Positions 1-64,000 of a stretch of DNA of 64,000 bases are shown here, piece after piece (position 1 is the first letter of the stretch; the number at the start of each line of letters is the position of its first letter). The stretch spans positions 384,001 through 448,000 of the forward strand of contig CAWDOD010000011.1 of NCBI GenBank assembly GCA_963803805.1. Reading direction: 5' to 3'. Made by a program: the position numbers and the translations under genes. The notes below the pieces were generated by a model. The model was not told the origin of the DNA. It worked only from the letters and a program-made list of their open reading frames with translations, and searched no databases. Origin of the DNA: an uncultured cyanobacterium (GTDB taxonomy: Bacteria; Cyanobacteriota; Cyanobacteriia; Cyanobacteriales; CAWCAG01).

Positions 1-603
1 TATACCTTGCCTTGCTAATTCTGTTAAAGTAGTAGCAAAATCTGGTGTTTTGAAAATATTTCCTGCCTGCAATCTTTTTCCTTGAGAGAAAAACAAATTT
101 CTTGATTCAGGAGAAGTGCTAAGAATTGGTTCGAGAATTGTAAAACAAAAGTCTTGAAACTTGCTAACCTTCACTCCCTTAGTAGCATAATCAATAGCTG
201 GTTGGGCAACTTCCCAAAAAGGTAACCTACCTAGTTTTTCTTGTATAGCAAATAATCCAGCCATATTACCAGGTACAGCCATTGCTCCTTTGCCAATATG
301 AAAAATTTGTTTCGCTCCACCAAAGTTAACTTCAACGGGGCGAAAATCAAGGGCTGAGGGAGGCGTTTTGAGCTGTGGAGTTTGGCAAAAAAAGTCAAAT
401 AAAAGTTGTTGATTATTTTGAGTATGAGCAAGCAGAAAACCTCCTCCGGCGGCTGAAGTTAAACAAGGTTCTACTATAAAAGAAGCCAATACGGCTGCTA
501 CGGCAGCGTCAAAAGCATTACCTCCTAAAGCAAACATTGCTTGTCCAGCTTCTACCGTTTTCTGATGCCCAGCCGCGATCGCACCACGAGTTTTAGAAAT
601 CAT
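1..603 (-). CDS. ggt: Gamma-glutamyltransferase, N-terminal part (runs off the window start)
   Basis: Not in ORF track. Manual translation from ATG at 603: MISKTRGAIAAGHQKTVEAGQAMFALGGNAFDAAVAAVLASFIVEPCLTSAAGGGFLLAH, the typical GGT N-terminus (GGNAxDAA...EP...GGGF). Confidence 0.9.
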   Translation of the reverse strand, partial: MISKTRGAIAAGHQKTVEAGQAMFALGGNAFDAAVAAVLASFIVEPCLTSAAGGGFLLAHTQNNQQLLFDFFCQTPQLKTPPSALDFRPVEVNFGGAKQIFHIGKGAMAVPGNMAGLFAIQEKLGRLPFWEVAQPAIDYATKGVKVSKFQDFCFTILEPILSTSPESRNLFFSQGKRLQAGNIFKTPDFATTLTELARQGI

Positions 604-660
604 TTATCATTTATCATTAAACATTTATTGTTTATGATTAATTTTTGGTAATAGCTATAT

Positions 661-1323
661 TTATTCAATCTCTGAGTCTTGCTCTTTATTGAGCAAACAT
701 TGTTGAGAAAACAACTTTATTTTAAATTCACTTAACTCTTTTTCTTGTCGTCTAATCGCTGTTAAATTAGTAGGAACTGTTTCTGCCTTGGCTGCTTGGA
801 TAATTAACTCTTGAGCTTGTTTATACTCAGTAGAAGAGTTATCTATATCAATATCAGCAAGTAAAGTCACTGCCTCCCTAATTTGTTCTAATTCGGGACG
901 GGAACTTTCTATCATCTCTTTTAGTTGATCAAGCTTAAAGGTTATTTCCTCCCGGTTCTTTTTGATAGGTTGTTCAGTTAATTTTAATTGATAGAGCTTT
1001 TCTAAAGCAACTTTAATTTTTTCCGGGATTTGTTCTGCATTACTAGCAGCTAATCGAGAAGAAGCAGCTAATAAAATTGGGGAAGCATTTTCTTTGATAT
1101 CTAAGTTGATTTTCGTAGAAGGAAAACCAATTTCTGCACTAGCTATATCCATATTTTCTCTTAATAGTTGGCATTCCTTTTTAAGTTGCTCATTTTGAGC
1201 AATTTGTGCTTCTGCTTGCAATTGTTTTTCTTTTTGGGCTGCGCGATCACAACCAGAGAGGTAAAATGAAGCAAATAATAAGGTGACGAACAAAAAAAAC
1301 TTTTTCAAAAAATAATCAAACAT
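661..1323 (-). CDS. Hypothetical lipoprotein, coiled-coil rich
   Basis: 220-aa ORF; hydrophobic N-terminus with lipobox-like LSGC; Q/E/K-rich helical body. Confidence 0.6.
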   Translation of the reverse strand: MFDYFLKKFFLFVTLLFASFYLSGCDRAAQKEKQLQAEAQIAQNEQLKKECQLLRENMDIASAEIGFPSTKINLDIKENASPILLAASSRLAASNAEQIPEKIKVALEKLYQLKLTEQPIKKNREEITFKLDQLKEMIESSRPELEQIREAVTLLADIDIDNSSTEYKQAQELIIQAAKAETVPTNLTAIRRQEKELSEFKIKLFSQQCLLNKEQDSEIE

Positions 1324-1420
1324 CGCTTTTTTTATTAATATTCAATCTGCAAGCTTAAAATTAATAGACAAATAACTAAACTAGAATATTGCATTGTCAA
1401 CAACCAGTTACAGGAAACAG

Positions 1421-2038
1421 ATGAACAAATTTCTCAGATTCCCAGTTAAAACCTGGCTTAGCAAATTATCTGTTATTTGTTTTAGTATTATTACTTTAAT
1501 ACTGGTTGGTCAAAAGCAGACTAGTAATGCTTCTAATCCTCCCACCATAGAAATCAATGCTGAATTAGAAGCATTACTAAAAACCATTAAATTAAAGCCC
1601 CAGCTACCTCCTTTAAAAGAAACTTCTCTCTATTTGCCAGAAGTACCTCAAACTATACGTTTAGTACTTAAATTAACAGAACGCAGAGTTTATTTATATC
1701 GAGGCCAAGAAATAAAAGTTAGCTATCCTGTGGCAATTGGCAAGAAGAGTACTCCAACCCCAAAAGGAGAGTATAAAGTAATTCAAATGATTATTGATCC
1801 TGCTTGGGAAAATCCTTGGACAGGAGAAATTTCCCTTCCAGGAAAAGCAAGCCCTCTCGGTTTGAGGTGGATTGGCTTTTGGACAGATGGCAAAGACTAC
1901 ATAGGCTTTCATGGTACTCCCAATCGTGACTCTATTGGTCAAGCCGCTTCTAATGGTTGCCTTAGAATGTTTAACGAAGATGTAGTAGCCCTATTTAAGG
2001 AAGTAGAAATGGGTACTACCGTCATTGTAGAACCTTGA
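1421..2038 (+). CDS. L,D-transpeptidase (YkuD family)
   Basis: YPVAIGK, TPKGEY, IGFHGT...ASNGCLRM catalytic motif; ATG at 1421 preferred over TTG at 1394. Confidence 0.9.
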   Translation: MNKFLRFPVKTWLSKLSVICFSIITLILVGQKQTSNASNPPTIEINAELEALLKTIKLKPQLPPLKETSLYLPEVPQTIRLVLKLTERRVYLYRGQEIKVSYPVAIGKKSTPTPKGEYKVIQMIIDPAWENPWTGEISLPGKASPLGLRWIGFWTDGKDYIGFHGTPNRDSIGQAASNGCLRMFNEDVVALFKEVEMGTTVIVEP

Positions 2039-2065
2039 GAGGAGATGATGATTAATGAATTTGTA

Positions 2066-3043
2066 CTATTTCTGTGCCATCCCTTGAGAATAATCATTAA
2101 TCACCAATCGCCAATTATTTCTATTTCCTAAATCAAGAAAATAACCTTGATGTTTTTGCCATTCTTGCCATTTTTGATAGCGTTTGTTTTGTAGAGATTC
2201 AGTCAAAGTTGGTAGATATTTTTCCACCTTGCCATCACAACAGTCATTTAAAAAATTCTTCAAAACAAAACTATCTTGAAACTCTCCTAACACCCCTTGC
2301 ATATCTTTAACTCGCTCAAGATAAGCTTGATATTCATCGCCATAAAATTGCGTAAATAAATCCATTTGGTAGCGAGTCTTTTTCCCTCGTTTACGCAGTT
2401 TGTGCAGTTTCTCTTCCTGAGTTGCTAAAATCTCTTCAACTTGCTTTCGCTCTAACTCTTCAGGAAAAATACATTCTCCCCCTTGCACTTTAACTCCCAC
2501 TAACCAAGCTGGATCAAGAAGTAATTGACTAACTTGAGGCAAAAGCAAATCTGGTAAAATCTGCTTAACCTCTAAAGCGGCGATCGCCTGAAATTGAGGT
2601 TCTTGTAACCAATCTTGAAATGATTTTTGTAGCTTCTGGTATTTTTTTCCTTGAAGAGTAGCTTCAACTTCTTTAAAAGTTGTACGACGTTGCTTTGCTA
2701 ACCGTTTAAAAATTTTATCTAAATGCTTTCTTTCGGCTTTAGGTAGCTCTGAATAATAACCTTCTTGCAAAGTCTTCTGCAAAACATCAAGATCTCGCAA
2801 CTCTCCTAACTTACGGGCGATATGGGCAACGTTTTTTTCCCTAGCTGCTTTAGGTAAATCAATTGCCGGAGCAAAACCACTAATAGCACTGCGTAAACGT
2901 CGCATACCAATACGCATTTTATGTAATTTTTCCGGATTTTTGTCTGCCAATACCCCTGCTTCATATTTACTCATTTTACGGAAATGTTTGGCGATCGCTA
3001 AATAAGCCCAATCTCCAAATGTTTTGCTTTTTTGGCCAGACAT
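2066..3043 (-). CDS. CHAD domain protein
   Basis: LHKMRIGMRRLRS, LGELRDLDV, LHKLRKRGKKTRY and LGEFQD motifs. Confidence 0.9.
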   Translation of the reverse strand: MSGQKSKTFGDWAYLAIAKHFRKMSKYEAGVLADKNPEKLHKMRIGMRRLRSAISGFAPAIDLPKAAREKNVAHIARKLGELRDLDVLQKTLQEGYYSELPKAERKHLDKIFKRLAKQRRTTFKEVEATLQGKKYQKLQKSFQDWLQEPQFQAIAALEVKQILPDLLLPQVSQLLLDPAWLVGVKVQGGECIFPEELERKQVEEILATQEEKLHKLRKRGKKTRYQMDLFTQFYGDEYQAYLERVKDMQGVLGEFQDSFVLKNFLNDCCDGKVEKYLPTLTESLQNKRYQKWQEWQKHQGYFLDLGNRNNWRLVINDYSQGMAQK

Positions 3044-3100
3044 TCTTGCAATTATTTGATGACATCGGCTTAATTATAAGTTCAATCTTTCTCCTTTCAA

Positions 3101-3952
3101 CTAACCGTTCAAAATTTCACCATGGTGACGTAGATGATCAGCAATAAAACTACTCACAAAGAAGTAACCATGATCGTATCCCTCGTGATAGCGTAAATTC
3201 ACAGCTTGACCAACTTCTTCACAAGCTTGGGCAAATACTTCAGGTTTTAATTCATTATCCAAGAAAAAAGAATCCGCTTTACCTTGATCGAGCAAAATTA
3301 AAGTATTAAGCTGAGTTTGCTTAACCAACTCCGTAGCATCGTAAGCCTGCCAATGGTTGCGATCCGTACCTAAATAACTAGTAAATACTTGTGGCCCCAA
3401 TGTAGTAGATATTGGGGCAGCAATGGGGGCAAAAGCAGAAACGGATTGATACATTCCGGGATTTTTCAAAGCACAAATTAATGCCCCGTGACCTCCCATA
3501 GAATGCCCAAAAATGCCTTGCTTTTTTGGTTTAACAGAAAAATTCGCCGCGATTAAATCTGGTAATTCTTGCACAACATAACTATACATTTGATAGTGCT
3601 TTTGCCAAGGTGCAACGGTAGCATCAAGATAAAAACCAGCACCAGTACCCAAAAACCATTCTTCATCTTCTCCTGGAGTATTGGTATTGCGGGGGCTAGT
3701 ATCAGGAGCAACCAACATCAAGCCATACTCCGCTGCCCAGCGTTGCGCCCCAGCTTTTATGGTGAAATTATCTTCTGTGCAGGTTAAACCAGAAAGATAG
3801 TAAAGTATAGGCACAGGTTGAAATTGGGCTTGGGGAGGGAGATAAACTGCAAAATTCATCTCGCAGTTGCAGGTTTGAGATTGGTGGCTGTAGTAAGCGA
3901 CTTTACCACCAAAACAACGGTGTTCCTGTTTTAGGTTTAGGGAATTGGTCAT
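3101..3952 (-). CDS. fghA: S-formylglutathione hydrolase
   Basis: LSGLTCT, GAGFYLDAT, GHSMGGHGA and GYDHGYFF motifs. Confidence 0.95.
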   Translation of the reverse strand: MTNSLNLKQEHRCFGGKVAYYSHQSQTCNCEMNFAVYLPPQAQFQPVPILYYLSGLTCTEDNFTIKAGAQRWAAEYGLMLVAPDTSPRNTNTPGEDEEWFLGTGAGFYLDATVAPWQKHYQMYSYVVQELPDLIAANFSVKPKKQGIFGHSMGGHGALICALKNPGMYQSVSAFAPIAAPISTTLGPQVFTSYLGTDRNHWQAYDATELVKQTQLNTLILLDQGKADSFFLDNELKPEVFAQACEEVGQAVNLRYHEGYDHGYFFVSSFIADHLRHHGEILNG

Positions 3953-4001
3953 ATAAAGAAGGATTCACTAAAAATCATTGAAGTGATTTATGTGTGGCAT
4001 T

Positions 4002-6032
4002 TTATCTTGCTGGGGGCAAACTTAACTGAGGTTGTTCCCGAACAACGGTAACTTTCGGACTAGCTTTGAGATTAGTAACCTCATCTTCTAAAAGCCATTG
4101 ACGAATCAATCTTGCTGCTGCCCTTTGAGCCAAACCGCTAGCAATTTTTTGTCCCATCGCTTGAGTTTCTGGTTTTGTTAATAACTTTGGTATCAGGTTT
4201 AAAACAGTATTAGCTTCAAAACCAGGGGTTTCTTGTAAAATCCCCCAAATACGCTTGATATGTTCTAGGCTTTGGGAATTATCCTCTAAATCAGGAGGAG
4301 TTTCCTGTACTGCCATACCAATTTGTTGCCGTAACCCAGAAGAAAAATTAAACCAACTCCTCCTGCCTAAAGTATCCAAAGCTTTAACAATCTCACTAGT
4401 TAAGCGCTCGCGGATGAAATCACCTCGCGCAGAAAAGAGAAAATCTAAAGCTTGATCAAGAACATTAGCAAAATCATAATCCTGACTGCTACGGGCATTA
4501 AGAAGAAGATTTTCTAAACGGTTCCAACGAAAGCTACCATCTTGGAAAAGCAGATCCCGCAAAGAAGAGCGTAACTCCTGGGAAGGATCAGTAAGCAGGC
4601 GCTTGGCGATGTAAGGATAGGCTTTACTTAATACTTTGAAGTTGGGGTCAATATTAATAGCTATACCTTCGAGAGTGACCATAGAGCGGATAATCAGAGC
4701 ATAATAAGCTGGTACTCGGAAGGGAAATTCGTACATCATATTGGACATTTGGTCAGTGATGCTTTTAAAGTTTAATTCTGCAACACTGGCTCCCAGAGCA
4801 TTATTAAACACCCCAGCTAAAGCAGGAATAATAGGTCTAAGGTCAGTATCCGGAGTCAAAAACTCCAAGTTGACATAATCGTGGGCGAGGGCTTCAAAAT
4901 CTCTATTAACGAGGTGAACCACAGCCTCAATTAAACCGTAGCGTTGATGGGGCTTAATGGTACTCATCATACCGAAATCCAGGTAAGCAAGTTTACCATC
5001 GGGGGTGGCTAATAAATTACCAGGATGGGGATCGGCATGGAAAAAACCATGTTCTAATAACTGCCGCAAGGAACACTCAACTCCCACTTCCACTAAATGA
5101 GCAGCATCAATACCTTGAGCTTGAATTGCTGTGAGGTTCGTTAACTTTGTTCCCACTATCCATTCCATAGTTAGGACACGTTTGCCAGTATAATCCCAAT
5201 GAATTTGGGGAATATAAATTTCTGGTAAATAATCGTATAATTCGGCGAAACGCTCAGCATTTCGTCCTTCTAAAGAGTAGTCCAGTTCTTCATAAATCCT
5301 TGCGGCTAGTTCATCTGTGATACCAACTAAATCACTACGTACCCTCTTAATATTATTTTGCGCCCACTGTGCAAGGTTACGCATCAGGTAAATATCTAAA
5401 GCCACCCTTTCGAGCAAATCAGGACGTTGCACCTTAACCGCAACATCTTCTCCAGTTTTGAGCTTACCTTTATAAACTTGTCCCAAGGAAGCCGCCGCCA
5501 CAGGATCAGGAGAAAGTTGGGCATAAATTTCGTGGGGATGCTTTCCTAATTCTTCCTCAATTAACTGAAAAGCAACTTCATTGGGAAAAGGAGGTAGCTG
5601 ATCTTGTAGCTTAACTAGCTCTTCAAGGTAAGTTGGTGGTAGTAAATCAGGGCGTGTAGAAAGGGCTTGGCCAATTTTGATGTAAGTGGGACCGAGGGAA
5701 GTGATCACCTCTCTTAATTTAACTGCTCGCCGTCGGCTATTTTTCGCCACTTGACCCGTGATTTTGTCTAACCATAGCTTGATCCCAAAAGAAAGAAATG
5801 GGGCAATAATCGCCACTGCTCTTCCTAATACTTTCAGAGGACGACAGCGATAATGTTGTTTAATTAAATTGGGATCGTAACGCTCGACTGTAGAGAGGGG
5901 AAACCCAAGAACAACTCGCCCTTCGTCTTGGGGAGGCGATGGTAGCGAATCTGGATTTATCTCTAGATTTGCCTGGGTAATAGGAACTGATTTTTTTTTA
6001 TATGAAGCTAAGGATAAATTGTTCTCTTTCAT
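4002..6032 (-). CDS. ABC1/AarF/UbiB family atypical kinase
   Basis: LGPTYIKIGQALSTRPD, AAASLGQVY, VAVKVQRP, FFHADPHPGN, LDFGMM. Confidence 0.95.
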   Translation of the reverse strand: MKENNLSLASYKKKSVPITQANLEINPDSLPSPPQDEGRVVLGFPLSTVERYDPNLIKQHYRCRPLKVLGRAVAIIAPFLSFGIKLWLDKITGQVAKNSRRRAVKLREVITSLGPTYIKIGQALSTRPDLLPPTYLEELVKLQDQLPPFPNEVAFQLIEEELGKHPHEIYAQLSPDPVAAASLGQVYKGKLKTGEDVAVKVQRPDLLERVALDIYLMRNLAQWAQNNIKRVRSDLVGITDELAARIYEELDYSLEGRNAERFAELYDYLPEIYIPQIHWDYTGKRVLTMEWIVGTKLTNLTAIQAQGIDAAHLVEVGVECSLRQLLEHGFFHADPHPGNLLATPDGKLAYLDFGMMSTIKPHQRYGLIEAVVHLVNRDFEALAHDYVNLEFLTPDTDLRPIIPALAGVFNNALGASVAELNFKSITDQMSNMMYEFPFRVPAYYALIIRSMVTLEGIAINIDPNFKVLSKAYPYIAKRLLTDPSQELRSSLRDLLFQDGSFRWNRLENLLLNARSSQDYDFANVLDQALDFLFSARGDFIRERLTSEIVKALDTLGRRSWFNFSSGLRQQIGMAVQETPPDLEDNSQSLEHIKRIWGILQETPGFEANTVLNLIPKLLTKPETQAMGQKIASGLAQRAAARLIRQWLLEDEVTNLKASPKVTVVREQPQLSLPPAR

Positions 6033-6170
6033 AATTTTTAAATTAACTAACGCGAGCTTTTTCCCCTGTGAAGTATTGTAACAATCCTAGTTATCAACGT
6101 TAGTATGAAAAAAACTTTTCCTCTACGGTGATTCCTATAACTTTAGAAATAGATTTTGAACTGAAATTAA

Positions 6171-7970
6171 ATGCTTCTTTCCTTGCAAATCCGTAATTTT
6201 GCTTTGATTGACCAGCTAGAAGTGGATTTGGGAGCTGGTATCAATGTCTTAACTGGTGAAACTGGTGCGGGTAAGTCAATTATTCTCGATGCCATTGATG
6301 TTGTCTTAGGAGGGAGAGTAAATAATCGCTTAATTCGCAGTGGCACTAAAAAAGCCATGGTAGAAGCAACCTTCCAAATAGATAGTACTTTGGAACAATG
6401 GTTACAGGAGCAAGAAATTGATCCCCTAGACGAAGGGAGTCTTATTTGTTGTCGAGAAATTGCTGTTGGTAAAGGTAGCCTGCGCTCGCGCTCTCGCGTT
6501 AATGGTGTTCTGGTTAATCGTGCTTTCATGGAACAATTGCGCCCCCGTCTAGTAGAAATTACTGCCCAAGGGCAAACTGTACAGTTAATGGTTCCAGCTA
6601 TTCAGCGACAACTCCTAGATTATTATGGCGGGGAACCCCTCCTTAAACAGAGACAAAAAGTAGGTAAGGCTTATAAAGTTTATCAAGAAGCACAACAAGC
6701 TCTTGTAAAACGTCGTCAATCGGAGCAAGAACGCTTGCAAAGGCTAGATTGGCTAGAATATCAAACCCAGGAATTAACAGCAGCCAACCTAGATGATGCC
6801 GACGAATTAACCAAATTAGAAATAGAACGAGACAGACTTTCTCATGTAGTTGAATTACAAAACCTTAGTTATAAAACCTACCAACTGCTTTATCAAAATG
6901 ATAGTGATGGCGTAGCGGCGGCAGATCTATTAGGCCAAGGAGAAGGTATTTTAACGGAGATGGCAGAATATGACCGTAGCTTGGAACCCCTTTTAGAAAG
7001 CGTTAAGGGGGCTTTGATGGAAATTGTCGCCGCCGGACAGCAAATTAATGCCTACGGAGATAGTCTCGAAACAGATCCTCAGCAACTAGAGATCTTAGAA
7101 GAAAGGGTTAGCCTCCTCAAACAAATTTGTCGTAAATATGGCCCCAACCTTCCCGAAGTGATCGCCTATTATCAAAAGCTTCAAGAAGAACTAGAAGAAC
7201 TCACTGATGATAGCCAAGCCCTAGAGGTATTAGAACAAGAATACGCTCAATGTCAGGAAAAGTTAACCAAAGACTGCCAAAAATTAACTAAATTACGACA
7301 AAAAGCGGCGGTGCAGTTAGAAAAAAGATTAATCGCTGAACTTAAACCTTTAGCCATGGAAAAAGTACAATTTGAGTGCCGAATCACCCCCACTGAACCG
7401 ACTTCTTCCGGTGGGGATCGCATTGTTTTCTACTTTAGTCCTAATCCTGGTGAAAATGTCCAGCCCCTAGCCTCAACTGCTTCAGGAGGGGAAATGAGCC
7501 GCTTTTTATTGGCCCTAAAAGCTTGTTTTACCAATTCACAAGACAATGGTGCTACTCTCGTTTTTGATGAAATTGATACTGGGGTTTCTGGTAGAGTAGC
7601 TCAAGCGATTGCTGAAAAACTCCATCAATTAAGCAAACATCACCAAATTCTCTGTGTTACCCATCAACCCTTAATTGCAGCCATGGCAGATGTTCACTTC
7701 CGAGTAGACAAAGAAGTGATTGATCCCTTACCTTTAGTGGCAAGAAAAACCAAGAGTAACAAAACCTCCAAAAGTGACTTTGTTGCAGAAATACCAGAGA
7801 TTCGCACTGTGGTTCGCCTTACTAGCTTAAAAGACAGCCTGCGCCGTAAAGAAGAACTAGCTCAATTAGCTGGGGGAAAATCGGCTCAAGACGCTATGGC
7901 TTTTGCTGAGTCCCTACTCTCCAAAGCCGCAGCTCATCGCCAAGAGCATAAATTAGTAATTAGTGATTAA
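6171..7970 (+). CDS. recN: DNA repair protein RecN
   Basis: Walker A TGETGAGKS, ASGGEMSRFLLAL, VFDEIDTGVSG, CVTHQP. Confidence 0.97.
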   Translation: MLLSLQIRNFALIDQLEVDLGAGINVLTGETGAGKSIILDAIDVVLGGRVNNRLIRSGTKKAMVEATFQIDSTLEQWLQEQEIDPLDEGSLICCREIAVGKGSLRSRSRVNGVLVNRAFMEQLRPRLVEITAQGQTVQLMVPAIQRQLLDYYGGEPLLKQRQKVGKAYKVYQEAQQALVKRRQSEQERLQRLDWLEYQTQELTAANLDDADELTKLEIERDRLSHVVELQNLSYKTYQLLYQNDSDGVAAADLLGQGEGILTEMAEYDRSLEPLLESVKGALMEIVAAGQQINAYGDSLETDPQQLEILEERVSLLKQICRKYGPNLPEVIAYYQKLQEELEELTDDSQALEVLEQEYAQCQEKLTKDCQKLTKLRQKAAVQLEKRLIAELKPLAMEKVQFECRITPTEPTSSGGDRIVFYFSPNPGENVQPLASTASGGEMSRFLLALKACFTNSQDNGATLVFDEIDTGVSGRVAQAIAEKLHQLSKHHQILCVTHQPLIAAMADVHFRVDKEVIDPLPLVARKTKSNKTSKSDFVAEIPEIRTVVRLTSLKDSLRRKEELAQLAGGKSAQDAMAFAESLLSKAAAHRQEHKLVISD

Positions 7971-8286
7971 AAATGGGAAAAATGAAGTTAAGGGCAGAAA
8001 AACTAGGTAATAAATTAAGCTCTGGCACAATTGTTTCCCCTTAGCATCTACGAAATTAGCCAGAAAGGACATTGATAGTAACCAAGGCAAACTAATATTA
8101 ATAATACTGTTGCCAAAATACCAAAGTTAAATTAGTGTTCAAAATAAATTCACAAGAGTAAACTAGGGATTAGTTTCTCCATTACTAACCCGTGGAAAGC
8201 TCTTAACTGGATAGTTAATTTCCTTTAAAGTACTCTCAAGCTTACTTAAGTACTCTCAATCCTCACCCAAGTTTTCGTGAAGAGAT

Positions 8287-10890
8287 ATGACTGCTGCATC
8301 TTCTCAACCCTCATCCTTAAAACAACACGACGGTCAAACTATAGAAGCTGAAGTCGTAGGTGAAAATCATAACCATGTTAACCAACCGTCTTCTGGCAGT
8401 GCCTTAGCGACAACAGGAGGTAGCTTTTCCACTTTCCTTGCTCCTTTAGATCAAGGCTCTTTTGGAGACGTTGTTGAAGGCGTAGAAGACAAACTACGGA
8501 TTGTTAATCAAACCCTATCCATGCTGGACAACGTGCTGGATAGTCAGGGTTTTGATGCCATCCTTGATGAAATGTTGCAATCCATCTCCTTGAAGACTGG
8601 AGAATTGTTGGGTGCTGATCGGACTACCATTTATTTATTGGATGACGACGAGGACGAACTAGTTTCTATCGTAGCTAAGGGTGAAGATGGTAAGCCTTTA
8701 GAAATTCGTATTCCCATTGGTATAGGTATTGCTGGAGCAGTAGCGGAGTCGAAAGAAGTTGTCAATATCCCCTACGATTTTTACGACGATTACCGCTCAG
8801 CCTCAGCGAAAAAGTTTGATAAGAAAAATGGCTATCGTACTTATACGATGCTGGTTTTACCCCTACTCGATACCCAGCAAAAACTAGTTGCTGTGGTGCA
8901 GTTAATTAATAAATTACAGCCCAATACAAGTCCTGATGCTCCTTTAGAAGAAAAGGTTAACAAAGAAGGATTTACAGAGGAAGATGTCAAATTATTTAAT
9001 GAATTTGCCACCTCAATTCAACTCATATTAGAATCCTCTCGCTCTTTTTATAAAGCAACCCAAAGACAAAGAGCAGCCAACGCCTTAATAGAAGCAACCA
9101 ACTCCCTAAGTAAGAGTAGCTTAGACTTAGACGCTACCTTAAGGACAGTCATGGATGCGGCTAAAAAGCTGATGAATGCTGACCGCAGCACTCTTTGGTT
9201 AATTGATGAAGACAAAAATGACCTCTGGACAAAGATCCCGATGCCCGATGGCTCTTTAAAAGAAATTAGAGTTTCCATTGGGGTAGGATTTGCGGGGAGG
9301 GTAGGAGAAACCGGAGAAACTCTCATAATTGGTTTTGACCTTTATGACCATCCCGATGCAGAAAACGCCAAGAAAACTGATCCGAAAACAGGATATCGTA
9401 CCTGTAGCCTTCTCTGTATGCCAGTATTTAATGCCGATGGCAAGTTAATCGGTGTTACCCAACTATTAAACAAAAAGCGGCAAGGAGAATATCCTCCCTA
9501 CGATCCCGATACCTGGCCCGAAGCCCCCGAATGTTGGAAAGCGAGCTTCAATGGCAGCGACCAAGAATTTATGAAAGCTTTCAATATTCAAGCCGGGGTA
9601 GCCCTACAAAATGCCAAGCTTTTTGATCAAGTTAAACAGCAAGAACAAATGCAGAGGGATATCTTGCGGAGTTTAACCAATGGAGTAATTTCTACCGATA
9701 AAGCAGGACGTGTCATCGCCGCCAACGAAAGAGCAAAAAATTTATTAGGTTTTCATAACTTAGAAGCCTTAGAAGGAGAAAAGGTTGTTGATTTAATTAA
9801 TATCAAAGAGGGAAAATTTGCCGCTTGGTTTGAGCAAGCCCTCTCTCCTAATGATGAGCGTACCAATCGAGAGCAGTATTACCCTGATCGCACCTTACTC
9901 GCCGACGAAGAAGAACATAGCGTTAACCTCTCCATTAACTCCATCAGCGATGCTAGGGATGCTAGCAACGTTTATGGGGCTTTGGTGGTTATGGAAGATA
10001 TTTCTGATGAAAAGCGTCTCAAGAGTACTATGTACCGTTATATGACCCAGGAATTAGCCGAAGAGTTACTCAAACTAGGGGACGCAAAATTAGGGGGCGA
10101 TCGCAAAGAAGTTACTGTTCTATTTTCCGATATTCGTAGCTACACCAGCTTAACGGAGAAACTCAAAGCTGAAGAAGTTGTCGGTATGCTCAACGGTTAC
10201 TTTGAAAGTATGGTTGAGGCTGTCTTCAAGCATAAAGGAACCTTAGATAAATACATCGGTGACGCGATTATGGCTGTTTTTGGTTCTCCTTTACCCTTAG
10301 AAGATCATGCTTGGAAAGCCGTACAAACTGCTTTGGAAATGCGTGAACGCTTGAGTCTTTTCAACGAAGAGCGGTTAAAAGAAGATAAGGTTCCTATCCG
10401 CATTGGGATTGGTATCAACTCTGGCTCAGTAATTAGTGGTAACATCGGTTCTAGTAAGCGGATGGAGTTCACTGCCATTGGTGATGGAGTAAACTTAAGC
10501 TCCCGCTTAGAAGGTGCTAGTAAGCAATATGGCTGCGATATTATTATTAGCGAAAATACTTATGAACCTTGTAAAGACCAAGTAATTGTCAGGGAGTTGG
10601 ATCGTATTAAAGTTAAAGGAAAGAATTTACCTGTATCTATTTACGAATTACTAGGTAAAAAAGGAGATACCCTTTCCCCCCAACAAGAGCAGATTGTCGA
10701 ACTTTATCACGATGGCAGAAAGCTTTACCTCAGCCGCGACTTTGTTGGTGCAGTAGGTAAGTTTGCCCAAGTTATGGGTATAGATAAAGATAATAAAGCA
10801 GCCAAGCTACATATGGAGCGCTGTCAGCATTTCCTAGCTGAGCCTCCAGAGGGTGATTGGGATGGAGTTTGGACAATGACATCAAAGTGA
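8287..10890 (+). CDS. Class III adenylate cyclase, GAF-GAF-PAS-catalytic-TPR architecture (CyaB type)
   Basis: Two GAF domains with NK...F...D motifs; PAS-like region; FSDIRSYT, DKYIGDAIMA and TAIGDGVNLSSRLEG; C-terminal WDGVW. Confidence 0.93.
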   Translation: MTAASSQPSSLKQHDGQTIEAEVVGENHNHVNQPSSGSALATTGGSFSTFLAPLDQGSFGDVVEGVEDKLRIVNQTLSMLDNVLDSQGFDAILDEMLQSISLKTGELLGADRTTIYLLDDDEDELVSIVAKGEDGKPLEIRIPIGIGIAGAVAESKEVVNIPYDFYDDYRSASAKKFDKKNGYRTYTMLVLPLLDTQQKLVAVVQLINKLQPNTSPDAPLEEKVNKEGFTEEDVKLFNEFATSIQLILESSRSFYKATQRQRAANALIEATNSLSKSSLDLDATLRTVMDAAKKLMNADRSTLWLIDEDKNDLWTKIPMPDGSLKEIRVSIGVGFAGRVGETGETLIIGFDLYDHPDAENAKKTDPKTGYRTCSLLCMPVFNADGKLIGVTQLLNKKRQGEYPPYDPDTWPEAPECWKASFNGSDQEFMKAFNIQAGVALQNAKLFDQVKQQEQMQRDILRSLTNGVISTDKAGRVIAANERAKNLLGFHNLEALEGEKVVDLINIKEGKFAAWFEQALSPNDERTNREQYYPDRTLLADEEEHSVNLSINSISDARDASNVYGALVVMEDISDEKRLKSTMYRYMTQELAEELLKLGDAKLGGDRKEVTVLFSDIRSYTSLTEKLKAEEVVGMLNGYFESMVEAVFKHKGTLDKYIGDAIMAVFGSPLPLEDHAWKAVQTALEMRERLSLFNEERLKEDKVPIRIGIGINSGSVISGNIGSSKRMEFTAIGDGVNLSSRLEGASKQYGCDIIISENTYEPCKDQVIVRELDRIKVKGKNLPVSIYELLGKKGDTLSPQQEQIVELYHDGRKLYLSRDFVGAVGKFAQVMGIDKDNKAAKLHMERCQHFLAEPPEGDWDGVWTMTSK

Positions 10891-10962
10891 GAGTTAGGGG
10901 GAGCAGGAGAAAGCTTGCTAGGTGGGTTTGCTTTTCAGGTTTTTATGCTCCCTACTGTCTTC

Positions 10963-11454
10963 TTAAGCGCAAGCTTGTTGCCATAAAGATAATAATCGGG
11001 AACTACGTTTGGCAAAAGCTATTTTCCTATGGGCATAAATTTGTCCATTGGGCATAATTGCATCAGTTAAATCTGCCTGTGCTAAGTTGATTCCTGAGAG
11101 GTTAGCACCAGTTAAATTCGCACCGGTTAAGTTAGCCCCGTTTAAATTAGCTTCTTGAAGATTAGCCGACCTCAAATCAGCTTGACTTAAATCCGCAGCA
11201 ACAAGGCTAGCTTTACTCAAATCAGCTTTTACTAGGTTGCTTTTGGAGAAGTTAGAACCTTCTAAAATAGAAAGATGAAGGCAAGCTTCGCTTAAATCTA
11301 TTTCTTGGAGATCACTCCAACGGAGAATCAAATTACTAAAAACAATCTTGCGAAAGTCTCTCTCTCCCGCTAAATATTGCTTCAATAACTGCTTAGGAGT
11401 GAAGTAGCAAGCATTTCTTTGGTTGGTATTAGAATTCTTCTGGAGAAGCGTCAT
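10963..11454 (-). CDS. Pentapeptide repeat protein
   Basis: YLAGERDF N-cap and A(D/N)Lxx repeats ending AIMPNG. Confidence 0.9.
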   Translation of the reverse strand: MTLLQKNSNTNQRNACYFTPKQLLKQYLAGERDFRKIVFSNLILRWSDLQEIDLSEACLHLSILEGSNFSKSNLVKADLSKASLVAADLSQADLRSANLQEANLNGANLTGANLTGANLSGINLAQADLTDAIMPNGQIYAHRKIAFAKRSSRLLSLWQQACA

Positions 11455-11584
11455 AGTAGATTCCAGGCTTCATTTTACTCATTAAACTCAGTATCGAAGA
11501 TGGGGATTTGCGATCGCGTTCGCTTAATGTTCTTTTTTTGTATAAGTTGTGTTCGATTTCCAATGACAACAAAGCAAACACATT

Positions 11585-12799
11585 TTACTGCGGAATTAAG
11601 GGTGGGAGAATTTCCTTTGGTTCTTTTTTGGGTTCAACTTCCGGAGAAGTTTCGGCTGTTGGGCTTTCCTTTAGTTGTTCTTGAGGTGAAGTTTCCGGGA
11701 CTGCTTTTTCTTCTGAAGGCTGAGGTTTAATATCTTTTTGTAAAGGTTCTGATTGCGTTATAGGCACTTGCTCTGATTCTACTTGCTGATATTCTTGGGC
11801 AGTAATAATTTTGACATCATTAACGAGAAAAACCAGCTCAAAATTTTTGCTTGTTGCTGCGGAGATAAATTTTTCAACTTCCTGAACTTGCTTGGGGGTA
11901 ATTTCAACTTCTTCTTTTCCCTGTTGTTTTCCTACTTGCAAGCTGAGATAAACTATAGGAGGCTGAGTAGTCCAATTCACTTTTGTTCTTAATAATTCTA
12001 CTTCTTGTTGCCCTACGGTAACAGTTTCTCGAACTAATTTATCTTGAATGGCTTTTTCTAACTGAGCTTTTTCAACTAGCTGCAAAAAACTAGCTCCTAA
12101 AGGAAAAGCTAAAAGTGTAGTTAAACCAAAAGCGACACCCAAAGCGTGGTTCATTTTGGCATAGCCAGCAATGATAAAAACTAGCATACAAGCTAGGGTA
12201 ATACCCAAAAGGTTAGTAACGTAGAGTAGAAATGCTCCTGTGGCTAAAGAAGCGTAACCTTGGGAGAGAGACAAACCAACGACACATAAAGGAGGCATCA
12301 AAGCTACTGAAATAGCGGTTCCAGCTAAAGCATCGCTGAGTCGAGGACGCAATTTAGCAAAACCACTAATTAAGCCTGCGGCCACAGCAATGCCTAAGTC
12401 AATTAAGTTGGGCTGGGTGCGATTGAGAATTTCTGACTGAAATTCTGGAATACCGGCAATTAAGCCAATTAGAGAAGATAAAACAATGGAGATGAGAGTC
12501 CCTCCCATGATGGCTAACAAAGCCTTACGAAATAAAGATAAATCCCCTTCCAAAGCACTAAAAGCTAATCCTCTTAGAGGTAACATCAAAGGAGCCACCA
12601 ACATTGCCCCAATAATTACCGCAGCACTATTGCTAATCAAACCAAAGGTAGCAATTAAACAAGAAGTATGGGTCAAAACCACATAATCTGCATCCCAACC
12701 CGCATCATTCCACAATTCTTGATGGAGTCGCTTTGCCCTTTTAGTATCCGGTGGACTAGGCAAGATTTTTTTAGTTAACGAACTCAGTTTTGAGTACAT
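11585..12799 (-). CDS. DUF389 family membrane protein
   Basis: NSAAVIIGAMLVAPLMLP and AGTAISVALMPPL motifs; several TM helices; low-complexity C-terminal tail. Confidence 0.88.
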   Translation of the reverse strand: MYSKLSSLTKKILPSPPDTKRAKRLHQELWNDAGWDADYVVLTHTSCLIATFGLISNSAAVIIGAMLVAPLMLPLRGLAFSALEGDLSLFRKALLAIMGGTLISIVLSSLIGLIAGIPEFQSEILNRTQPNLIDLGIAVAAGLISGFAKLRPRLSDALAGTAISVALMPPLCVVGLSLSQGYASLATGAFLLYVTNLLGITLACMLVFIIAGYAKMNHALGVAFGLTTLLAFPLGASFLQLVEKAQLEKAIQDKLVRETVTVGQQEVELLRTKVNWTTQPPIVYLSLQVGKQQGKEEVEITPKQVQEVEKFISAATSKNFELVFLVNDVKIITAQEYQQVESEQVPITQSEPLQKDIKPQPSEEKAVPETSPQEQLKESPTAETSPEVEPKKEPKEILPPLIPQ

Positions 12800-12847
12800 T
12801 ATTTTTCTAGAATATTACTTTTGAATATAATCTCTAAACCATCCCTC

Positions 12848-13897
12848 CTACTTGTTAATAATTCCCCCACCAAGAAGAATTTCTCCATCATAAAGTACAG
12901 CTGCTTGTCCGGGAGTAATGCCAAACTGAGGTTCGTCAAACACCAACTTGAGGCGAGAGTCTTCTAAAGGGATAACATTAACAGCAACAGCCTGAGAACG
13001 ATATCGTATCTGTACTTGAGTTCTAAAGGGTGTAGTTGGTTGAGCTATAGAAACCCAATTCATCCTACTTACTGTACATTCTCCTTGCCCTGCACTGGCG
13101 CGATCGCCCACTATTACTCGATTCATTACAGCATCTAGGGCAATGACATATAATGCCTCAGCCGCCGCAATACCTAAACCTTTCCTTTGACCAATGGTGT
13201 AATGATGAACTCCTTGGTGATGCCCTAACACGTTACCTTGTTGATCAACAATATCTCCTTGCTTTTGGTTAATGTAGCGGTCTAAGAATTTTTGCATTGA
13301 ACCGTGGGCTTCGATTAAGCACAAGTCCTGACTTTCTGGTTTATCAGCAGTTTTAAGAGCAAGCTGATTGGCAATGTGCCTGGTTTTTTCTTTTGTTTGT
13401 TCCCCCAAAGGAAAGATAGTTCCAGCTAACATTTCTTGGGTTAAATCGTAAAGAAAATAAGACTGGTCTTTGTTGCGATCAATAGCTCTCAATAGCTGAT
13501 AGCGATTACTATTTTCATCGTAGCGAATACGAGCATAATGACCAGTGGCGATGCGATCAATACCTAACTCTTTTTGAGCATAGTTTAACATTGGGCCAAA
13601 CTTAACTGCCCGATTGCATTGGGAACAAGGCAAAGGAGTAATACCCGCCTCATAACCAGAAACCAAGTAATCAACTATACTTGCTTGGAAAACTTCTCGA
13701 CTATCAACTATGTGGTGAGGAATTTCTAGTTGTTCACAAATCAAAGCAGCATCAACCATTCCTTCAGAACAGCATTGACCCTTGCCCTTCATTAGCCAGA
13801 GGGTAAGACCAACTACATCATATTCTTGGTTGTGGAGGACAGCAGCGGCTACAGAACTATCTACTCCGCCGGAGAGTCCGACTACTACTTTATTCAT
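12848..13897 (-). CDS. mnmA: tRNA 2-thiouridine(34) synthase MnmA
   Basis: [40 protein letters not shown]. Confidence 0.97.
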
Positions 13898-14036
13898 GGA
13901 ATTATCAATTTTGCTGCTTTTAAGAAACTAATTTTTTTTTTAGCCTAGCACCTAACTAATATTAAAATTCACAAATCAGGTATAAGAAAAAAATTAAGTA
14001 ATAACCTTGTGATGACAAACAGGACAGGTAATTAAT

Positions 14037-14921
14037 ATGAACAACAGTAAAGTCATTAAATTTACTTCCTTACCTATTTCTCAAGTAACTTCTCACTGGA
14101 CTTGGTTAGCAATGCTTTTAGGAGTATATGTACTTATTACTCCTTCTTCTGTTAGTGTAGCTCAAGATAGTCCATCTCCACCTTTGATTATCGAGGAGTT
14201 ACCTCCAGGCCCTAACGACCTCAACTTTCCCTCCCAGCAACCACCAACCATTACTCCAGAACCAGAAAACAACAACGAAGAATTTGACTATCAAGTACCA
14301 ACCATACCTGTTCCTAATAGTCGTCCTTCCAACCCAACACCAAGCTCTAGCACAACTTATTCAGATTACTATCGAGTTGAAGTAGAAGGAGATAGTTCAC
14401 TTTTACTAACTCAGATTCAAAACATTGAGCCAGAGGCTTTTATACGAGGTAGAGAAGGAACAATTCAAGCCGGATTATTTTCAGAAAGATATAATGCCCA
14501 ACAACGAGTTGAAGTTTTAGAAAGCCAAGGCTTCCGAGCTAAGGTCGTATCTGTAGATGTTGCTGTGAGCAGACCTAATAATACTAGCTATCCTGCACCA
14601 GTTTATCGTCAGCCTCAACCAAATACCCCTGTTAACCCCAGCAATAATAATATTCCCACTGTCCTCAACAACAGTAATAATGTTCAGCAAAGCGATGAAG
14701 ATAAAGGTTACTTTGTGATTATTCCTGCCTCACGCCAAAATTTACCTATAATTGCTGCTACAGTAGCAGAATCAGGGATAGACTTACGCTCCATTAGACA
14801 AAAACAAGGTCCTATTGGTTCCCATGTTGCTGTCGGCCCTTTCGCTACCCGTTCTTTAGCAGAACGTTGGAATAGCTATCTCCGCTGGGCTGGTATGGAT
14901 GCCCGTTTGCACCACAAATAA
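14037..14921 (+). CDS. Exported proline-rich hypothetical protein, possibly with SPOR-like domains
   Basis: Signal-like segment, Pro/Asn-rich linkers, IQAGLFSERYNAQQRV and VAVGPFATRSLAE segments resembling SPOR domains. Confidence 0.6.
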   Translation: MNNSKVIKFTSLPISQVTSHWTWLAMLLGVYVLITPSSVSVAQDSPSPPLIIEELPPGPNDLNFPSQQPPTITPEPENNNEEFDYQVPTIPVPNSRPSNPTPSSSTTYSDYYRVEVEGDSSLLLTQIQNIEPEAFIRGREGTIQAGLFSERYNAQQRVEVLESQGFRAKVVSVDVAVSRPNNTSYPAPVYRQPQPNTPVNPSNNNIPTVLNNSNNVQQSDEDKGYFVIIPASRQNLPIIAATVAESGIDLRSIRQKQGPIGSHVAVGPFATRSLAERWNSYLRWAGMDARLHHK

Positions 14922-15012
14922 CAGGCAATAGCCCAGATATATTGACAAGATAATAACTGATAACTGCTCATTGTAGGGCTTGCCCTTGTCGTAGAGATCA
15001 TTGAAAAATTGT

Positions 15013-16548
15013 ATGACCGATAAAGTTGTAGTTAATGCCGAACAAATGCGCCAAATTGAGGGGCAGCTTTTTGATGCGGGAATGCCAGTTGCTGCCTTGA
15101 TGGAGAAGGTTGCGGGTTTAATTGTTACTCGCGTGATTGAACTCTATCCTCTCTCTGAAGTATCTCGCGTTGGGGTTTTAGTAGGCCCAGGTCATAATGG
15201 AGGAGATGCTTTAGCAGTAGCTAGAGAGCTACACTTGCAGGGCTATCAAGTTTTTCTTTATCGCCCCATCAGCAAGCTTAAAGAACTTACCATAAGTCAT
15301 GCTAATTATGCAGCGAGTTTAGGCATCCCTTCATCTGAACAAATTCAGGCTTTATATACTTGTGATTTGATTATTGATGGGCTATTTGGTTTCGGCTTAA
15401 CTCGGCCTATTTCTGGCAAGCTAGTAGAGGATATTAATCAACTTAATTTTTGGAATCGGGCTGTAGTAAGTATTGACTTACCTTCAGGTATAGATACTGA
15501 TACAGGAAAAGTTCTTGGTACGGCAGTAAGGGCAACCCATACTTTATGTTTGGGTTTGTGGAAGCTAGCTTTTTATCAAGACCAAGCTTTAGATTATATC
15601 GGCAAGGCAGAGTTAATTGCTTTTGGTATTCCGGCTAAAAATGTCTGGTCAGTTTTGGGGAAACCACCACCAATTCAGCTTACTGTGGCGAGTAATATTG
15701 CTAAATATTTCCCTTTACCTAGACCGCAAATTACCCACAAATATAAACAAGGCCATTTGCTCTTAATTTGCGGTTCTCGTCGTTATAGTGGAGGGGCGAT
15801 TTTAACGGCCTTAGGGGCAAGGGCTAGTGGTGTAGGAATGCTGTCAATCGCTGTTCCAGAATCTCTTAAACCAATATTAGTTGGTCATTTACCAGAAGCT
15901 TTAGTTATTGGTTGCCCAGAAACTAAAACAGGGGCGATCGCGCTTTTGCCTTCAGAAGTTGTTGATCTGACTCAGTTTGATCTCATAGCTTGTGGCCCCG
16001 GTTTAACTAGGGATGCTACATCTGTAGTGCAAACTGTACTTAAGGCTGAAGTTCCTTTAGTTCTAGATGCTGATGCCTTGAATATTGTTGCTGAAATGGG
16101 GACAACGGAGGTTTTAGAACTTAGAAAATCACCAACAATATTAACTCCTCATTTAGGAGAATTTAAACGCTTATTTCCTGATTTACTTAATCCTAACCAA
16201 GATAGGATTCGAGCCGTACAAGAAGCTGCTCAACAAAACGGTACAGTTATTTTACTAAAAGGTGCAAAAACTGTGATTGCCCATCCCGAAGGGAAAACTT
16301 GGGTTGTTCCCCAAAGCACTCCTGCTTTAGCAAGAGGAGGCAGCGGAGATGTCCTCACAGGCTTGTTAGGAGGTCTATTAGCACAGCAAATTACCTCTCA
16401 CCACCCTTTAGAAGCAATCGTGGCTACAGCAGCTTGGTGGCACGCCCAAGCTGGAATTACCGCAGCAGAAGAACGTAGCGAGTTAGGAGTAGATGCTCAT
16501 ACTTTGTCTCAGTACTTGTGGAAAGTTTTGAAGAGGGCAAAGGGTTAG
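15013..16548 (+). CDS. nnr: Bifunctional NAD(P)H-hydrate epimerase/dehydratase
   Basis: LMEKVA, GPGHNGGDAL, SIDLPSG, VLDADAL, LTPHLGEFKRL, GGSGDVLTG. Confidence 0.93.
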   Translation: MTDKVVVNAEQMRQIEGQLFDAGMPVAALMEKVAGLIVTRVIELYPLSEVSRVGVLVGPGHNGGDALAVARELHLQGYQVFLYRPISKLKELTISHANYAASLGIPSSEQIQALYTCDLIIDGLFGFGLTRPISGKLVEDINQLNFWNRAVVSIDLPSGIDTDTGKVLGTAVRATHTLCLGLWKLAFYQDQALDYIGKAELIAFGIPAKNVWSVLGKPPPIQLTVASNIAKYFPLPRPQITHKYKQGHLLLICGSRRYSGGAILTALGARASGVGMLSIAVPESLKPILVGHLPEALVIGCPETKTGAIALLPSEVVDLTQFDLIACGPGLTRDATSVVQTVLKAEVPLVLDADALNIVAEMGTTEVLELRKSPTILTPHLGEFKRLFPDLLNPNQDRIRAVQEAAQQNGTVILLKGAKTVIAHPEGKTWVVPQSTPALARGGSGDVLTGLLGGLLAQQITSHHPLEAIVATAAWWHAQAGITAAEERSELGVDAHTLSQYLWKVLKRAKG

Positions 16549-16612
16549 GGGTTAGGGGTTAGGGGTCAGAGGTCAGGGGTGAAATTTGTTCCCCATTTCC
16601 CTAGCTCCTCTA

Positions 16613-16909
16613 TTACTCAACTGGCATAGCATCAACATCAACCGTATCTGTACTAACTTTCTCATCAGTTGATTGAGAAACGTTTTGGCGATTTTTAGCG
16701 AAATCAAGGGCTAATTGATATAACTCAGTAATTAATAGGGTTAAAACTACACCATCGTCAATGAAACCCGCAATAGGCAGAAAATCTGGAGCAAGATCAA
16801 TAGGACTTAAAACATACATTAGAGAGCCTAAGATTACCCACCAACGATACTTGGGATTGCGTAAAGTATTGCGATACCAGTTATAAATGGACTCTACAGA
16901 AATTTTCAT
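16613..16909 (-). CDS. YkvA/DUF1232 family protein
   Basis: YVLSPIDLAPDFLPIAGFIDD motif. Confidence 0.88.
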   Translation of the reverse strand: MKISVESIYNWYRNTLRNPKYRWWVILGSLMYVLSPIDLAPDFLPIAGFIDDGVVLTLLITELYQLALDFAKNRQNVSQSTDEKVSTDTVDVDAMPVE

Positions 16910-17098
16910 ATTTTATTGCTGCTCTTGCTATATTAACTATTTACTATCTTGCCAGATCCTTCTTTGGTACTCTAGTGTAGACAACCGCTCTCCCATTGTG
17001 TATTTACCGACTACAGTATTTTTTCGAGCTTCTTTAGATATATTGCCACTGGGGGGTAAAATGTAATCCTGGATTGTTCAGGCTTGCGAAAAAGCTTC

Positions 17099-17656
17099 AT
17101 GATTTCTAGTAACGATTTTAGACCCGGTGTAACAATAGAGTTGGATGGAGCAGTATGGCGAGTCGTGGAATTCCTCCACGTCAAGCCAGGCAAAGGCTCT
17201 GCCTTTGTGCGAACCAAACTAAAAAATGCTCAAACTGGTAGCGTCGTTGAACGTACCTTCCGAGCAGGAGAAACTGTACCCCAAGCCAACTTAGAAAAAC
17301 GAAATATGCAACATACCTATAAAGATGGTGATCAGTACGTCTTTATGGATATGGAGACTTTTGAAGAAACTCGTCTCGACCCAGACAAAATTGGTGATGG
17401 TGTCAAATACATTACCGAAGGTATGGAAGTTAACATAGTCAAATGGGATGAACAAGTTTTGGAAGTAGAATTACCAACCTCAGTAGTCTTAGAGGTAACC
17501 CAAACCGATCCTGGTGTTAAAGGCGACACTGCCACTGGCGGCTCTAAGCCCGCAACCTTAGAAACAGGAGCGCAGGTTATGGTTCCTTTATTTATTTCTA
17601 TAGGAGAACGAATCAAAATTGACACCCGCAACGATTCTTATCTCGGTAGAGAGTAG
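17099..17656 (+). CDS. efp: Elongation factor P
   Basis: [37 protein letters not shown] at 17099. Confidence 0.98.
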
Positions 17657-17750
17657 CCTGAAAAATTAATGAAGGAACCATTGGTTAAAAGTTATGGGTT
17701 AATAATTAAGCGAAAAATGACCAACTTAATCGAATTGGGATGTATGATTT

Positions 17751-18242
17751 GTGCCTATAGATTTTAATCAACTTAGGGAACTTTTGAGTTCAATTGCTCA
17801 AACTGATATTGCTGAGTTAACTCTCAAAAGTGATGATTTTGAGCTAACGGTACGTAAGGGCATTCCGACAATGCCCAAAAACTTATCTGCTCAAGAAAAT
17901 GCTAATTTAACTTTTGCTTCTACCCCGGTGGCTCCTTCAAATCCTAGTCTTCCTGATAACGGCTCTAGCGAGGCTAAAGCTCCAAATTCTGAGGGCAAAT
18001 GGGAAGAAATAACTTCTCCGGTTGTCGGCACTTTCTACCGCTCTCCTGCCCCTGATGAAGCTGCTTTTGTAGAAGTTAATGATCGCATTACTAAAGGGCA
18101 AATTGTTTGTATTATTGAAGCGATGAAGGTGATGAACGAAATTGAGGCAGAAGTCTCTGGACAAATTGTCGAAGTTTTGGTTGAGAACGGTGAACCTGTA
18201 GAGTATGGTCAACCCCTAATGTTAGTGAATCCAGAGCCATAA
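17751..18242 (+). CDS. accB: Acetyl-CoA carboxylase biotin carboxyl carrier protein
   Basis: EAMKVMNEI biotinylation motif; [11 protein letters not shown]; follows efp as is usual in cyanobacteria. Confidence 0.97.
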
Positions 18243-18297
18243 CTTAACATCAGTGGAATTCAAAAAAATTGGGGTTTAATTACTTTTGGTTAGTTAA

Positions 18298-18654
18298 ATG
18301 GAACTAGCAAAATCAGTATCGCAAGAAGTAGTACAGCAAATAGCTGAGTATTTTAGTGTCCTAAGCGAGCCGATGCGCCTACGCATTCTCAATTTACTTA
18401 GGGATGGTGAGAGGTGCGTTCAGGATTTAGTAGAGGCTACCCAAACTAGTCAAGCCAATGTCTCCAAGCACCTTAAAGTTATGCTTCAAGCAGGAATTCT
18501 TAGTCGTCGTAGTGAAGGGACATCCGCTTACTATAGCGTAGAAGATCCACTAATTTTTGAGTTGTGTCATCTAGTGGGAAATCGTCTGGCTAATCGTATA
18601 GAACAACAAGCTAGGCAGTTTCGGGATTTTAGCCTAACGGAACATCAACAGTAA
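18298..18654 (+). CDS. ArsR/SmtB family transcription regulator
   Basis: LSEPMRLRILNLL...CVQDL...SQANVSKHLKVM winged HTH. Confidence 0.92.
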   Translation: MELAKSVSQEVVQQIAEYFSVLSEPMRLRILNLLRDGERCVQDLVEATQTSQANVSKHLKVMLQAGILSRRSEGTSAYYSVEDPLIFELCHLVGNRLANRIEQQARQFRDFSLTEHQQ

Positions 18655-19190
18655 AATCCTAAATCTGTTCCCTTGCCGCTGTGGACTAGAGCTAACTTTT
18701 CATAGCGTTTAGCGTGTTCAACTAAACCAGCAATTTCTTCCTTGGTTAGTTCTCTCGCTTTCCTGGCCGGAACTCCCACCATTAAAGAGCCAGGAAGAAC
18801 ATTTTTAGTAACGACACAGCCTGCCCCAACTAAACTACCAGCCCCAACCCTTACACCGTCAAGAATCACTGCTCCAATGCCAATGAGGCTACCCCTTTCA
18901 ATGTGAGCGGAATGAACTACGGCCCTATGGCCCACTGTGACATATTCTTCTAAAATAGTAGGCTTACCAGGATCACCATGTAAAATTGCTCCATCTTGAA
19001 TATTGGTATATTCGCCAATGACAATTTTTTCTACATCTCCCCTCACTACAGCGCTGTACCAAACGCTAGAACCCAATCCTAAAGAAACATTCCCTACTAC
19101 TACCGCATTGGGGGCGACAAAGGCAGCTAAGGAAAGATCCGGAGGCTGCCAATAGGAAATAGAAGAGGAAATATTCAGTTCTTTACTCAC
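18645..19190 (-). CDS. Gamma carbonic anhydrase family protein
   Basis: Hexapeptide repeats; RGD, TNIQDGAILH and TVGHRAVVH metal-ligand motifs. Confidence 0.93.
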   Translation of the reverse strand: MSKELNISSSISYWQPPDLSLAAFVAPNAVVVGNVSLGLGSSVWYSAVVRGDVEKIVIGEYTNIQDGAILHGDPGKPTILEEYVTVGHRAVVHSAHIERGSLIGIGAVILDGVRVGAGSLVGAGCVVTKNVLPGSLMVGVPARKARELTKEEIAGLVEHAKRYEKLALVHSGKGTDLGFYC

Positions 19191-19295
19191 TTTCGCTGAT
19201 CAAGGTATAAAATACTCACCAATTGCCAAAGAGTTTAGCAGATATAATATAGCCACTGCCACTAGTACTAGCTCAAAAATGATTATACGCCCACA

Positions 19296-19805
19296 ATGAT
19301 GAATGCAAGTTTGCAGTATCCTATTTTTGGCGCTGACATCCAGTGTCCTCACTGTCGCCAAACCATACCCGCTTTGACCCTCACAGATACCTATCTCTGT
19401 CCGCGCCACGGTGCTTTTGAGGCAGATCCTAAAACTGGCGAACTTGTTCATTTGCAGTCTGGTCGTCACTGGCGACTTTGGGATGGACAATGGTATCGAC
19501 AACATACCCATCCTGATGGGATTCGTTTTGAGATCCACGAAGCTTTGGATAAACTCTATACAGAAGGCTACAGGGCCACTAAGGTGATTATTGCTAATCG
19601 CTATCGAGAATTAGTTAGCACTTATTTAGAACGCAGTACTCCTTGGCGCGGTAATTCTGATGCCCAGTCCCCTAAACTTTATGGACTGCCTGTAACCTTT
19701 AGTGAAGAGCCTAACGAAGATCCTTGTTGGGAAGTGATTAATTTCCATTTAGAAAAGGAAAGAGGTGTTCCTGTACGCTATCCTTATTTTCGGTTGTTTG
19801 AATAA
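19296..19805 (+). CDS. TIGR02652 family conserved cyanobacterial protein
   Basis: CPHCRQTIPALTLTDTYLCPRHGAFEA and RQHTHPDGIRFEIHEALD; divergent from the gamma-CA gene. Confidence 0.85.
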   Translation: MMNASLQYPIFGADIQCPHCRQTIPALTLTDTYLCPRHGAFEADPKTGELVHLQSGRHWRLWDGQWYRQHTHPDGIRFEIHEALDKLYTEGYRATKVIIANRYRELVSTYLERSTPWRGNSDAQSPKLYGLPVTFSEEPNEDPCWEVINFHLEKERGVPVRYPYFRLFE

Positions 19806-19868
19806 GAAGGAAGCACCGGAGCAAAAGATAGTTTTTAATTTTTAATTTTTAGTTTTTAATTTTCTAAA

Positions 19869-20318
19869 ATGCACCATGCTTCTATTCGTACTGCTAATAT
19901 TCACGGTGCGATCGCCTTTTACGAAAAGTTAGGATTTATTGTTCGAGAGCGTTTTACTACCGGTTATACTCTTGCTTGTTGGTTAGAAGGTTTGGGTGGC
20001 AGAATTGAGTTAATCCAAATTCCTGAACCAAAACCTGCCCCGGATACCTTTAGTGATGAGCATTATGTGGGGTATTACCATCTTTCTTTTGATTTAACGG
20101 AAGTTGTTGAGAGTTTACCCAATTGGCTTGGGGAATTGAAAGCTAGTTTCAACCAAGCAGCAGAGGCAAATCCCGAACAGATTCAACCTTTGAAAGTACT
20201 ATTAGAACCGAATCAACAAATGATCGGCGATCGCATTTACGAAGTTGCCTTTATTGCTGATACTGATGGTTTACCTTTGGAATTTATTCGGGTAATAGGT
20301 TCAATTAATGATGCCTAA
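19869..20318 (+). CDS. VOC (glyoxalase-like) family protein
   Basis: MHHASIRT...AIAFYEKLGF, GYYHLSF, FIADTDGLPLEF. Confidence 0.9.
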   Translation: MHHASIRTANIHGAIAFYEKLGFIVRERFTTGYTLACWLEGLGGRIELIQIPEPKPAPDTFSDEHYVGYYHLSFDLTEVVESLPNWLGELKASFNQAAEANPEQIQPLKVLLEPNQQMIGDRIYEVAFIADTDGLPLEFIRVIGSINDA

Positions 20319-20368
20319 TGGCAACGGCAAGCCGAACAATGTTCAATGTTCAATGTTCAATGTGATTA

Positions 20369-21529
20369 TCACTTTATATAGTTAAGGACTGTCACTAACT
20401 TCTCTAAATGTTCTGGGGTATGGGTTGCCATCAAAGAAAGGCGAATGCGGCTAGTTGGTACTGTGGGAGGACGAATGGCAGGAGCAAAAATACCATTTTC
20501 TTGGAGTTGTTTCGCTACAGCTAAAGCTTGAGTTGCGCTAGCTAATTCTAGGCAGATGATTGGGGAATTTGTAGGTAAGAGAGGAAGTTTTTGGTTTTTA
20601 GTTAAGTTTTCTTTTAATTGGTTGACATTACACCATAATTTATTCCGGCGCTGAAGTTCTACTTGGACAATTTTTATCGCAGCAAGGGCAGCAGCAGTAT
20701 CGGCGGGGGAAAGGGCAGTGGTATAAATCCAGCTAGGGGCGCGGTTTTTGAGAAAATCGATTAAATTAGCTGAACCAGCTACGTATCCTCCTAAACTTCC
20801 CAAGGCTTTGCTTAAAGTGCCAATTTGGATTAGTTCGTGCTTGGTACAGCCAAAATGTTCAACGCAACCTCCACCTCTTGCCCCCATGACTCCTGTGGCG
20901 TGTGCCTCATCTACTAAAACCATGGCATTTTCTGCTTCTGCTAAGGCTAAGATTTCTGGTAGAGGGCATAAATCCCCATCCATACTAAAAACGCCATCAG
21001 TAATAATTAAGCAACGGCGATATTGATGGCGATGTTGTACTAACTTGGTTTTTAATTCAAGCAGATTACAATGTTGATATTCTATTACTTCAGCCCCACT
21101 TAAAAGAGCGCCGTTTTTTAAACTAGAGTGGTTATAACTATCGCTAAGAATTAAATCTCGCTGCCCCACTAAGGCAACTATGGTTCCTAAATTAGCTAAA
21201 TATCCAGAACTAAATACTAAAGCTGCTTCTGTTTGTTTAAGAGAGGCGATCGCCTCTTCTAGTTGTTGATGTAATTGCCGATGCCCACTTAATAGCCGTG
21301 AACCTGTACTACCTGTACCAAATTCCTGGGTTGCTGCTACAGCAGCTTCTATCAGCCTTTGATCTCCTGCTAATCCTAAGTAGTCGTTACTAGCAAAGTT
21401 GATTACTGAATGTCCTTCTAACTTCACTACAGCCCCGGTACAACCTTGGATGGGGCGCACAGTTCGATACCAGTTAGCTTTGTGGATTGTTGAGAGCGAT
21501 CGCTCTATCCAAGAGTAGGCTTTTTTCAT
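20369..21529 (-). CDS. bioF: 8-amino-7-oxononanoate synthase
   Basis: [49 protein letters not shown]. Confidence 0.95.
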
Positions 21530-21847
21530 CTATAACTTTAGCCATAACATTATTCCCTTAACAGAATAGTAGTTTGTCAATTTTCAATTAACCGGGAAAG
21601 GAAAAAGGGAAAGATTGTTTCTTCAATCTTTCTTTATTAAACTTTCTTTATTAAACAGAATCAAGGGAAAGATTTACCCTTTTTTGCCACGAAACGTAGA
21701 GTTAAATTTCAGCGCTCAATTTCTTCAATATTAGAGTTTTAGGATAGGGAAAAGAAATTTTGCTAATTTGCATAAATTTCAATATTTGGCTGCGAAATAA
21801 CTTTTAAGTAAACTTGCTCATCTAAATCTATACAAAATCCAAGAATC

Positions 21848-24800
21848 ATGGCCATCAACCAGAGAATTCCCCTTGCCTCCCTTACCCTACTAGCCTTAAA
21901 CCTTCTTACCTCCACTACCCTAGCCCAATCCATCACCACAACTCCTGATGGCACAGGTACAATTATTCAGCATAACGGCAATACTTATACTATTACAGGT
22001 GGTACACAAGCTGGAGCTAATTTATTCCATTCCTTCGGTGAATTAGGACTTTCATCCCAGGAAATTGCCAACTTTCTCTCCAACCCCAATACCCAAAACA
22101 TTTTTGGCAGAGTTACCGGAGGTAATCCTTCAATTATTCAAGGTTTGTTGCAAGTTACTGGGGGCAATAGTAACTTGTTGTTAATGAATCCTGCTGGTAT
22201 TGTTTTTACCCAAGGGGCAAGTCTTAATGTTCCTGGTAGCTTTACTGCTACTACCGCCGATGCAATTGGCTTTGCCGGAGGCTTTTTTACCGCTACAGGG
22301 GAGGTTAACTATCAAAACCTAACGGGTGCGCCTAATCAATTTGTCTTTGCTGGGGATAACGGTAGTATTATCAATGCTGCCCAACTAGAAGCTAATCAGG
22401 GCAACCTTGCTTTGATCGGTAGCAGTGTTACTAATACTGGAACTTTAAGCACTCCTAACGGCAATATTACCATTACCGCAGTCCCTGACAGTAAGAGTGT
22501 GAGGATTAACCAAGCGGGTATGGTGTTGGGTTTAGAAGTTGCCCCTGCTAATCTTGATAGTGGTATTAAAGGAGTAGATTTACCCCGGTTACTCACAGAT
22601 CCTAGTCTCCAGGATGCTACAGGTATTAGTGTTGATGGTAATGGGGAATTGCGCTTGACTGGTTCCAACATCACTTTAGATGCAGCAGGTAATGTTACTA
22701 TTGCTGGGCAGGTGAAAGGCAATGAAGTTAATCTGGCAGCAGCAGGGGATGTTAATCCGGTGGGTAATCCGGAAACCTTGATTAGTACCAATAACGGGGA
22801 ATACAGCGCCCCTACTGTTACTCGTTTTGCCCAGGATGCAAGTGACCCCAATGCTTACGTTTTCATTGATGCGACTGTTCCTAATTACAGTAAGTTACTG
22901 TTTGGTGGGGAAGCAGGAACAACTACGGTGGTGGTTAATCCTGATGAGAATGGTATTAAGAAGATTACCGAAACCTTAGCCACACCGGGATTGAGTTTAG
23001 TAGATGAGTTGCATATTGTTTCTGAGGGTAGTGAGGGAAATTTTTGGTTGGGGAATGCTTTTGTTAATGGTGATACTATTGGTCAGTATGAAGGTCAAAT
23101 CACCTCTTGGAATCAGGGTTTGAGTGTCAATGCGGATTTGTTGCTTTATGCTTGCTTTGTGGCTTTAGGTACAACTGGTGAGGCTTTGCTTAATACCTTT
23201 GCTGATTATACCGGGGCAGATGTGGCTGGTTCTACTAACCTGACTGGCTTTGGGGGAGATTGGCAGTTAGAGAGGAGTGTAGGGAATATTGAGGCTGATG
23301 CAGCTTTTGAAAGTAATGTTTTGGCTGACTATGGTGATAGTTTGGCGGTATTTACAGCTATTAATGGTGGTGATGCTGGGCTAGGTTCACTGCGGCAGGC
23401 ACTTCTGGATGCTAATGCTGCTGCGGGGGATGATGAGGTTCGCTTTGCCCCTGGGTTGAATAAGGTTACTTTGACATCTGGTCAGTTGTTGATTGATGCA
23501 AGGAATGGAGGTTTTACTATTGATGGGGACTCTGGTGGGGCAAGTAATATAATTGTTGAACGTAGTACAGCAGCAGGAATACCTAATTTTAGTGTTTTCC
23601 AGATTTTGGGAGATGAAGATGTTACCATGGATGCCTTGATAATTCGCAATGGTACTGCTAGTGGCATAGTTGCAAGCAGGGGTAAGCTGACTGTGACAAA
23701 TAGCACAGTTACTAGCAATTCTAATGGTAGAGGGGGCGGCATTAGTAGCGTCGGTGCAGTAACTTTAATTGACAGCACTGTGAGTAACAATATTGGTACT
23801 AGAGGGGGTGGCATTAGCAGTAATAGTGATGGAGTAACCCTCATAAACAGTACAGTTAGTGGTAATGCAGGAACTGGTGGTGGTATTTACAGCAGTGATG
23901 GAGTAATTCTAGATAACAGTACGGTGAGTGGCAACATAGGAGGGACAGGGGCTGGTGGTATTTGGAGTTATAGTTCAGTAACTCTAACCAACAATAGCTC
24001 TGTGACTGGTAATCGTAATGGTGCAATTGGTTTTACAGGTGGCATTCGTACTGGTGGGCTAGGCGGTAGTGGCCCAGTTACTTTGATTGATAGTAGTGTA
24101 AGCGGCAATAACGGTATTGGTATTACTAGTAGTGGGCCGGTTAACCTAACGAACAGTACAGTTAGTAACAATACTTCCCGCGGTAGGAGCGGAGGTATTA
24201 CTAGTAGTGGGCCGGTTAACCTAACGAACAGTACAGTTAGTAACAATACTTCCCGCGGTAGGAGCGGAGGTATTACTAGCAGTAGAATAGTAACTCTTGT
24301 TGACAGTACTGTCAGTGGTAATCAGGGGGGTGAGAGTGGTGCTATTTATAGTTATGGTGGAGTGACTTTAGAGAATAGCACTGTGAATAATAACTTTTCT
24401 ACGGGCGTTGTCCGCAGGGGAAGTATTTGGAGCTATAATGCAGTCATTCTGAACAATAGTACTGTGAATGGCAATATTAGGGGTGGTATTAGTGCTGGTG
24501 CAGTTACTCTGAATAACAGTAGTGTAAGTAATAATTTTGATGAAGGTATCAGCAGTGGTGGTGCAGTTAATGTGACTAATAGTAATGTTAACAATAATCT
24601 TGGCCGTGGTATTAGTAGCAATGGTGAAGTAACCCTAAATAGTAGTAGTGTAAGTAATAATTCTACGAACGCTACAGACGGTGGTGGGATTCGTAGCAAC
24701 GGTACAGTCACGTTGAACAACAGCACAGTGGACGGCAATTCAGTAAGAGGAGGTGGTGGTGGTATTTTCAGCAGGGGTGCTACAGTAACTCTAAACAACA

Positions 24801-26377
24801 GCACTGTGAGTAATAATTCCGCAACAAGTAGCGGCGGTGGTATTAGTAGTGGAGGCGGAGTAACGCTGAACAGTAGTACGGTAAGTGGCAATTCTACAGA
24901 TTTTGGTAGCGGTGGTGGTATTAGTAGTGGCGGTGCAGTTAATTTGACTAACAGCACTGTAAGTGGAAATTTAGCAGGAAATAATGGTGGTGGTGTTGCT
25001 AGTGGAGATGGTGGCACTATTATTAATAGTACTATTACCAACAACACAGCAGACTCTGATAGCAATAACAGAGGTAATGGTGGCGGTATTTATACAAGCT
25101 TGAATAGCACTCTAAACATCAGCAACAGTATCATTGCTGGCAACTTCGATCTTGGGGGTGCTATTAACCCCGACTTTTCCGGCAGAGGTACAATCAACGG
25201 CAATGCTAATAATCTCATCGGCGATCGCACAGGAGCAAATGGTACAATCGGTACAGGTAGCGATAAAACCTTTGCCAATTTAGGCATCACCAATATTAAC
25301 CAAGTCCTTACACCTTTGGGAGATTACGGTGGCCCAACCTTAACCCATGCCCTCGTCCCAGGTAGCCCAGCCCTTGATGCTGGTAACAACGCCAACATTC
25401 CCGGCGGGATAACCACCGATCAACGAGGTGCAACCCGGATCAATAACATCGTTGACATTGGTGCATTTGAATCCCAGGGTTTCACCTTCAACTTAACAGG
25501 TTCTCCCCAAAGCGCCCTTGTTAATACAGCTTTTAGCCAGCCCTTAACTACCCAAGTCTTAGAAAACTTCGCTAACAAACCTATTTCCGGCGTTCCCATC
25601 AGTTTTAATGCCCCGACAACTGGTGCATCAGGCAACTTTGGCAACGGTACAACCGTCCTTACCAACTCCCAAGGTATTGTTGTTAATCCCTTCACTGCTA
25701 ACACTGTTGCTGGAGACTATCAAGTCACTGTGAATGCCAATAGCTTACAGGTAGGCAGTTTTAGTTTAAGCAATATTGGTAATGGCAATTTTCCTACACC
25801 ACAACCTCAGCCTCAACCTCAGCCTCAACCTCAACCATCTTCTATTCCCCAACTACAACCCCAACAACCTCAATCTCAGCAATCTCAGCTTTTTGTGCCA
25901 CCAGAAAGCAACACCCCCCCTGAACCCCAGGAAACTATAACAACTTATGACACAAAAGAAGTACTAGAAACTGCGATCGCCGAAGCTTTCCAAAGCTTAC
26001 TACCTAAAATTGCTGGACGGATGAATGCAGAGGGAGGAACTATTTCTTTTCCCTTAAGGGAGTTAACCGCCAAAATGGACTCTAGAATATCAGTTATAAC
26101 AGCAGAGATTCCCCAAAGCTATCAACAAATTCTACATCATCGCCTAAAACACACTATTAGGAGATATATCGGCAAAGACTATACTGGTTTGGTGGAAGTA
26201 AAGTTAGTCAATGCACCAGAGGGTATAACAGCAATCATAGAAGTGCAACCCTCACCCAAACCAGCCTTTGTCAAAGAAGAGGAAGAGAAAATTTTCTATC
26301 TTTACGAAGATGGGAATCTACGCAAACTTGAACAAGAAGCAACACAAGAATATATTCAGCAACGTTGGACGCAGTAG
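21848..26377 (+). CDS. Two-partner secretion exoprotein (TpsA): filamentous-haemagglutinin N-terminal domain, DUF4347-like domain, beta-helix (PMP-like) repeats, choice-of-anchor Q-like region, Ig-like domain, PQ linker, unassigned C-terminal domain
   Basis: Signal peptide; NLFHSF, RVTGGNPS and MNPAGIVF TPS motifs; FIDATV...LLLYAC...GADVAGS...GGDWQLE; many GGI.S...TL.NSTVS.N repeats; GGPTLTHALVPGSPALDAG...TDQRG...DIGAFE. Confidence 0.9.
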   Translation: MAINQRIPLASLTLLALNLLTSTTLAQSITTTPDGTGTIIQHNGNTYTITGGTQAGANLFHSFGELGLSSQEIANFLSNPNTQNIFGRVTGGNPSIIQGLLQVTGGNSNLLLMNPAGIVFTQGASLNVPGSFTATTADAIGFAGGFFTATGEVNYQNLTGAPNQFVFAGDNGSIINAAQLEANQGNLALIGSSVTNTGTLSTPNGNITITAVPDSKSVRINQAGMVLGLEVAPANLDSGIKGVDLPRLLTDPSLQDATGISVDGNGELRLTGSNITLDAAGNVTIAGQVKGNEVNLAAAGDVNPVGNPETLISTNNGEYSAPTVTRFAQDASDPNAYVFIDATVPNYSKLLFGGEAGTTTVVVNPDENGIKKITETLATPGLSLVDELHIVSEGSEGNFWLGNAFVNGDTIGQYEGQITSWNQGLSVNADLLLYACFVALGTTGEALLNTFADYTGADVAGSTNLTGFGGDWQLERSVGNIEADAAFESNVLADYGDSLAVFTAINGGDAGLGSLRQALLDANAAAGDDEVRFAPGLNKVTLTSGQLLIDARNGGFTIDGDSGGASNIIVERSTAAGIPNFSVFQILGDEDVTMDALIIRNGTASGIVASRGKLTVTNSTVTSNSNGRGGGISSVGAVTLIDSTVSNNIGTRGGGISSNSDGVTLINSTVSGNAGTGGGIYSSDGVILDNSTVSGNIGGTGAGGIWSYSSVTLTNNSSVTGNRNGAIGFTGGIRTGGLGGSGPVTLIDSSVSGNNGIGITSSGPVNLTNSTVSNNTSRGRSGGITSSGPVNLTNSTVSNNTSRGRSGGITSSRIVTLVDSTVSGNQGGESGAIYSYGGVTLENSTVNNNFSTGVVRRGSIWSYNAVILNNSTVNGNIRGGISAGAVTLNNSSVSNNFDEGISSGGAVNVTNSNVNNNLGRGISSNGEVTLNSSSVSNNSTNATDGGGIRSNGTVTLNNSTVDGNSVRGGGGGIFSRGATVTLNNSTVSNNSATSSGGGISSGGGVTLNSSTVSGNSTDFGSGGGISSGGAVNLTNSTVSGNLAGNNGGGVASGDGGTIINSTITNNTADSDSNNRGNGGGIYTSLNSTLNISNSIIAGNFDLGGAINPDFSGRGTINGNANNLIGDRTGANGTIGTGSDKTFANLGITNINQVLTPLGDYGGPTLTHALVPGSPALDAGNNANIPGGITTDQRGATRINNIVDIGAFESQGFTFNLTGSPQSALVNTAFSQPLTTQVLENFANKPISGVPISFNAPTTGASGNFGNGTTVLTNSQGIVVNPFTANTVAGDYQVTVNANSLQVGSFSLSNIGNGNFPTPQPQPQPQPQPQPSSIPQLQPQQPQSQQSQLFVPPESNTPPEPQETITTYDTKEVLETAIAEAFQSLLPKIAGRMNAEGGTISFPLRELTAKMDSRISVITAEIPQSYQQILHHRLKHTIRRYIGKDYTGLVEVKLVNAPEGITAIIEVQPSPKPAFVKEEEEKIFYLYEDGNLRKLEQEATQEYIQQRWTQ
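24119..24279 (+). repeat. Perfect 75-bp tandem duplication inside tpsA
   Basis: 24119-24193 equals 24194-24268 (GITSSGPVNLTNSTVSNNTSRGRSG x2), plus the first 11 nt of a third copy. Confidence 0.95.
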
Positions 26378-26396
26378 GTAATGGGTAATAGGTAAT

Positions 26397-26425
26397 AGGT
26401 AATAAGTAAGACTTGTTTATTACCT
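26397..26425 (+). terminator. Hairpin downstream of tpsA, possible terminator
   Basis: aggtaataa / ttattacct 9-bp stem 20 nt after the stop, followed by a T-rich stretch; left arm is part of a GTAATAG heptamer array. Confidence 0.45.
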
Positions 26426-26538
26426 CTTTATGTCATTACTTTCTTCTTTCTTATCTGTAAAATAGCCTTTCGCAGAGCAATGAAAACAATACTACTTTCT
26501 TAAGATAAAAAGTTATATGAAATAGAAAAAATAACGCT

Positions 26539-26777
26539 ACAGATAAATTATTTTTGTACCGCTTTTTTTGTTAATCCTTCTTTTAGTTTATCTGTGGGTA
26601 GCATTAGTTTTATTGGGGGACTAGCCCCCCAAACCCCCCAGCAGGGAAACAAGTGTTTCCCTACAACCCTTCCTAACCGCTTCGCTCTTCGTTAGTTGTG
26701 TTTGATTGGCTAATTCTGAGTTGGTCTATCGTCGGAATTAGACTTGGTGGTAGGGCGCATTTGGACTTAGGCTCGTT
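26539..26777. repeat. ~240-bp structured dispersed repeat, copy 1
   Basis: Reverse-complement match to 50236-50477; core 26573-26693 vs 50321-50441 has 8 mismatches in 121 nt with no gaps. Confidence 0.9.
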
Positions 26778-26849
26778 CTTTCCACAGTATTTACTTATTA
26801 CTTATTACTTATTACTTTCCCCAACGTATTACTTTCCCCAACACAACCC

Positions 26850-28550
26850 ATGAAAAAACTAACCCTCTCCCTCACTACCCTCTCTCTACTCCTCACCTTA
26901 AACCCAGCAACCTTAGCCCAACGCCCTGTTCCTAACCCGAATCAAGAAAGATTAGTTCCTCCTACAGAACTTCCTGAACCTCTTGATCAAGATGCACCTA
27001 TCTTAACCCCACAACCAGATACTACAATTCCAGATGTTAGCGATGATGATACTCCCATTCCAGTAGAAGATATTCAAGTTTTAGGAACTAGCATCTTTAC
27101 CGAATCTGACTTTGCATCCTTGACAGAACCTTTGCAAGGTCGCACTGTCACAGTGGCAGACTTGCAACAACTGGTTCAACAAATTAATCAACTCTACCTT
27201 GAAGCTGGCTATCTTAACTCTGTAGCAACTCTCCCTAACCAGGATTTAAGGGACGGTATCATCCAAATTCAGGTTTTTGAAGGGCAACTTAGCAACATTG
27301 AAATTGAAGGATTAGAGCGTACTAATCCTGGTTATGTGCGATCGCGCCTTCAAATCGGTTTAAACGAAAACCAACCCCTACAAATACAAAACCTGGAAAA
27401 CCAATTAAGATTGTTGCAGAGTAATCCCCTCTTTAAAGGAGTTGATGCCTATTTACGCCCCCTCAATGAACCAGGACAAACGGAATTAGTAGTTGAAGTA
27501 GAAGAAGAAAACCTAGTGACTGGCAACCTCTTTGTAGATAATTACTCACCTCCTAGTGTCGGCAGTGTCCGCTACGGGGCAAACGTCGCTTTTAATAGTC
27601 TTACCGGTTGGGGTGATGTATTGCGAATTGGTCACTACCGCACCACCACAGGAGGTTCCCGCATCGGTAGCTTTAGTTATACTTTGCCAGTTAACCCAAT
27701 GGAAGGAACCGTCAACTTGAATATCGTCCTTGACCGCAACGAAATTACCCAAGAACCCTTTGATCAGTTTGATATTACCGGAAAGTCGGAGTTATACGAA
27801 ATCAGCTTTCGTCAGCCTGTTATTCGCACCCCCAGAGAGGAGTTAGCCTTCTCAGTAGGCTTTAGTTACAAAGACGGACAAACCTTCGTTTTTGACCAAC
27901 CAACACCCTTTGGTATTGGTCCAGAAGGTAATGGAGTTAGTAAAGTTAGTGTATTGCGCTTGGGACAGGATTACGTAGCGCGGGATTTTTCTGGGGCTTG
28001 GGCATTGCGATCGCAGTTTAACATCGGTTTAGATGTTTTCGATGCTACCACCAATGAAAGTCCTACTCCCGACAGTCGCTTCTTCAGTTGGTTAGGACAG
28101 GTGCAAAGGGTACAGCAATTAAATGATGATAACTTGCTGATTGCCCAATTTGATGTCCAGTTAAGCGCCGATAGCCTCCTACCCTCAGAAGAGTTTACCA
28201 TTGGCGGAGGTCAATCTGTAAGGGGCTATCGTTCTAATGTTCGTTCTGGCGATAATGGGCTGCGTTTTAGTTTAGAAAACCGTTGGACAGTTTTTAAAAA
28301 CTCTGAAAGTGAACCAAAGCTACAACTGATTCCCTTTGTAGATTTAGGTTGGGTCTGGAACCAATCCGGCAATCCCAATACTCTACCTCCCCAAAGTTTT
28401 CTGGCTAGCATCGGTACAGGAATTTTGTGGTTGCCTCAAAAGGACTTGTCAGTGCGCCTAGACTACGGCTATCCTCTGATAAACTTGGACGACAGGGGAA
28501 CAGATGCGACAGATGATGGGCTTTATTTTAGCATAGGTTATCGCTTCTAG
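26850..28550 (+). CDS. ShlB/FhaC/HecB family TpsB outer-membrane transporter
   Basis: Signal peptide; POTRA-like regions (INQLYLEAGYLNS); DNYSPPSVG; IGGGQSVRGY; C-terminal Phe. Confidence 0.95.
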   Translation: MKKLTLSLTTLSLLLTLNPATLAQRPVPNPNQERLVPPTELPEPLDQDAPILTPQPDTTIPDVSDDDTPIPVEDIQVLGTSIFTESDFASLTEPLQGRTVTVADLQQLVQQINQLYLEAGYLNSVATLPNQDLRDGIIQIQVFEGQLSNIEIEGLERTNPGYVRSRLQIGLNENQPLQIQNLENQLRLLQSNPLFKGVDAYLRPLNEPGQTELVVEVEEENLVTGNLFVDNYSPPSVGSVRYGANVAFNSLTGWGDVLRIGHYRTTTGGSRIGSFSYTLPVNPMEGTVNLNIVLDRNEITQEPFDQFDITGKSELYEISFRQPVIRTPREELAFSVGFSYKDGQTFVFDQPTPFGIGPEGNGVSKVSVLRLGQDYVARDFSGAWALRSQFNIGLDVFDATTNESPTPDSRFFSWLGQVQRVQQLNDDNLLIAQFDVQLSADSLLPSEEFTIGGGQSVRGYRSNVRSGDNGLRFSLENRWTVFKNSESEPKLQLIPFVDLGWVWNQSGNPNTLPPQSFLASIGTGILWLPQKDLSVRLDYGYPLINLDDRGTDATDDGLYFSIGYRF

Positions 28551-28580
28551 TAGGGAAGTAGGAAAGTAATAATAAAACTA

Positions 28581-29306
28581 TTAACAACTAGCAATTAGCA
28601 ATTCTGCTAAACCTAAATATTCAATACCCTCTGGGGTTACATTAAAGCGACAAGGTAGCACTTCCATTCCAGCCGCGATCGCTTGGCGCAATAATTTACC
28701 GTATTTAGGATCAACTGTATCTCCAGGAGAAAAAGTTGTACAGTCGCTGCGATTAATAAAATAAAGAATAACTGAACGATGTTCTGGTAGTAAAGAGGTT
28801 AATTCTCGTAGATGTTTTTGTCCCCTTGTGGTGACGGTATCAGGAAACATCGCCAATGTTTTATCTGCCCAGGTAGTATTTTTAACTTCTAAATAAATTG
28901 CTTTTTGCTGATCTTCTCCTGTTAAAAGAAAGTCAACTCGGCTTTTTTCTTTACCATAAGCAACTTCGGTACGAATCTTGTCGTATTGTTTAGCTAAACT
29001 AGGGAATAATTTCTGTTCTAAAGCTAATTTAATCACTCGGTTGGGCAGGGCTGTATTTATGCCTACCCAGGTGGGTTCGTTATCTTCAACTTGAATTAAT
29101 TCCCAAGTATAAGCTAACTTTCGCTTCGGGTTATTACTACGAGATACTTGTACCTTGCTTCCTGGGGTACATAAACCTGTCATAGGGCCGGTGTTGGCGC
29201 AATGGGCGGTAATAACTTCTCCTGTAGCTAATTCAATATCAGCAAGAAAGCGTTTGTAGCGGCGGAGTAGGACACCAGGAAGTAAGGGAGGATATTGGTA
29301 AAGCAA
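28581..29306 (-). CDS. sfsA: DNA/RNA nuclease SfsA
   Basis: RYKRFLAD, HCANTGPM, SRVDFLL, EVKN, FPDTVTTRGQKHLREL. Confidence 0.96.
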   Translation of the reverse strand: MLYQYPPLLPGVLLRRYKRFLADIELATGEVITAHCANTGPMTGLCTPGSKVQVSRSNNPKRKLAYTWELIQVEDNEPTWVGINTALPNRVIKLALEQKLFPSLAKQYDKIRTEVAYGKEKSRVDFLLTGEDQQKAIYLEVKNTTWADKTLAMFPDTVTTRGQKHLRELTSLLPEHRSVILYFINRSDCTTFSPGDTVDPKYGKLLRQAIAAGMEVLPCRFNVTPEGIEYLGLAELLIASC

Positions 29307-29502
29307 GTTATTGGAGATGAGGAATTGTATAACGAGTTGTATTTAACCATATAATCAAAATCTTTGATATTTTATTCCTGCTAAGCACTTACACAGAATT
29401 ATTTACATACTCTCGTTTGCTGTTCAAACATCTATGGCAAAAGCGACAGCATCTAGCTTAAACTTACTAAAGATGAGAAGGCTAACGCCTATGAATGTTT
29501 AA

Positions 29503-30291
29503 ATGTGTAACTTTATGGTAAGCTCTCCTTCACGTACATCTAGCACTCAAAAATATGACAGCCAAGAACTAGCTGAAAGAGGCTGGCGAGTTGTCATAGA
29601 TCCTGAAGCTAATGATGGTAGCACCATCTGGATCCCCCTCACCTCAGAACAATTTCTCCACCCCACCGAAGATTGCCACTTGCCTAACTCTACCTTTCAC
29701 AATGAAGTAGCTGGTCATGCCGAAGATGTTCTCAATCGCCGCTATGCCGAAGACCACACCGTGGGAGTATTTCGCGACTTAATTGTCGAATGGGACACAG
29801 ACCAAGGAGACAACTGCCCGGACATCTTTGTCGCTTTTGGTATCAAAAACAAAGAGATTAATCGCAGCAGGTTCATTGTCAAAAACGAAGGAGTGCGACC
29901 AGGCTTAATCATAGAAGTAGTATCCCCTAACTACCGCAAAGAAGATAGAGAGACAAAAGTAGTGCAGTATGCCCAAGCTGGAGTAGGGGAATATATAATC
30001 GTAGACCGTCGCAAGCTGCGGGGAAAAATACTAGAAGAAGTCTTGGGCTATCGGTTGGTAGGAAGTCATTACCAACCTATTACCCCCGATGAAGAAGGGC
30101 GTATCCTGTGTGAATCGGTGGGAGTGTTTATGAGCTTACGGGAAGGAAGTTTAGTGGTAGAGGATACTGCATCTGGAGAGCGTTTGCTTTCTTCTGTGGA
30201 ACTGGAGGAAGCCAATGCAGAGATGGCTAAACTTCTAGCTCGTTATCAAGAGCAGTTTGGGGATCTGCCAGAGGATGGCAATGAAGTTTAG
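29503..30291 (+). CDS. Uma2 family PD-(D/E)XK endonuclease-like protein
   Basis: CPDIFV, PGLIIEVVSP, K...YAQAGVGEYIIVD; C-terminal coiled coil. Confidence 0.9.
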   Translation: MCNFMVSSPSRTSSTQKYDSQELAERGWRVVIDPEANDGSTIWIPLTSEQFLHPTEDCHLPNSTFHNEVAGHAEDVLNRRYAEDHTVGVFRDLIVEWDTDQGDNCPDIFVAFGIKNKEINRSRFIVKNEGVRPGLIIEVVSPNYRKEDRETKVVQYAQAGVGEYIIVDRRKLRGKILEEVLGYRLVGSHYQPITPDEEGRILCESVGVFMSLREGSLVVEDTASGERLLSSVELEEANAEMAKLLARYQEQFGDLPEDGNEV

Positions 30292-30314
30292 GTTAGGATA
30301 GTGGGGAGTATTAG

Positions 30315-31763
30315 CTAACCTAAGAACTCTATAGCTAATTTGATTACTTCTACCACTCCTGTAGCAATAAGCCCATTAGCTGCTGCATCTGCTACATATT
30401 GTCCCCACTTGACTAGTTTGTTTTTGAACGTAGGATTTTTATTCGCTTGGGTGGCTAAATCGCTAGCTACTTTATTCTTAGCTCCTTGGCTGCTGAAGCC
30501 TTGAGTTTCTAGTTGAGCTAAGAGTTTTTGAATGTTTGCAGCTACTTCTGCAAGGGTTTCTTTTTCGTTTAAGTTCTCAATTATTTGTACCGTGCCTTGT
30601 ATGGTTCCACCCTTCTGGACACCAGCTACAAAGTTTCCTCTTTGATTGATACTATCTCCTGCCATAGCATTATTCTCTACATTAATTGGCCTACTAGCTA
30701 GTAGCTTAGCAATTTCCATCATGTCTGCGCTTTGGCGGTGATAAATGTTTATCTCTCTATCTTTAGCTTGTAACTGATTGCGATATTTCTCTTCTACTGC
30801 CTCTAACTGTAGTTGGTACTTTTGCCAGAAGAATTTTTCCATTTCACCTTTATCAAAATCATCTGGAACAGCAACCTTAACAACAAAAGCACCGTTATTC
30901 TTGCTTTCTATAGCTTGTATTCTGAGATTAATTTCCCCTGCTTCTACTTGTAGGGCTTGTAGTGAAGGGAGAAAGGCTTGCCAGTCAATACCCTTACTGA
31001 AGATGAGGTCAAGGGTTTCATTGGCTTGTTCAATAAGGCTGATGAATTCCCCAGGAGCAAAGTTTTTGTTAAGGTCATGGGGGCGACGCTCAGAGAAAAC
31101 CCATTCTGAGTCTTGATATTCTTCTTTTAGATAAATGTACTCGCAAATAACATCCTTAAATTGGGTTTCACTATTGATATGCCAGTCTTCAATACAAGCA
31201 CCTGTTAGATTAGCATTTTTGAAATTTGTTTTGAGCGCTTGAGTAGCAATGAGTTTAGTACATCCGAGGTTTGCATTATCGAGGTTAGCACTATCGAGTT
31301 TTGTATCTCTGAAGTGGGCATTTTTGAGATTAGCATTTTTGAGATTAGCACTATTGAGGTTAGCACTATTGAGGTAGGCAAATCTAAGGTCTGCATTTCT
31401 GAAGTCAGCCCCTCTAAGGTTGGCAAGATCCAGGTGGGCGCTTTTGAGATTAGCATCTCTGAGGTCTGCGTTTTTAAGCTTAGCACCCACAAGATAAGAA
31501 CCCATGAGATTAGCGTATTTGAGGTCAGTCGCTCCGAGGTCTGCATTTCTAAGGTCAGAGCTACTGAGGTTAGCATCTCTAAGGTTCGCACCTCTGAGGT
31601 TAGCGCTATTGAGGTAGGCGAATCTAAGGTCTGCATTTCTGAGGTTTGATCTACTAAGGTTAGTACCTCTGAGGTCTATCTTAACTCTAGGATTCTCTGC
31701 TCTCCATTTATTCCACTCCTCTACACTCCTCTTAAGCAAACCTAACTGCTCTTGGTCTACCAT
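30315..31763 (-). CDS. Pentapeptide repeat protein with C-terminal helical extension
   Basis: WNKWR N-cap, a long run of A(D/N)Lxx repeats, LTGACIEDW, and a C-terminal TLAEVAANIQKLLAQL helical domain. Confidence 0.9.
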   Translation of the reverse strand: MVDQEQLGLLKRSVEEWNKWRAENPRVKIDLRGTNLSRSNLRNADLRFAYLNSANLRGANLRDANLSSSDLRNADLGATDLKYANLMGSYLVGAKLKNADLRDANLKSAHLDLANLRGADFRNADLRFAYLNSANLNSANLKNANLKNAHFRDTKLDSANLDNANLGCTKLIATQALKTNFKNANLTGACIEDWHINSETQFKDVICEYIYLKEEYQDSEWVFSERRPHDLNKNFAPGEFISLIEQANETLDLIFSKGIDWQAFLPSLQALQVEAGEINLRIQAIESKNNGAFVVKVAVPDDFDKGEMEKFFWQKYQLQLEAVEEKYRNQLQAKDREINIYHRQSADMMEIAKLLASRPINVENNAMAGDSINQRGNFVAGVQKGGTIQGTVQIIENLNEKETLAEVAANIQKLLAQLETQGFSSQGAKNKVASDLATQANKNPTFKNKLVKWGQYVADAAANGLIATGVVEVIKLAIEFLG

Positions 31764-32132
31764 TGAAAATCATTAAGTACATTACTACAGCCGAAAAACA
31801 TTTCTCGGTTTTATCTGTATTCTAATCAGCAAATTTACTACCTACCAAAAACTTTCTTAACCATCAAAGTAATCTCGATACTAAGCCGCCCATTGCTACC
31901 CTTTGTTTCACTCTCTTCTTTTGAAACTTCGGGAAAAGAAACATAATATTCCTGAAAATCTACTTGAAACAGAGTTAAAGAGAATATGCTTAACTTGGGA
32001 AATCAGTGAGTCAACAATAATATTCTCAAGTAGGAGCAAGCTATTAACTCCTTATTCCAAGGTATGATGGCAGGAGTTTTCTGCTTTTTTCCTTCTATTA
32101 CCCCTACTTCACTTACCTTTTTTAGATAACTT

Positions 32133-33731
32133 GTGTCTGTCAAGAAAAAAACCTCTCGTTCCTTAGCTGGTATTGCCGGCATTGTCGCCGTTGCCACCTT
32201 GATTAGTAAAGTTTTCGGTTTAATACGCGAACAAGCGATCGCAGCCGCATTTGGAGTTGGGCCAGTTGCTAATGCTTATGTTTATGCCTATGTGATTCCC
32301 GGATTCTTACTGATTCTTTTGGGAGGAATTAATGGCCCTTTCCATAGTGCTTTGGTTAGTGTCCTGGCTAAGCGAGACAAATCAGAAGCTGCACCTTTAG
32401 TAGAAGCAGTGACAACTTTGGTTAGTGCATTTCTTTTAGTTATTACCGTTGTGCTGATTGTCTTTGCTGGAACTTTTATTGATCTCCTGGCCCCCGGTTT
32501 GGAAGCAGAAGTACGGGCGATCGCAGTTCAGCAGTTACAAATCATGGCCCCTCTGGCACTTTTAGCAGGGTTGATTGGTATTGGTTTTGGTACTCTCAAC
32601 GCTGCTGATCAATATTGGCTACCTAGTGTCAGTCCGTTGTTTTCTAGCCTAGCGATTATGTTTGGCTTGGGGGTATTAGCCTTTCAATTAGGGGAGCAAA
32701 TCTCCGCCCCTGAATATGCCACTTTTGGAGGCTTAATCCTAGCGGGAGGAACTTTAGCTGGGGCGATTTTACAATGGTTAGCGCAACTATTTGCTCAAAT
32801 GCGTTCAGGTTTGGGAGGATTGCGACTACGTTTTGATCTGCGTATTCCGGGGTTAAAAGAGGTGATGAAGGTGATGTTGCCAGCAACCCTTTCTTCTGGG
32901 ATGTTACACATCAACGTTTATACAGACTTCTTCTTCGCCTCCTACATTCCTAGTGCTGCGGCAGCCATGAAGTTTGGCAACCTCATTGTCTTAACTCCTT
33001 TAGGAATCATCTCCAACATGATTTTGGTTCCGATGTTACCTGTATTTTCGCGCCTGACTTCCCCAGAGCAATGGCCAGATTTAAAGATACGCATTCGTCA
33101 AGGTTTACTCCTCACAGCCCTAACAATGCTACCTTTAAGCGCCATTTTCATCTCTTTAGGTATTCCTATTGTTCGCATTGTTTATGAACGTTTTGCTTTT
33201 GATCAAGAAGCATCCTTAATTGTCGCCCCTGTCTTAATGACTTATGGGGCAGGAATGTTTTTCTATTTAGGAAGGGATGTTTTGGTGAGAGTATTTTATG
33301 CTTTGGGAGATGGGGAAACTCCTTTTCGGATTAGTATTTTTAACATTTTCCTCAACGGACTTTTAGACTTTCTGTTGGTTAAAGCCTTCGCTACCCCAGG
33401 TTTGATTATGTCTACTATCGGGGTTAATGTTGTTTCTATGATCCTGCTTTTATGGGCATTAAACCGCAAAATCAACGGCTTACCTTTTGCTGAATGGGGT
33501 TTAGCTTTATTCAATATAACCTTGTGTAGCGCCACAGCAGGTTTAGCAAGTTGGGGAACTAGTTGGGGTTTCCAAAAGATTTTTGGCAACGATAATTTAC
33601 TACTGTTAATCGGACAATTCCTTTCTGGGGCAACAGTAGCTTTATTGGTTTTTGCAGTTTTAGTTACTTTTTTGAAGTTGCCAGAAGTGGATATTTTAGT
33701 CAGGAGAATAAAGCAGAAAATAGGGAGATGA
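32133..33731 (+). CDS. murJ: Lipid II flippase MurJ (MviN)
   Basis: SKVFGLIREQAIAAAFG, GGINGPFHSA, RVFYALGDGETP; many TM helices. Confidence 0.96.
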   Translation: MSVKKKTSRSLAGIAGIVAVATLISKVFGLIREQAIAAAFGVGPVANAYVYAYVIPGFLLILLGGINGPFHSALVSVLAKRDKSEAAPLVEAVTTLVSAFLLVITVVLIVFAGTFIDLLAPGLEAEVRAIAVQQLQIMAPLALLAGLIGIGFGTLNAADQYWLPSVSPLFSSLAIMFGLGVLAFQLGEQISAPEYATFGGLILAGGTLAGAILQWLAQLFAQMRSGLGGLRLRFDLRIPGLKEVMKVMLPATLSSGMLHINVYTDFFFASYIPSAAAAMKFGNLIVLTPLGIISNMILVPMLPVFSRLTSPEQWPDLKIRIRQGLLLTALTMLPLSAIFISLGIPIVRIVYERFAFDQEASLIVAPVLMTYGAGMFFYLGRDVLVRVFYALGDGETPFRISIFNIFLNGLLDFLLVKAFATPGLIMSTIGVNVVSMILLLWALNRKINGLPFAEWGLALFNITLCSATAGLASWGTSWGFQKIFGNDNLLLLIGQFLSGATVALLVFAVLVTFLKLPEVDILVRRIKQKIGR

Positions 33732-33754
33732 TTGGGGTGTAAGCCCGAAGAAAA

Positions 33755-34588
33755 TCATCGAGAAGTAACTAAATTAATTATCGTCACCTCTGGAGGACAG
33801 AATAAGCGTCCTGGGGCGTAGCTGCCTAAACCACGATTAACATAGAGTTGGTTGTTGCCTAATTTATGGAATCCTTGACTCCATTGCCAGTTTTTAAAAA
33901 CACGGGAACAGTTTTTAAAATAGGGTATATAATGCCTTATTACTGATGGTAAACTTTGTCCCCGTTCTGTTATGAAACGAGGAAAAGGGCCAATTCCAGG
34001 AATAACTATTTGCCCTCCGTGAGTATGTCCAGAAAGTTGTAAATCTACACGCCATTTTTGTAAAGCTTTTGCGGAATCTGGGTTGTGGGATAAAATCAGC
34101 CGTGGGGTTTGGGGATTTAATTGCTCCATTACCGGTTCTGGCTTAAATTCGGGCGACCAAAAATCAGCTAATCCCACTATTGGTAATTCTTGACCCAAAG
34201 GATAGGCAATTTCATTCCATAAAACTGTAACACCAATGCCAATTAAACTTTCTCTAATTAACTTTCTAGATAGGGGCCAATAGTTATCATGGTTACCTAA
34301 GCAAGCATATATTCCTAAACGACTTTGTAATTGTTTGAGATGCAATACTAAGTCGTGAATGGGAGTAGGATCATCAGTGACATAATCCCCTGTCAATAAG
34401 ATAAGATCGGGCTTTTCTGCGTTAGTTGTGGTGATAGCTTGGGTTAGTAACTTTTCTGAAAGCCGCCAACCATCATAGTGAAAATCTGATAGTTGAACTA
34501 ATTTTGTCCCTGATAATTGAGGAGGTAAATCGGCGATCGCCACACTTATTCTTTCTATACTTAAAGGTTCAGTTTTAATGAATTGCAC
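33755..34588 (-). CDS. Metallophosphoesterase (YkuE-like)
   Basis: SDFH, TGDYV, LGNHD, LSHNPD, SGHTHGGQ, YVNRGLG. Confidence 0.92.
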   Translation of the reverse strand: MQFIKTEPLSIERISVAIADLPPQLSGTKLVQLSDFHYDGWRLSEKLLTQAITTTNAEKPDLILLTGDYVTDDPTPIHDLVLHLKQLQSRLGIYACLGNHDNYWPLSRKLIRESLIGIGVTVLWNEIAYPLGQELPIVGLADFWSPEFKPEPVMEQLNPQTPRLILSHNPDSAKALQKWRVDLQLSGHTHGGQIVIPGIGPFPRFITERGQSLPSVIRHYIPYFKNCSRVFKNWQWSQGFHKLGNNQLYVNRGLGSYAPGRLFCPPEVTIINLVTSR

Positions 34589-34606
34589 AGGATAATTACC
34601 TTTTAT

Positions 34607-35998
34607 CTATTCACCTAGTTGTTTCGTAATCTCCCCACCTAAAACTTCCCAATCAACTTCTATTTGCTTTCCTGTCTTCAAATTCTTTAAACCGCATTTT
34701 TGCGCCGCCGCTTCCTCAGAACCAATAATTACACAAAAAGGTATACCTCGCTTATCCGCTTGTTGTAGCTGTTTACCAACCCCACGCTTCTCAAAACTAG
34801 TAACTACATTTAATCCTTCCTGGCGCAACTTTTGAGATACTTTCAGGTACAAAGGCATCAAATCTTCTTGCATATTAATAACCATTACTTGGGTAGGAGT
34901 AGCAGCTAAAGGTTCCATAATCTCAGCTTTAAGTAAACGACTCATTAAGCGAGTTAAACCAATAGAAATGCCTACTCCAGGCATCTTTTCACCCACAAAC
35001 ATTCCTACTAATTCTTCATACCTCCCCCCAGAACAAATACTGCCTAATTCTTCATTGCCAACTAAACTTGTTTCATAAACTGTACCTGTATAGTAGTTTA
35101 GTCCCCTGGCGATGGCTAAATCGAGGCAAAAGTACTTTTCTGCTACTCCCAAGTTACGGACGTTGGTAATTACTGTTTCTAATTCAGTAATACCTATTTT
35201 AAGTACCTCAGAATTATGGTTATTTTGAGCAATATTTCTTAGTTTAGCTAAAACTTCATCAACGCTACCTTTCACTTGAGTAAAAGCTAAAACCTGCTCT
35301 ACTTGTTCTTTATTTAAACCTTCTTCTTGTAGAGCTTTTTTTACTTTCGTTTGTCCAATCTTCTCTGCTGCGTCAATAATCCGAATACAAGCAACAATTT
35401 TTTCTTGGGCAACTTTAATTGCTTGAAAGAAACCAGTCAAAACTTTGCGATTATTGATCCGAATTAAAAAATCTCCAATATCAATAGCTGTAAAAATTTC
35501 AGCAATGATAGCAGGAATTTGAGCATCGTAAAGTAAACTTAGTTTGTTCCTCCCTACCACATCAATGTCGCACTGACGGAATTGACGATAGCGTCCATCT
35601 TTAGCCCTTTCCCCCCGAAATACCATATCCATTTGATAACGGGCAAAAGGAAAGTTTAATTCATTAAGGTGGCGAGCGATATAGGCAGCTAAAGGAACAG
35701 TTTGATCAAATTTCAAAGCCCGTTCTTCAGAACTAGAATTTCCGGCTTGTTCTTGCTCTGCTTGGCGTAAAGGAGGCAAAATAGGATTCAAACCATAGAT
35801 AATATTATCCCCTTGATTTCCTTTGGCTTGGAGTACTTCAAGGCGTTCCACAGCAGGGGTTTCAATGGGAGTAAAGCCATAGCGCTCAAAAACTTGGCGA
35901 ATGGTATCTAATAAATAAAGCTCTAGGCGCTTTTCCTCTGGAAGAAATTCCGGAAAACCGCTAGGACAAGAGTAATTGATTCTATCAGCCTTTGCCAT
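34607..35998 (-). CDS. hisS: Histidine--tRNA ligase
   Basis: FRGER...RYRQFRQCDID, ARGLNYYTG, SICSGGRY, GVGISIGLTRL; C-terminal anticodon-binding domain. Confidence 0.96.
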   Translation of the reverse strand: MAKADRINYSCPSGFPEFLPEEKRLELYLLDTIRQVFERYGFTPIETPAVERLEVLQAKGNQGDNIIYGLNPILPPLRQAEQEQAGNSSSEERALKFDQTVPLAAYIARHLNELNFPFARYQMDMVFRGERAKDGRYRQFRQCDIDVVGRNKLSLLYDAQIPAIIAEIFTAIDIGDFLIRINNRKVLTGFFQAIKVAQEKIVACIRIIDAAEKIGQTKVKKALQEEGLNKEQVEQVLAFTQVKGSVDEVLAKLRNIAQNNHNSEVLKIGITELETVITNVRNLGVAEKYFCLDLAIARGLNYYTGTVYETSLVGNEELGSICSGGRYEELVGMFVGEKMPGVGISIGLTRLMSRLLKAEIMEPLAATPTQVMVINMQEDLMPLYLKVSQKLRQEGLNVVTSFEKRGVGKQLQQADKRGIPFCVIIGSEEAAAQKCGLKNLKTGKQIEVDWEVLGGEITKQLGE

Positions 35999-36110
35999 TT
36001 TTTTTGAGTAATCAGAAACTTGTGGGCATTAAAAAGTAATAAGTAAAGAATATACTACTACTAAAAAACTCGTTCCCTATTAAAAATTAGCCATTAGCTA
36101 TTAGCAAAGT

Positions 36111-37067
36111 CTATTTCTTCCTACCAAATAAGCCTCCAAATCTTCCTCCAGATTTATTATCTCCTGAAGTGGTTTTAGAACTATTTCCCGTTTGTTTGCC
36201 ACCAGTTTGTCCCCCGCTCATTTTATCTAATAGTTGCTTTCCTTTAATCGCATTAGGATCTTGAGGATTTACTTTTAAGGCTTTGTTAATATAAACTTTA
36301 GCCATTCCCATTTGCTTTTGTTGTAAGTAAATCAACCCCAATAAGCTATTACAAGGAGCATCATTAGGTTCTAGTTTTAAGCCATCCCGCAACTCTAAGA
36401 CAGCTTTGCTGAAATTCTTCTTGCTTATATATTCTTGAGCGCGGCGCACATAAGGCTCTGATCTTGAAGCTGGCGGTTTTCTTTCTGCTCCTTTGCCAGG
36501 AGGTTTGCCCCGTCCCACAGAAGGTTTCTTATCCCCTACTGTTGAACCTGTAGCTGTAGTTCCTCCTCCTGCTCTAACGCCTTTACCCTGCTTCTTCATC
36601 AAGTAAACCATGTTCAGTTCACTAATTTGAGCAATCTTATTGGAAATTTCTCCTAGAGTTTGGTATTGCTCTTTTGCTAGGGTTTGTAGCTGTTGCTTGT
36701 AAACACTATCTAAGGTGCTACTACCAGCTTTAGAAAGTTCTTTTGCTCCTTCGCTAGACAAAGATACTTTGCCTCCCTCTGTAGCTAGCCTTTGCCCCAT
36801 TTGAGAAAGAACTAATTGGTATTCTGCACGAGAATCGTCTTTAGATAATTTTTCGTAGGCCGGATTAACCAACTTTGATAACAATTCGTTAGCTTGCTTT
36901 TTCTCTGCTTCATTCTCAGCTTTGCAGCTATCAGGGTGCAAATTCCGAGCTACTCTTAGATATCTTTTACGTACTTGCTTAGCATCTGCGGTAAGAGGTA
37001 ATCCCAAAACAGCATGATAGTCGGTAAGATCGTATTTAAAAAGTCCTTGCTCAATTTTGAAAGACAT
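36111..37067 (-). CDS. J-domain protein with C-terminal TPR
   Basis: DYHAVLG...LHPD J motif; TPR-like helices near the C-terminus. Confidence 0.88.
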   Translation of the reverse strand: MSFKIEQGLFKYDLTDYHAVLGLPLTADAKQVRKRYLRVARNLHPDSCKAENEAEKKQANELLSKLVNPAYEKLSKDDSRAEYQLVLSQMGQRLATEGGKVSLSSEGAKELSKAGSSTLDSVYKQQLQTLAKEQYQTLGEISNKIAQISELNMVYLMKKQGKGVRAGGGTTATGSTVGDKKPSVGRGKPPGKGAERKPPASRSEPYVRRAQEYISKKNFSKAVLELRDGLKLEPNDAPCNSLLGLIYLQQKQMGMAKVYINKALKVNPQDPNAIKGKQLLDKMSGGQTGGKQTGNSSKTTSGDNKSGGRFGGLFGRKK

Positions 37068-37343
37068 AAATTTCTACACTATCTCCTTGCTGAAATAATT
37101 TCTCAATTTTTGTGGTAGCTCAATGGCTAGCCTTGTAAGCTGTAGTAGCCTTCAAGAAAGTTTCTTAATATAAAATAATAGCTAATTTAATATGCTCCCT
37201 TGTATTTGGATACACCTTTTTCTTAGGATACCTATTTTAGTTAAGAAAATCCTCTCCTAGGCAGAATCTACATGAGTTCTTTATTAAGGCTTCACTCTTA
37301 ACTTTAAAAATGGAAATTCCCTCGTTAGTTTAACCAATAAATG

Positions 37344-38180
37344 CTAATTCTTGTGATTTTCCCAGTCCGAGAGAGGAGGCGTTTCCTGCAAAGCTTTGCT
37401 AAGTTGGTTATGGAGGATGCTATTGGTTGCTAAAATCCGACCGGAGTTCAGTTCTAAAGGGCTGCCATCGTAAGCCGTAACTTTCCCTCCTGCTTCTTGC
37501 ACTAAAACTATACCCGCAGCAACATCCCAAAGTTTGATACCTCTTTCCCAATAACCATCAAGACGACCACAAGCAACATCGCATAAATCAAGGGCAGCAG
37601 AGCCGCTACGCCTTACTCCTTGTGTTAAATGAGTTAAGTAGCAGAACTCCGCATAATTATTATCTGCTGTTTCTGTGCGATCATAAGCAAAACCACTTAC
37701 TAGTAAACTCTGTCTTAACTCAGAGACACTAGAGATTTGAATCGGGCGATAATTGCAACTAGCACCCAATCCTGTGGCAGCGCGAAAAAGTTCTTTACGA
37801 AAAGGATTATAAATAGCGCCAACTTGAGGCACTCCTTCAATTAGTAGCCCTACAGAAACACAAGAAATAGGATACTGGTGGGCATAATTAGTTGTGCCAT
37901 CTAAGGGATCTACTGCCCAAAGATACTTACTCTTTTTGGTATTAATCTCCCCCGACTCTTCCGTTAAAATGGGATTATCTGGGGTGCGATCGCGCAATAC
38001 TTTTAAAATAGCTACTTCTGCTGCTTTATCTGCTTCGGTAACTAAATCTCCGGAACGACCTTTTTCTTCAATGGATTTAAGGTTGCCCCAATAATCTTCT
38101 AGAATCGCCCCAGCAGCGTGTACTGCTTCTGTGGCAATATCGAGGAGAGTGGCTAATTCTTGGGTAGATGCTTGGGACAT
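37344..38180 (-). CDS. Inositol monophosphatase family protein (SuhB-like)
   Basis: DLVTEAD, WAVDPLDGTTNY, RRSGSAALDL, WDVAAG. Confidence 0.93.
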   Translation of the reverse strand: MSQASTQELATLLDIATEAVHAAGAILEDYWGNLKSIEEKGRSGDLVTEADKAAEVAILKVLRDRTPDNPILTEESGEINTKKSKYLWAVDPLDGTTNYAHQYPISCVSVGLLIEGVPQVGAIYNPFRKELFRAATGLGASCNYRPIQISSVSELRQSLLVSGFAYDRTETADNNYAEFCYLTHLTQGVRRSGSAALDLCDVACGRLDGYWERGIKLWDVAAGIVLVQEAGGKVTAYDGSPLELNSGRILATNSILHNQLSKALQETPPLSDWENHKN

Positions 38181-38314
38181 AGTAAAAAATTATTAGTTAT
38201 TAATTAAAGGATTAGAGATGTTTTTGATATTAGGCGATCGCCGTCTTTTCTCAATCAATTTCGCCAGATTCTTCTGTACTGTAGTATATTTACTCATACT
38301 CTACCGCTCTCATT

Positions 38315-38953
38315 ATGATTCAAACTATTACCAAACCCCTAACCTTTGCAGAATTTTTAGTGTGGGATGATGGCTCAGGGCAGGATTTTGAACTAATTGC
38401 GGGGGTTGCTGTGCCGATTGCTGAACCGAATGCTAACCATGAAGATGTTGCGGACACTCTTTGTGCTTCTTTGTTAGCAAACTGCACAGAACATAACTTA
38501 CCTTATATTCCCAAGCGCTCCAAGCAAGTTAGATTAAATACCCAGCTAGGAGAAAGAGAAAGAAGTCGCAAACCTGATATTGTGATCTTTGCTGCGGAAG
38601 AATGGCAGAGAATGAAAACCAGTTCTATTCCTGCTGCTGCTTATGTTCCACCCCCAATGGTAGTAGAGGTTGTGAGTGGTAATTGGCGAGATGATTATTT
38701 GACAAAGTTAGCTGAGTATGAATCTTTAGGTATCCCAGAATATTGGATTGTTGACTATGCTGGGTTAGGGGCGATTCGTTATATTGGTTCCCCTAAACAA
38801 CCTACCTTAAGTATTTACCAGTTAGTTGAAGGTGAGTATCAACTTAAGCAGTTTAGAGGAGAAGAGCAAGTTGAATCAGGGCTGTTTCCTCAACTTAACC
38901 TTTCAGCAGAGCAAATCTTTGCCCCAGGGCTTTTAAACAACACAGATATTTAA
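38315..38953 (+). CDS. Uma2 family endonuclease-like protein
   Basis: RKPDIVI, VVEVVS, DYLTKLAEYESLGIPEYWIVD. Confidence 0.92.
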   Translation: MIQTITKPLTFAEFLVWDDGSGQDFELIAGVAVPIAEPNANHEDVADTLCASLLANCTEHNLPYIPKRSKQVRLNTQLGERERSRKPDIVIFAAEEWQRMKTSSIPAAAYVPPPMVVEVVSGNWRDDYLTKLAEYESLGIPEYWIVDYAGLGAIRYIGSPKQPTLSIYQLVEGEYQLKQFRGEEQVESGLFPQLNLSAEQIFAPGLLNNTDI

Positions 38954-38959
38954 CTTTAA

Positions 38960-39538
38960 CTATCCCCAAATATTTGGTAAATCTAAAACAAAACCGGGTA
39001 AGATATCTTCTCCTGATAAACTAGTCGGATTATCTAAAACCTCTTTAGTTTCTCCTTGACGATAAATTTCAACTTGGCGAGTTTGAGGATTAATCAACCA
39101 ACCTAACTTCACCCCATTGCTCAGATACTCCTCCATCTTTTTCCGAGTACCAGTTAAAGTATCGCTAGGGGACATTAACTCTAAAACGAAATCTGGGGCA
39201 ATGGGAGGAAACTTCTCTTTTTCTTGAGCAGTTAAAGCTTCCCATCTTGACTTTTCAATCCAAGAAACATCAGGGGAACGGTTTGCACCATTGGGTAAAC
39301 GGAAACAAGTAGAAGAATCAAAACAAACTCCTAACTTGGTTTGACGATTCCAAAATACAAAGTCTCCAGCTATTTCTATATTACGCTTGCCAGTTTCTCC
39401 ACCTGTCGGGGGCGTAATAACAATCTCTCCGTTAACGTTGCGTTCAAACTTAATATCAGGATTGGCACGGCAGAGATTATAAAACTTTTCGTCATCAATT
39501 TGACTAATAGGAGCAAAATTGATCGTGTAAGCAGTCAT
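38960..39538 (-). CDS. Uma2 family endonuclease-like protein
   Basis: FDSSTCFRLPNGANRSPDVSW, APDFVLELMSPSD, KMEEY..NGVKLGWLINP; ATG at 39538 preferred over the longer ORF-track start. Confidence 0.92.
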   Translation of the reverse strand: MTAYTINFAPISQIDDEKFYNLCRANPDIKFERNVNGEIVITPPTGGETGKRNIEIAGDFVFWNRQTKLGVCFDSSTCFRLPNGANRSPDVSWIEKSRWEALTAQEKEKFPPIAPDFVLELMSPSDTLTGTRKKMEEYLSNGVKLGWLINPQTRQVEIYRQGETKEVLDNPTSLSGEDILPGFVLDLPNIWG

Positions 39539-39637
39539 TGTATGTAAATAAAGAGTTTGTTTAAGTTTGATTTTACTGCTATTTCCTAATGCCCCCGTCA
39601 ATCTCAACAGATAAATTAAATGCTTGAGAGCTTGTTT

Positions 39638-39659
39638 AGGGCGCGTATGTCTGCGCCCC
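39638..39659. repeat. REP-like GC-rich palindrome
   Basis: agggcgcg-tatgtc-tgcgcccc; similar to gggcgcaa-acc-ttgcgccc at 51765-51783. Confidence 0.5.
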
Positions 39660-39669
39660 GACAAAATCC

Positions 39670-40353
39670 CTAACCACCTCTAAGGGAAGTAGAACCTTCA
39701 GGGCATTCAACTTGACCATCTTCCCCTGGTGCTTTTGGCATAGCGGGGGGTTGATCAGAAGGCTCGTCAGTTTCACAAATTCCCGGTACAGGAGCGCTTT
39801 CTCCATTAACTTCAATAACAAAAATTGCTCCGGTGTAACTTTTTAAAGCCTCATCTTTCGCTTTAGCTGTTACCATCACGCTTTTATCATCTTGAGAATC
39901 GATCTTATACTGGAAATTATCTGTTTCCGATTCAATTTGTAAACCTAACTCCTCGAAGCTATTACCGAACTTATTATTCTGTAAATAATAAGCTTGTTGA
40001 GCCTGTAATAACGAAGCCACGATAGTTCTACCTTCGTTTTGTTTAGCTTGTTCTTCCAGGTTGATAACTTCTGTCCCTTCAGGCAAATCTGTCTCCTCAG
40101 AAACCTTTTCTAAAGGAATTTCATAAGCCAGAGATTCCCCTTCAGGTATTTGTCCTTCGGGGGGGATGACAAATACTTTTCCTTCTGGAGAGAGAATAAT
40201 TTTAATCTCTTCTTTGGTGGTTGGTTCTGTAAATGTCCAAGTACCCTGCCATTCTTTACCAGACTGACAGCCAGCAATGCTCAAAATACTCACTGCTAAA
40301 CCGAAAAAGATTGAGGTACGCGATAAAGATAAAGACCGCAAAAAATTAGACAA
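39670..40353 (-). CDS. Lipoprotein with type IV pilin-like G/H domain
   Basis: Lipobox IAGC; KQNEGRTIVASLLQAQQAYYL...ELGL...LKSYTGAIF...ICET...CP matches the cyanobacterial pilin-like G/H domain pattern. Confidence 0.8.
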   Translation of the reverse strand: MSNFLRSLSLSRTSIFFGLAVSILSIAGCQSGKEWQGTWTFTEPTTKEEIKIILSPEGKVFVIPPEGQIPEGESLAYEIPLEKVSEETDLPEGTEVINLEEQAKQNEGRTIVASLLQAQQAYYLQNNKFGNSFEELGLQIESETDNFQYKIDSQDDKSVMVTAKAKDEALKSYTGAIFVIEVNGESAPVPGICETDEPSDQPPAMPKAPGEDGQVECPEGSTSLRGG

Positions 40354-40361
40354 GGTTTTAT

Positions 40362-40655
40362 TTAAGTTTTAAGTTTACATCTAGAAGGATAATAGATTTG
40401 ACGCATTTTGCTGTGATTGAGTTGCGAGTAAACCTTTTTAGAAGCAATTAAGGGTTTGAGACATTGAAGGGCCATTGATATTGGTCTGTTCAAGATTTGG
40501 CAGATTTCTTGTAAGCTTATTCCTTGAGGATGAGATTGAATCAAAGCTTCAATTTTTTCTGTGGTTGTTGGGCCAGGAGTAGGGCTGATAATACGAATAA
40601 AGGTCAAGGTTTTCGGCTTAGAGTGATTGTTTGTGGAACTGTTGCTGCGTTGCAC
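40362..40655 (-). CDS. Small hypothetical protein, possible winged HTH
   Basis: IEALIQSHPQGISLQEICQILNRPISMALQCLKPL resembles an HTH; start uncertain. Confidence 0.55.
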   Translation of the reverse strand: MQRSNSSTNNHSKPKTLTFIRIISPTPGPTTTEKIEALIQSHPQGISLQEICQILNRPISMALQCLKPLIASKKVYSQLNHSKMRQIYYPSRCKLKT

Positions 40656-40861
40656 CCTAATCTGTAGATTTAACTTTTATAATCCTTGATGAATTGCTTA
40701 ATATTTCTATAATATTCTTCTTGATTTTCCTCTGCTCAACCGGATTTTTTGACGAAGCTGTTAAGCAAAACCAATATTTCTAATAACTTTGATAACTAAA
40801 CGCTAGAGTAGAGTTTGCAGGGTGATATTTCCCTAGTTAATCAGTTGCTTCAGAACAGATC

Positions 40862-41500
40862 ATGACTAACGCTGCTTCTACCTTCACAGGTGATTTATGG
40901 GACTGGCATTTAACTTGTCCTCAACCTAACCAAGACACTGAAATACTCAAGCAGCTATGCTTTATTCCTGGACTCAAGGAAGTTCTCATGGTACGTCAGG
41001 TTCATGCCTTAGAACATGGAACTGTTTGGGTTCTCAGTGAAGATCAAAGCCATCTTCCCCCTCGAAAGTCTCACCCAGAAGATAATGAAGCCCTGGGAGG
41101 TCTTTCTACTGAAACAGGTTTTTATTTATACGGTCAAGTTAACCTCTCTAAGCTGAAAAGAGCCGTTAGCCTAGCTCTTAAGCGTTTAAAACAAGGAGAA
41201 TGGCACTTAGCTATCCATCCTCGCTGCGGTACAAATCTTTCTGTAGCTATGGCTTTAACCGCAAGTATGGTTCTAGGAACTCATCTCCTTTTACCACGAG
41301 GTCCCATAGAACAACTTCTTGGTTTTAGCGTTGCTACCACAACGGCAGCACAACTAGCTCCGGATTTAGGAAGTCTTGTGCAAAGATATATAACTACGGC
41401 TGTCCCCTTTAATTTAGAAGTAGTAGGAATAGCTCAAACTCAAGATAGTTGGGGACGTTCAGCACATTTTATCCGTGTCAAATGGCGAGACTTGCAATAA
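40862..41500 (+). CDS. DUF6391-like conserved protein
   Basis: RQVHALEHGTVWVL, GGLST..GFYLYG, LAIHPRCGTN. Confidence 0.75.
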   Translation: MTNAASTFTGDLWDWHLTCPQPNQDTEILKQLCFIPGLKEVLMVRQVHALEHGTVWVLSEDQSHLPPRKSHPEDNEALGGLSTETGFYLYGQVNLSKLKRAVSLALKRLKQGEWHLAIHPRCGTNLSVAMALTASMVLGTHLLLPRGPIEQLLGFSVATTTAAQLAPDLGSLVQRYITTAVPFNLEVVGIAQTQDSWGRSAHFIRVKWRDLQ

Positions 41501-41581
41501 AACTTAAAGCTCTATGTGTACAGCGAATCCCAATAAAATAGTACGCTTTGATCTAAAAGATATATAAAAAGGAGAACACTT

Positions 41582-41935
41582 GTGGTTCAACGTGGCTCTA
41601 AAGTAAGGATTCTTCGGGAAGAATCCTATTGGTATAGAGATGTAGGAACTGTTGCTTCTGTAGATAAGAGCGGTATCAGATATCCTGTCATCGTTCGTTT
41701 TGATAAAGTTAACTACACCGGAATAACCACCAATAACTTCGCTCCTGATGAGGTAGAAGAAATTGGCGCACCTAGCGGTAAATCTAAAGCGAAAGCTAAA
41801 CAAGCGACCCCAGCACCTCAGCGTACTACGGGTGAAGGACAAACTAAGTCCAAAGAAGGTGCAGCCGCAGAAACTGCTGGTGGCGGTAGCAAGACTGTAG
41901 AAGGTGATCCTAATCAAGGAACAGAACCTCGCTAG
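41582..41935 (+). CDS. psaE: Photosystem I subunit IV (PsaE) with C-terminal extension
   Basis: [44 protein letters not shown]; ~55 extra low-complexity residues; upstream of mutM as in other cyanobacteria. Confidence 0.95.
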
Positions 41936-41938
41936 ATA

Positions 41939-42772
41939 GTGCCAGAATTACCGGAAGTTGAAACAGTCCGTAGAGGACTCAATCAACTCACTTTGCAACA
42001 AGAGATTAAGGGTGGGGAAGTGCTGTTGAAACGCAGCCTTGCCTACCCCGTTTCTGTACCTGAATTTTGGTTGGGATTAGAAGGGGTTGCGATCGCCAGT
42101 TGGCAGAGGCGGGGTAAATACTTACTTGCTCAACTTGACAATTCTGCTTGCCTTGGGGTTCATTTGCGTATGACAGGGCAGCTTTTGTGGGTCAAGCAAA
42201 CTGAACCCCTACAAAAACATACCCGCATCAGGATTTTTATTGGAGATGAAAAAGAGTTACGTTTTGTGGATATTCGTACCTTTGGCAAGATTTGGTTAGT
42301 ACCTCCCCAACAGGAAATAACTAAGGTGATTACCGGGTTGCAAAAATTAGGGCCTGAACCTTTTGAGCCTGAATTTTCTGGCCAGTATTTAGCACAAAAA
42401 TTACATAAAACCGGGCGCTCTATTAAAATTGCTCTTTTAGACCAAGAAATTGTCGCCGGAATTGGTAATATCTACGCTGACGAAGCCCTCTTTAAAAGCG
42501 GTATTCGCCCAGAAACCATCGCCAAGAATTTAAGTTTTGCTCAAGTTACTAGCTTACGTAAAGCTATTGTTGAAGTTTTGCAAACAGCTATTGACAATGG
42601 TGGTACAACCTTCAGCGACTTTCTTAATTTGTTGGGAGTGAGCGGTAACTATGGCGATCGCGCCTTAGTTTATGGCAGAAAAGGTGAGCCTTGTCGCCTT
42701 TGCGGTACAGCTATTGAACGCCAAAAGTTGGGAGGACGTTCCTCTCATTTTTGTCCTCGTTGCCAGAATTAA
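41939..42772 (+). CDS. mutM: Formamidopyrimidine-DNA glycosylase
   Basis: MPELPEVE, HLRMTG, GIGNIYADE, C-terminal zinc finger. Confidence 0.97.
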   Translation: MPELPEVETVRRGLNQLTLQQEIKGGEVLLKRSLAYPVSVPEFWLGLEGVAIASWQRRGKYLLAQLDNSACLGVHLRMTGQLLWVKQTEPLQKHTRIRIFIGDEKELRFVDIRTFGKIWLVPPQQEITKVITGLQKLGPEPFEPEFSGQYLAQKLHKTGRSIKIALLDQEIVAGIGNIYADEALFKSGIRPETIAKNLSFAQVTSLRKAIVEVLQTAIDNGGTTFSDFLNLLGVSGNYGDRALVYGRKGEPCRLCGTAIERQKLGGRSSHFCPRCQN

Positions 42773-42911
42773 CCGTTTTTTCTTTAGTTGTGTCGGAAGT
42801 CAGTGCGATTAGCAACTAGTGATTAGCCAAAAGGCCACCCAAACTGTAAGCTATTGGGAGTATGACAAAATTTGTACAGTAAACGTAATTAAGTTCTTCT
42901 AGCTTAAGCTT

Positions 42912-43130
42912 ATGGCAGGCAAGATCAAAAAAGGCTCCTTAGTTCGTGCGGTGGAAGAAAAACTAGCTAATAGTCTCGAAGCGACAGCTAGCGATACCCG
43001 GTTTCCTCCTTACATATTTAAGAGTAAGGGAGAAGTTGTGGAAATAAATGAAGATTATGCTTTCGTGAAGTTTTACGTCCCAACCCCAAATATCTGGTTC
43101 CGCATTGACCAGTTGGAGCTAGCGGAGTAA
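42912..43130 (+). CDS. ndhO: NDH-1 subunit O
   Basis: KKGSLVRA...[17 protein letters not shown]...VPTPNIW. Confidence 0.93.
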
Positions 43131-43145
43131 CTAATTATTACAATC

Positions 43146-44114
43146 ATGAATTCTTCCCCTAATTCTTTACCCAACCACAGCGCAGCCCTAGTCTCTATTA
43201 TTGGGGCTGGTAACGTTGGTAGTACCCTTGCCCAGAGAATTATCGAAAAAAACTTAGCAGATGTTGTCTTATTAGATATTGTTGAGGGCTTGCCCCAAGG
43301 TATTGCCCTCGATTTAATGTCATCTCAAGGGTTGGAATTACATGATTGCAGCATCATGGGTAGCAACGACTACAGCGACACCTCTGGTTCTGATATTGTT
43401 GTCATTACTGCTGGCTTTCCCCGTAGGCCGGGGATGGATCGCGATGATCTAATCAAAAGTAATGCCAAAATTGTCACTGAGGCAGCTAGACAAGCGATCG
43501 CCCATTCTCCTGATGCTTTAGTTATTGTAGTGACAAATCCCTTAGATGTCATGACCTATATGGCTTGGAAGGCAACGGATCTTCCCGTAAAAAGAATTAT
43601 GGGCATGGCTGGGGTTCTTGACTCTTCTCGTCTGCAAACCTTTATTGCCATGGAGTTAAAAGTTGCTGTTAGCAATGTTAGCGCTATGGTCTTGGGCAGC
43701 CATGGAGATTTAATGGTTCCTTTACCCAAATACTGTACCGTGAGTGGTATTCCTATCGCTGAAATGCTCGACGAAGCAACTATCGATAGATTAATAGAAA
43801 GGACTCGCCACGGGGGAGCGGAAGTCGTTAAGCTACTGAAAAAAGGAGGGGCTTACTTTGCTCCAGCTTCCTCTATTTGCTTAATGGTAGAATCCATCCT
43901 ACTAGATCAATCCCGGCTACTTCCAGCAGCAGTTTATTTACAAGGTGAATATGGCTTGAATGACATTTTCTTAGGGGTTCCTTGTCGTCTAGGAAGCCAG
44001 GGGGTAGAGGAAGTATTAGAGTTAAAGTTAACTATGGCAGAACGTTCAGCCCTGCAACTTTCTGCTGATGCAGTGAGGGAGAATATTCACAAAGCCAAGT
44101 CTTTTCTCTCTTAA
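43146..44114 (+). CDS. mdh: Malate dehydrogenase (LDH-like)
   Basis: IGAGNVG, TAGFPRRPGMDRDDL, VTNPLD, GMAGVLDSSR, LGSHGD. Confidence 0.94.
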   Translation: MNSSPNSLPNHSAALVSIIGAGNVGSTLAQRIIEKNLADVVLLDIVEGLPQGIALDLMSSQGLELHDCSIMGSNDYSDTSGSDIVVITAGFPRRPGMDRDDLIKSNAKIVTEAARQAIAHSPDALVIVVTNPLDVMTYMAWKATDLPVKRIMGMAGVLDSSRLQTFIAMELKVAVSNVSAMVLGSHGDLMVPLPKYCTVSGIPIAEMLDEATIDRLIERTRHGGAEVVKLLKKGGAYFAPASSICLMVESILLDQSRLLPAAVYLQGEYGLNDIFLGVPCRLGSQGVEEVLELKLTMAERSALQLSADAVRENIHKAKSFLS

Positions 44115-44120
44115 AAAAAG

Positions 44121-44151
44121 TATAGAGACGTTCCGGCTGAACGTCTCTATA
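44121..44151. terminator. Perfect 13-bp inverted repeat between convergent mdh and psbY (REP-like / bidirectional terminator)
   Basis: tatagagacgttc-cggct-gaacgtctctata, with an A-run upstream and a T-run downstream. Confidence 0.7.
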
Positions 44152-44175
44152 GATTTTTCCACTGTCAATTAGTTT

Positions 44176-44295
44176 TTAGCTTTGTTTATTTAAAAAACCT
44201 TGGGCTTGGCGCAGAGCGATAGCACCAACGTTATATAAAGCCCAACTTCCAGCCGCAATGACAGGGAGAAGAACAACTAAAATTCGCCAATCCAT
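44176..44295 (-). CDS. psbY: Photosystem II protein Y
   Basis: Below the ORF-track size cut-off. Manual translation [39 protein letters not shown] is a typical PsbY. Confidence 0.93.
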
Positions 44296-44471
44296 TTTTT
44301 TCTTCCTCTCTTAATTTCTGTATTAAGTATTTTAAACGATTCTCATTTTTTCTGATCTGATTATATTGTCACCATAGTTGGGGATTTTTTTCAAGTAGGA
44401 ATTTGCTTGCACCCACAACCCATGGTATTTAGAATTTAGAGAGTTTTGCTTCAAAAATAATAAAGATACTT

Positions 44472-44915
44472 ATGATACGTATTCGAGCTATATTGCCCCT
44501 AATTCTGGCTTTATTTGCCACCTTTTTGGTTAGTTGTGGTTCCGGTGTTGCTCAAGCACCTCCAACCTATACACCAGAGAAAGTTGCTCAAATTGAAACT
44601 GCTTTAGTTCCTCTTAAACAAGCCCAGGAAAAATTACCAGAACTAGCTGAACTAATTGCAGATGAGGACTGGACTGATATCAGAAATTTCATTCATGGCC
44701 CCATGGGACTGCTGCGACGAAATATGAGCTATGTATCTCGCCAGCTTTTGGAAAAAGATCAAAAACCAGCTAATGAATTAGCCAAAGAAGTCTTTGCGGA
44801 TTTTGAAAAACTTGATTTGGCAGCTAAAGAGCAAAGCCTTGTTGCTACTTCAGCAAGCTTTTACAAAGTGGTTGAAGATTTTGATAACTTCCTTAAGTTT
44901 ATCCCTGGTAATTAG
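44472..44915 (+). CDS. psbQ: Photosystem II extrinsic lipoprotein CyanoQ
   Basis: Lipobox LVSC; PPTYTPE; WTDIRNFIHGPMG. Confidence 0.93.
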   Translation: MIRIRAILPLILALFATFLVSCGSGVAQAPPTYTPEKVAQIETALVPLKQAQEKLPELAELIADEDWTDIRNFIHGPMGLLRRNMSYVSRQLLEKDQKPANELAKEVFADFEKLDLAAKEQSLVATSASFYKVVEDFDNFLKFIPGN

Positions 44916-44967
44916 CTAGGGTTATTGCCTTTATTTTAGATAAAGGGAAGTAGGGTAATGGGGAGAA

Positions 44968-46062
44968 ATGACCAGAGTTACAATTATTGGTGCTGGTGTC
45001 ATTGGTGCAGCGATCGCCTATGAGTTAAGTTCGGTGGAGGGGTTGGAAATAACTCTCCTAGAACGAGAAACTCCTGCCTCTGGTTCTACTGGGGCTGCTT
45101 TGGGAGTGTTAATGGGAGCTATTAGCCATAAAGTTAAAGGTAAGCCTTGGCGGTGGCGTAAAAAGAGCCTCCAGCGCTATGAGACTTTGATACCAGAGTT
45201 AGTAGCTTTGACAGGAAAACAAATACCTTTCAACCGCCGAGGTATTATCAAGTTACGCTTTGCTGGAGAAGCTGTTTCTCCTTGGGAAAAGTTAGTTGCT
45301 AAACGCCATAGTCAAAACTGGGCTTTAGAAATTTGGGATTTATCTCAATTACAAACTCAATGTCCTCAAATCCAAAACGAGAAGGTTATCGGTGCGGTTT
45401 ATTCCCCCCAAGATCGCCAGGTTAACCCCAGCCAGTTAACAGAAGCTTTGGTGGCAGCAGCAAGGTTAAAAGGAGTTCAATGCCAATTTGGGGTTGAGGT
45501 AGAAAATATCATTCCCCATAACTCCCAGAAACCTATTTCCTATCAACTTCATACCACCTCCGGCATCCTAGAAACTGAGTGGCTAATTATCGCCGCAGGG
45601 CTTGGTTCTACCCCTTTAACTGCTTCCCTTGCCCAAACTGTAGATATTCGTCCAGTTTTAGGACAGGCATTACAAGTTGAGTTAAAACAACCTTTAGGTA
45701 AGCCTGACTTTCAACCAGTAATCACCGGAGACGATACCCATATTGTCCCTTTAGGTGATAATCAATATTGGTTAGGAGCAACGGTAGAATTTCCTAACCA
45801 GGAAGTGGAATTAATAGCTCAAGAATTTTGTTTAGAAGAGTTAAAGAATAAAGCGATCGCACTTTGTCCTGCTTTAAGTGAAGCTAAAATCCTACATACC
45901 TGGTCAGGTAAACGTCCCCGTCCTGAAGGAAGACCAGCCCCTATTGTAGAAGAATTACCTAACAACCCTCAAGTACTCTTAGCGACAGCCCATTATCGCA
46001 ACGGTGTACTTCTGGCCCCTGCTACAGCTTTAGAGATTAAAAGTAAGCTTGCTAATGGCTAA
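44968..46062 (+). CDS. FAD-dependent oxidoreductase (DAO/ThiO-like)
   Basis: IIGAGVIG, STGAALG, WSGKRPRP, HYRNGVLLAP. Confidence 0.88.
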   Translation: MTRVTIIGAGVIGAAIAYELSSVEGLEITLLERETPASGSTGAALGVLMGAISHKVKGKPWRWRKKSLQRYETLIPELVALTGKQIPFNRRGIIKLRFAGEAVSPWEKLVAKRHSQNWALEIWDLSQLQTQCPQIQNEKVIGAVYSPQDRQVNPSQLTEALVAAARLKGVQCQFGVEVENIIPHNSQKPISYQLHTTSGILETEWLIIAAGLGSTPLTASLAQTVDIRPVLGQALQVELKQPLGKPDFQPVITGDDTHIVPLGDNQYWLGATVEFPNQEVELIAQEFCLEELKNKAIALCPALSEAKILHTWSGKRPRPEGRPAPIVEELPNNPQVLLATAHYRNGVLLAPATALEIKSKLANG

Positions 46063-46077
46063 TGGCTAATGGCTAAT

Positions 46078-46146
46078 AGACCTGTCCATTAATTAAAATT
46101 TAGTCTAGATTTTGTAAGGGCTTCAGATTAATTTTTGGACAAGTCT
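46078..46146. mobile_element. 69-bp MITE-like element with 3-bp target duplication, inserted in a GCTAATG heptamer array
   Basis: Termini agacctgtccattaattaa / ttaatttttggacaagtct (16/19 inverted match); AAT on both sides (46075-46077, 46147-46149); removing it restores a continuous heptamer array. Confidence 0.7.
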
Positions 46147-46158
46147 AATGGCTAATGG

Positions 46159-46611
46159 CTAATGGCTAGTTGTTAGTTGTTGTTGATAAACTGAGATGTG
46201 AACGCGGGCATTTTCGTGGGCAGAATTTTGCACCCAAAATTTTGTAACTGGAGTTTCTAAATCACGATTGATTTTTAGGGGTTTGCCTGCGGTGCAAGTA
46301 TAAGTTTTGAGGTTATCGCCACAGGGTAAAGCAATGTCTCCTGGTTCAATTTTAACGGTTATTGCTGTTGCCGGAGGATCTAGTTTAATAGTTTGCTTAG
46401 CTGTCTCTGGCAGGATTAAGAGATTATAGTTTTTCAGAGATTGTTTTTTTAATGAATTATCTTCACTATTAGGTAAGACAACTTCTTGAGCAAGAGATTC
46501 TTTTGCCGGGAGTATTTCTGAATCTGGAGGTAAGGTAGTTTCTGCTTGTACTGGTGTAGCTATAGTTAGTAGGAAGAAAATAATGCTGAGAATAATAATT
46601 TTCAATTTCAT
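46159..46611 (-). CDS. Exported hypothetical protein
   Basis: Signal peptide (…TPVQA/ET); 150 aa; two Cys. Confidence 0.6.
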   Translation of the reverse strand: MKLKIIILSIIFFLLTIATPVQAETTLPPDSEILPAKESLAQEVVLPNSEDNSLKKQSLKNYNLLILPETAKQTIKLDPPATAITVKIEPGDIALPCGDNLKTYTCTAGKPLKINRDLETPVTKFWVQNSAHENARVHISVYQQQLTTSH

Positions 46612-46679
46612 CAGAGTTTTTGTGAATTTTTAATTGACTCTTAGAGAGAACCGAGAAAAGACTTATCCAAAAGCGATAA

Positions 46680-46740
46680 GCTAATGGCTAGTTGGTAGTT
46701 GGTAGTTGGTAGTTGCTAGTTGGTAGTTGCTAGTTGCTAA
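46680..46740. repeat. Heptamer short tandem repeat array (STRR-like), representative example
   Basis: gctaatg gctagtt ggtagtt x3 gctagtt ggtagtt gctagtt; similar arrays at about 601, 16540, 20337, 26378, 26790, 46051, 50075, 51870, 54070, 54235, 56153 and 63410. Confidence 0.85.
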
Positions 46741-46809
46741 AATCTTATACTTTGTGAGTATATTTTATTTGTTGGAGTTCTCTTACCAGAAGGCTTAGGC
46801 GAATAATTC

Positions 46810-47397
46810 TTAATTAACGCTGTTCCTTGCTTCCGATTGACGTGGTTGACTTAATTGTGGTTGTTCTTGTTGGAAACTGTAGCCTAGCCAGATGAAACCT
46901 CCACCGAAAACACCAATTACCCCAATTAAGATAACTGTGAGTAATTTTACTTGAGAGCGAAGTAAGTCTACTTCTTGGCTACCCCTTTGAATTTGGGATT
47001 GAGGAGGAGTTTCTTCAATACCTAGTTTTTTACGAGCAACTTCTTCAACAATTTTCTCTTCTTTTTGGTTAAAAGTAACTTGAGAATGGAGCCAGTCGGC
47101 AATTAATTTTGGGCAGTTTTTTTTAAACCAACGTATGGCGATTATTTTAAATAATGGCTTTGATATTTTCGCTATTGGTTTCATGGTTTTATTAGCCAGA
47201 CGCGAATGAAACTTTTGGTCAATGAGATTAATTGAACCTATATCATAAAGACAATCTAAGATTAGCTTAATATTAACTTCTTCTCTTTCAGTTAAATGTT
47301 GAAGGAGGACAAGAACTTGATACATAAGTTCTTTTTCTTTTTCAGCTTTTTCTGAAAGCGGCTCGATTTCAGCTAGATTTTCTGGGGTGGGGTTCAT
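46810..47397 (-). CDS. Hypothetical protein with C-terminal TM helix
   Basis: 195-aa ORF; VNIKLILDCLYDIGSINL core; C-terminal hydrophobic helix. Confidence 0.65.
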   Translation of the reverse strand: MNPTPENLAEIEPLSEKAEKEKELMYQVLVLLQHLTEREEVNIKLILDCLYDIGSINLIDQKFHSRLANKTMKPIAKISKPLFKIIAIRWFKKNCPKLIADWLHSQVTFNQKEEKIVEEVARKKLGIEETPPQSQIQRGSQEVDLLRSQVKLLTVILIGVIGVFGGGFIWLGYSFQQEQPQLSQPRQSEARNSVN

Positions 47398-47650
47398 CTT
47401 CGTCTTAACTCTTCTAACAGGCTAGGGAGGTAATAAGATCCTATATAAGTTTTGAAAAGATTGGGGACTTAAGGTGCATCAGGGTATCAAGTATTTATAT
47501 TCTTTGCTGGAATAAGAAAACGGAGATAATTTTTGGGATGTTGATATCCATTTTGAAGAAAGAAGTATTTTTGACTACACTTAAGCCAAAATTGATAATT
47601 CAATAATTGTATTTACCGCCAAGTACTCCATTGGACATAAATAAAATTAC

Positions 47651-47678
47651 TTGACAGATATGAAATTACTGCTAATAT
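47651..47678 (+). promoter_or_regulatory. Putative sigma70 promoter for the leader, repeat array and 217-aa gene
   Basis: TTGACA (47651-47656), 16 nt, TAATAT (47673-47678), with an extended -10 TG. Confidence 0.55.
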
Positions 47679-47825
47679 ACCCTTTGTATCAGTAAAAGGC
47701 AGGGTGCAGTTTCTCTGGCATATTAATTAGACTCTGTTAAAGCAGGGTCTTTATTGTTTATTCACGTAAGTAGTCCTACCCTCGCTGAATCTGGCTGGTT
47801 AGATGATGCTTCTCTTTAGCTTCAA

Positions 47826-48056
47826 CTTCATTCAAGAAAAACAATGCACTATTCAGAAATCTCTCAGCCTCGTCTAGGAAACTTAGAGTACTACTCAGGA
47901 AACTCTTGGCCCCGCCCAAGAAACTTAGAGTACTACTCAGAAAACTCTCAGCCCCGCCCAGGAAACTTAGAGTACCATTCAGGAAACTCTCGGCCTCGTC
48001 CAGAAAAAATAGAGTACTATTCAGGAATCTTTCGGCCTCGCCCAGGGAACTTTATG
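47826..48056 (+). repeat. Degenerate tandem array: 10-11 x 21-nt units alternating A/B to give 5 x 42 nt
   Basis: A ~ tactaytcaggaaactctcrg, B ~ ccycgcccaggaaacttagag; both share a CAGGAAACT-like core; exact 21-nt periodicity without indels over 47847-48056, plus a degenerate B unit at 47826-47846. Confidence 0.9.
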
Positions 48057-48059
48057 TAA
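47844..48059 (+). CDS. Possible 71-aa repeat peptide spanning the array (may be non-coding)
   Basis: ORF is M plus five 14-aa units (Y/H)(Y/H)SxxxxPRxxxxx; no clear RBS; the open frame could just follow from the 21-nt period. Confidence 0.3.
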   Translation: MHYSEISQPRLGNLEYYSGNSWPRPRNLEYYSENSQPRPGNLEYHSGNSRPRPEKIEYYSGIFRPRPGNFM

Positions 48060-48121
48060 CAAGTATTCTTTAGCTAAAGCATTAAGCTAAGATAAAAATA
48101 ACTATCTTATCTCTAAAGTTA

Positions 48122-48775
48122 ATGGCTATTGATCAAAGCTTAGGCAGTTTTTTTAATAAAGCTAGACTTGTTATTGATGGTTCCTTAAACCATAGTGAAA
48201 TTCAAAGTTATCTCAGTCAATACGGTTATACTCTTGAACGCCTCCAGGAAGGGAAAACCCTTTATGAAGCTGCCTTTGCTGCTAACGAAAAACAAAAGAA
48301 AGAATTTGGGGAACAAATTGAAGCTACAGCCGAGTTTAAAAAGACTTGGGAACAGTCCCAAAAGAACTATATGCGTTATGTAAAAATTGCCCGCATCGCC
48401 TTTAAAGATAAACCAGGAGTATTTACAGAATTAGCCCTTAATGGTAAACGAAAACGCAGTTTTTCGGGTTGGTTAATGCAGGCAAGCCAGTTTTATAGCA
48501 ATTTGCTAGGGAATCAGCAACGCCTCGATGCAATGGCTAAATATGGCATTACTTCAGAGATGTTAACCGCAGGGCAAACGGAATTAGACACAGTGCAAGC
48601 GGCTAACATCTCCCAACAAAAAGAAAAGGGCGATGCCCAAGCAGCAAGGGAAGTGAGGGATAAAGCTATTGATGAACTTGATGATTGGTTAAGTGATTTG
48701 ATTGCAATTAGCCGCATTGCCTTAGAAGAAAGCCCCCAGTTGATTGAGAGTTTGGGGATTGTGGAACCTTCTTAA
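48122..48775 (+). CDS. Uncharacterised 217-aa, apparently all-alpha-helical protein
   Basis: Intact ORF; amphipathic helical pattern; two similar halves (YGYTLERLQEG / YGITSEMLTAG; KEFGEQIEAT / KEKGDAQAAR; KIARIAF / AISRIAL; ELAL / ESLGI). Confidence 0.8.
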   Translation: MAIDQSLGSFFNKARLVIDGSLNHSEIQSYLSQYGYTLERLQEGKTLYEAAFAANEKQKKEFGEQIEATAEFKKTWEQSQKNYMRYVKIARIAFKDKPGVFTELALNGKRKRSFSGWLMQASQFYSNLLGNQQRLDAMAKYGITSEMLTAGQTELDTVQAANISQQKEKGDAQAAREVRDKAIDELDDWLSDLIAISRIALEESPQLIESLGIVEPS

Positions 48776-48849
48776 TGATAATTTAAGCAGGGAAGGCATT
48801 TAGATTAGTTGTTGGAAGTGAGGGGGTGATGGGGAGAGGGTTTAATAAT

Positions 48850-48987
48850 TAAGCTAAGACGCATTTAAACTGGTATTGATCAAATCCACCTATTTTCCTC
48901 AACATCTTCACTATTACCTATTACCTATTCTCTTACAAACCAATTAAAAGCATAACAGCTTATATGGTTTAAATGTACATCAGCTTA
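48850..48987. mobile_element. Small inverted-repeat-bounded (MITE-like) element with internal heptamer array
   Basis: Left end taagctaagacgcatttaaac vs reverse complement of 48967-48987 taagctgatgtacatttaaac (16/21); a second right-end-like copy at 48939-48962; internal CTATTAC repeats. Confidence 0.5.
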
Positions 48988-49000
48988 GCAATAACAACGA

Positions 49001-50074
49001 ATGAACAATAACCAATCCCCTAAGCAAGCCGACGACTCCTTTCGCAGCGTTCATACCAAAAACTTCAGCAACATTCTCCAACAATTAAACATCTCCCTGA
49101 TCGTCTCCACCTACCAAGCGGGCAAAGTCATTCTCTTGCGGGAGGATGAAGGAAAACTCAACACCCACTTTCGCCTCTTCCGCAAACCCATGGGTATGGC
49201 GGCTAACAACACTCGTTTAGCCATTGGTACAGCTTACCAGGTAGTGGAACTCTACAATATGCCTGCTGTGGCTCAAAAACTTGAACCTGTGGGTAAACAC
49301 GACGCTTGTTACATCCCCCGCAACGTCCATATCACCGGAGACATTGACATCCACGAAATGGCTTGGGGCAAAGAGGAACTTTGGGTTGTTAACACCCGCT
49401 TCTCTTGCCTTTGCACCATCAACACAGAATATAGCTTTATCCCCCGTTGGCGACCTCCTTTTATCACTGGTTTGGGTATGGAGGATCGTTGTCACCTTAA
49501 CGGTTTAGGCTTGGTAGATGAACGTCCTAAATACGTCACTGCTTTAGGGCAAACCAACAACCCCCAAGGTTGGCGGGAAAACAAAGCTAACGGAGGCATC
49601 TTAATGGATGTAGGAAGTAACAAAATTATTTGTCAAGGTCTTTCTATGCCCCATTCTCCCCGTTGGTATGATAATCAACTTTGGGTTTTAGAATCAGGCA
49701 ACGGTACTCTAGCAACGGTAGACTTGCAAACAGGTAAATGGACAACAGTCGCAACTTTACCAGGTTTCACTCGCGGTTTAGCCTTTTATGGCCCCCTAGC
49801 CTTCATCGGTTTGTCTCAAGTTAGGGAAACGGCGGTATTTAGCGGCATTCCCCTCACAGAGAAGCCTACAGAACGCAATTGCGGGGTTTGGGTGGTGAAT
49901 ATTCAAACCGGAGAAACGGTCGCTTTCTTGCGCTTTGAAGGGGCAGTACAGGAAATCTTTGCTGTGGGGGTAATGCAGAACATCCGCTTCCCGGAAATCC
50001 TCGAAGGAGATGAAGAACGTCTTTCTCATTCCTATGCTTTACCAGAAGAGGCTTTGCGGGATGTTGAAGTTTAG
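49001..50074 (+). CDS. TIGR03032 (DUF4915) family protein
   Basis: STYQAGK, TGDIDIHEM, VNTRFSCL, EDRCHLNGL, GLSMPHSPRW, PGFTRGL, FIGLSQVRE. Confidence 0.92.
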   Translation: MNNNQSPKQADDSFRSVHTKNFSNILQQLNISLIVSTYQAGKVILLREDEGKLNTHFRLFRKPMGMAANNTRLAIGTAYQVVELYNMPAVAQKLEPVGKHDACYIPRNVHITGDIDIHEMAWGKEELWVVNTRFSCLCTINTEYSFIPRWRPPFITGLGMEDRCHLNGLGLVDERPKYVTALGQTNNPQGWRENKANGGILMDVGSNKIICQGLSMPHSPRWYDNQLWVLESGNGTLATVDLQTGKWTTVATLPGFTRGLAFYGPLAFIGLSQVRETAVFSGIPLTEKPTERNCGVWVVNIQTGETVAFLRFEGAVQEIFAVGVMQNIRFPEILEGDEERLSHSYALPEEALRDVEV

Positions 50075-50235
50075 CTAATTGCTAATTGCTAATGGCTATT
50101 TGCTAATGACTAACTGTTTTCAATAAAGATATCTTCAAACAAAGACTGCTTGACTCTGAAGTTTATTTTTATTAACCGTTGATAAAGATTATCCAAATCT
50201 TCAATATTTATTTTACCCTCCTTACTTATTTCAAA

Positions 50236-50477
50236 AACGAGCTTAAATCCCAATGCGACCCTACTACTAGGTCTATCTGCGACGATAGACTAACCTTGAA
50301 TTAACCAGCTAAAGATAAGCAACGAAGAGCGAAGCGGTTAGGAAGGGGTGTGGGGAAACACTTGTTTCCCCGCTGGGGGGTTTGGGGGGCTAGTCCCCCA
50401 ATAAAACTAATTCTACCAACAGATTGACTATAAGAAGGATTGGCGAGAAATGAGGGATACGAAAGTAGTTTATCTGT
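50236..50477. repeat. ~240-bp structured dispersed repeat, copy 2 (inverted relative to copy 1)
   Basis: Reverse-complement match to 26539-26777. Confidence 0.9.
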
Positions 50478-50536
50478 TTAGCTAGAGGCTTGGACACGAA
50501 AATGATTGGAATCAATTAGTGCTTGAAGCACCGATT

Positions 50537-50558
50537 AAAAAGAGAAAGTTCTCTTTTT
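50537..50558. terminator. Inverted repeat between the convergent TIGR03032 and ArsA-like genes
   Basis: aaaaagagaa-ag-ttctcttttt, perfect 10-bp inverted repeat, with smaller hairpins on both sides. Confidence 0.45.
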
Positions 50559-50635
50559 GTTCTAGCTTATTGAAAAGCTGAACTTAGTCAAGCGATCGCC
50601 TGAGTAAGTTCTTTTGTCATCAGCTAATCTTCCTT

Positions 50636-51733
50636 TTAAAAAGAAACTATTAAATAACCATCTTGAAACTTTGCACCTTTAACAGGACGGCCACTTAATT
50701 GAGGTGGTAGCTTGAGGTTGCGTCGTTGATCTCCTGCTTCAATGGTAATTTCTGGCCCATATTGGGTTAGTTTCACCTGCTTTTTCGCTAATCCCGGTAG
50801 AAACAAACGTACTTCACGAGTTGTTGTGTTGATTTCTACAGGTTTGGGAACTTGAGGAACTGTCCTTAAATTAGGTAAAGCGTCAATTAAGTTTTGCCAA
50901 TCATTTCCTTGGCGTTTTGGTAAAGGAGTTACCGTTAAAGGAGCAAACTCTGTGGCGATCTCATCTTTGGTTTCCCCTTGATTAAGCAAAGTTCCCCCCA
51001 CCGTTAAACCCACTTGTTGAGCGCTGCCCCAAAGATATTTCGCTGTGGCGATCGCAATGGGGTCATCATTGGTAACTAAATAAGCGACTACTCGGTTAGG
51101 ATCTGCTAAAGCGGCTTTGCCATCTTCTAACATATCACTAGCTTCATTAGTGGGTTCTTTAGCGAAATTATCTGCTGTCCAGCTTACATTGAGTATGGCA
51201 CTGCTTACCGGTTGAATAAAAGGACTAATCGCTTTTCCCACATCAGAATCAATAAATACCTGACGGAAGCGGCGAATATACCAGCTTAAACTTTCCGGAA
51301 TGCCCAACATCTTCAAGGTTGTCAAGTTCCCAGGGCCATCATAAATAATCACATCATATTCACCACCAGCATTGTATTCCCGAATCGCATTTAAAGCCAG
51401 GGCGCTATCCATCCCAGGTAAAACACTTAATTCTTGACCATAAACATTTTTTAAGGTCGGCGATCGCAAGTATTTCGCTTCCAACTTCTTAACTTCATCC
51501 CAACTGCGCTCTAACAGGGTTGTAGATTGTAATTGGACAACCTTGAGGTTTGGGGCTATTTCTTGGGGTTCAGAGGTTGTAGGAAGCCCCAGGAGGAGAC
51601 TAAAACCAGGGGTAGGGTCTTGTCCTGCCAACAGAACACGAGAACCTTGTGCAGAAAGCTGTTTAGCTGCGGCGATCGCTACTGTCGTGCAACCACTACC
51701 GCCTTTCCCTAAAAAAGTGAGTATTTGTGCCAT
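50636..51733 (-). CDS. ArsA/Get3 family ATPase-like protein with C-terminal HSP20-like domain (cyanobacterial type)
   Basis: LTFLGKGGSG; LPGMDSAL; C-terminal LFLPG..KKQVKLTQYGPEITIEAGDQRRN; ATG at 51733. Confidence 0.88.
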   Translation of the reverse strand: MAQILTFLGKGGSGCTTVAIAAAKQLSAQGSRVLLAGQDPTPGFSLLLGLPTTSEPQEIAPNLKVVQLQSTTLLERSWDEVKKLEAKYLRSPTLKNVYGQELSVLPGMDSALALNAIREYNAGGEYDVIIYDGPGNLTTLKMLGIPESLSWYIRRFRQVFIDSDVGKAISPFIQPVSSAILNVSWTADNFAKEPTNEASDMLEDGKAALADPNRVVAYLVTNDDPIAIATAKYLWGSAQQVGLTVGGTLLNQGETKDEIATEFAPLTVTPLPKRQGNDWQNLIDALPNLRTVPQVPKPVEINTTTREVRLFLPGLAKKQVKLTQYGPEITIEAGDQRRNLKLPPQLSGRPVKGAKFQDGYLIVSF

Positions 51734-51929
51734 GTCATTGTAGTTTGAAAAAATATAATTTTCAGGGCGCAAACCTTGCGCCCAAAGTGAGAAAGAAGTT
51801 TGTCTTTTCTAATAGCTAGTAGTCTATCAAAACTAAATTTGAGGATAGCTTAACTATCAAATATACTACCCCTAACCTCTGACCTCTGACCCGTCAATTT
51901 TCAATTGACAGACCACCAGTTACCAGATC

Positions 51930-52127
51930 CTATGATCCTACTTCTCTAAGTTCATCTTCAAAAAACCAAGTAGCGGAGTTATCTTCAAACTTCACCACTG
52001 CACCAACACCACTACCGTCAGTCATTTTGAAGTCCTTAATAACACCAACTTTACCCAGTTTTCCCAAGATGCCAGGTGCGACGCGATCTCTAAGACGGCA
52101 GACTTGTACTTTTTGCCCGATTTCCAT
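51930..52127 (-). CDS. petP: Cytochrome b6f-associated PetP (DUF2862)
   Basis: MEIGQKV.V.RLRDRV...KMTDGSGVG.VV.F...TWFFEDEL. Confidence 0.85.
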   Translation of the reverse strand: MEIGQKVQVCRLRDRVAPGILGKLGKVGVIKDFKMTDGSGVGAVVKFEDNSATWFFEDELREVGS

Positions 52128-52371
52128 TGCTAGTTTGTAGTTTAGTAAACAATTTTAAAGTTTACGGCAAAACATAGTCACTCAGGTAATTTGTTTTCGA
52201 GAGTATAAAATCCCAACATGATTTTAAGTAAAAAGATTGAGTTATAGGTGTAGTAGGCTACATTATTTTTAGCATAAAGGAGTGACAATAAAGGGTGGTT
52301 CCCCAAAAAAGGGGAAATGTCAATTAGTATTGTAAACGGCGACCTTTTGGATTGGTAGATGTTGGTGAGTT

Positions 52372-54066
52372 ATGAAACCTCGAATCATTGTCTCTGGCTT
52401 AGGTCGTACTGGTTATAAAATTTTCTGTTTATTGCGGCAACAGGGAGCAAATGTTGTAGCCATTAGTGACCGTTCTTTTCCTAGCGAACGTGGCGACGAC
52501 GTTATTATTGGCGATTTACGTGCAGCTTCTACCCTAATCACAGCGGGTATTCGGCAAGCTAACACCCTCGTTCTTTGTAGTGATGATGATGGGCTTAACT
52601 TAGCCATTTTAACTCAAGCAAGGGTAATTAATCCTCACATTCGCATTGTAAATCGTATCTTCAATGAAACCCTAGGAGAACGCTTAGACAAAATTTTACC
52701 CCATCACTTTTCCATGAGCGTTTCTGAATGGGCAGCTCCTATTTTTGCCTTTGCTGCTTTTGGCAGTCAAGCCATTGGGCAATTACAATTATTTAACAAA
52801 ACTTGGCCTATTTACGAAGAAATCATTGATGCTAACCATCCTTGGCTAGGAATGCCTTTAAGCCAGCTTTGGACTAGCTTGGAGAGGATGTTAATCTATT
52901 ACTTACCAGCTAGGGGTGAGAAAGACTTGGTTTCTGCGGTGGTAGATGGGGATAAGTTGGAGTTAGGGGATCATTTAGTTGTTGGCACTAAACCGAAAGT
53001 TAGTCGGAATCGTCGCCCCAAACCTTTAGCATTCTTCAAAGCTTTTAGTAACTTTGCTGAGTTTAGTCGTCATGGTCGTCCTATCGCCATCGTCATGATC
53101 GCTTTATTGGTAATGATTTTACTAGCTACTGTCACCTATGTCTGCGTTAACTTCAACACTTCCATAGTAGATGCCCTCTACTTCTCTGTAGGCATGATAA
53201 CCGGGGCAGGAGGGCAAGAACAAGTAGCGGAACAAGCACCCGATAGCATCAAGCTGTTTACAGCGATCATGATGATTGTCGGGGCAGGAGTAATTGGTAT
53301 TTGTTATGCCCTAATTAATGATTTCGTTTTAGGTAGTCGCCTCAAACAGTTTTGGGATGCAGCCAGGATTCCCCATCGCAACCACTATATCGTTTGCGGT
53401 TTAGGGGAAATTGGCATGAAAATTGTCCATCAACTCCTCAAACAAGGAGAAGAAGTGGTGGTAATTGAAAAAGATCATAACAATCGCTTTCTCCACACAA
53501 CCCGTTCTTTGGGAGTCCCTGTAATCATTGAAGACTCTCGCATTGCCAATACCCTCAAAGCCGCCAATATTGCCCAAGCTGCGGCAATTCTAGCCGTAAC
53601 TAGTGATGATATGGCTAATGTCGAAATTGCCCTTTGTGCCAAAGCAATCACTTCTCGCTTAACTGTAGTCGCCCGTAACCGAGAACCTCAGTTTGCTGAA
53701 TCTGTACAACAAGTATTTGGTTTTGACAATGTACTTTGTCCAACAGAGTTAGCGACACCTTCCTTTGTCGCAGCAGCTTTGGGTGGTCAAGTTTTAGGCC
53801 ATGGTATGACAGATGATCTCCTCTGGATAGCCCTAGGCACTCTGATTACTCCAGCTCATCCTTTTTGTAACAAAACCGTTCAGGATGCAGCAATGGATGC
53901 AGACTTTGTTCCTTTGTATTTAGATAGCAACAGCCAAACAATCCACGGCTGGAAACTCCTAGAAATTGTTCTTCAACCAGGAGATATTCTCTATTTAACC
54001 ATGCCTGCTACTGGGTTAGAGTTATTGTGGCGTGTTGATGATTCATTGCCTGTATTAAGTTATTAA
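52372..54066 (+). CDS. Potassium channel family protein with two TrkA-N (RCK) domains
   Basis: Two Rossmann motifs (IVSGLGRTG, IVCGLGEIG) flanking a TM/pore-like segment DALYFSVGMITGAG. Confidence 0.85.
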   Translation: MKPRIIVSGLGRTGYKIFCLLRQQGANVVAISDRSFPSERGDDVIIGDLRAASTLITAGIRQANTLVLCSDDDGLNLAILTQARVINPHIRIVNRIFNETLGERLDKILPHHFSMSVSEWAAPIFAFAAFGSQAIGQLQLFNKTWPIYEEIIDANHPWLGMPLSQLWTSLERMLIYYLPARGEKDLVSAVVDGDKLELGDHLVVGTKPKVSRNRRPKPLAFFKAFSNFAEFSRHGRPIAIVMIALLVMILLATVTYVCVNFNTSIVDALYFSVGMITGAGGQEQVAEQAPDSIKLFTAIMMIVGAGVIGICYALINDFVLGSRLKQFWDAARIPHRNHYIVCGLGEIGMKIVHQLLKQGEEVVVIEKDHNNRFLHTTRSLGVPVIIEDSRIANTLKAANIAQAAAILAVTSDDMANVEIALCAKAITSRLTVVARNREPQFAESVQQVFGFDNVLCPTELATPSFVAAALGGQVLGHGMTDDLLWIALGTLITPAHPFCNKTVQDAAMDADFVPLYLDSNSQTIHGWKLLEIVLQPGDILYLTMPATGLELLWRVDDSLPVLSY

Positions 54067-54120
54067 TTTGCTAATTGCTAATTGCTAATGGCTAGTTGCT
54101 AGTTGCTAATTGCTAATAGT

Positions 54121-54242
54121 GATATAAAATTCGGTTATTGACAACTAATATGAAATACTAAAAAAAGCTCACGTCCCCCTACTCCCTATTCCCTACTCCC
54201 TGCCCTTACCAATAACCTCTACTACTAACCGGATCTGATAAC
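54121..54242. mobile_element. Degenerate inverted-repeat-bounded element between heptamer arrays
   Basis: gatataaaattcggttatt vs reverse complement of 54224-54242 gttatcagatccggttagt (14/19); internal CTCCCTA-type heptamers; flanked by GCTAATT and CTGATAA arrays. Confidence 0.35.
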
Positions 54243-54252
54243 TGATAACTGT

Positions 54253-55092
54253 TTACTGTTCACTGTTTACTGATAACTGATAAATCTCCCGACGAGACAA
54301 AGAAGTCAACTCAGCAAGGTGGCGACTAGCTTGGGATCTTGTCATTCCTTGTTTTAATAGTTGTTGTAGTTCAAGTTTGAGTTCCGTTTCAGAAAGATTA
54401 AGGGTTGCAGTAGTTTCTGCACCAGCTACTACTAAAGTATATTCTCCCTTGGGTTGCCGTTGATTAGTATAAAGAGCGATCGCCTCTGTGATTGTACCTC
54501 GCCAAAATTCTTCGTGAAGTTTGGTTAATTCCCTAGCTACAACAATAGGACGACTTTTACCTAGAGTAATTTCTAGATCTTTTAGAGTTTGTAGTAAGTG
54601 ATGGGGGGCTTCGTAGAAAATCAGGGTGCGAGTTTCTTGTTTAATACTGTTTAATTGTTCTTGGCGAGGCTTGTTTTTGTAGGGTAAGAACCCCATAAAA
54701 ATGAAGCGTTCCCCAGACAATCCAGAAGCAGCTAGGGCAGTTATAACTGCTGTTACACCAGGGATTGGTACAACAGGAATTTCTGCTTCTATACAAGCTT
54801 TAACCAATTCGTAACCAGGATCAGAAATACTTGGCATTCCTGCATCCGTTACTAGGGCGATCGCCTCTCCTCTTTGTAAACGCTTTAGCAATTCTCGGTG
54901 GCGTTGTTGCTGGTTATATTTATGGTAACTAAGTTGGGGTGTGGTAATTTGGAAGTGTTGCAATAGCTTACCTGTATGGCGAGTATCTTCAGCAGCAATC
55001 AAATCTACACTTTGAAGGATGCGTACAGCCCGAAAGGTCATATCTTCTAAGTTACCAATAGGAGTACCGACGAGATAAAGAGTTTTAGACAT
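54253..55092 (-). CDS. rsmI: 16S rRNA (cytidine1402-2'-O)-methyltransferase
   Basis: LYLVGTPIGNLEDMTFRA, AEDTRHT, DAGMPSISDPG, FYEAPH, ARELTKLHEE. Confidence 0.96.
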   Translation of the reverse strand: MSKTLYLVGTPIGNLEDMTFRAVRILQSVDLIAAEDTRHTGKLLQHFQITTPQLSYHKYNQQQRHRELLKRLQRGEAIALVTDAGMPSISDPGYELVKACIEAEIPVVPIPGVTAVITALAASGLSGERFIFMGFLPYKNKPRQEQLNSIKQETRTLIFYEAPHHLLQTLKDLEITLGKSRPIVVARELTKLHEEFWRGTITEAIALYTNQRQPKGEYTLVVAGAETTATLNLSETELKLELQQLLKQGMTRSQASRHLAELTSLSRREIYQLSVNSEQ

Positions 55093-55138
55093 TGAACATT
55101 TATCATTTAACATCTAGCAGGATCTTGTGTTCCTCCTG

Positions 55139-56155
55139 TTACCCACTTTTAGTGGATTTAGAGGAGAGAAAGGGCATAATATCAGGGCCAGAAGGTATTA
55201 TTCCTCCGGGGTTAAGGGGAAAAAGATTACCGTAATAATCTCGTTTCACGCTGTCGAGATCACAAGTATCAGCAACCCCTGGTAACTGATAAATGTCTCG
55301 CAAATAAGGGCCAAGGTTTGCATAGTCTTGAATTCTGCGGCGGTTGCATTTGAATAGTCCGTAATACACTACATCAAAACGGAACAGAGTAGTAAATAAA
55401 CGCACATCCGCTAAAGTCAATTGTTTACCGCAGAGATAACGACTAGTTGCTAAAGCAGTATCAATTTCATCTAAAGTAGTGAAAAGTTCCTCACAAGCTT
55501 GGTTATACGCTTCCTGGGTTTGGGCAAAGCCGCAGCGATAGACACCGTTGTTAACAGCATGGTAAATTTTTTCATTCCACCATGCAATTTTTTCCTGCAA
55601 TGTCTCCGGATATAGATTGAGGTTAGGATTTGTTCCATAGTCATTAAATTGAGAGTTCAACATGATAATAATTTCTGCACTCTCATTATTCACAATCGTC
55701 TTGGTTTGGGTATCCCATAACACCGGAACAGTGCAACGCCCCTGATAACCTGGCTTAGCTAAATTGTATAATTGAGGGATAGTTTGACAACCTTCTTCTT
55801 CTTGATCAAATACCCAAATTCCCGCTTCAGCAGCAGGAGAGACAATGGACACAGGCACAACCTCTTCTAATCCCTTGAGAGTTCTTGTTACCAAGGTACG
55901 ATGCGCCCAAGGGCAACCTAGCCCTGCATAAAGGCGATAGCGTCCTTTCTGGGCAGGATAAGTTTCTGTGCCAACAGAGTTGCGAAACTGACTTTCTGGA
56001 CGAATGTAAGCCCCGGATTTGTTACGGGGGGCTAGTTGCGACATCATAATTTGCCACATGGTTGTCCAAGCGAATTTTCCCAGTTTGATAATAAATTTAC
56101 CGGGAAGAGATTTGCTTGACTTTTTTTGTTGTTTAAAAGAGTTGGGCTGAGGCAT
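55139..56155 (-). CDS. Glutathionyl-hydroquinone reductase (GST Xi/omega-like, YqjG family)
   Basis: CPWAHR, TVPVLWD, IVNNESAEII, NNGVYRCGFA, RFDVVY. Confidence 0.92.
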   Translation of the reverse strand: MPQPNSFKQQKKSSKSLPGKFIIKLGKFAWTTMWQIMMSQLAPRNKSGAYIRPESQFRNSVGTETYPAQKGRYRLYAGLGCPWAHRTLVTRTLKGLEEVVPVSIVSPAAEAGIWVFDQEEEGCQTIPQLYNLAKPGYQGRCTVPVLWDTQTKTIVNNESAEIIIMLNSQFNDYGTNPNLNLYPETLQEKIAWWNEKIYHAVNNGVYRCGFAQTQEAYNQACEELFTTLDEIDTALATSRYLCGKQLTLADVRLFTTLFRFDVVYYGLFKCNRRRIQDYANLGPYLRDIYQLPGVADTCDLDSVKRDYYGNLFPLNPGGIIPSGPDIMPFLSSKSTKSG

Positions 56156-56248
56156 TTATCATTTATCATTAAATATTTATCATTCCCTATCCTTGATTTT
56201 CCCAAAAAGGCTGCTTTGGGCATGAAGTAATTAAAGCAGTTCTTAAAT

Positions 56249-56632
56249 TTGTTTATGAAATTACTTAACCAAAAATCTAATCATCTCTCTGTCAAAGTTC
56301 TTGCTAGTATTTACGGCGCTATACTACTAACAATTTTAATTTTAGCTTATACTGGCAATCTACCTACTTGGTTAAGTCGCATACCTTATTACGATACCAT
56401 AGGGCATTTTGTTCTTTATGGAATTGCCACCTATTTAGGTCATCTAGTCTTCAAACACCGCAAACTCAAATTATTGGGTTATATTTTGCCTTTATGGCCA
56501 GTTTTATTTGGCTTTTTTACTATCGTAGAAGAGTTTATCCAAGGATTTTCTCCTAACCGTAGTTTGACTGTTTTGGATTTAGTGGCTAGCTTAATTGGTA
56601 TTTCCTTTGGTTATTGGTTAGCAAAAAAATAA
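56249..56632 (+). CDS. VanZ-like membrane protein
   Basis: DTIGHFVLYG, EEFIQGFSPNRS...DLVA. Confidence 0.8.
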   Translation: MFMKLLNQKSNHLSVKVLASIYGAILLTILILAYTGNLPTWLSRIPYYDTIGHFVLYGIATYLGHLVFKHRKLKLLGYILPLWPVLFGFFTIVEEFIQGFSPNRSLTVLDLVASLIGISFGYWLAKK

Positions 56633-56654
56633 CATTGCCAATCTTACCTATCGG

Positions 56655-57194
56655 CTATTTAACACACTTCGTCCCCTTCCTAGTCTCCCACTCTCCCTTG
56701 ATGTTAAACAAAACTAGGCATTGTCTTCCTGTACCTGCTTGGAGGGTAATACGCCCCAATTGTCCCCAGGAACCTCCATAACCAGCATTAGTATCAGCCC
56801 AACTAACTCGGTAAATTTTACCATCGTTGCCAGCGACACCACTCACGGTACGCAAAGTAGAGTTTTCTTCATCAATACTTACCCCTCGTGGTAAGTATTG
56901 CCAAGAAGTCACCGAGTCACAGTATTTGCCTTGTACTTGGGCATAAACTACCTGATTCGAGGCTGATTCTGCCATGCAGATAGTTGAGGGAATGTTGCCA
57001 CTATCCGTGGCATCAAGACGGGTTTCTTTCCAGAATTGAGACAACTCAAATATAGCAGCCCGAAGCTTAAATTTAGAGACAATTTGAAATATAGAAGGAA
57101 GAGCAATAGCAACAATAATTCCGATAATAATCATGACAATCATTACCTCGATTAGGGTAAACCCCCCTTGCTTGTCTGGTGGCTGCAATCTCAT
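56655..57194 (-). CDS. Prepilin-type N-terminal cleavage/methylation protein (FimT/GspH-like)
   Basis: GFTLIEVMIVMIIIGIIVAIALP prepilin motif. Confidence 0.9.
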   Translation of the reverse strand: MRLQPPDKQGGFTLIEVMIVMIIIGIIVAIALPSIFQIVSKFKLRAAIFELSQFWKETRLDATDSGNIPSTICMAESASNQVVYAQVQGKYCDSVTSWQYLPRGVSIDEENSTLRTVSGVAGNDGKIYRVSWADTNAGYGGSWGQLGRITLQAGTGRQCLVLFNIKGEWETRKGTKCVK

Positions 57195-57393
57195 CTAAGT
57201 AGAAATTTACTAGCTTGGCAATTAAAATTGCGATCGCTCCTACTATTTTGCATTGCTAGTTTATACCTGAAAGTTGCTAATTTTCTTCCATTAGAGTAAC
57301 AAACACAAGTATCTTTAGCAATAGTAAACCAGTATTACTAGTAATAAGACAAGACAACAGATTTATAACAAATTTGCCAGTTATGGGTAAAAA

Positions 57394-58380
57394 TTATCCC
57401 AAACCTAACTCCCGTTTCAATAAATTAATTGATTTAAAACCTATGTAATTCTCGCTACAAATCAACTCAGGATGACGGATTAAATCTTCTCTAGCATCTA
57501 AAATCGCCTTTTTAACTGAGTCGTAACTGGCGCGATCGCTAATAATAGTTTGTGCAGAACGTACTAAAGCATTAAGCTTATAACCATCAGTAACTTGAGC
57601 GCTCATAATCAAAATTTCGTCTCCCCTCAAACTATAAACCAAAATTTCGGCAATTTTGAGGATACCCGCACTCAGACTAACCAAACCCACACAACTACCC
57701 TTGGACAAAGTTTTAATGATATCCATTTCTTTGCCATAATCATAAATGTCCACAGGAATAACACGTACAGATTTAGGGGCCGCAATTTCCTCTGCTTCCC
57801 CAATAAAATAACGGCTAGTAACTACTGTGCCAGAGTGGGTTTGTTCTAATACCTTCTCTAATTCTTCCATAGGAACGAGTTGTACAGGAATGCCTAAAGA
57901 CTTTTCTAATTCATGTACCATTAATTCCCCCGCCCCTAAATCTCTTGAAGGTACGGTAACTAATACCCTAGCACTACAGCGCAAGCGCCAGTCAATTTCT
58001 GACAAAAATAAATCCCTGGCTTGAGTGAGGCTACAACCTTTAGCTAGCAATTCATCTAAACTTCTCTGGACTAACTTATAGGCTTCTTGGGGGTATTTAT
58101 CTAGCATAGGAGAACTTAACTGAGTTCCCCCTTCATGTCCTTGCGCCCTAACATAAATACCTGAACCTGCTTGAGACTCTACTAAGCCAGTTTCTTCTAA
58201 TTGGCGATACACCTTGCTGATAGTATTGCGGTGTAGCCCAGTAATCATCGCTAGCTGTCGGGTACTTGGTAGCCGATGTCCAGGGGGAAACTGCCGAGAG
58301 GCGATCGCAAACTGAATTTGGTCAAACAGTTGTTTGGAAGATGGTATTTCGCTGTCTGGCTGAATATTGAATTGAACCAT
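57394..58380 (-). CDS. plmA: GntR family regulator, PlmA type
   Basis: MVQFNIQPDSEIPSSKQLFDQIQFAIASRQ..PGHRLPSTRQLA..TGLHRNTISKVY; size and C-terminus (LLKRELGL) fit cyanobacterial PlmA. Confidence 0.88.
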   Translation of the reverse strand: MVQFNIQPDSEIPSSKQLFDQIQFAIASRQFPPGHRLPSTRQLAMITGLHRNTISKVYRQLEETGLVESQAGSGIYVRAQGHEGGTQLSSPMLDKYPQEAYKLVQRSLDELLAKGCSLTQARDLFLSEIDWRLRCSARVLVTVPSRDLGAGELMVHELEKSLGIPVQLVPMEELEKVLEQTHSGTVVTSRYFIGEAEEIAAPKSVRVIPVDIYDYGKEMDIIKTLSKGSCVGLVSLSAGILKIAEILVYSLRGDEILIMSAQVTDGYKLNALVRSAQTIISDRASYDSVKKAILDAREDLIRHPELICSENYIGFKSINLLKRELGLG

Positions 58381-58675
58381 TCTGCCAGTATTAACTGAGG
58401 ACTCTAAAACCATGATTGTAAGAGATTCTGCCCATAAATTAAGTGCCAGTCTTAAGTCTAGTGTAGGCTGATTAAACTAAGTTGAGTTGCGTTTGTAGGA
58501 AAAATTAAGCTAGTAGTTCAGTTAATAGGGAATAGGAAAATAGTCAACAGTCAATAGTTAATACAGCTTATAACTAGAGACAGAGTATTAAATACAACCA
58601 TAACTCTTCTTAGGAATGATGATTTGAACAACTAAGAAACCGCACAATGAGAATCTAGTGTTATCAAGAGAATCA

Positions 58676-59344
58676 ATGCTTAAAGCCGTCATTTTTGATG
58701 TCGATGGAACCTTAGTAGACTCTGTTAAATTTCATGCCCAAGCTTGGGTGAAAGCTTTCCAGGAATATGGTTATAAATTTCCCTATGAAGAAATACGCAA
58801 GCAAATAGGTAAAGGGGGGGACTATATCATTCAAGATTTTATCTCTCAAGAAGAATTTGAACAATTAGGTGAGAAAATTTCCCAGTACCGCAAAGAATAT
58901 TACCAAGATAGTTTGTTGCCGAAAGTAGAACCTTTTTCTCAAGTTAAAGAACTTTTTGCACGACTAAGAGAAGATGGTCTTCAGGTGGTACTTGCTTCTT
59001 CTGGTAGAAAAGAATCAATTGCCCATTATCAAAAGTTGTTAAATATTGAAGACCTGATAGATAATTATACCTGTGGCGATGACGTAGAAAAATCTAAACC
59101 TAATCCCGATATCTTCACCACTGCCATGGAAAAACTGGAAAATATCAAACCAGAAGAAGCGATCGTGATCGGAGATAGTCCCTACGATGCCCAAGCAGCG
59201 CTAAAAGTGCCTCTTCGCACCGTAGGAGTTCTTTGTGGTGGTTTTTCAGAAGAGGTGTTGAGGGAAGCAGGTTGTATCGCTATTTATGAAGATCCAGCCG
59301 ATATTCTAGCCCATTACGAACAATCTCCTTTGTATCCTGCTTAA
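58676..59344 (+). CDS. HAD family hydrolase
   Basis: FDVDGTLVDS, ASSG, KSKPNPDIF, IGDSPYD. Confidence 0.92.
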   Translation: MLKAVIFDVDGTLVDSVKFHAQAWVKAFQEYGYKFPYEEIRKQIGKGGDYIIQDFISQEEFEQLGEKISQYRKEYYQDSLLPKVEPFSQVKELFARLREDGLQVVLASSGRKESIAHYQKLLNIEDLIDNYTCGDDVEKSKPNPDIFTTAMEKLENIKPEEAIVIGDSPYDAQAALKVPLRTVGVLCGGFSEEVLREAGCIAIYEDPADILAHYEQSPLYPA

Positions 59345-59397
59345 TAAATGTTTAATGATAAATAGATAAATGTTTCATGTTATGAACAGGAGTTAAT

Positions 59398-60342
59398 GTG
59401 GAAGTGGGAGCAACGAAAAAAACGATTTTTGTGGCAATGGGTGGTAATTTAACCATCGCTGTGGTCAAGTTTATTACCGCTAGTATTAGTGGTAGTTCTG
59501 CAATGTTATCGGAAGGGATTCATTCTTTAGTAGATACAGGGAATGAATTATTTTTGTTGTTGGGAGTACGCAAGGCTCAAAAACCTGCCGATGCCAGTCA
59601 TCCTTTCGGTTACAGCCAAGAACTCTACTTTTGGACTCTTGTTGTTGCTTTCGGTATTTTTGCAGTAGGGGGCGGTACATCTATTTATGAAGGTATCAAC
59701 CACATTCTCAATCCCCATCCGGTAGAAGATCCTAAGTGGAATTATTTTGTGCTGGGCTTTGCTGCTATTGTTGAAGGCTATGCCTGGAGTGTGGCTTTCC
59801 GGGAATTTCGCACCCAAATGAAGGGGAAAAATATTTGGCAAGCTATTCGTAGAAGTAAAGATCCAACTGTACTAACTATTTTATTTGAAGATTCAGCCGC
59901 TTTATTAGGTTTATTAATTGCCTTTTTTGGCATTTTCTTGGGACATTTATTAAATAACCCTTACTTAGATGGGGTAGCTTCAATTATTATTGGTTTACTT
60001 CTTGGTATAGTTGCTATTGTTTTAGGTTACGAAAGTAAAGGGTTATTGATTGGTGAGGGGGCAGATCCAGAAAAGGTTACTAGTATTCGCCTGCTGGCTA
60101 GCACCGATCCAGCTATTGCTCAAGTTGTGCGCTTACTTACTCTACATTTTGGTCCAGAAGACATTTTACTCAACCTAGACCTTGAATTTAAAAGCAATTT
60201 ATCTAGTACAGAAGTAGCAGAAGCAATTGAGCGTTTAGAAGCAAAAATCACGACTCAATACCCAGAAATCAAGCATATTTTTATTGAAACCAAGTGTTTA
60301 GGAAGCCGACTATTGGTGAAGGAAGCAGATGTAAATACCTAA
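59398..60342 (+). CDS. Cation diffusion facilitator family transporter
   Basis: SGSSAMLSEGIHSLVD, HPFGY..ELYFW, EDSAALLG. Confidence 0.92.
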   Translation: MEVGATKKTIFVAMGGNLTIAVVKFITASISGSSAMLSEGIHSLVDTGNELFLLLGVRKAQKPADASHPFGYSQELYFWTLVVAFGIFAVGGGTSIYEGINHILNPHPVEDPKWNYFVLGFAAIVEGYAWSVAFREFRTQMKGKNIWQAIRRSKDPTVLTILFEDSAALLGLLIAFFGIFLGHLLNNPYLDGVASIIIGLLLGIVAIVLGYESKGLLIGEGADPEKVTSIRLLASTDPAIAQVVRLLTLHFGPEDILLNLDLEFKSNLSSTEVAEAIERLEAKITTQYPEIKHIFIETKCLGSRLLVKEADVNT

Positions 60343-60367
60343 GTCCTGATCAACTAAGAACTAGCCA

Positions 60368-60928
60368 TTAACCATCAAGATTTTCTTGTTCCCTAATTAA
60401 GGCTACTTGAACTTGATTTTCTCCCAGTGCAGTCAAATTTACTTTGATTCCTGGACCAAAAAACTTAGCAATTTTCTCCTGTTTCTCTTGCCAGGTTTCC
60501 ATGGTTATAAATGGGGAGTCAAAATCCATTACTAATGTATAAGCCCCGTCAACTTCTTTTTCCTGTAAACTCGTTAAAATAGGTCTTTCATCATCAGTAG
60601 GGCTTAAACCTAACCTTTCTAAAGATTCGTCAAGATGTGCTTCTTGCCCATAACGGTAGCGAGTGACATCTTTGCGGACTTGGTTTTGAGTAGAGGTTGC
60701 TTGTTGTTCCCGCAACTCGACAATCTCCGGTGGAGTTGGTTCCCTATAGGGGACAGGTTTCAATTCAGCCGCTTTGAGGGCAAGTCCTCCTAATAAAATG
60801 GGAACACCATAGAAAAAACCTGCTAAATTTAAAGTAGCATTGCCTACAGCATAGGCGTAAAATCCTACTAGGGTTAAAATTCCACCTACAGCTAAACCCA
60901 AAGTACCTAAAGAAGTGCGACCAAACAT
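60368..60928 (-). CDS. DUF2854 family thylakoid membrane protein
   Basis: FYGVPILLGGLALKAAEL.P, RKDVTRYRYGQEAHLD, FFGPG; ATG at 60928. Confidence 0.85.
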   Translation of the reverse strand: MFGRTSLGTLGLAVGGILTLVGFYAYAVGNATLNLAGFFYGVPILLGGLALKAAELKPVPYREPTPPEIVELREQQATSTQNQVRKDVTRYRYGQEAHLDESLERLGLSPTDDERPILTSLQEKEVDGAYTLVMDFDSPFITMETWQEKQEKIAKFFGPGIKVNLTALGENQVQVALIREQENLDG

Positions 60929-61102
60929 AATTAAATAAACTATCCTTAAAAAAATTGTTACTTCAGTGAGAATAATCAATCTGAAGTAACAACTTATAGT
61001 ATATACATCCCCTGACTCAAAAAAATTGCTGGTAACAAAATGCTTTTAGTGAGTTAAGATTGCAAATTAGAAAACTTCTTTAAACAATCTAGGTAAAAAC
61101 TC

Positions 61103-61288
61103 ATGGATAAAGCTACCATCCAAGCCAAAATTCTCCAAATAAAAAGTCGCCGCGAGTTTTTGATAAAACTAATGGAACAACCAGATTTAGGAACCTTGAG
61201 GATTGATGTTGATCAGGCTTTAGAAGAATTAGATGAGTTGATTGAAGAGTTCTATACAGTCTTTCCTGAAGAAAACTCTGTAAATTAA
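61103..61288 (+). CDS. Small hypothetical protein
   Basis: 61-aa helical ORF (LMEQPDLGTLRIDVDQALEELDELIEEF) filling the intergenic gap. Confidence 0.6.
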   Translation: MDKATIQAKILQIKSRREFLIKLMEQPDLGTLRIDVDQALEELDELIEEFYTVFPEENSVN

Positions 61289-61332
61289 AAAACACTTTAA
61301 TCAACAGTATTTTTCTTGACTAATTCAGTTAT

Positions 61333-61740
61333 TTATGCAGGCTTTTTACCATGACCTTTTTGACCTAGCTGTTTAACTATTTCAATTAGGGTTTCAGTAT
61401 TAGCATCCTTGCGGCAAAAAGCATCAATACAACTGTGTTTGTTAGCCTTTCCTAGGTGCTGTTCTTCACAGGAAGAATAAGCAACAATCTGGGTAGATGG
61501 TTTAATCTTTTTGATTTGTACCGAAGCACTGAAACCATCCATAATGGGCATTTGTAGATCTAGAACAACTACATCAGGAAAATGAGCTTTGACTAAGGCA
61601 ATAGCTTCTTCTCCATTGCTGGCAAGACCAACCAACTGAAGATTTTTCTGTCTTGCTAGAGCTAGCTTAAGAGAAAAACGAGTCAGTTCATGGTCATCAA
61701 CAACAAGAATACGTAAGTCTGGCTGCTGATATGACAACAT
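61333..61740 (-). CDS. Single-domain response regulator
   Basis: ILVVDDH, VVVLDLQMP.MDG, AYSS, CRKD. Confidence 0.92.
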   Translation of the reverse strand: MLSYQQPDLRILVVDDHELTRFSLKLALARQKNLQLVGLASNGEEAIALVKAHFPDVVVLDLQMPIMDGFSASVQIKKIKPSTQIVAYSSCEEQHLGKANKHSCIDAFCRKDANTETLIEIVKQLGQKGHGKKPA

Positions 61741-61945
61741 AATCAGGGAATACTTGAGACAACATGATTAATTAACATCTGTAGTGTAATACCACTTAAG
61801 TAATATTCTCCTCTACCCTTCGATTGAATATTAATAACTAGGTAGACATGAAGCGTAAAATAAGTGAAAAATATTTTTTTGTTTTTTAACAGAAAATAAA
61901 CCAATCACATAGTTAGGGTAACGATAGAATACCAGGGGTTAAGTA

Positions 61946-63391
61946 ATGGCAATAGAAACACCAAGTTGGGTAAAAAATGCTGTTTTTTACCAGATTTTTC
62001 CTGATCGCTTTGCTAAAAGCAAAGAACCAAAATATAAAATTAAATACAATATTAAATTTGAACTTTGGGACAATACCCCAACACTCCAAGGCTATAAAGG
62101 AGGAGAATTGTGGGGCATAATCGAAAAGCTTGATTACATCAAAGATTTAGGCATTGATGCCATTTATTTTACCCCTATTTTCCAATCTACTAGTAACCAT
62201 CGCTACCATACCCATGACTACTTCCAAGTCGATCCCCTCTTAGGTGGCAACGAAGCCTTTTTAAGCTTGTTAGAAGAGGCTCATCTTCGTGGCATTAAGG
62301 TGGTTCTTGATGGGGTATTTAACCATGCTAGCCGAGGATTTTTCTACTTCAGCGATATCTTAGAAAATGGTCCCCATTCCCCTTGGGTAGACTGGTTCAA
62401 AATTGAAGGCTGGCCCCTATCAGCTTACGATGGTAGTAAACCTGCTAACTATAGAGGTTGGGCTAACAATCGCGCTCTCCCAGAATTTAACCACGATAAC
62501 CCCGATGTGCGCGAATATATCATGCAAATTGCTGAACATTGGTTAAAAATGGGGATAGATGGTTGGCGTTTGGATGTTCCCTTTGAAATTCAAACTCCGG
62601 GTTTTTGGCAGGAATTCCGCGATCGCACCAAAGCAATTAACCCAGAAGCTTACATTGTGGGGGAAGTTTGGGGAGATTCTCGTCAGTGGTTAGACGGTAC
62701 GCAATTTGATGGAGTAATGAATTACCTGTTCACAGGGCCTACCATTGCTTTTACTGCTGGAGAAAGGGTGATTTTAGACTATGTGAAAAATCAAGATTAT
62801 GATCCCTATCCTGCCCTTGATGCAGTAGATTATGGGGAGAAAATGGAAGCTTTATTGGCACTCTACCCTTGGGAAATCCAACTAACCCAACTAAACCTCC
62901 TTGCTAGCCATGACACCGCCAGACTATTATCAATTGCTAGGGGCGATCGCAACAGTGTTAAGTTAGCAACCCTATTACTTTTAACCTTCCCTGGCGCACC
63001 TAGCATTTACTATGGTGATGAAGTTGGTTTAGCTGGGGCAGTAGATCCTGATTCCCGTCGCAGTTTTCCCCAAGAAGAAAACTGGGACAAAGAAATGCTT
63101 GATTGCCACAAACAACTCATCGCCTTACGCCACCAGTATCTGGCCTTGCGGACAGGGAAATACCAAGTAGTTTATGCCACAGGGTTAATTTACGCATTTA
63201 AGCGTAGTTTAGGAGCAGAAGAGTTAGTAATTGCGGTCAATGCCGATACCAACTCTGCCACCATTACCATCAAAAAAACCAACCTACAACCCAACACCAG
63301 CAAATTACTTTATGGCACTGGGGATTTAAGTTGGGACGATGGCTATATCAACTTAACGTTGCTACCCAGGAGTGGATGTATTCTTGGTTAA
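61946..63391 (+). CDS. GH13 glycoside hydrolase (neopullulanase/cyclomaltodextrinase-like)
   Basis: FYQIFPDRF, DGVFNH, DGWRLDV, GEVW, SHDTAR, IYYGDE. Confidence 0.94.
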   Translation: MAIETPSWVKNAVFYQIFPDRFAKSKEPKYKIKYNIKFELWDNTPTLQGYKGGELWGIIEKLDYIKDLGIDAIYFTPIFQSTSNHRYHTHDYFQVDPLLGGNEAFLSLLEEAHLRGIKVVLDGVFNHASRGFFYFSDILENGPHSPWVDWFKIEGWPLSAYDGSKPANYRGWANNRALPEFNHDNPDVREYIMQIAEHWLKMGIDGWRLDVPFEIQTPGFWQEFRDRTKAINPEAYIVGEVWGDSRQWLDGTQFDGVMNYLFTGPTIAFTAGERVILDYVKNQDYDPYPALDAVDYGEKMEALLALYPWEIQLTQLNLLASHDTARLLSIARGDRNSVKLATLLLLTFPGAPSIYYGDEVGLAGAVDPDSRRSFPQEENWDKEMLDCHKQLIALRHQYLALRTGKYQVVYATGLIYAFKRSLGAEELVIAVNADTNSATITIKKTNLQPNTSKLLYGTGDLSWDDGYINLTLLPRSGCILG

Positions 63392-63438
63392 AGCGAAAAG
63401 GTAATTATCTATTACCTATTACCCATTACCTGTATGCT

Positions 63439-64000
63439 ATGAAATTTCCCTTTGGCTCTAGTTCCCAAGTTCAAACTACCATGCCTCCAGCCAATAGTTC
63501 TGGCTTAGGAACCTTTGGAGGAGTTTACACCCCTTCTATCCTAACCATCTTAGGGGTAATCATGTACCTACGCTTTGGTTGGGTAGTAGGAAATGTTGGT
63601 TTGATTGGAACTTTAATCATTGTCACCCTCTCTACAGGAATCACCTTTCTCACCTCCTTATCCATCTGTGCGATCGCCACTGATAGGGTAGTAAGAGTAG
63701 GGGGGGCCTACTATATGATTAGTCGTTCTTTGGGAATCGAAACTGGTGGGGCTGTAGGGATTCCCTTGTATTTTGCTCAAGTACTCTCTGTTGCCCTCTA
63801 CACTATTGGTTTTGCCGAGAGTGTCAATCAAACCTTTCCTTTTCTCAATCAGCTTTATGTCGCTTTAGTTGTAACCATTGCCGTGGCTATTCTCGCTATC
63901 ACCTCAGCTAGCGTCGCCATTCGCGCCCAATATGTCATTATGGCGGCCATCGCCCTTTCTTTGATTTCCTTCGCCTTTGGTAAGCCCTTAGAAGCAACTG
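63439..64000 (+). CDS. Amino-acid permease / SLC12-like cation-chloride cotransporter, N-terminal part (runs off the window end)
   Basis: Not in ORF track. Manual translation: MKFPFGSSSQVQTTMPPANSSGLGTFGGVYTPSILTILGVIMYLRFGWVVGNVG...SICAIAT...GGAYYMISRSLGIETGGAVG...IGFAES. Confidence 0.88.
   Translation, partial: MKFPFGSSSQVQTTMPPANSSGLGTFGGVYTPSILTILGVIMYLRFGWVVGNVGLIGTLIIVTLSTGITFLTSLSICAIATDRVVRVGGAYYMISRSLGIETGGAVGIPLYFAQVLSVALYTIGFAESVNQTFPFLNQLYVALVVTIAVAILAITSASVAIRAQYVIMAAIALSLISFAFGKPLEAT

Follow-up and report, generated by a model that had tools for sequence, protein, structure and literature searches.

A tandem array of 20-21-nt units and a PQLLE-family gene form a two-part chromosomal cassette conserved across bacterial phyla

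Introduction

Iterons are direct-repeat arrays of about two helical turns that lie beside the gene of a self-regulating Rep binding protein, and the repeat of pSK41 parC is about 20 bp long. In ParR-parC, the omega-parS system of pSM19035 and TubR-tubC, the repeat arrays double as operators, and cooperative binding builds a protein superstructure, according to the passages on these systems in PMC5016525. The repeat units found at type III toxin-antitoxin loci are 31-62 nt long in the loci listed in Table 2 of PMC3401426.

The window, by which we mean the whole 64-kb stretch of DNA that was analysed, contains a locus that a sequence-only reading had proposed as a new system: a promoter, a structured leader, a degenerate repeat array and the gene of an unassigned helical protein, laid out in the manner of a type III locus. 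Here we report that the array at 47826-48056 and the gene at 48122-48775, which encodes a PQLLE-family protein, are two parts of one conserved, self-contained chromosomal cassette, because an array upstream of the gene recurs in relatives from at least five phyla. The cassette has not been described before, and the array is its cis element.

The studied locus

The features of the locus, in order, are the following.

47651..47678, forward strand: sigma-70-like promoter match TTGACA-16-(TG)TAATAT, 10 of 12 positions, with TG before the -10 element
47729..47762, forward strand: terminator-like hairpin of 9 pairs with a U-rich tail (hairpin 47729-47750), between promoter and array
47826..48056, forward strand: tandem array of ten 21-nt units plus one degenerate unit at 47826
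47844..48059, forward strand: mechanical 71-aa open reading frame over the array, made of a 14-aa repeat (NLEYYSGNSRPRPG) and not regarded as a gene
48057..48121, forward strand: 65-nt spacer; 12-bp palindrome at 48068-48079, 7-bp stem at 48088-48094 / 48103-48109
48122..48775, forward strand: PQLLE-family gene, 217 aa, all helical, a member of NF052641

The array was confirmed as claimed, with five 42-nt repeats (ten 21-nt units) and no indels: TRF on 47848-48052 gave a period of 42, 4.9 copies, 81% matches, 0% indels and a score of 249. A period-84 row at the same array scores 284, and a period-21 row (47876-47988) reaches only 61% matches. The A/B alternation of the 21-nt units that gives rise to the five 42-nt repeats is visible in register, as is a CAGGAAACT-like core across the units, and in an autocorrelation over the 500 nt upstream of the gene the identity was 0.87, 0.55 and 0.34 for lags of 42, 21 and 20. 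The array core, YCAGGAAACT, occurs 19 times in the window with at most one mismatch, and 8 of these occurrences lie inside the array; since 11.07 +/- 3.34 are expected by chance in the whole window, the 11 matches outside the array are at chance level, and no dispersed copies of the core above chance were found elsewhere in the 64 kb. The matrix of the family unit (see below) has 7 matches in this array, whose own units lack the right half-site of the dyad core. The identical repeats and unique spacers of a CRISPR array were not found, as the units abut without spacers, and the Rfam covariance models returned just two matches in 46500-49500, both outside the array and far under the gathering scores (E 0.2 and 0.21).

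The proposed TTGACA-16-TAATAT promoter is present as a sequence at 47651-47678 on the forward strand, but it is a consensus match without statistical evidence, because two promoter-like sites were seen in 46600-49200 against 5.2 +/- 2.3 in shuffled sequences. One of the leader hairpins that had been claimed is real, namely that at 47729-47750, whereas 47680-48125 as a whole is no more structured than shuffles (z +0.29). The fold of this hairpin is unusually stable (47720-47765: z -3.37, with none of 200 shuffles equally stable; 47685-47765: z -3.12), and it looks like an intrinsic terminator. It separates the only promoter-like sites of 46600-49200 from the array, and a single transcript running through promoter, leader, array and gene is doubtful because a terminator-like hairpin precedes the array. 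The promoter at 47651 is probably not that of the cassette but that of a short transcript, separate or attenuated; its product is probably a terminated RNA of its own, about 75 nt in length. In the spacer, both the palindrome ctttagctaaag and the stem taagata/tatctta are present as described; the folding of 48057-48121 is no better than that of shuffles (z -0.51, with 54 of 200 as good; second estimate z +0.04).

The PQLLE protein

The 217-aa protein had been called unassigned; it belongs in fact to NCBIfam NF052641, 'PQLLE family protein', a name without a function. The match (E 6.2e-74, 248.2 bits against a cut-off of 80) runs from residue 6 to 213 over profile positions 4-211 of 211 (208 positions), which makes the protein a full-length member of a family of 3643 representative clusters (50% identity, E<=1e-3). 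The description of a helical protein with two similar halves was correct. The AlphaFold2 model is all-helical and rod-shaped (pLDDT 94.7, pTM 0.80), and the halves 4-106 and 112-214 align with a BLOSUM62 score of 85, each consisting of two short helices and one helix of 56 residues. The protein is acidic (pI 5.28), as is the family (median pI 5.13, net charge -5.5).

Family, profile, fold and PADLOC searches gave no ToxN, Cas, Rep or ParR relatives, in agreement with the sequence-only reading. No Pfam relatives of the protein were found, a fold search of PDB and BFVD with the AlphaFold2 model gave no match at E<=0.001, and the sequence profile search of PDB gave nothing below E 0.22. PADLOC had no match for the window's protein or for four of five family members, the fifth matching weakly at E 0.0095; PHROGs gave nothing below E 0.017 for the window's protein, 0.017 also being the best value over five family members. 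Neither the 72,556 plasmid nor the 50,697 phage records searched by tblastn gave a homologue.

The PQLLE proteins have a conserved YG(Y/I)T turn that can be read as HTH-like. An HTH-like N-terminus was nevertheless rejected: the best Foldseek match in PDB to a 64-residue model (pLDDT 89.9) had an E of 8, an Atlas search with residues 1-62 gave no HTH family, and the PDB sequence profile gave nothing relevant. DUF6261 was also rejected as a distant relative, hhalign of the family profile with a single neighbour of locus L055 giving a probability of 0.35%. This lead had come from Atlas scores of 0.87 and 0.82, and the DUF6261 gene adjoins L055. Going by the titles and abstracts of the papers returned, full-text searching on the name PQLLE brought up nothing about the family; searches on 21-bp or 21-nt tandem repeats, going by their listings, gave nothing on it either, and the literature on 21-bp operators yielded general operator papers only.

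Recurrence of the array beside PQLLE genes

Loci were searched with a query built from an alignment of the 10 closest sequences; an alignment of 14 sequences had no conserved stretch. The proposed coupling of array and protein was borne out by a tandem-repeat search of the homologues' flanks, in which arrays of the period-21 type recur directly upstream of the gene in distant phyla. Among the loci whose upstream flank is 300 nt or longer, 49 of 71 have an array with a period of 20, 21, 41, 42, 63 or 84 at most 450 nt upstream of the gene; where the flank is shorter, 4 of 9 do. Autocorrelation is highest at a lag of 21/42/63 or 20/41/61 in 63 of 74 upstream regions, and outside this periodicity in the other 11. 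By phylum, arrays are found in 25/32 loci of Cyanobacteria, 18/26 of Bacteroidota, 3/8 of Chloroflexota, 2/3 of Calditrichota and 2/3 of Ignavibacteriota, and a quickly built protein tree has them on each of its two main branches. Cultured strains among the hosts are Reichenbachiella agariperforans DSM 26134 (L059), Ekhidna lutea DSM 19307 (L064) and Cyanothece sp. BG0011 (L033).

Outside the upstream zone, the same period filter returned 17 TRF rows from 10 loci in about 678 kb of flank. The family unit matrix, which was trained on the upstream sense strand, has 9.8 matches/kb on that strand against 2.0/kb in the remaining locus sequence, and the 8-mer TTCCCGAC has 22 occurrences in the upstream sense sequence (42 kb), spread over 7 loci of 2 phyla, against 12 on both strands of the remaining 678 kb. 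In two groups of related loci with differing flanks, conservation begins at the upstream edge of the array. Paralogues in the same genome carry different repeats, for example L020/L022/L029 and L024/L025/L027, and in L074 and L080 the array lies on the downstream side of the gene. On the practical side, the contigs of L024, L025 and L027 begin inside the array, arrays break short-read assemblies, and they create spurious open reading frames on both strands.

There is no conserved partner gene among the 70 downstream and 56 upstream neighbours, the commonest downstream family being Uma2 (7/70), and neither ParM, ParA nor TubZ was found among them. Toxin-antitoxin, restriction-modification or defence open reading frames make up 23/70 of the downstream and 16/56 of the upstream neighbours, as raw counts. 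That defence and toxin-antitoxin genes are frequent around the gene suggests a conflict-system protein that keeps itself under tight control.

Sequence and periodicity of the units

Across the family, arrays consist of 5-12 units of 20-21 nt. In 44 of 53 arrays the period is 21 or an exact multiple of it, and in the remaining 9 it comes to 20-20.8 per unit, while the unit sequences themselves diverge. They vary from locus to locus around a common, weakly dyad-symmetric GAAATCATTCC-like core. About position 6 of the consensus core, the complementary fraction is 0.433 against 0.368 +/- 0.028 in a null obtained by column permutation (p 0.021), and some arrays contain perfect palindromes, such as GGAAT-N-ATTCC in L002 and GGAACCGTTCC in L024; base-pair-like covariation across the core dyad does not exceed column composition (z -2.1 to +1.2). 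The most conserved positions of the matrix form an A-rich run (AA at 0.88 and 0.92) that returns every two helical turns, and many cores, such as GGAAT and GCAAC, are not A-tracts. Units retain about 16 positions between phyla, as in the ATC(A/G)TTCCCGACC common to Cyanobacteria and Bacteroidota, at a protein identity of about 45%.

The arrays have a strand bias: on the sense strand of the gene, C exceeds G in 45 of 55 and A exceeds T in 40 of 55. In two loci of one clade (L033, L035) the array apparently has the inverted orientation. No RNA structure beyond that of shuffles was found in the arrays (median z -0.21, 4/54 below -2) or in the spacers (family median z -0.24), so that no pseudoknot-like structure is apparent, and a strict intrinsic terminator (hairpin and T-run) lies between array and gene in none of 55 loci. 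Promoter-like matches number 1.14/kb upstream of the arrays, 1.23/kb within them and 1.37/kb downstream. In three paralogues of one genome (L024, L025, L027), good sigma-70-like promoters start 3, 3 and 43 nt past the end of the array; the only two Bacteroidetes-type TAnnTTTG motifs lie upstream of the array (L052, L071).

Proposed mechanism and rival explanations

We tentatively propose that the array would act as double-stranded DNA. Each 20-21-bp unit would span two helical turns, which would place all units on the same face of the helix, and each would bear a roughly dyad-symmetric core of the G(A/G/C)AA(T/C)-N-(A/G)TT(C/G)C kind. The cassette's own rod-shaped, internally duplicated (pseudo-twofold) protein is predicted to bind these cores cooperatively along the array, which would sit at or just upstream of the gene's promoter and act as an operator that sets the protein's own expression. 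This reading of the array as phased DNA sites bound by the cassette's own protein has, in our judgement, a somewhat less than even chance of being right. The alternative is a cassette that works at the level of RNA, in which an unstructured repeat RNA of 21-nt units, each with a RAAAU-like core, would bind the PQLLE protein, neutralise it or be processed by it. In function this would resemble a type III toxin-antitoxin or abortive-infection module whose helical effector is new; we consider it unlikely, though far from negligible. A related proposal makes the cassette a new class of protein and repeat RNA, with such an RNA as template, neutraliser or guide of a novel rod-shaped helical effector. 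It is quite unlikely in our estimation; if true, it would add a fourth kind to the type III-like toxin-antitoxin or defence modules, one without structural relation to the others and widespread in Cyanobacteria, Bacteroidota and Chloroflexota. Between RNA repeats and phased DNA sites, both of which the sequence-only reading had raised, the evidence leans towards DNA. The period stays at 20-21 despite diverging units, the core has a dyad and the protein is internally duplicated, all of which are in keeping with DNA sites; the seemingly inverted arrays of L033 and L035, the good promoters past the array in L024, L025 and L027, the lack of pseudoknot-like structure in arrays (z -0.21) and spacers (z -0.24), the strict terminator found in 0/55 loci and the terminator-like hairpin ahead of the window's array argue for DNA and against an RNA cassette alike. 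The RNA cassette is further disfavoured by its unit of 20-21 nt, against 31-62 nt in the known type III loci of Table 2 (PMC3401426), and by an acidic, all-helical protein unlike ToxN/Kid, for which PADLOC returned nothing in four of five family members and a weak E of 0.0095 in the fifth. Yet the acidity of the protein and its model, in which no DNA-binding fold is recognisable, count against an operator too, as do a dyad symmetry of only p 0.02 without covariation, the missing right half-site in the window's units, the equal promoter density around the arrays, and the 11 of 74 upstream regions that are off-period. A sense-strand skew is unnecessary for a DNA site and speaks for RNA (C>G in 45/55 arrays); the promoter-like sites upstream of the array in the window, L052 and L071 and the downstream arrays of L074 and L080 cut the same way, the latter recalling a toxIN locus with repeats downstream of the toxin gene that is among those described in PMC3401426. 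The inheritance of array and gene as a unit, the different repeats of paralogues in one genome (L020/L022/L029; L024/L025/L027) and the toxin-antitoxin, restriction-modification or defence genes common in the flanks, by raw counts, would also suit an RNA cassette.

Two further explanations leave the protein and the array without direct contact, or make the array a gene. The array could be a cis-only element, a promoter-upstream or leader region made of phased A-tracts (bent DNA) or of sites for another host factor, that the PQLLE protein does not touch and that accompanies the gene since expression depends on it. Such an element would explain why the A-rich run (AA 0.88, 0.92) is most conserved and returns every two helical turns, and it fits both an acidic protein without a known nucleic-acid-binding fold and a core motif that is not above chance elsewhere in the window. 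Paralogues of the same genome differ in their unit sequence, however, which a shared host factor or curvature does not need, many cores (GGAAT, GCAAC) are not A-tracts, and the roughly 16 unit positions kept across phyla at about 45% protein identity point to a sequence-specific recognition that moves with the cassette; we regard the cis-only explanation as improbable. That the array is itself a gene, its 71-aa frame at 47844-48059 encoding a tandem-repeat peptide such as a multi-core precursor, is hardly tenable, even with an ATG at the first unit, a stop right past the last, and the same register frame open in 19 of 31 family arrays. Stops occur in all three sense frames of 7/31 arrays and in all six frames of 4/31, and none of the register frames stays open throughout the family; the periods of 9 of 53 arrays (20, 41, 82 or 104 nt) are not multiples of 3. 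Among the five repeats of the window, codon positions 1/2/3 differ 6/10/9 times (7 synonymous and 17 nonsynonymous changes), as in other frames. The best-conserved matrix positions include 3 and 9, which that frame would make third codon positions, and the peptide has no Pfam or NCBIfam match. The coding explanation was rejected on the family stops, the non-triplet periods and the codon-position differences.

Significance

The retention of the array across phyla offers a concrete, testable handle on the large PQLLE family. It supplies a specific candidate nucleic-acid ligand that can be synthesised from the sequence, and with it a binary question, DNA operator or RNA partner, to which either answer would be new. 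If the ligand is DNA, the protein would represent an unseen nucleic-acid-binding fold that tiles along sites two helical turns apart; if it is RNA, the result would be a novel type of RNA-protein cassette, located where genomes are rich in defence genes.

Comparison with known systems

The cassette is not a member of the known type III, ParR/parC or iteron families. The type III layout claimed for the locus was not reproduced: the terminator-like palindromic repeat between array and gene is absent from the PQLLE loci (0/55), arrays and spacers show no RNA structure signal, and 5-12 units of 20-21 nt stand against the 1.9-5.6 copies of 31-62 nt tabulated for type III loci (PMC3401426). The protein is an acidic all-helical rod without a ToxN/Kid-like fold, and the window's protein has no PADLOC match. 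There is nevertheless a likeness to ToxIN, CptIN and TenpIN as these are portrayed in the sections on locus organisation in PMC3401426, in that both are small two-part cassettes with a tandem nucleotide array beside a single protein gene, mostly chromosomal, often with several cognate copies per genome and often among defence genes, and with the repeats occasionally downstream of the gene; the 42-nt super-period of the window would lie within the type III range of 31-62 nt in the same source.

From partition systems the cassette differs in having no conserved adjacent motor NTPase (ParM, ParA, TubZ), in the absence of homologues from the plasmid (72,556) and phage (50,697) records searched, and in a protein that family, profile and fold searches place with neither the ribbon-helix-helix nor the winged-helix proteins. 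From iterons it is set apart by the lack of a Rep-like domain and by a chromosomal, non-plasmid setting. It nevertheless shares with partition systems, as far as these are treated in PMC5016525, tandem direct repeats directly upstream of the gene of their binding protein, such binding being only predicted for the PQLLE protein, and, like an iteron array, it has direct repeats about two helical turns long beside the gene of the protein that is predicted to bind them.

Arrays beside PQLLE genes

The 21-nt tandem-repeat array in the window adjoins a gene for a 217-aa protein of the PQLLE family, and the sequence-only reading had proposed looking for arrays beside homologues of that protein. A survey of one genome per species yielded 97 relatives, and the best 80 of the 97 loci were examined with TRF, accepting periods of 20, 21, 41, 42, 63 and 84. 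Such arrays do recur: of the 71 loci with 300 nt or more of upstream flank, 49 have one no more than 450 nt upstream of the gene, as do 4/9 loci with less. A degeneracy-tolerant method, which takes the lag of highest identity within 105-nt windows, gave 21/42/63 or 20/41/61 in 63 of 74 upstream regions. Outside the upstream zone, the period filter flags 17 TRF rows in 10 loci over the ~678 kb of remaining sequence, several of them long-period arrays (102-129 nt).

With a 600-nt limit, arrays were counted in 54/80 loci: Cyanobacteria 25/32, Bacteroidota 18/26, Chloroflexota 3/8, Calditrichota 2/3, Ignavibacteriota 2/3 and single bins of other phyla. They are present in both main branches of a quick PQLLE protein tree from an unfinished search, on which array-less members are scattered, apart from one Chloroflexota cluster. 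At two Chloroflexota loci that have no upstream array (L074 6700-6901, L080 6751-6922), a well-conserved 21-nt array, CCCACAACCTCCGTTTAACAC x9.6 with 93% matches, directly follows the PQLLE stop codon. L011 has a second, orphan array (8336-8469, AGCAATCCATCCCAACCACCG x6.4) 1.7 kb downstream of its PQLLE gene, between Uma2-like and DUF559-like ORFs; no PQLLE gene comes after it, and its unit is of the type found in PQLLE arrays of that clade, that of its paralogue. In L043, a Deltaproteobacteria bin, PQLLE paralogues (6001-6651 and 9161-9832) flank a 740-aa SIR2-like/TPR gene, and no periodic array was found upstream of the first copy.

The array and protein in the window

The relevant features of the window are the following.

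47729-47762, + strand: 9-pair hairpin with a U-rich tail (z -3.4, 0/200 shuffles equally stable)
47848-48052, + strand: tandem array (TRF: period 42, 4.9 copies, 81% matches, 0 indels, score 249)
48122-48775, + strand: PQLLE gene

Written in register, the array resolves into the ten 21-nt units described earlier, alternating between type A (TACTAYTCAGGAAACTCTCGG-like) and type B (CCYCGYCCAGGAAACTTAGAG-like), with the extra degenerate unit at 47826. The 21-nt sub-period is much weaker (61% matches by TRF), and in autocorrelation lag 42 has an identity of 0.87, lag 21 one of 0.55. Allowing one mismatch, the core YCAGGAAACT is present 8 times inside the array; its 11 occurrences elsewhere in the 64 kb are at chance level (whole-window expectation 11.07 +/- 3.34).

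The ORF starts 65 nt past the end of the array and encodes a full-length member of NCBIfam NF052641, "PQLLE family protein" (E 6.2e-74), named after a C-terminal motif that here reads PQLIE. Nothing significant was found for this protein in Pfam (best DUF413, E 0.093), by sequence-profile search of the PDB (best E 0.22), or by fold search of the PDB (best E 0.36) and of viral predicted structures (best E 0.13); PADLOC gave no match, PHROGs none below E 0.017, and the ESM Atlas only unnamed clusters. With a 70-member profile, 3643 representative clusters are retrieved at E<=1e-3 and, at the stricter E<=1e-30, 1324; almost all are of ~215 aa. The AlphaFold2 model, built on a 70-sequence alignment, is all-helical (pLDDT 94.7, pTM 0.80), and each half consists of two short helices and then one of 56 residues (38-93; 145-200). 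The halves are homologous (4-106 vs 112-214, alignment score 85) and cross-match in tblastn. The family is acidic (median pI 5.13) and conserves eleven basic positions: R40, R85, K88, R91, K95, R110, K111, K167, K169, R179 and R198. A full-text literature search for "PQLLE" returned titles and abstracts that hold nothing on this family, and the papers listed for 21-bp or 21-nt tandem repeats apparently do not concern it.

Upstream of the array, TTGACA-16-TAATAT at 47651 is a good consensus match, as had been claimed, and ~50 nt on from this promoter-like site lies the significant hairpin with its U-rich tail (47651-47762 in all, + strand). As a promoter match followed by a terminator-like hairpin, the two look like a candidate ~75-nt unit, a small RNA or attenuator, that ends 5' of the array and is separate from it. 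Of the proposed leader with hairpins, this one hairpin stands; 47680-48125 as a whole is unstructured (z +0.29). Rfam has no match for the promoter/hairpin region or the surroundings of the array. The palindrome and 7-bp stem reported in the spacer between array and gene are both there in the sequence, and as RNA the spacer is no more stable than shuffles (z -0.51 and +0.04).

Anatomy of the repeat unit

In 44/53 arrays the best TRF period divides exactly by 21; the other nine, all outside Cyanobacteria, have periods of 20, 41, 82 or 104 (20-20.8 per unit). A family unit matrix, seeded with seven units and iterated over the upstream regions, converged on G/A-A-A-A-T-C-A-T-T-c-c-n-n-A-C-C-a-n-n-n-a, and its successive matches are spaced by 21 nt (200 times), 42 nt (37) and 20 nt (15). 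Matches per kb number 9.8 on the upstream sense strand, 2.9 upstream antisense and 2.0 elsewhere, of which only the last two are independent, since the upstream sense strand supplied the training sequences. Unit sequences vary widely from locus to locus and among paralogues of one genome, yet an extended motif, ATC(A/G)TTCCCGACC, turns up repeatedly in arrays of Cyanobacteria and Bacteroidota.

The unit core is roughly dyad-symmetric, with G/A-A/C-A-A-T/C on the left and, on the other strand, G-G-A-A/G-T/C on the right; about position 6 it scores 0.433 for symmetry, where permutation gives 0.368 +/- 0.028 (p 0.021). Some arrays contain perfect palindromes, and the window's own units carry the left half of the core only. 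No covariation across the dyad beyond column composition was found. In one cyanobacterial clade (L033 5680-5855, L035 1472-1627) the matrix matches 5 times antisense and 2-3 times sense and the gene's sense strand is rich in T over the arrays, which suggests that they are inverted relative to the gene.

In cyanobacterial loci (alignments A5 and A7), the best-conserved non-coding piece is a spacer block, (T/C)GGGCA(A/C)nCT, located 45-60 nt before the start codon, with a conserved last unit, GCATCAATTCYGCTT, in front of it. This block looks similar to half of a core site; the AT-rich window spacer lacks it.

Genomic context and mobility

The neighbours of PQLLE genes, 70 downstream and 56 upstream, include no conserved partner gene; downstream, Uma2 is the commonest family (7/70). 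Toxin-antitoxin, restriction-modification, NLR-like or other defence genes, which are common in these phyla anyway, make up 23/70 downstream ORFs (among them PIN, NTP_transf_2, Uma2, DUF559, type I and Eco57I/MmeI restriction enzymes, NACHT, SIR2-TPR, CHAT and IS200) and 16/56 upstream ORFs (including GmrSD, CHAT-NACHT, Cas6, ThsA-Macro, KAP NTPase, reverse transcriptase and patatin). The window's PQLLE neighbours are not of this kind; the next gene downstream (49001-50074, +) encodes a TIGR03032/DUF4915 protein (E 1e-130), a conserved family without known function that was not found as a conserved neighbour in other loci.

In two groups of related loci with different flanks, conservation runs from the upstream edge of the array through spacer and gene, and on the quick tree L039 (Bacteroidota) and L046 (Ignavibacteriota) are sisters with similar A/B units. 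By these observations the cassette, of ~0.9-1 kb, moves as a unit. No PQLLE homologue was found by tblastn in plasmid and phage collections.

Several further observations concern neighbouring sequence. DUF6261, which came closest among named families in the Atlas search (0.87, 0.82), is encoded divergently beside the PQLLE gene in L055 (4830-5519, -), and hhalign against the PQLLE profile shows no relationship. Near the PQLLE gene of L059 lies a period-66 array (8172-8869, 10.6 copies, 67% matches) with the pattern of a repeat-spacer array, and L050 has perfect 21-, 23- and 45-nt repeats downstream (8020-8688) and a Cas6 gene upstream. The window also contains the heptamer repeats TAGTTGG x6.9 (46687-46739) and TTGCTAA x7.1 (54068-54117), which are similar to the short heptamers that filamentous cyanobacteria carry in tandem. 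Its repeats at 24119-24283 (75 nt x2.2, 98% matches), 24828-24971 (78 nt x1.8) and 31265-31677 (15/30/45 nt) are probably coding, since all periods are multiples of three.

DNA or RNA

A coding array can be set aside: only 19/31 family arrays have the best register frame open, stops occur in all sense frames in 7/31 and in all six in 4/31, and nine arrays have periods indivisible by 3. Differences between the window repeats fall 6/10/9 by codon position, with no third-position excess, and 7 synonymous vs 17 nonsynonymous, like other frames. As far as visible, the array is not a hypervariable contingency locus either, since L016/L018 and L061/L062 are the only pairs whose TRF coordinates match, and within each the arrays have the same length (the rows L014/L015 come from a single contig that was binned twice).

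We tentatively regard the array as a DNA operator of the cassette. The period stays at 20-21 bp, two helical turns, despite sequence drift, and a dyad-like core stands alongside an internally duplicated protein; the apparent inversion in the L033/L035 clade and sigma-70-like promoters 3, 3 and 43 nt past the array in the paralogues L024, L027 and L025 argue in the same direction, as does the window's terminator-like hairpin upstream of the array. Strand-skewed composition (C>G in 45/55 arrays, A>T in 40/55) and promoter-like sites upstream of the array in the window, L052 and L071 would fit an array that acts at the RNA level. Neither RNA structure nor a terminator was found in arrays or spacers, which favours DNA: median fold z is -0.21 for arrays (4/54 below -2) and -0.24 for spacers (5/53 below -2), and strict intrinsic terminators occur in 0/55 spacers. 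Consensus promoter scans are otherwise flat over the zones (1.14, 1.23 and 1.37 per kb). We accordingly hold the DNA operator to be possible at a little under an even chance, action as RNA to be unlikely, and an element working only in cis to be more improbable still. The PQLLE protein itself may be what binds the array of its own cassette: the two are inherited together, the units are specific to each paralogue, and no other gene is conserved with them.

Comparison with known systems

The only family to which the cassette belongs is NCBIfam PQLLE, which carries no function. Tandem-repeat centromere/operator arrays are found in the plasmid partition systems ParR-parC, omega-parS and TubR-tubC (PMC5016525); unlike these, the cassette has neither a ribbon-helix-helix nor a winged-helix fold, has no motor protein and is not in a plasmid setting. 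Compared with type III toxin-antitoxin loci (PMC3401426), it lacks the ToxN fold, the terminator and the RNA structure, and its unit is shorter. Although it fails defining features of each, by analogy the cassette would work most like the centromere/operator arrays of plasmid partition or type III toxin-antitoxin loci.
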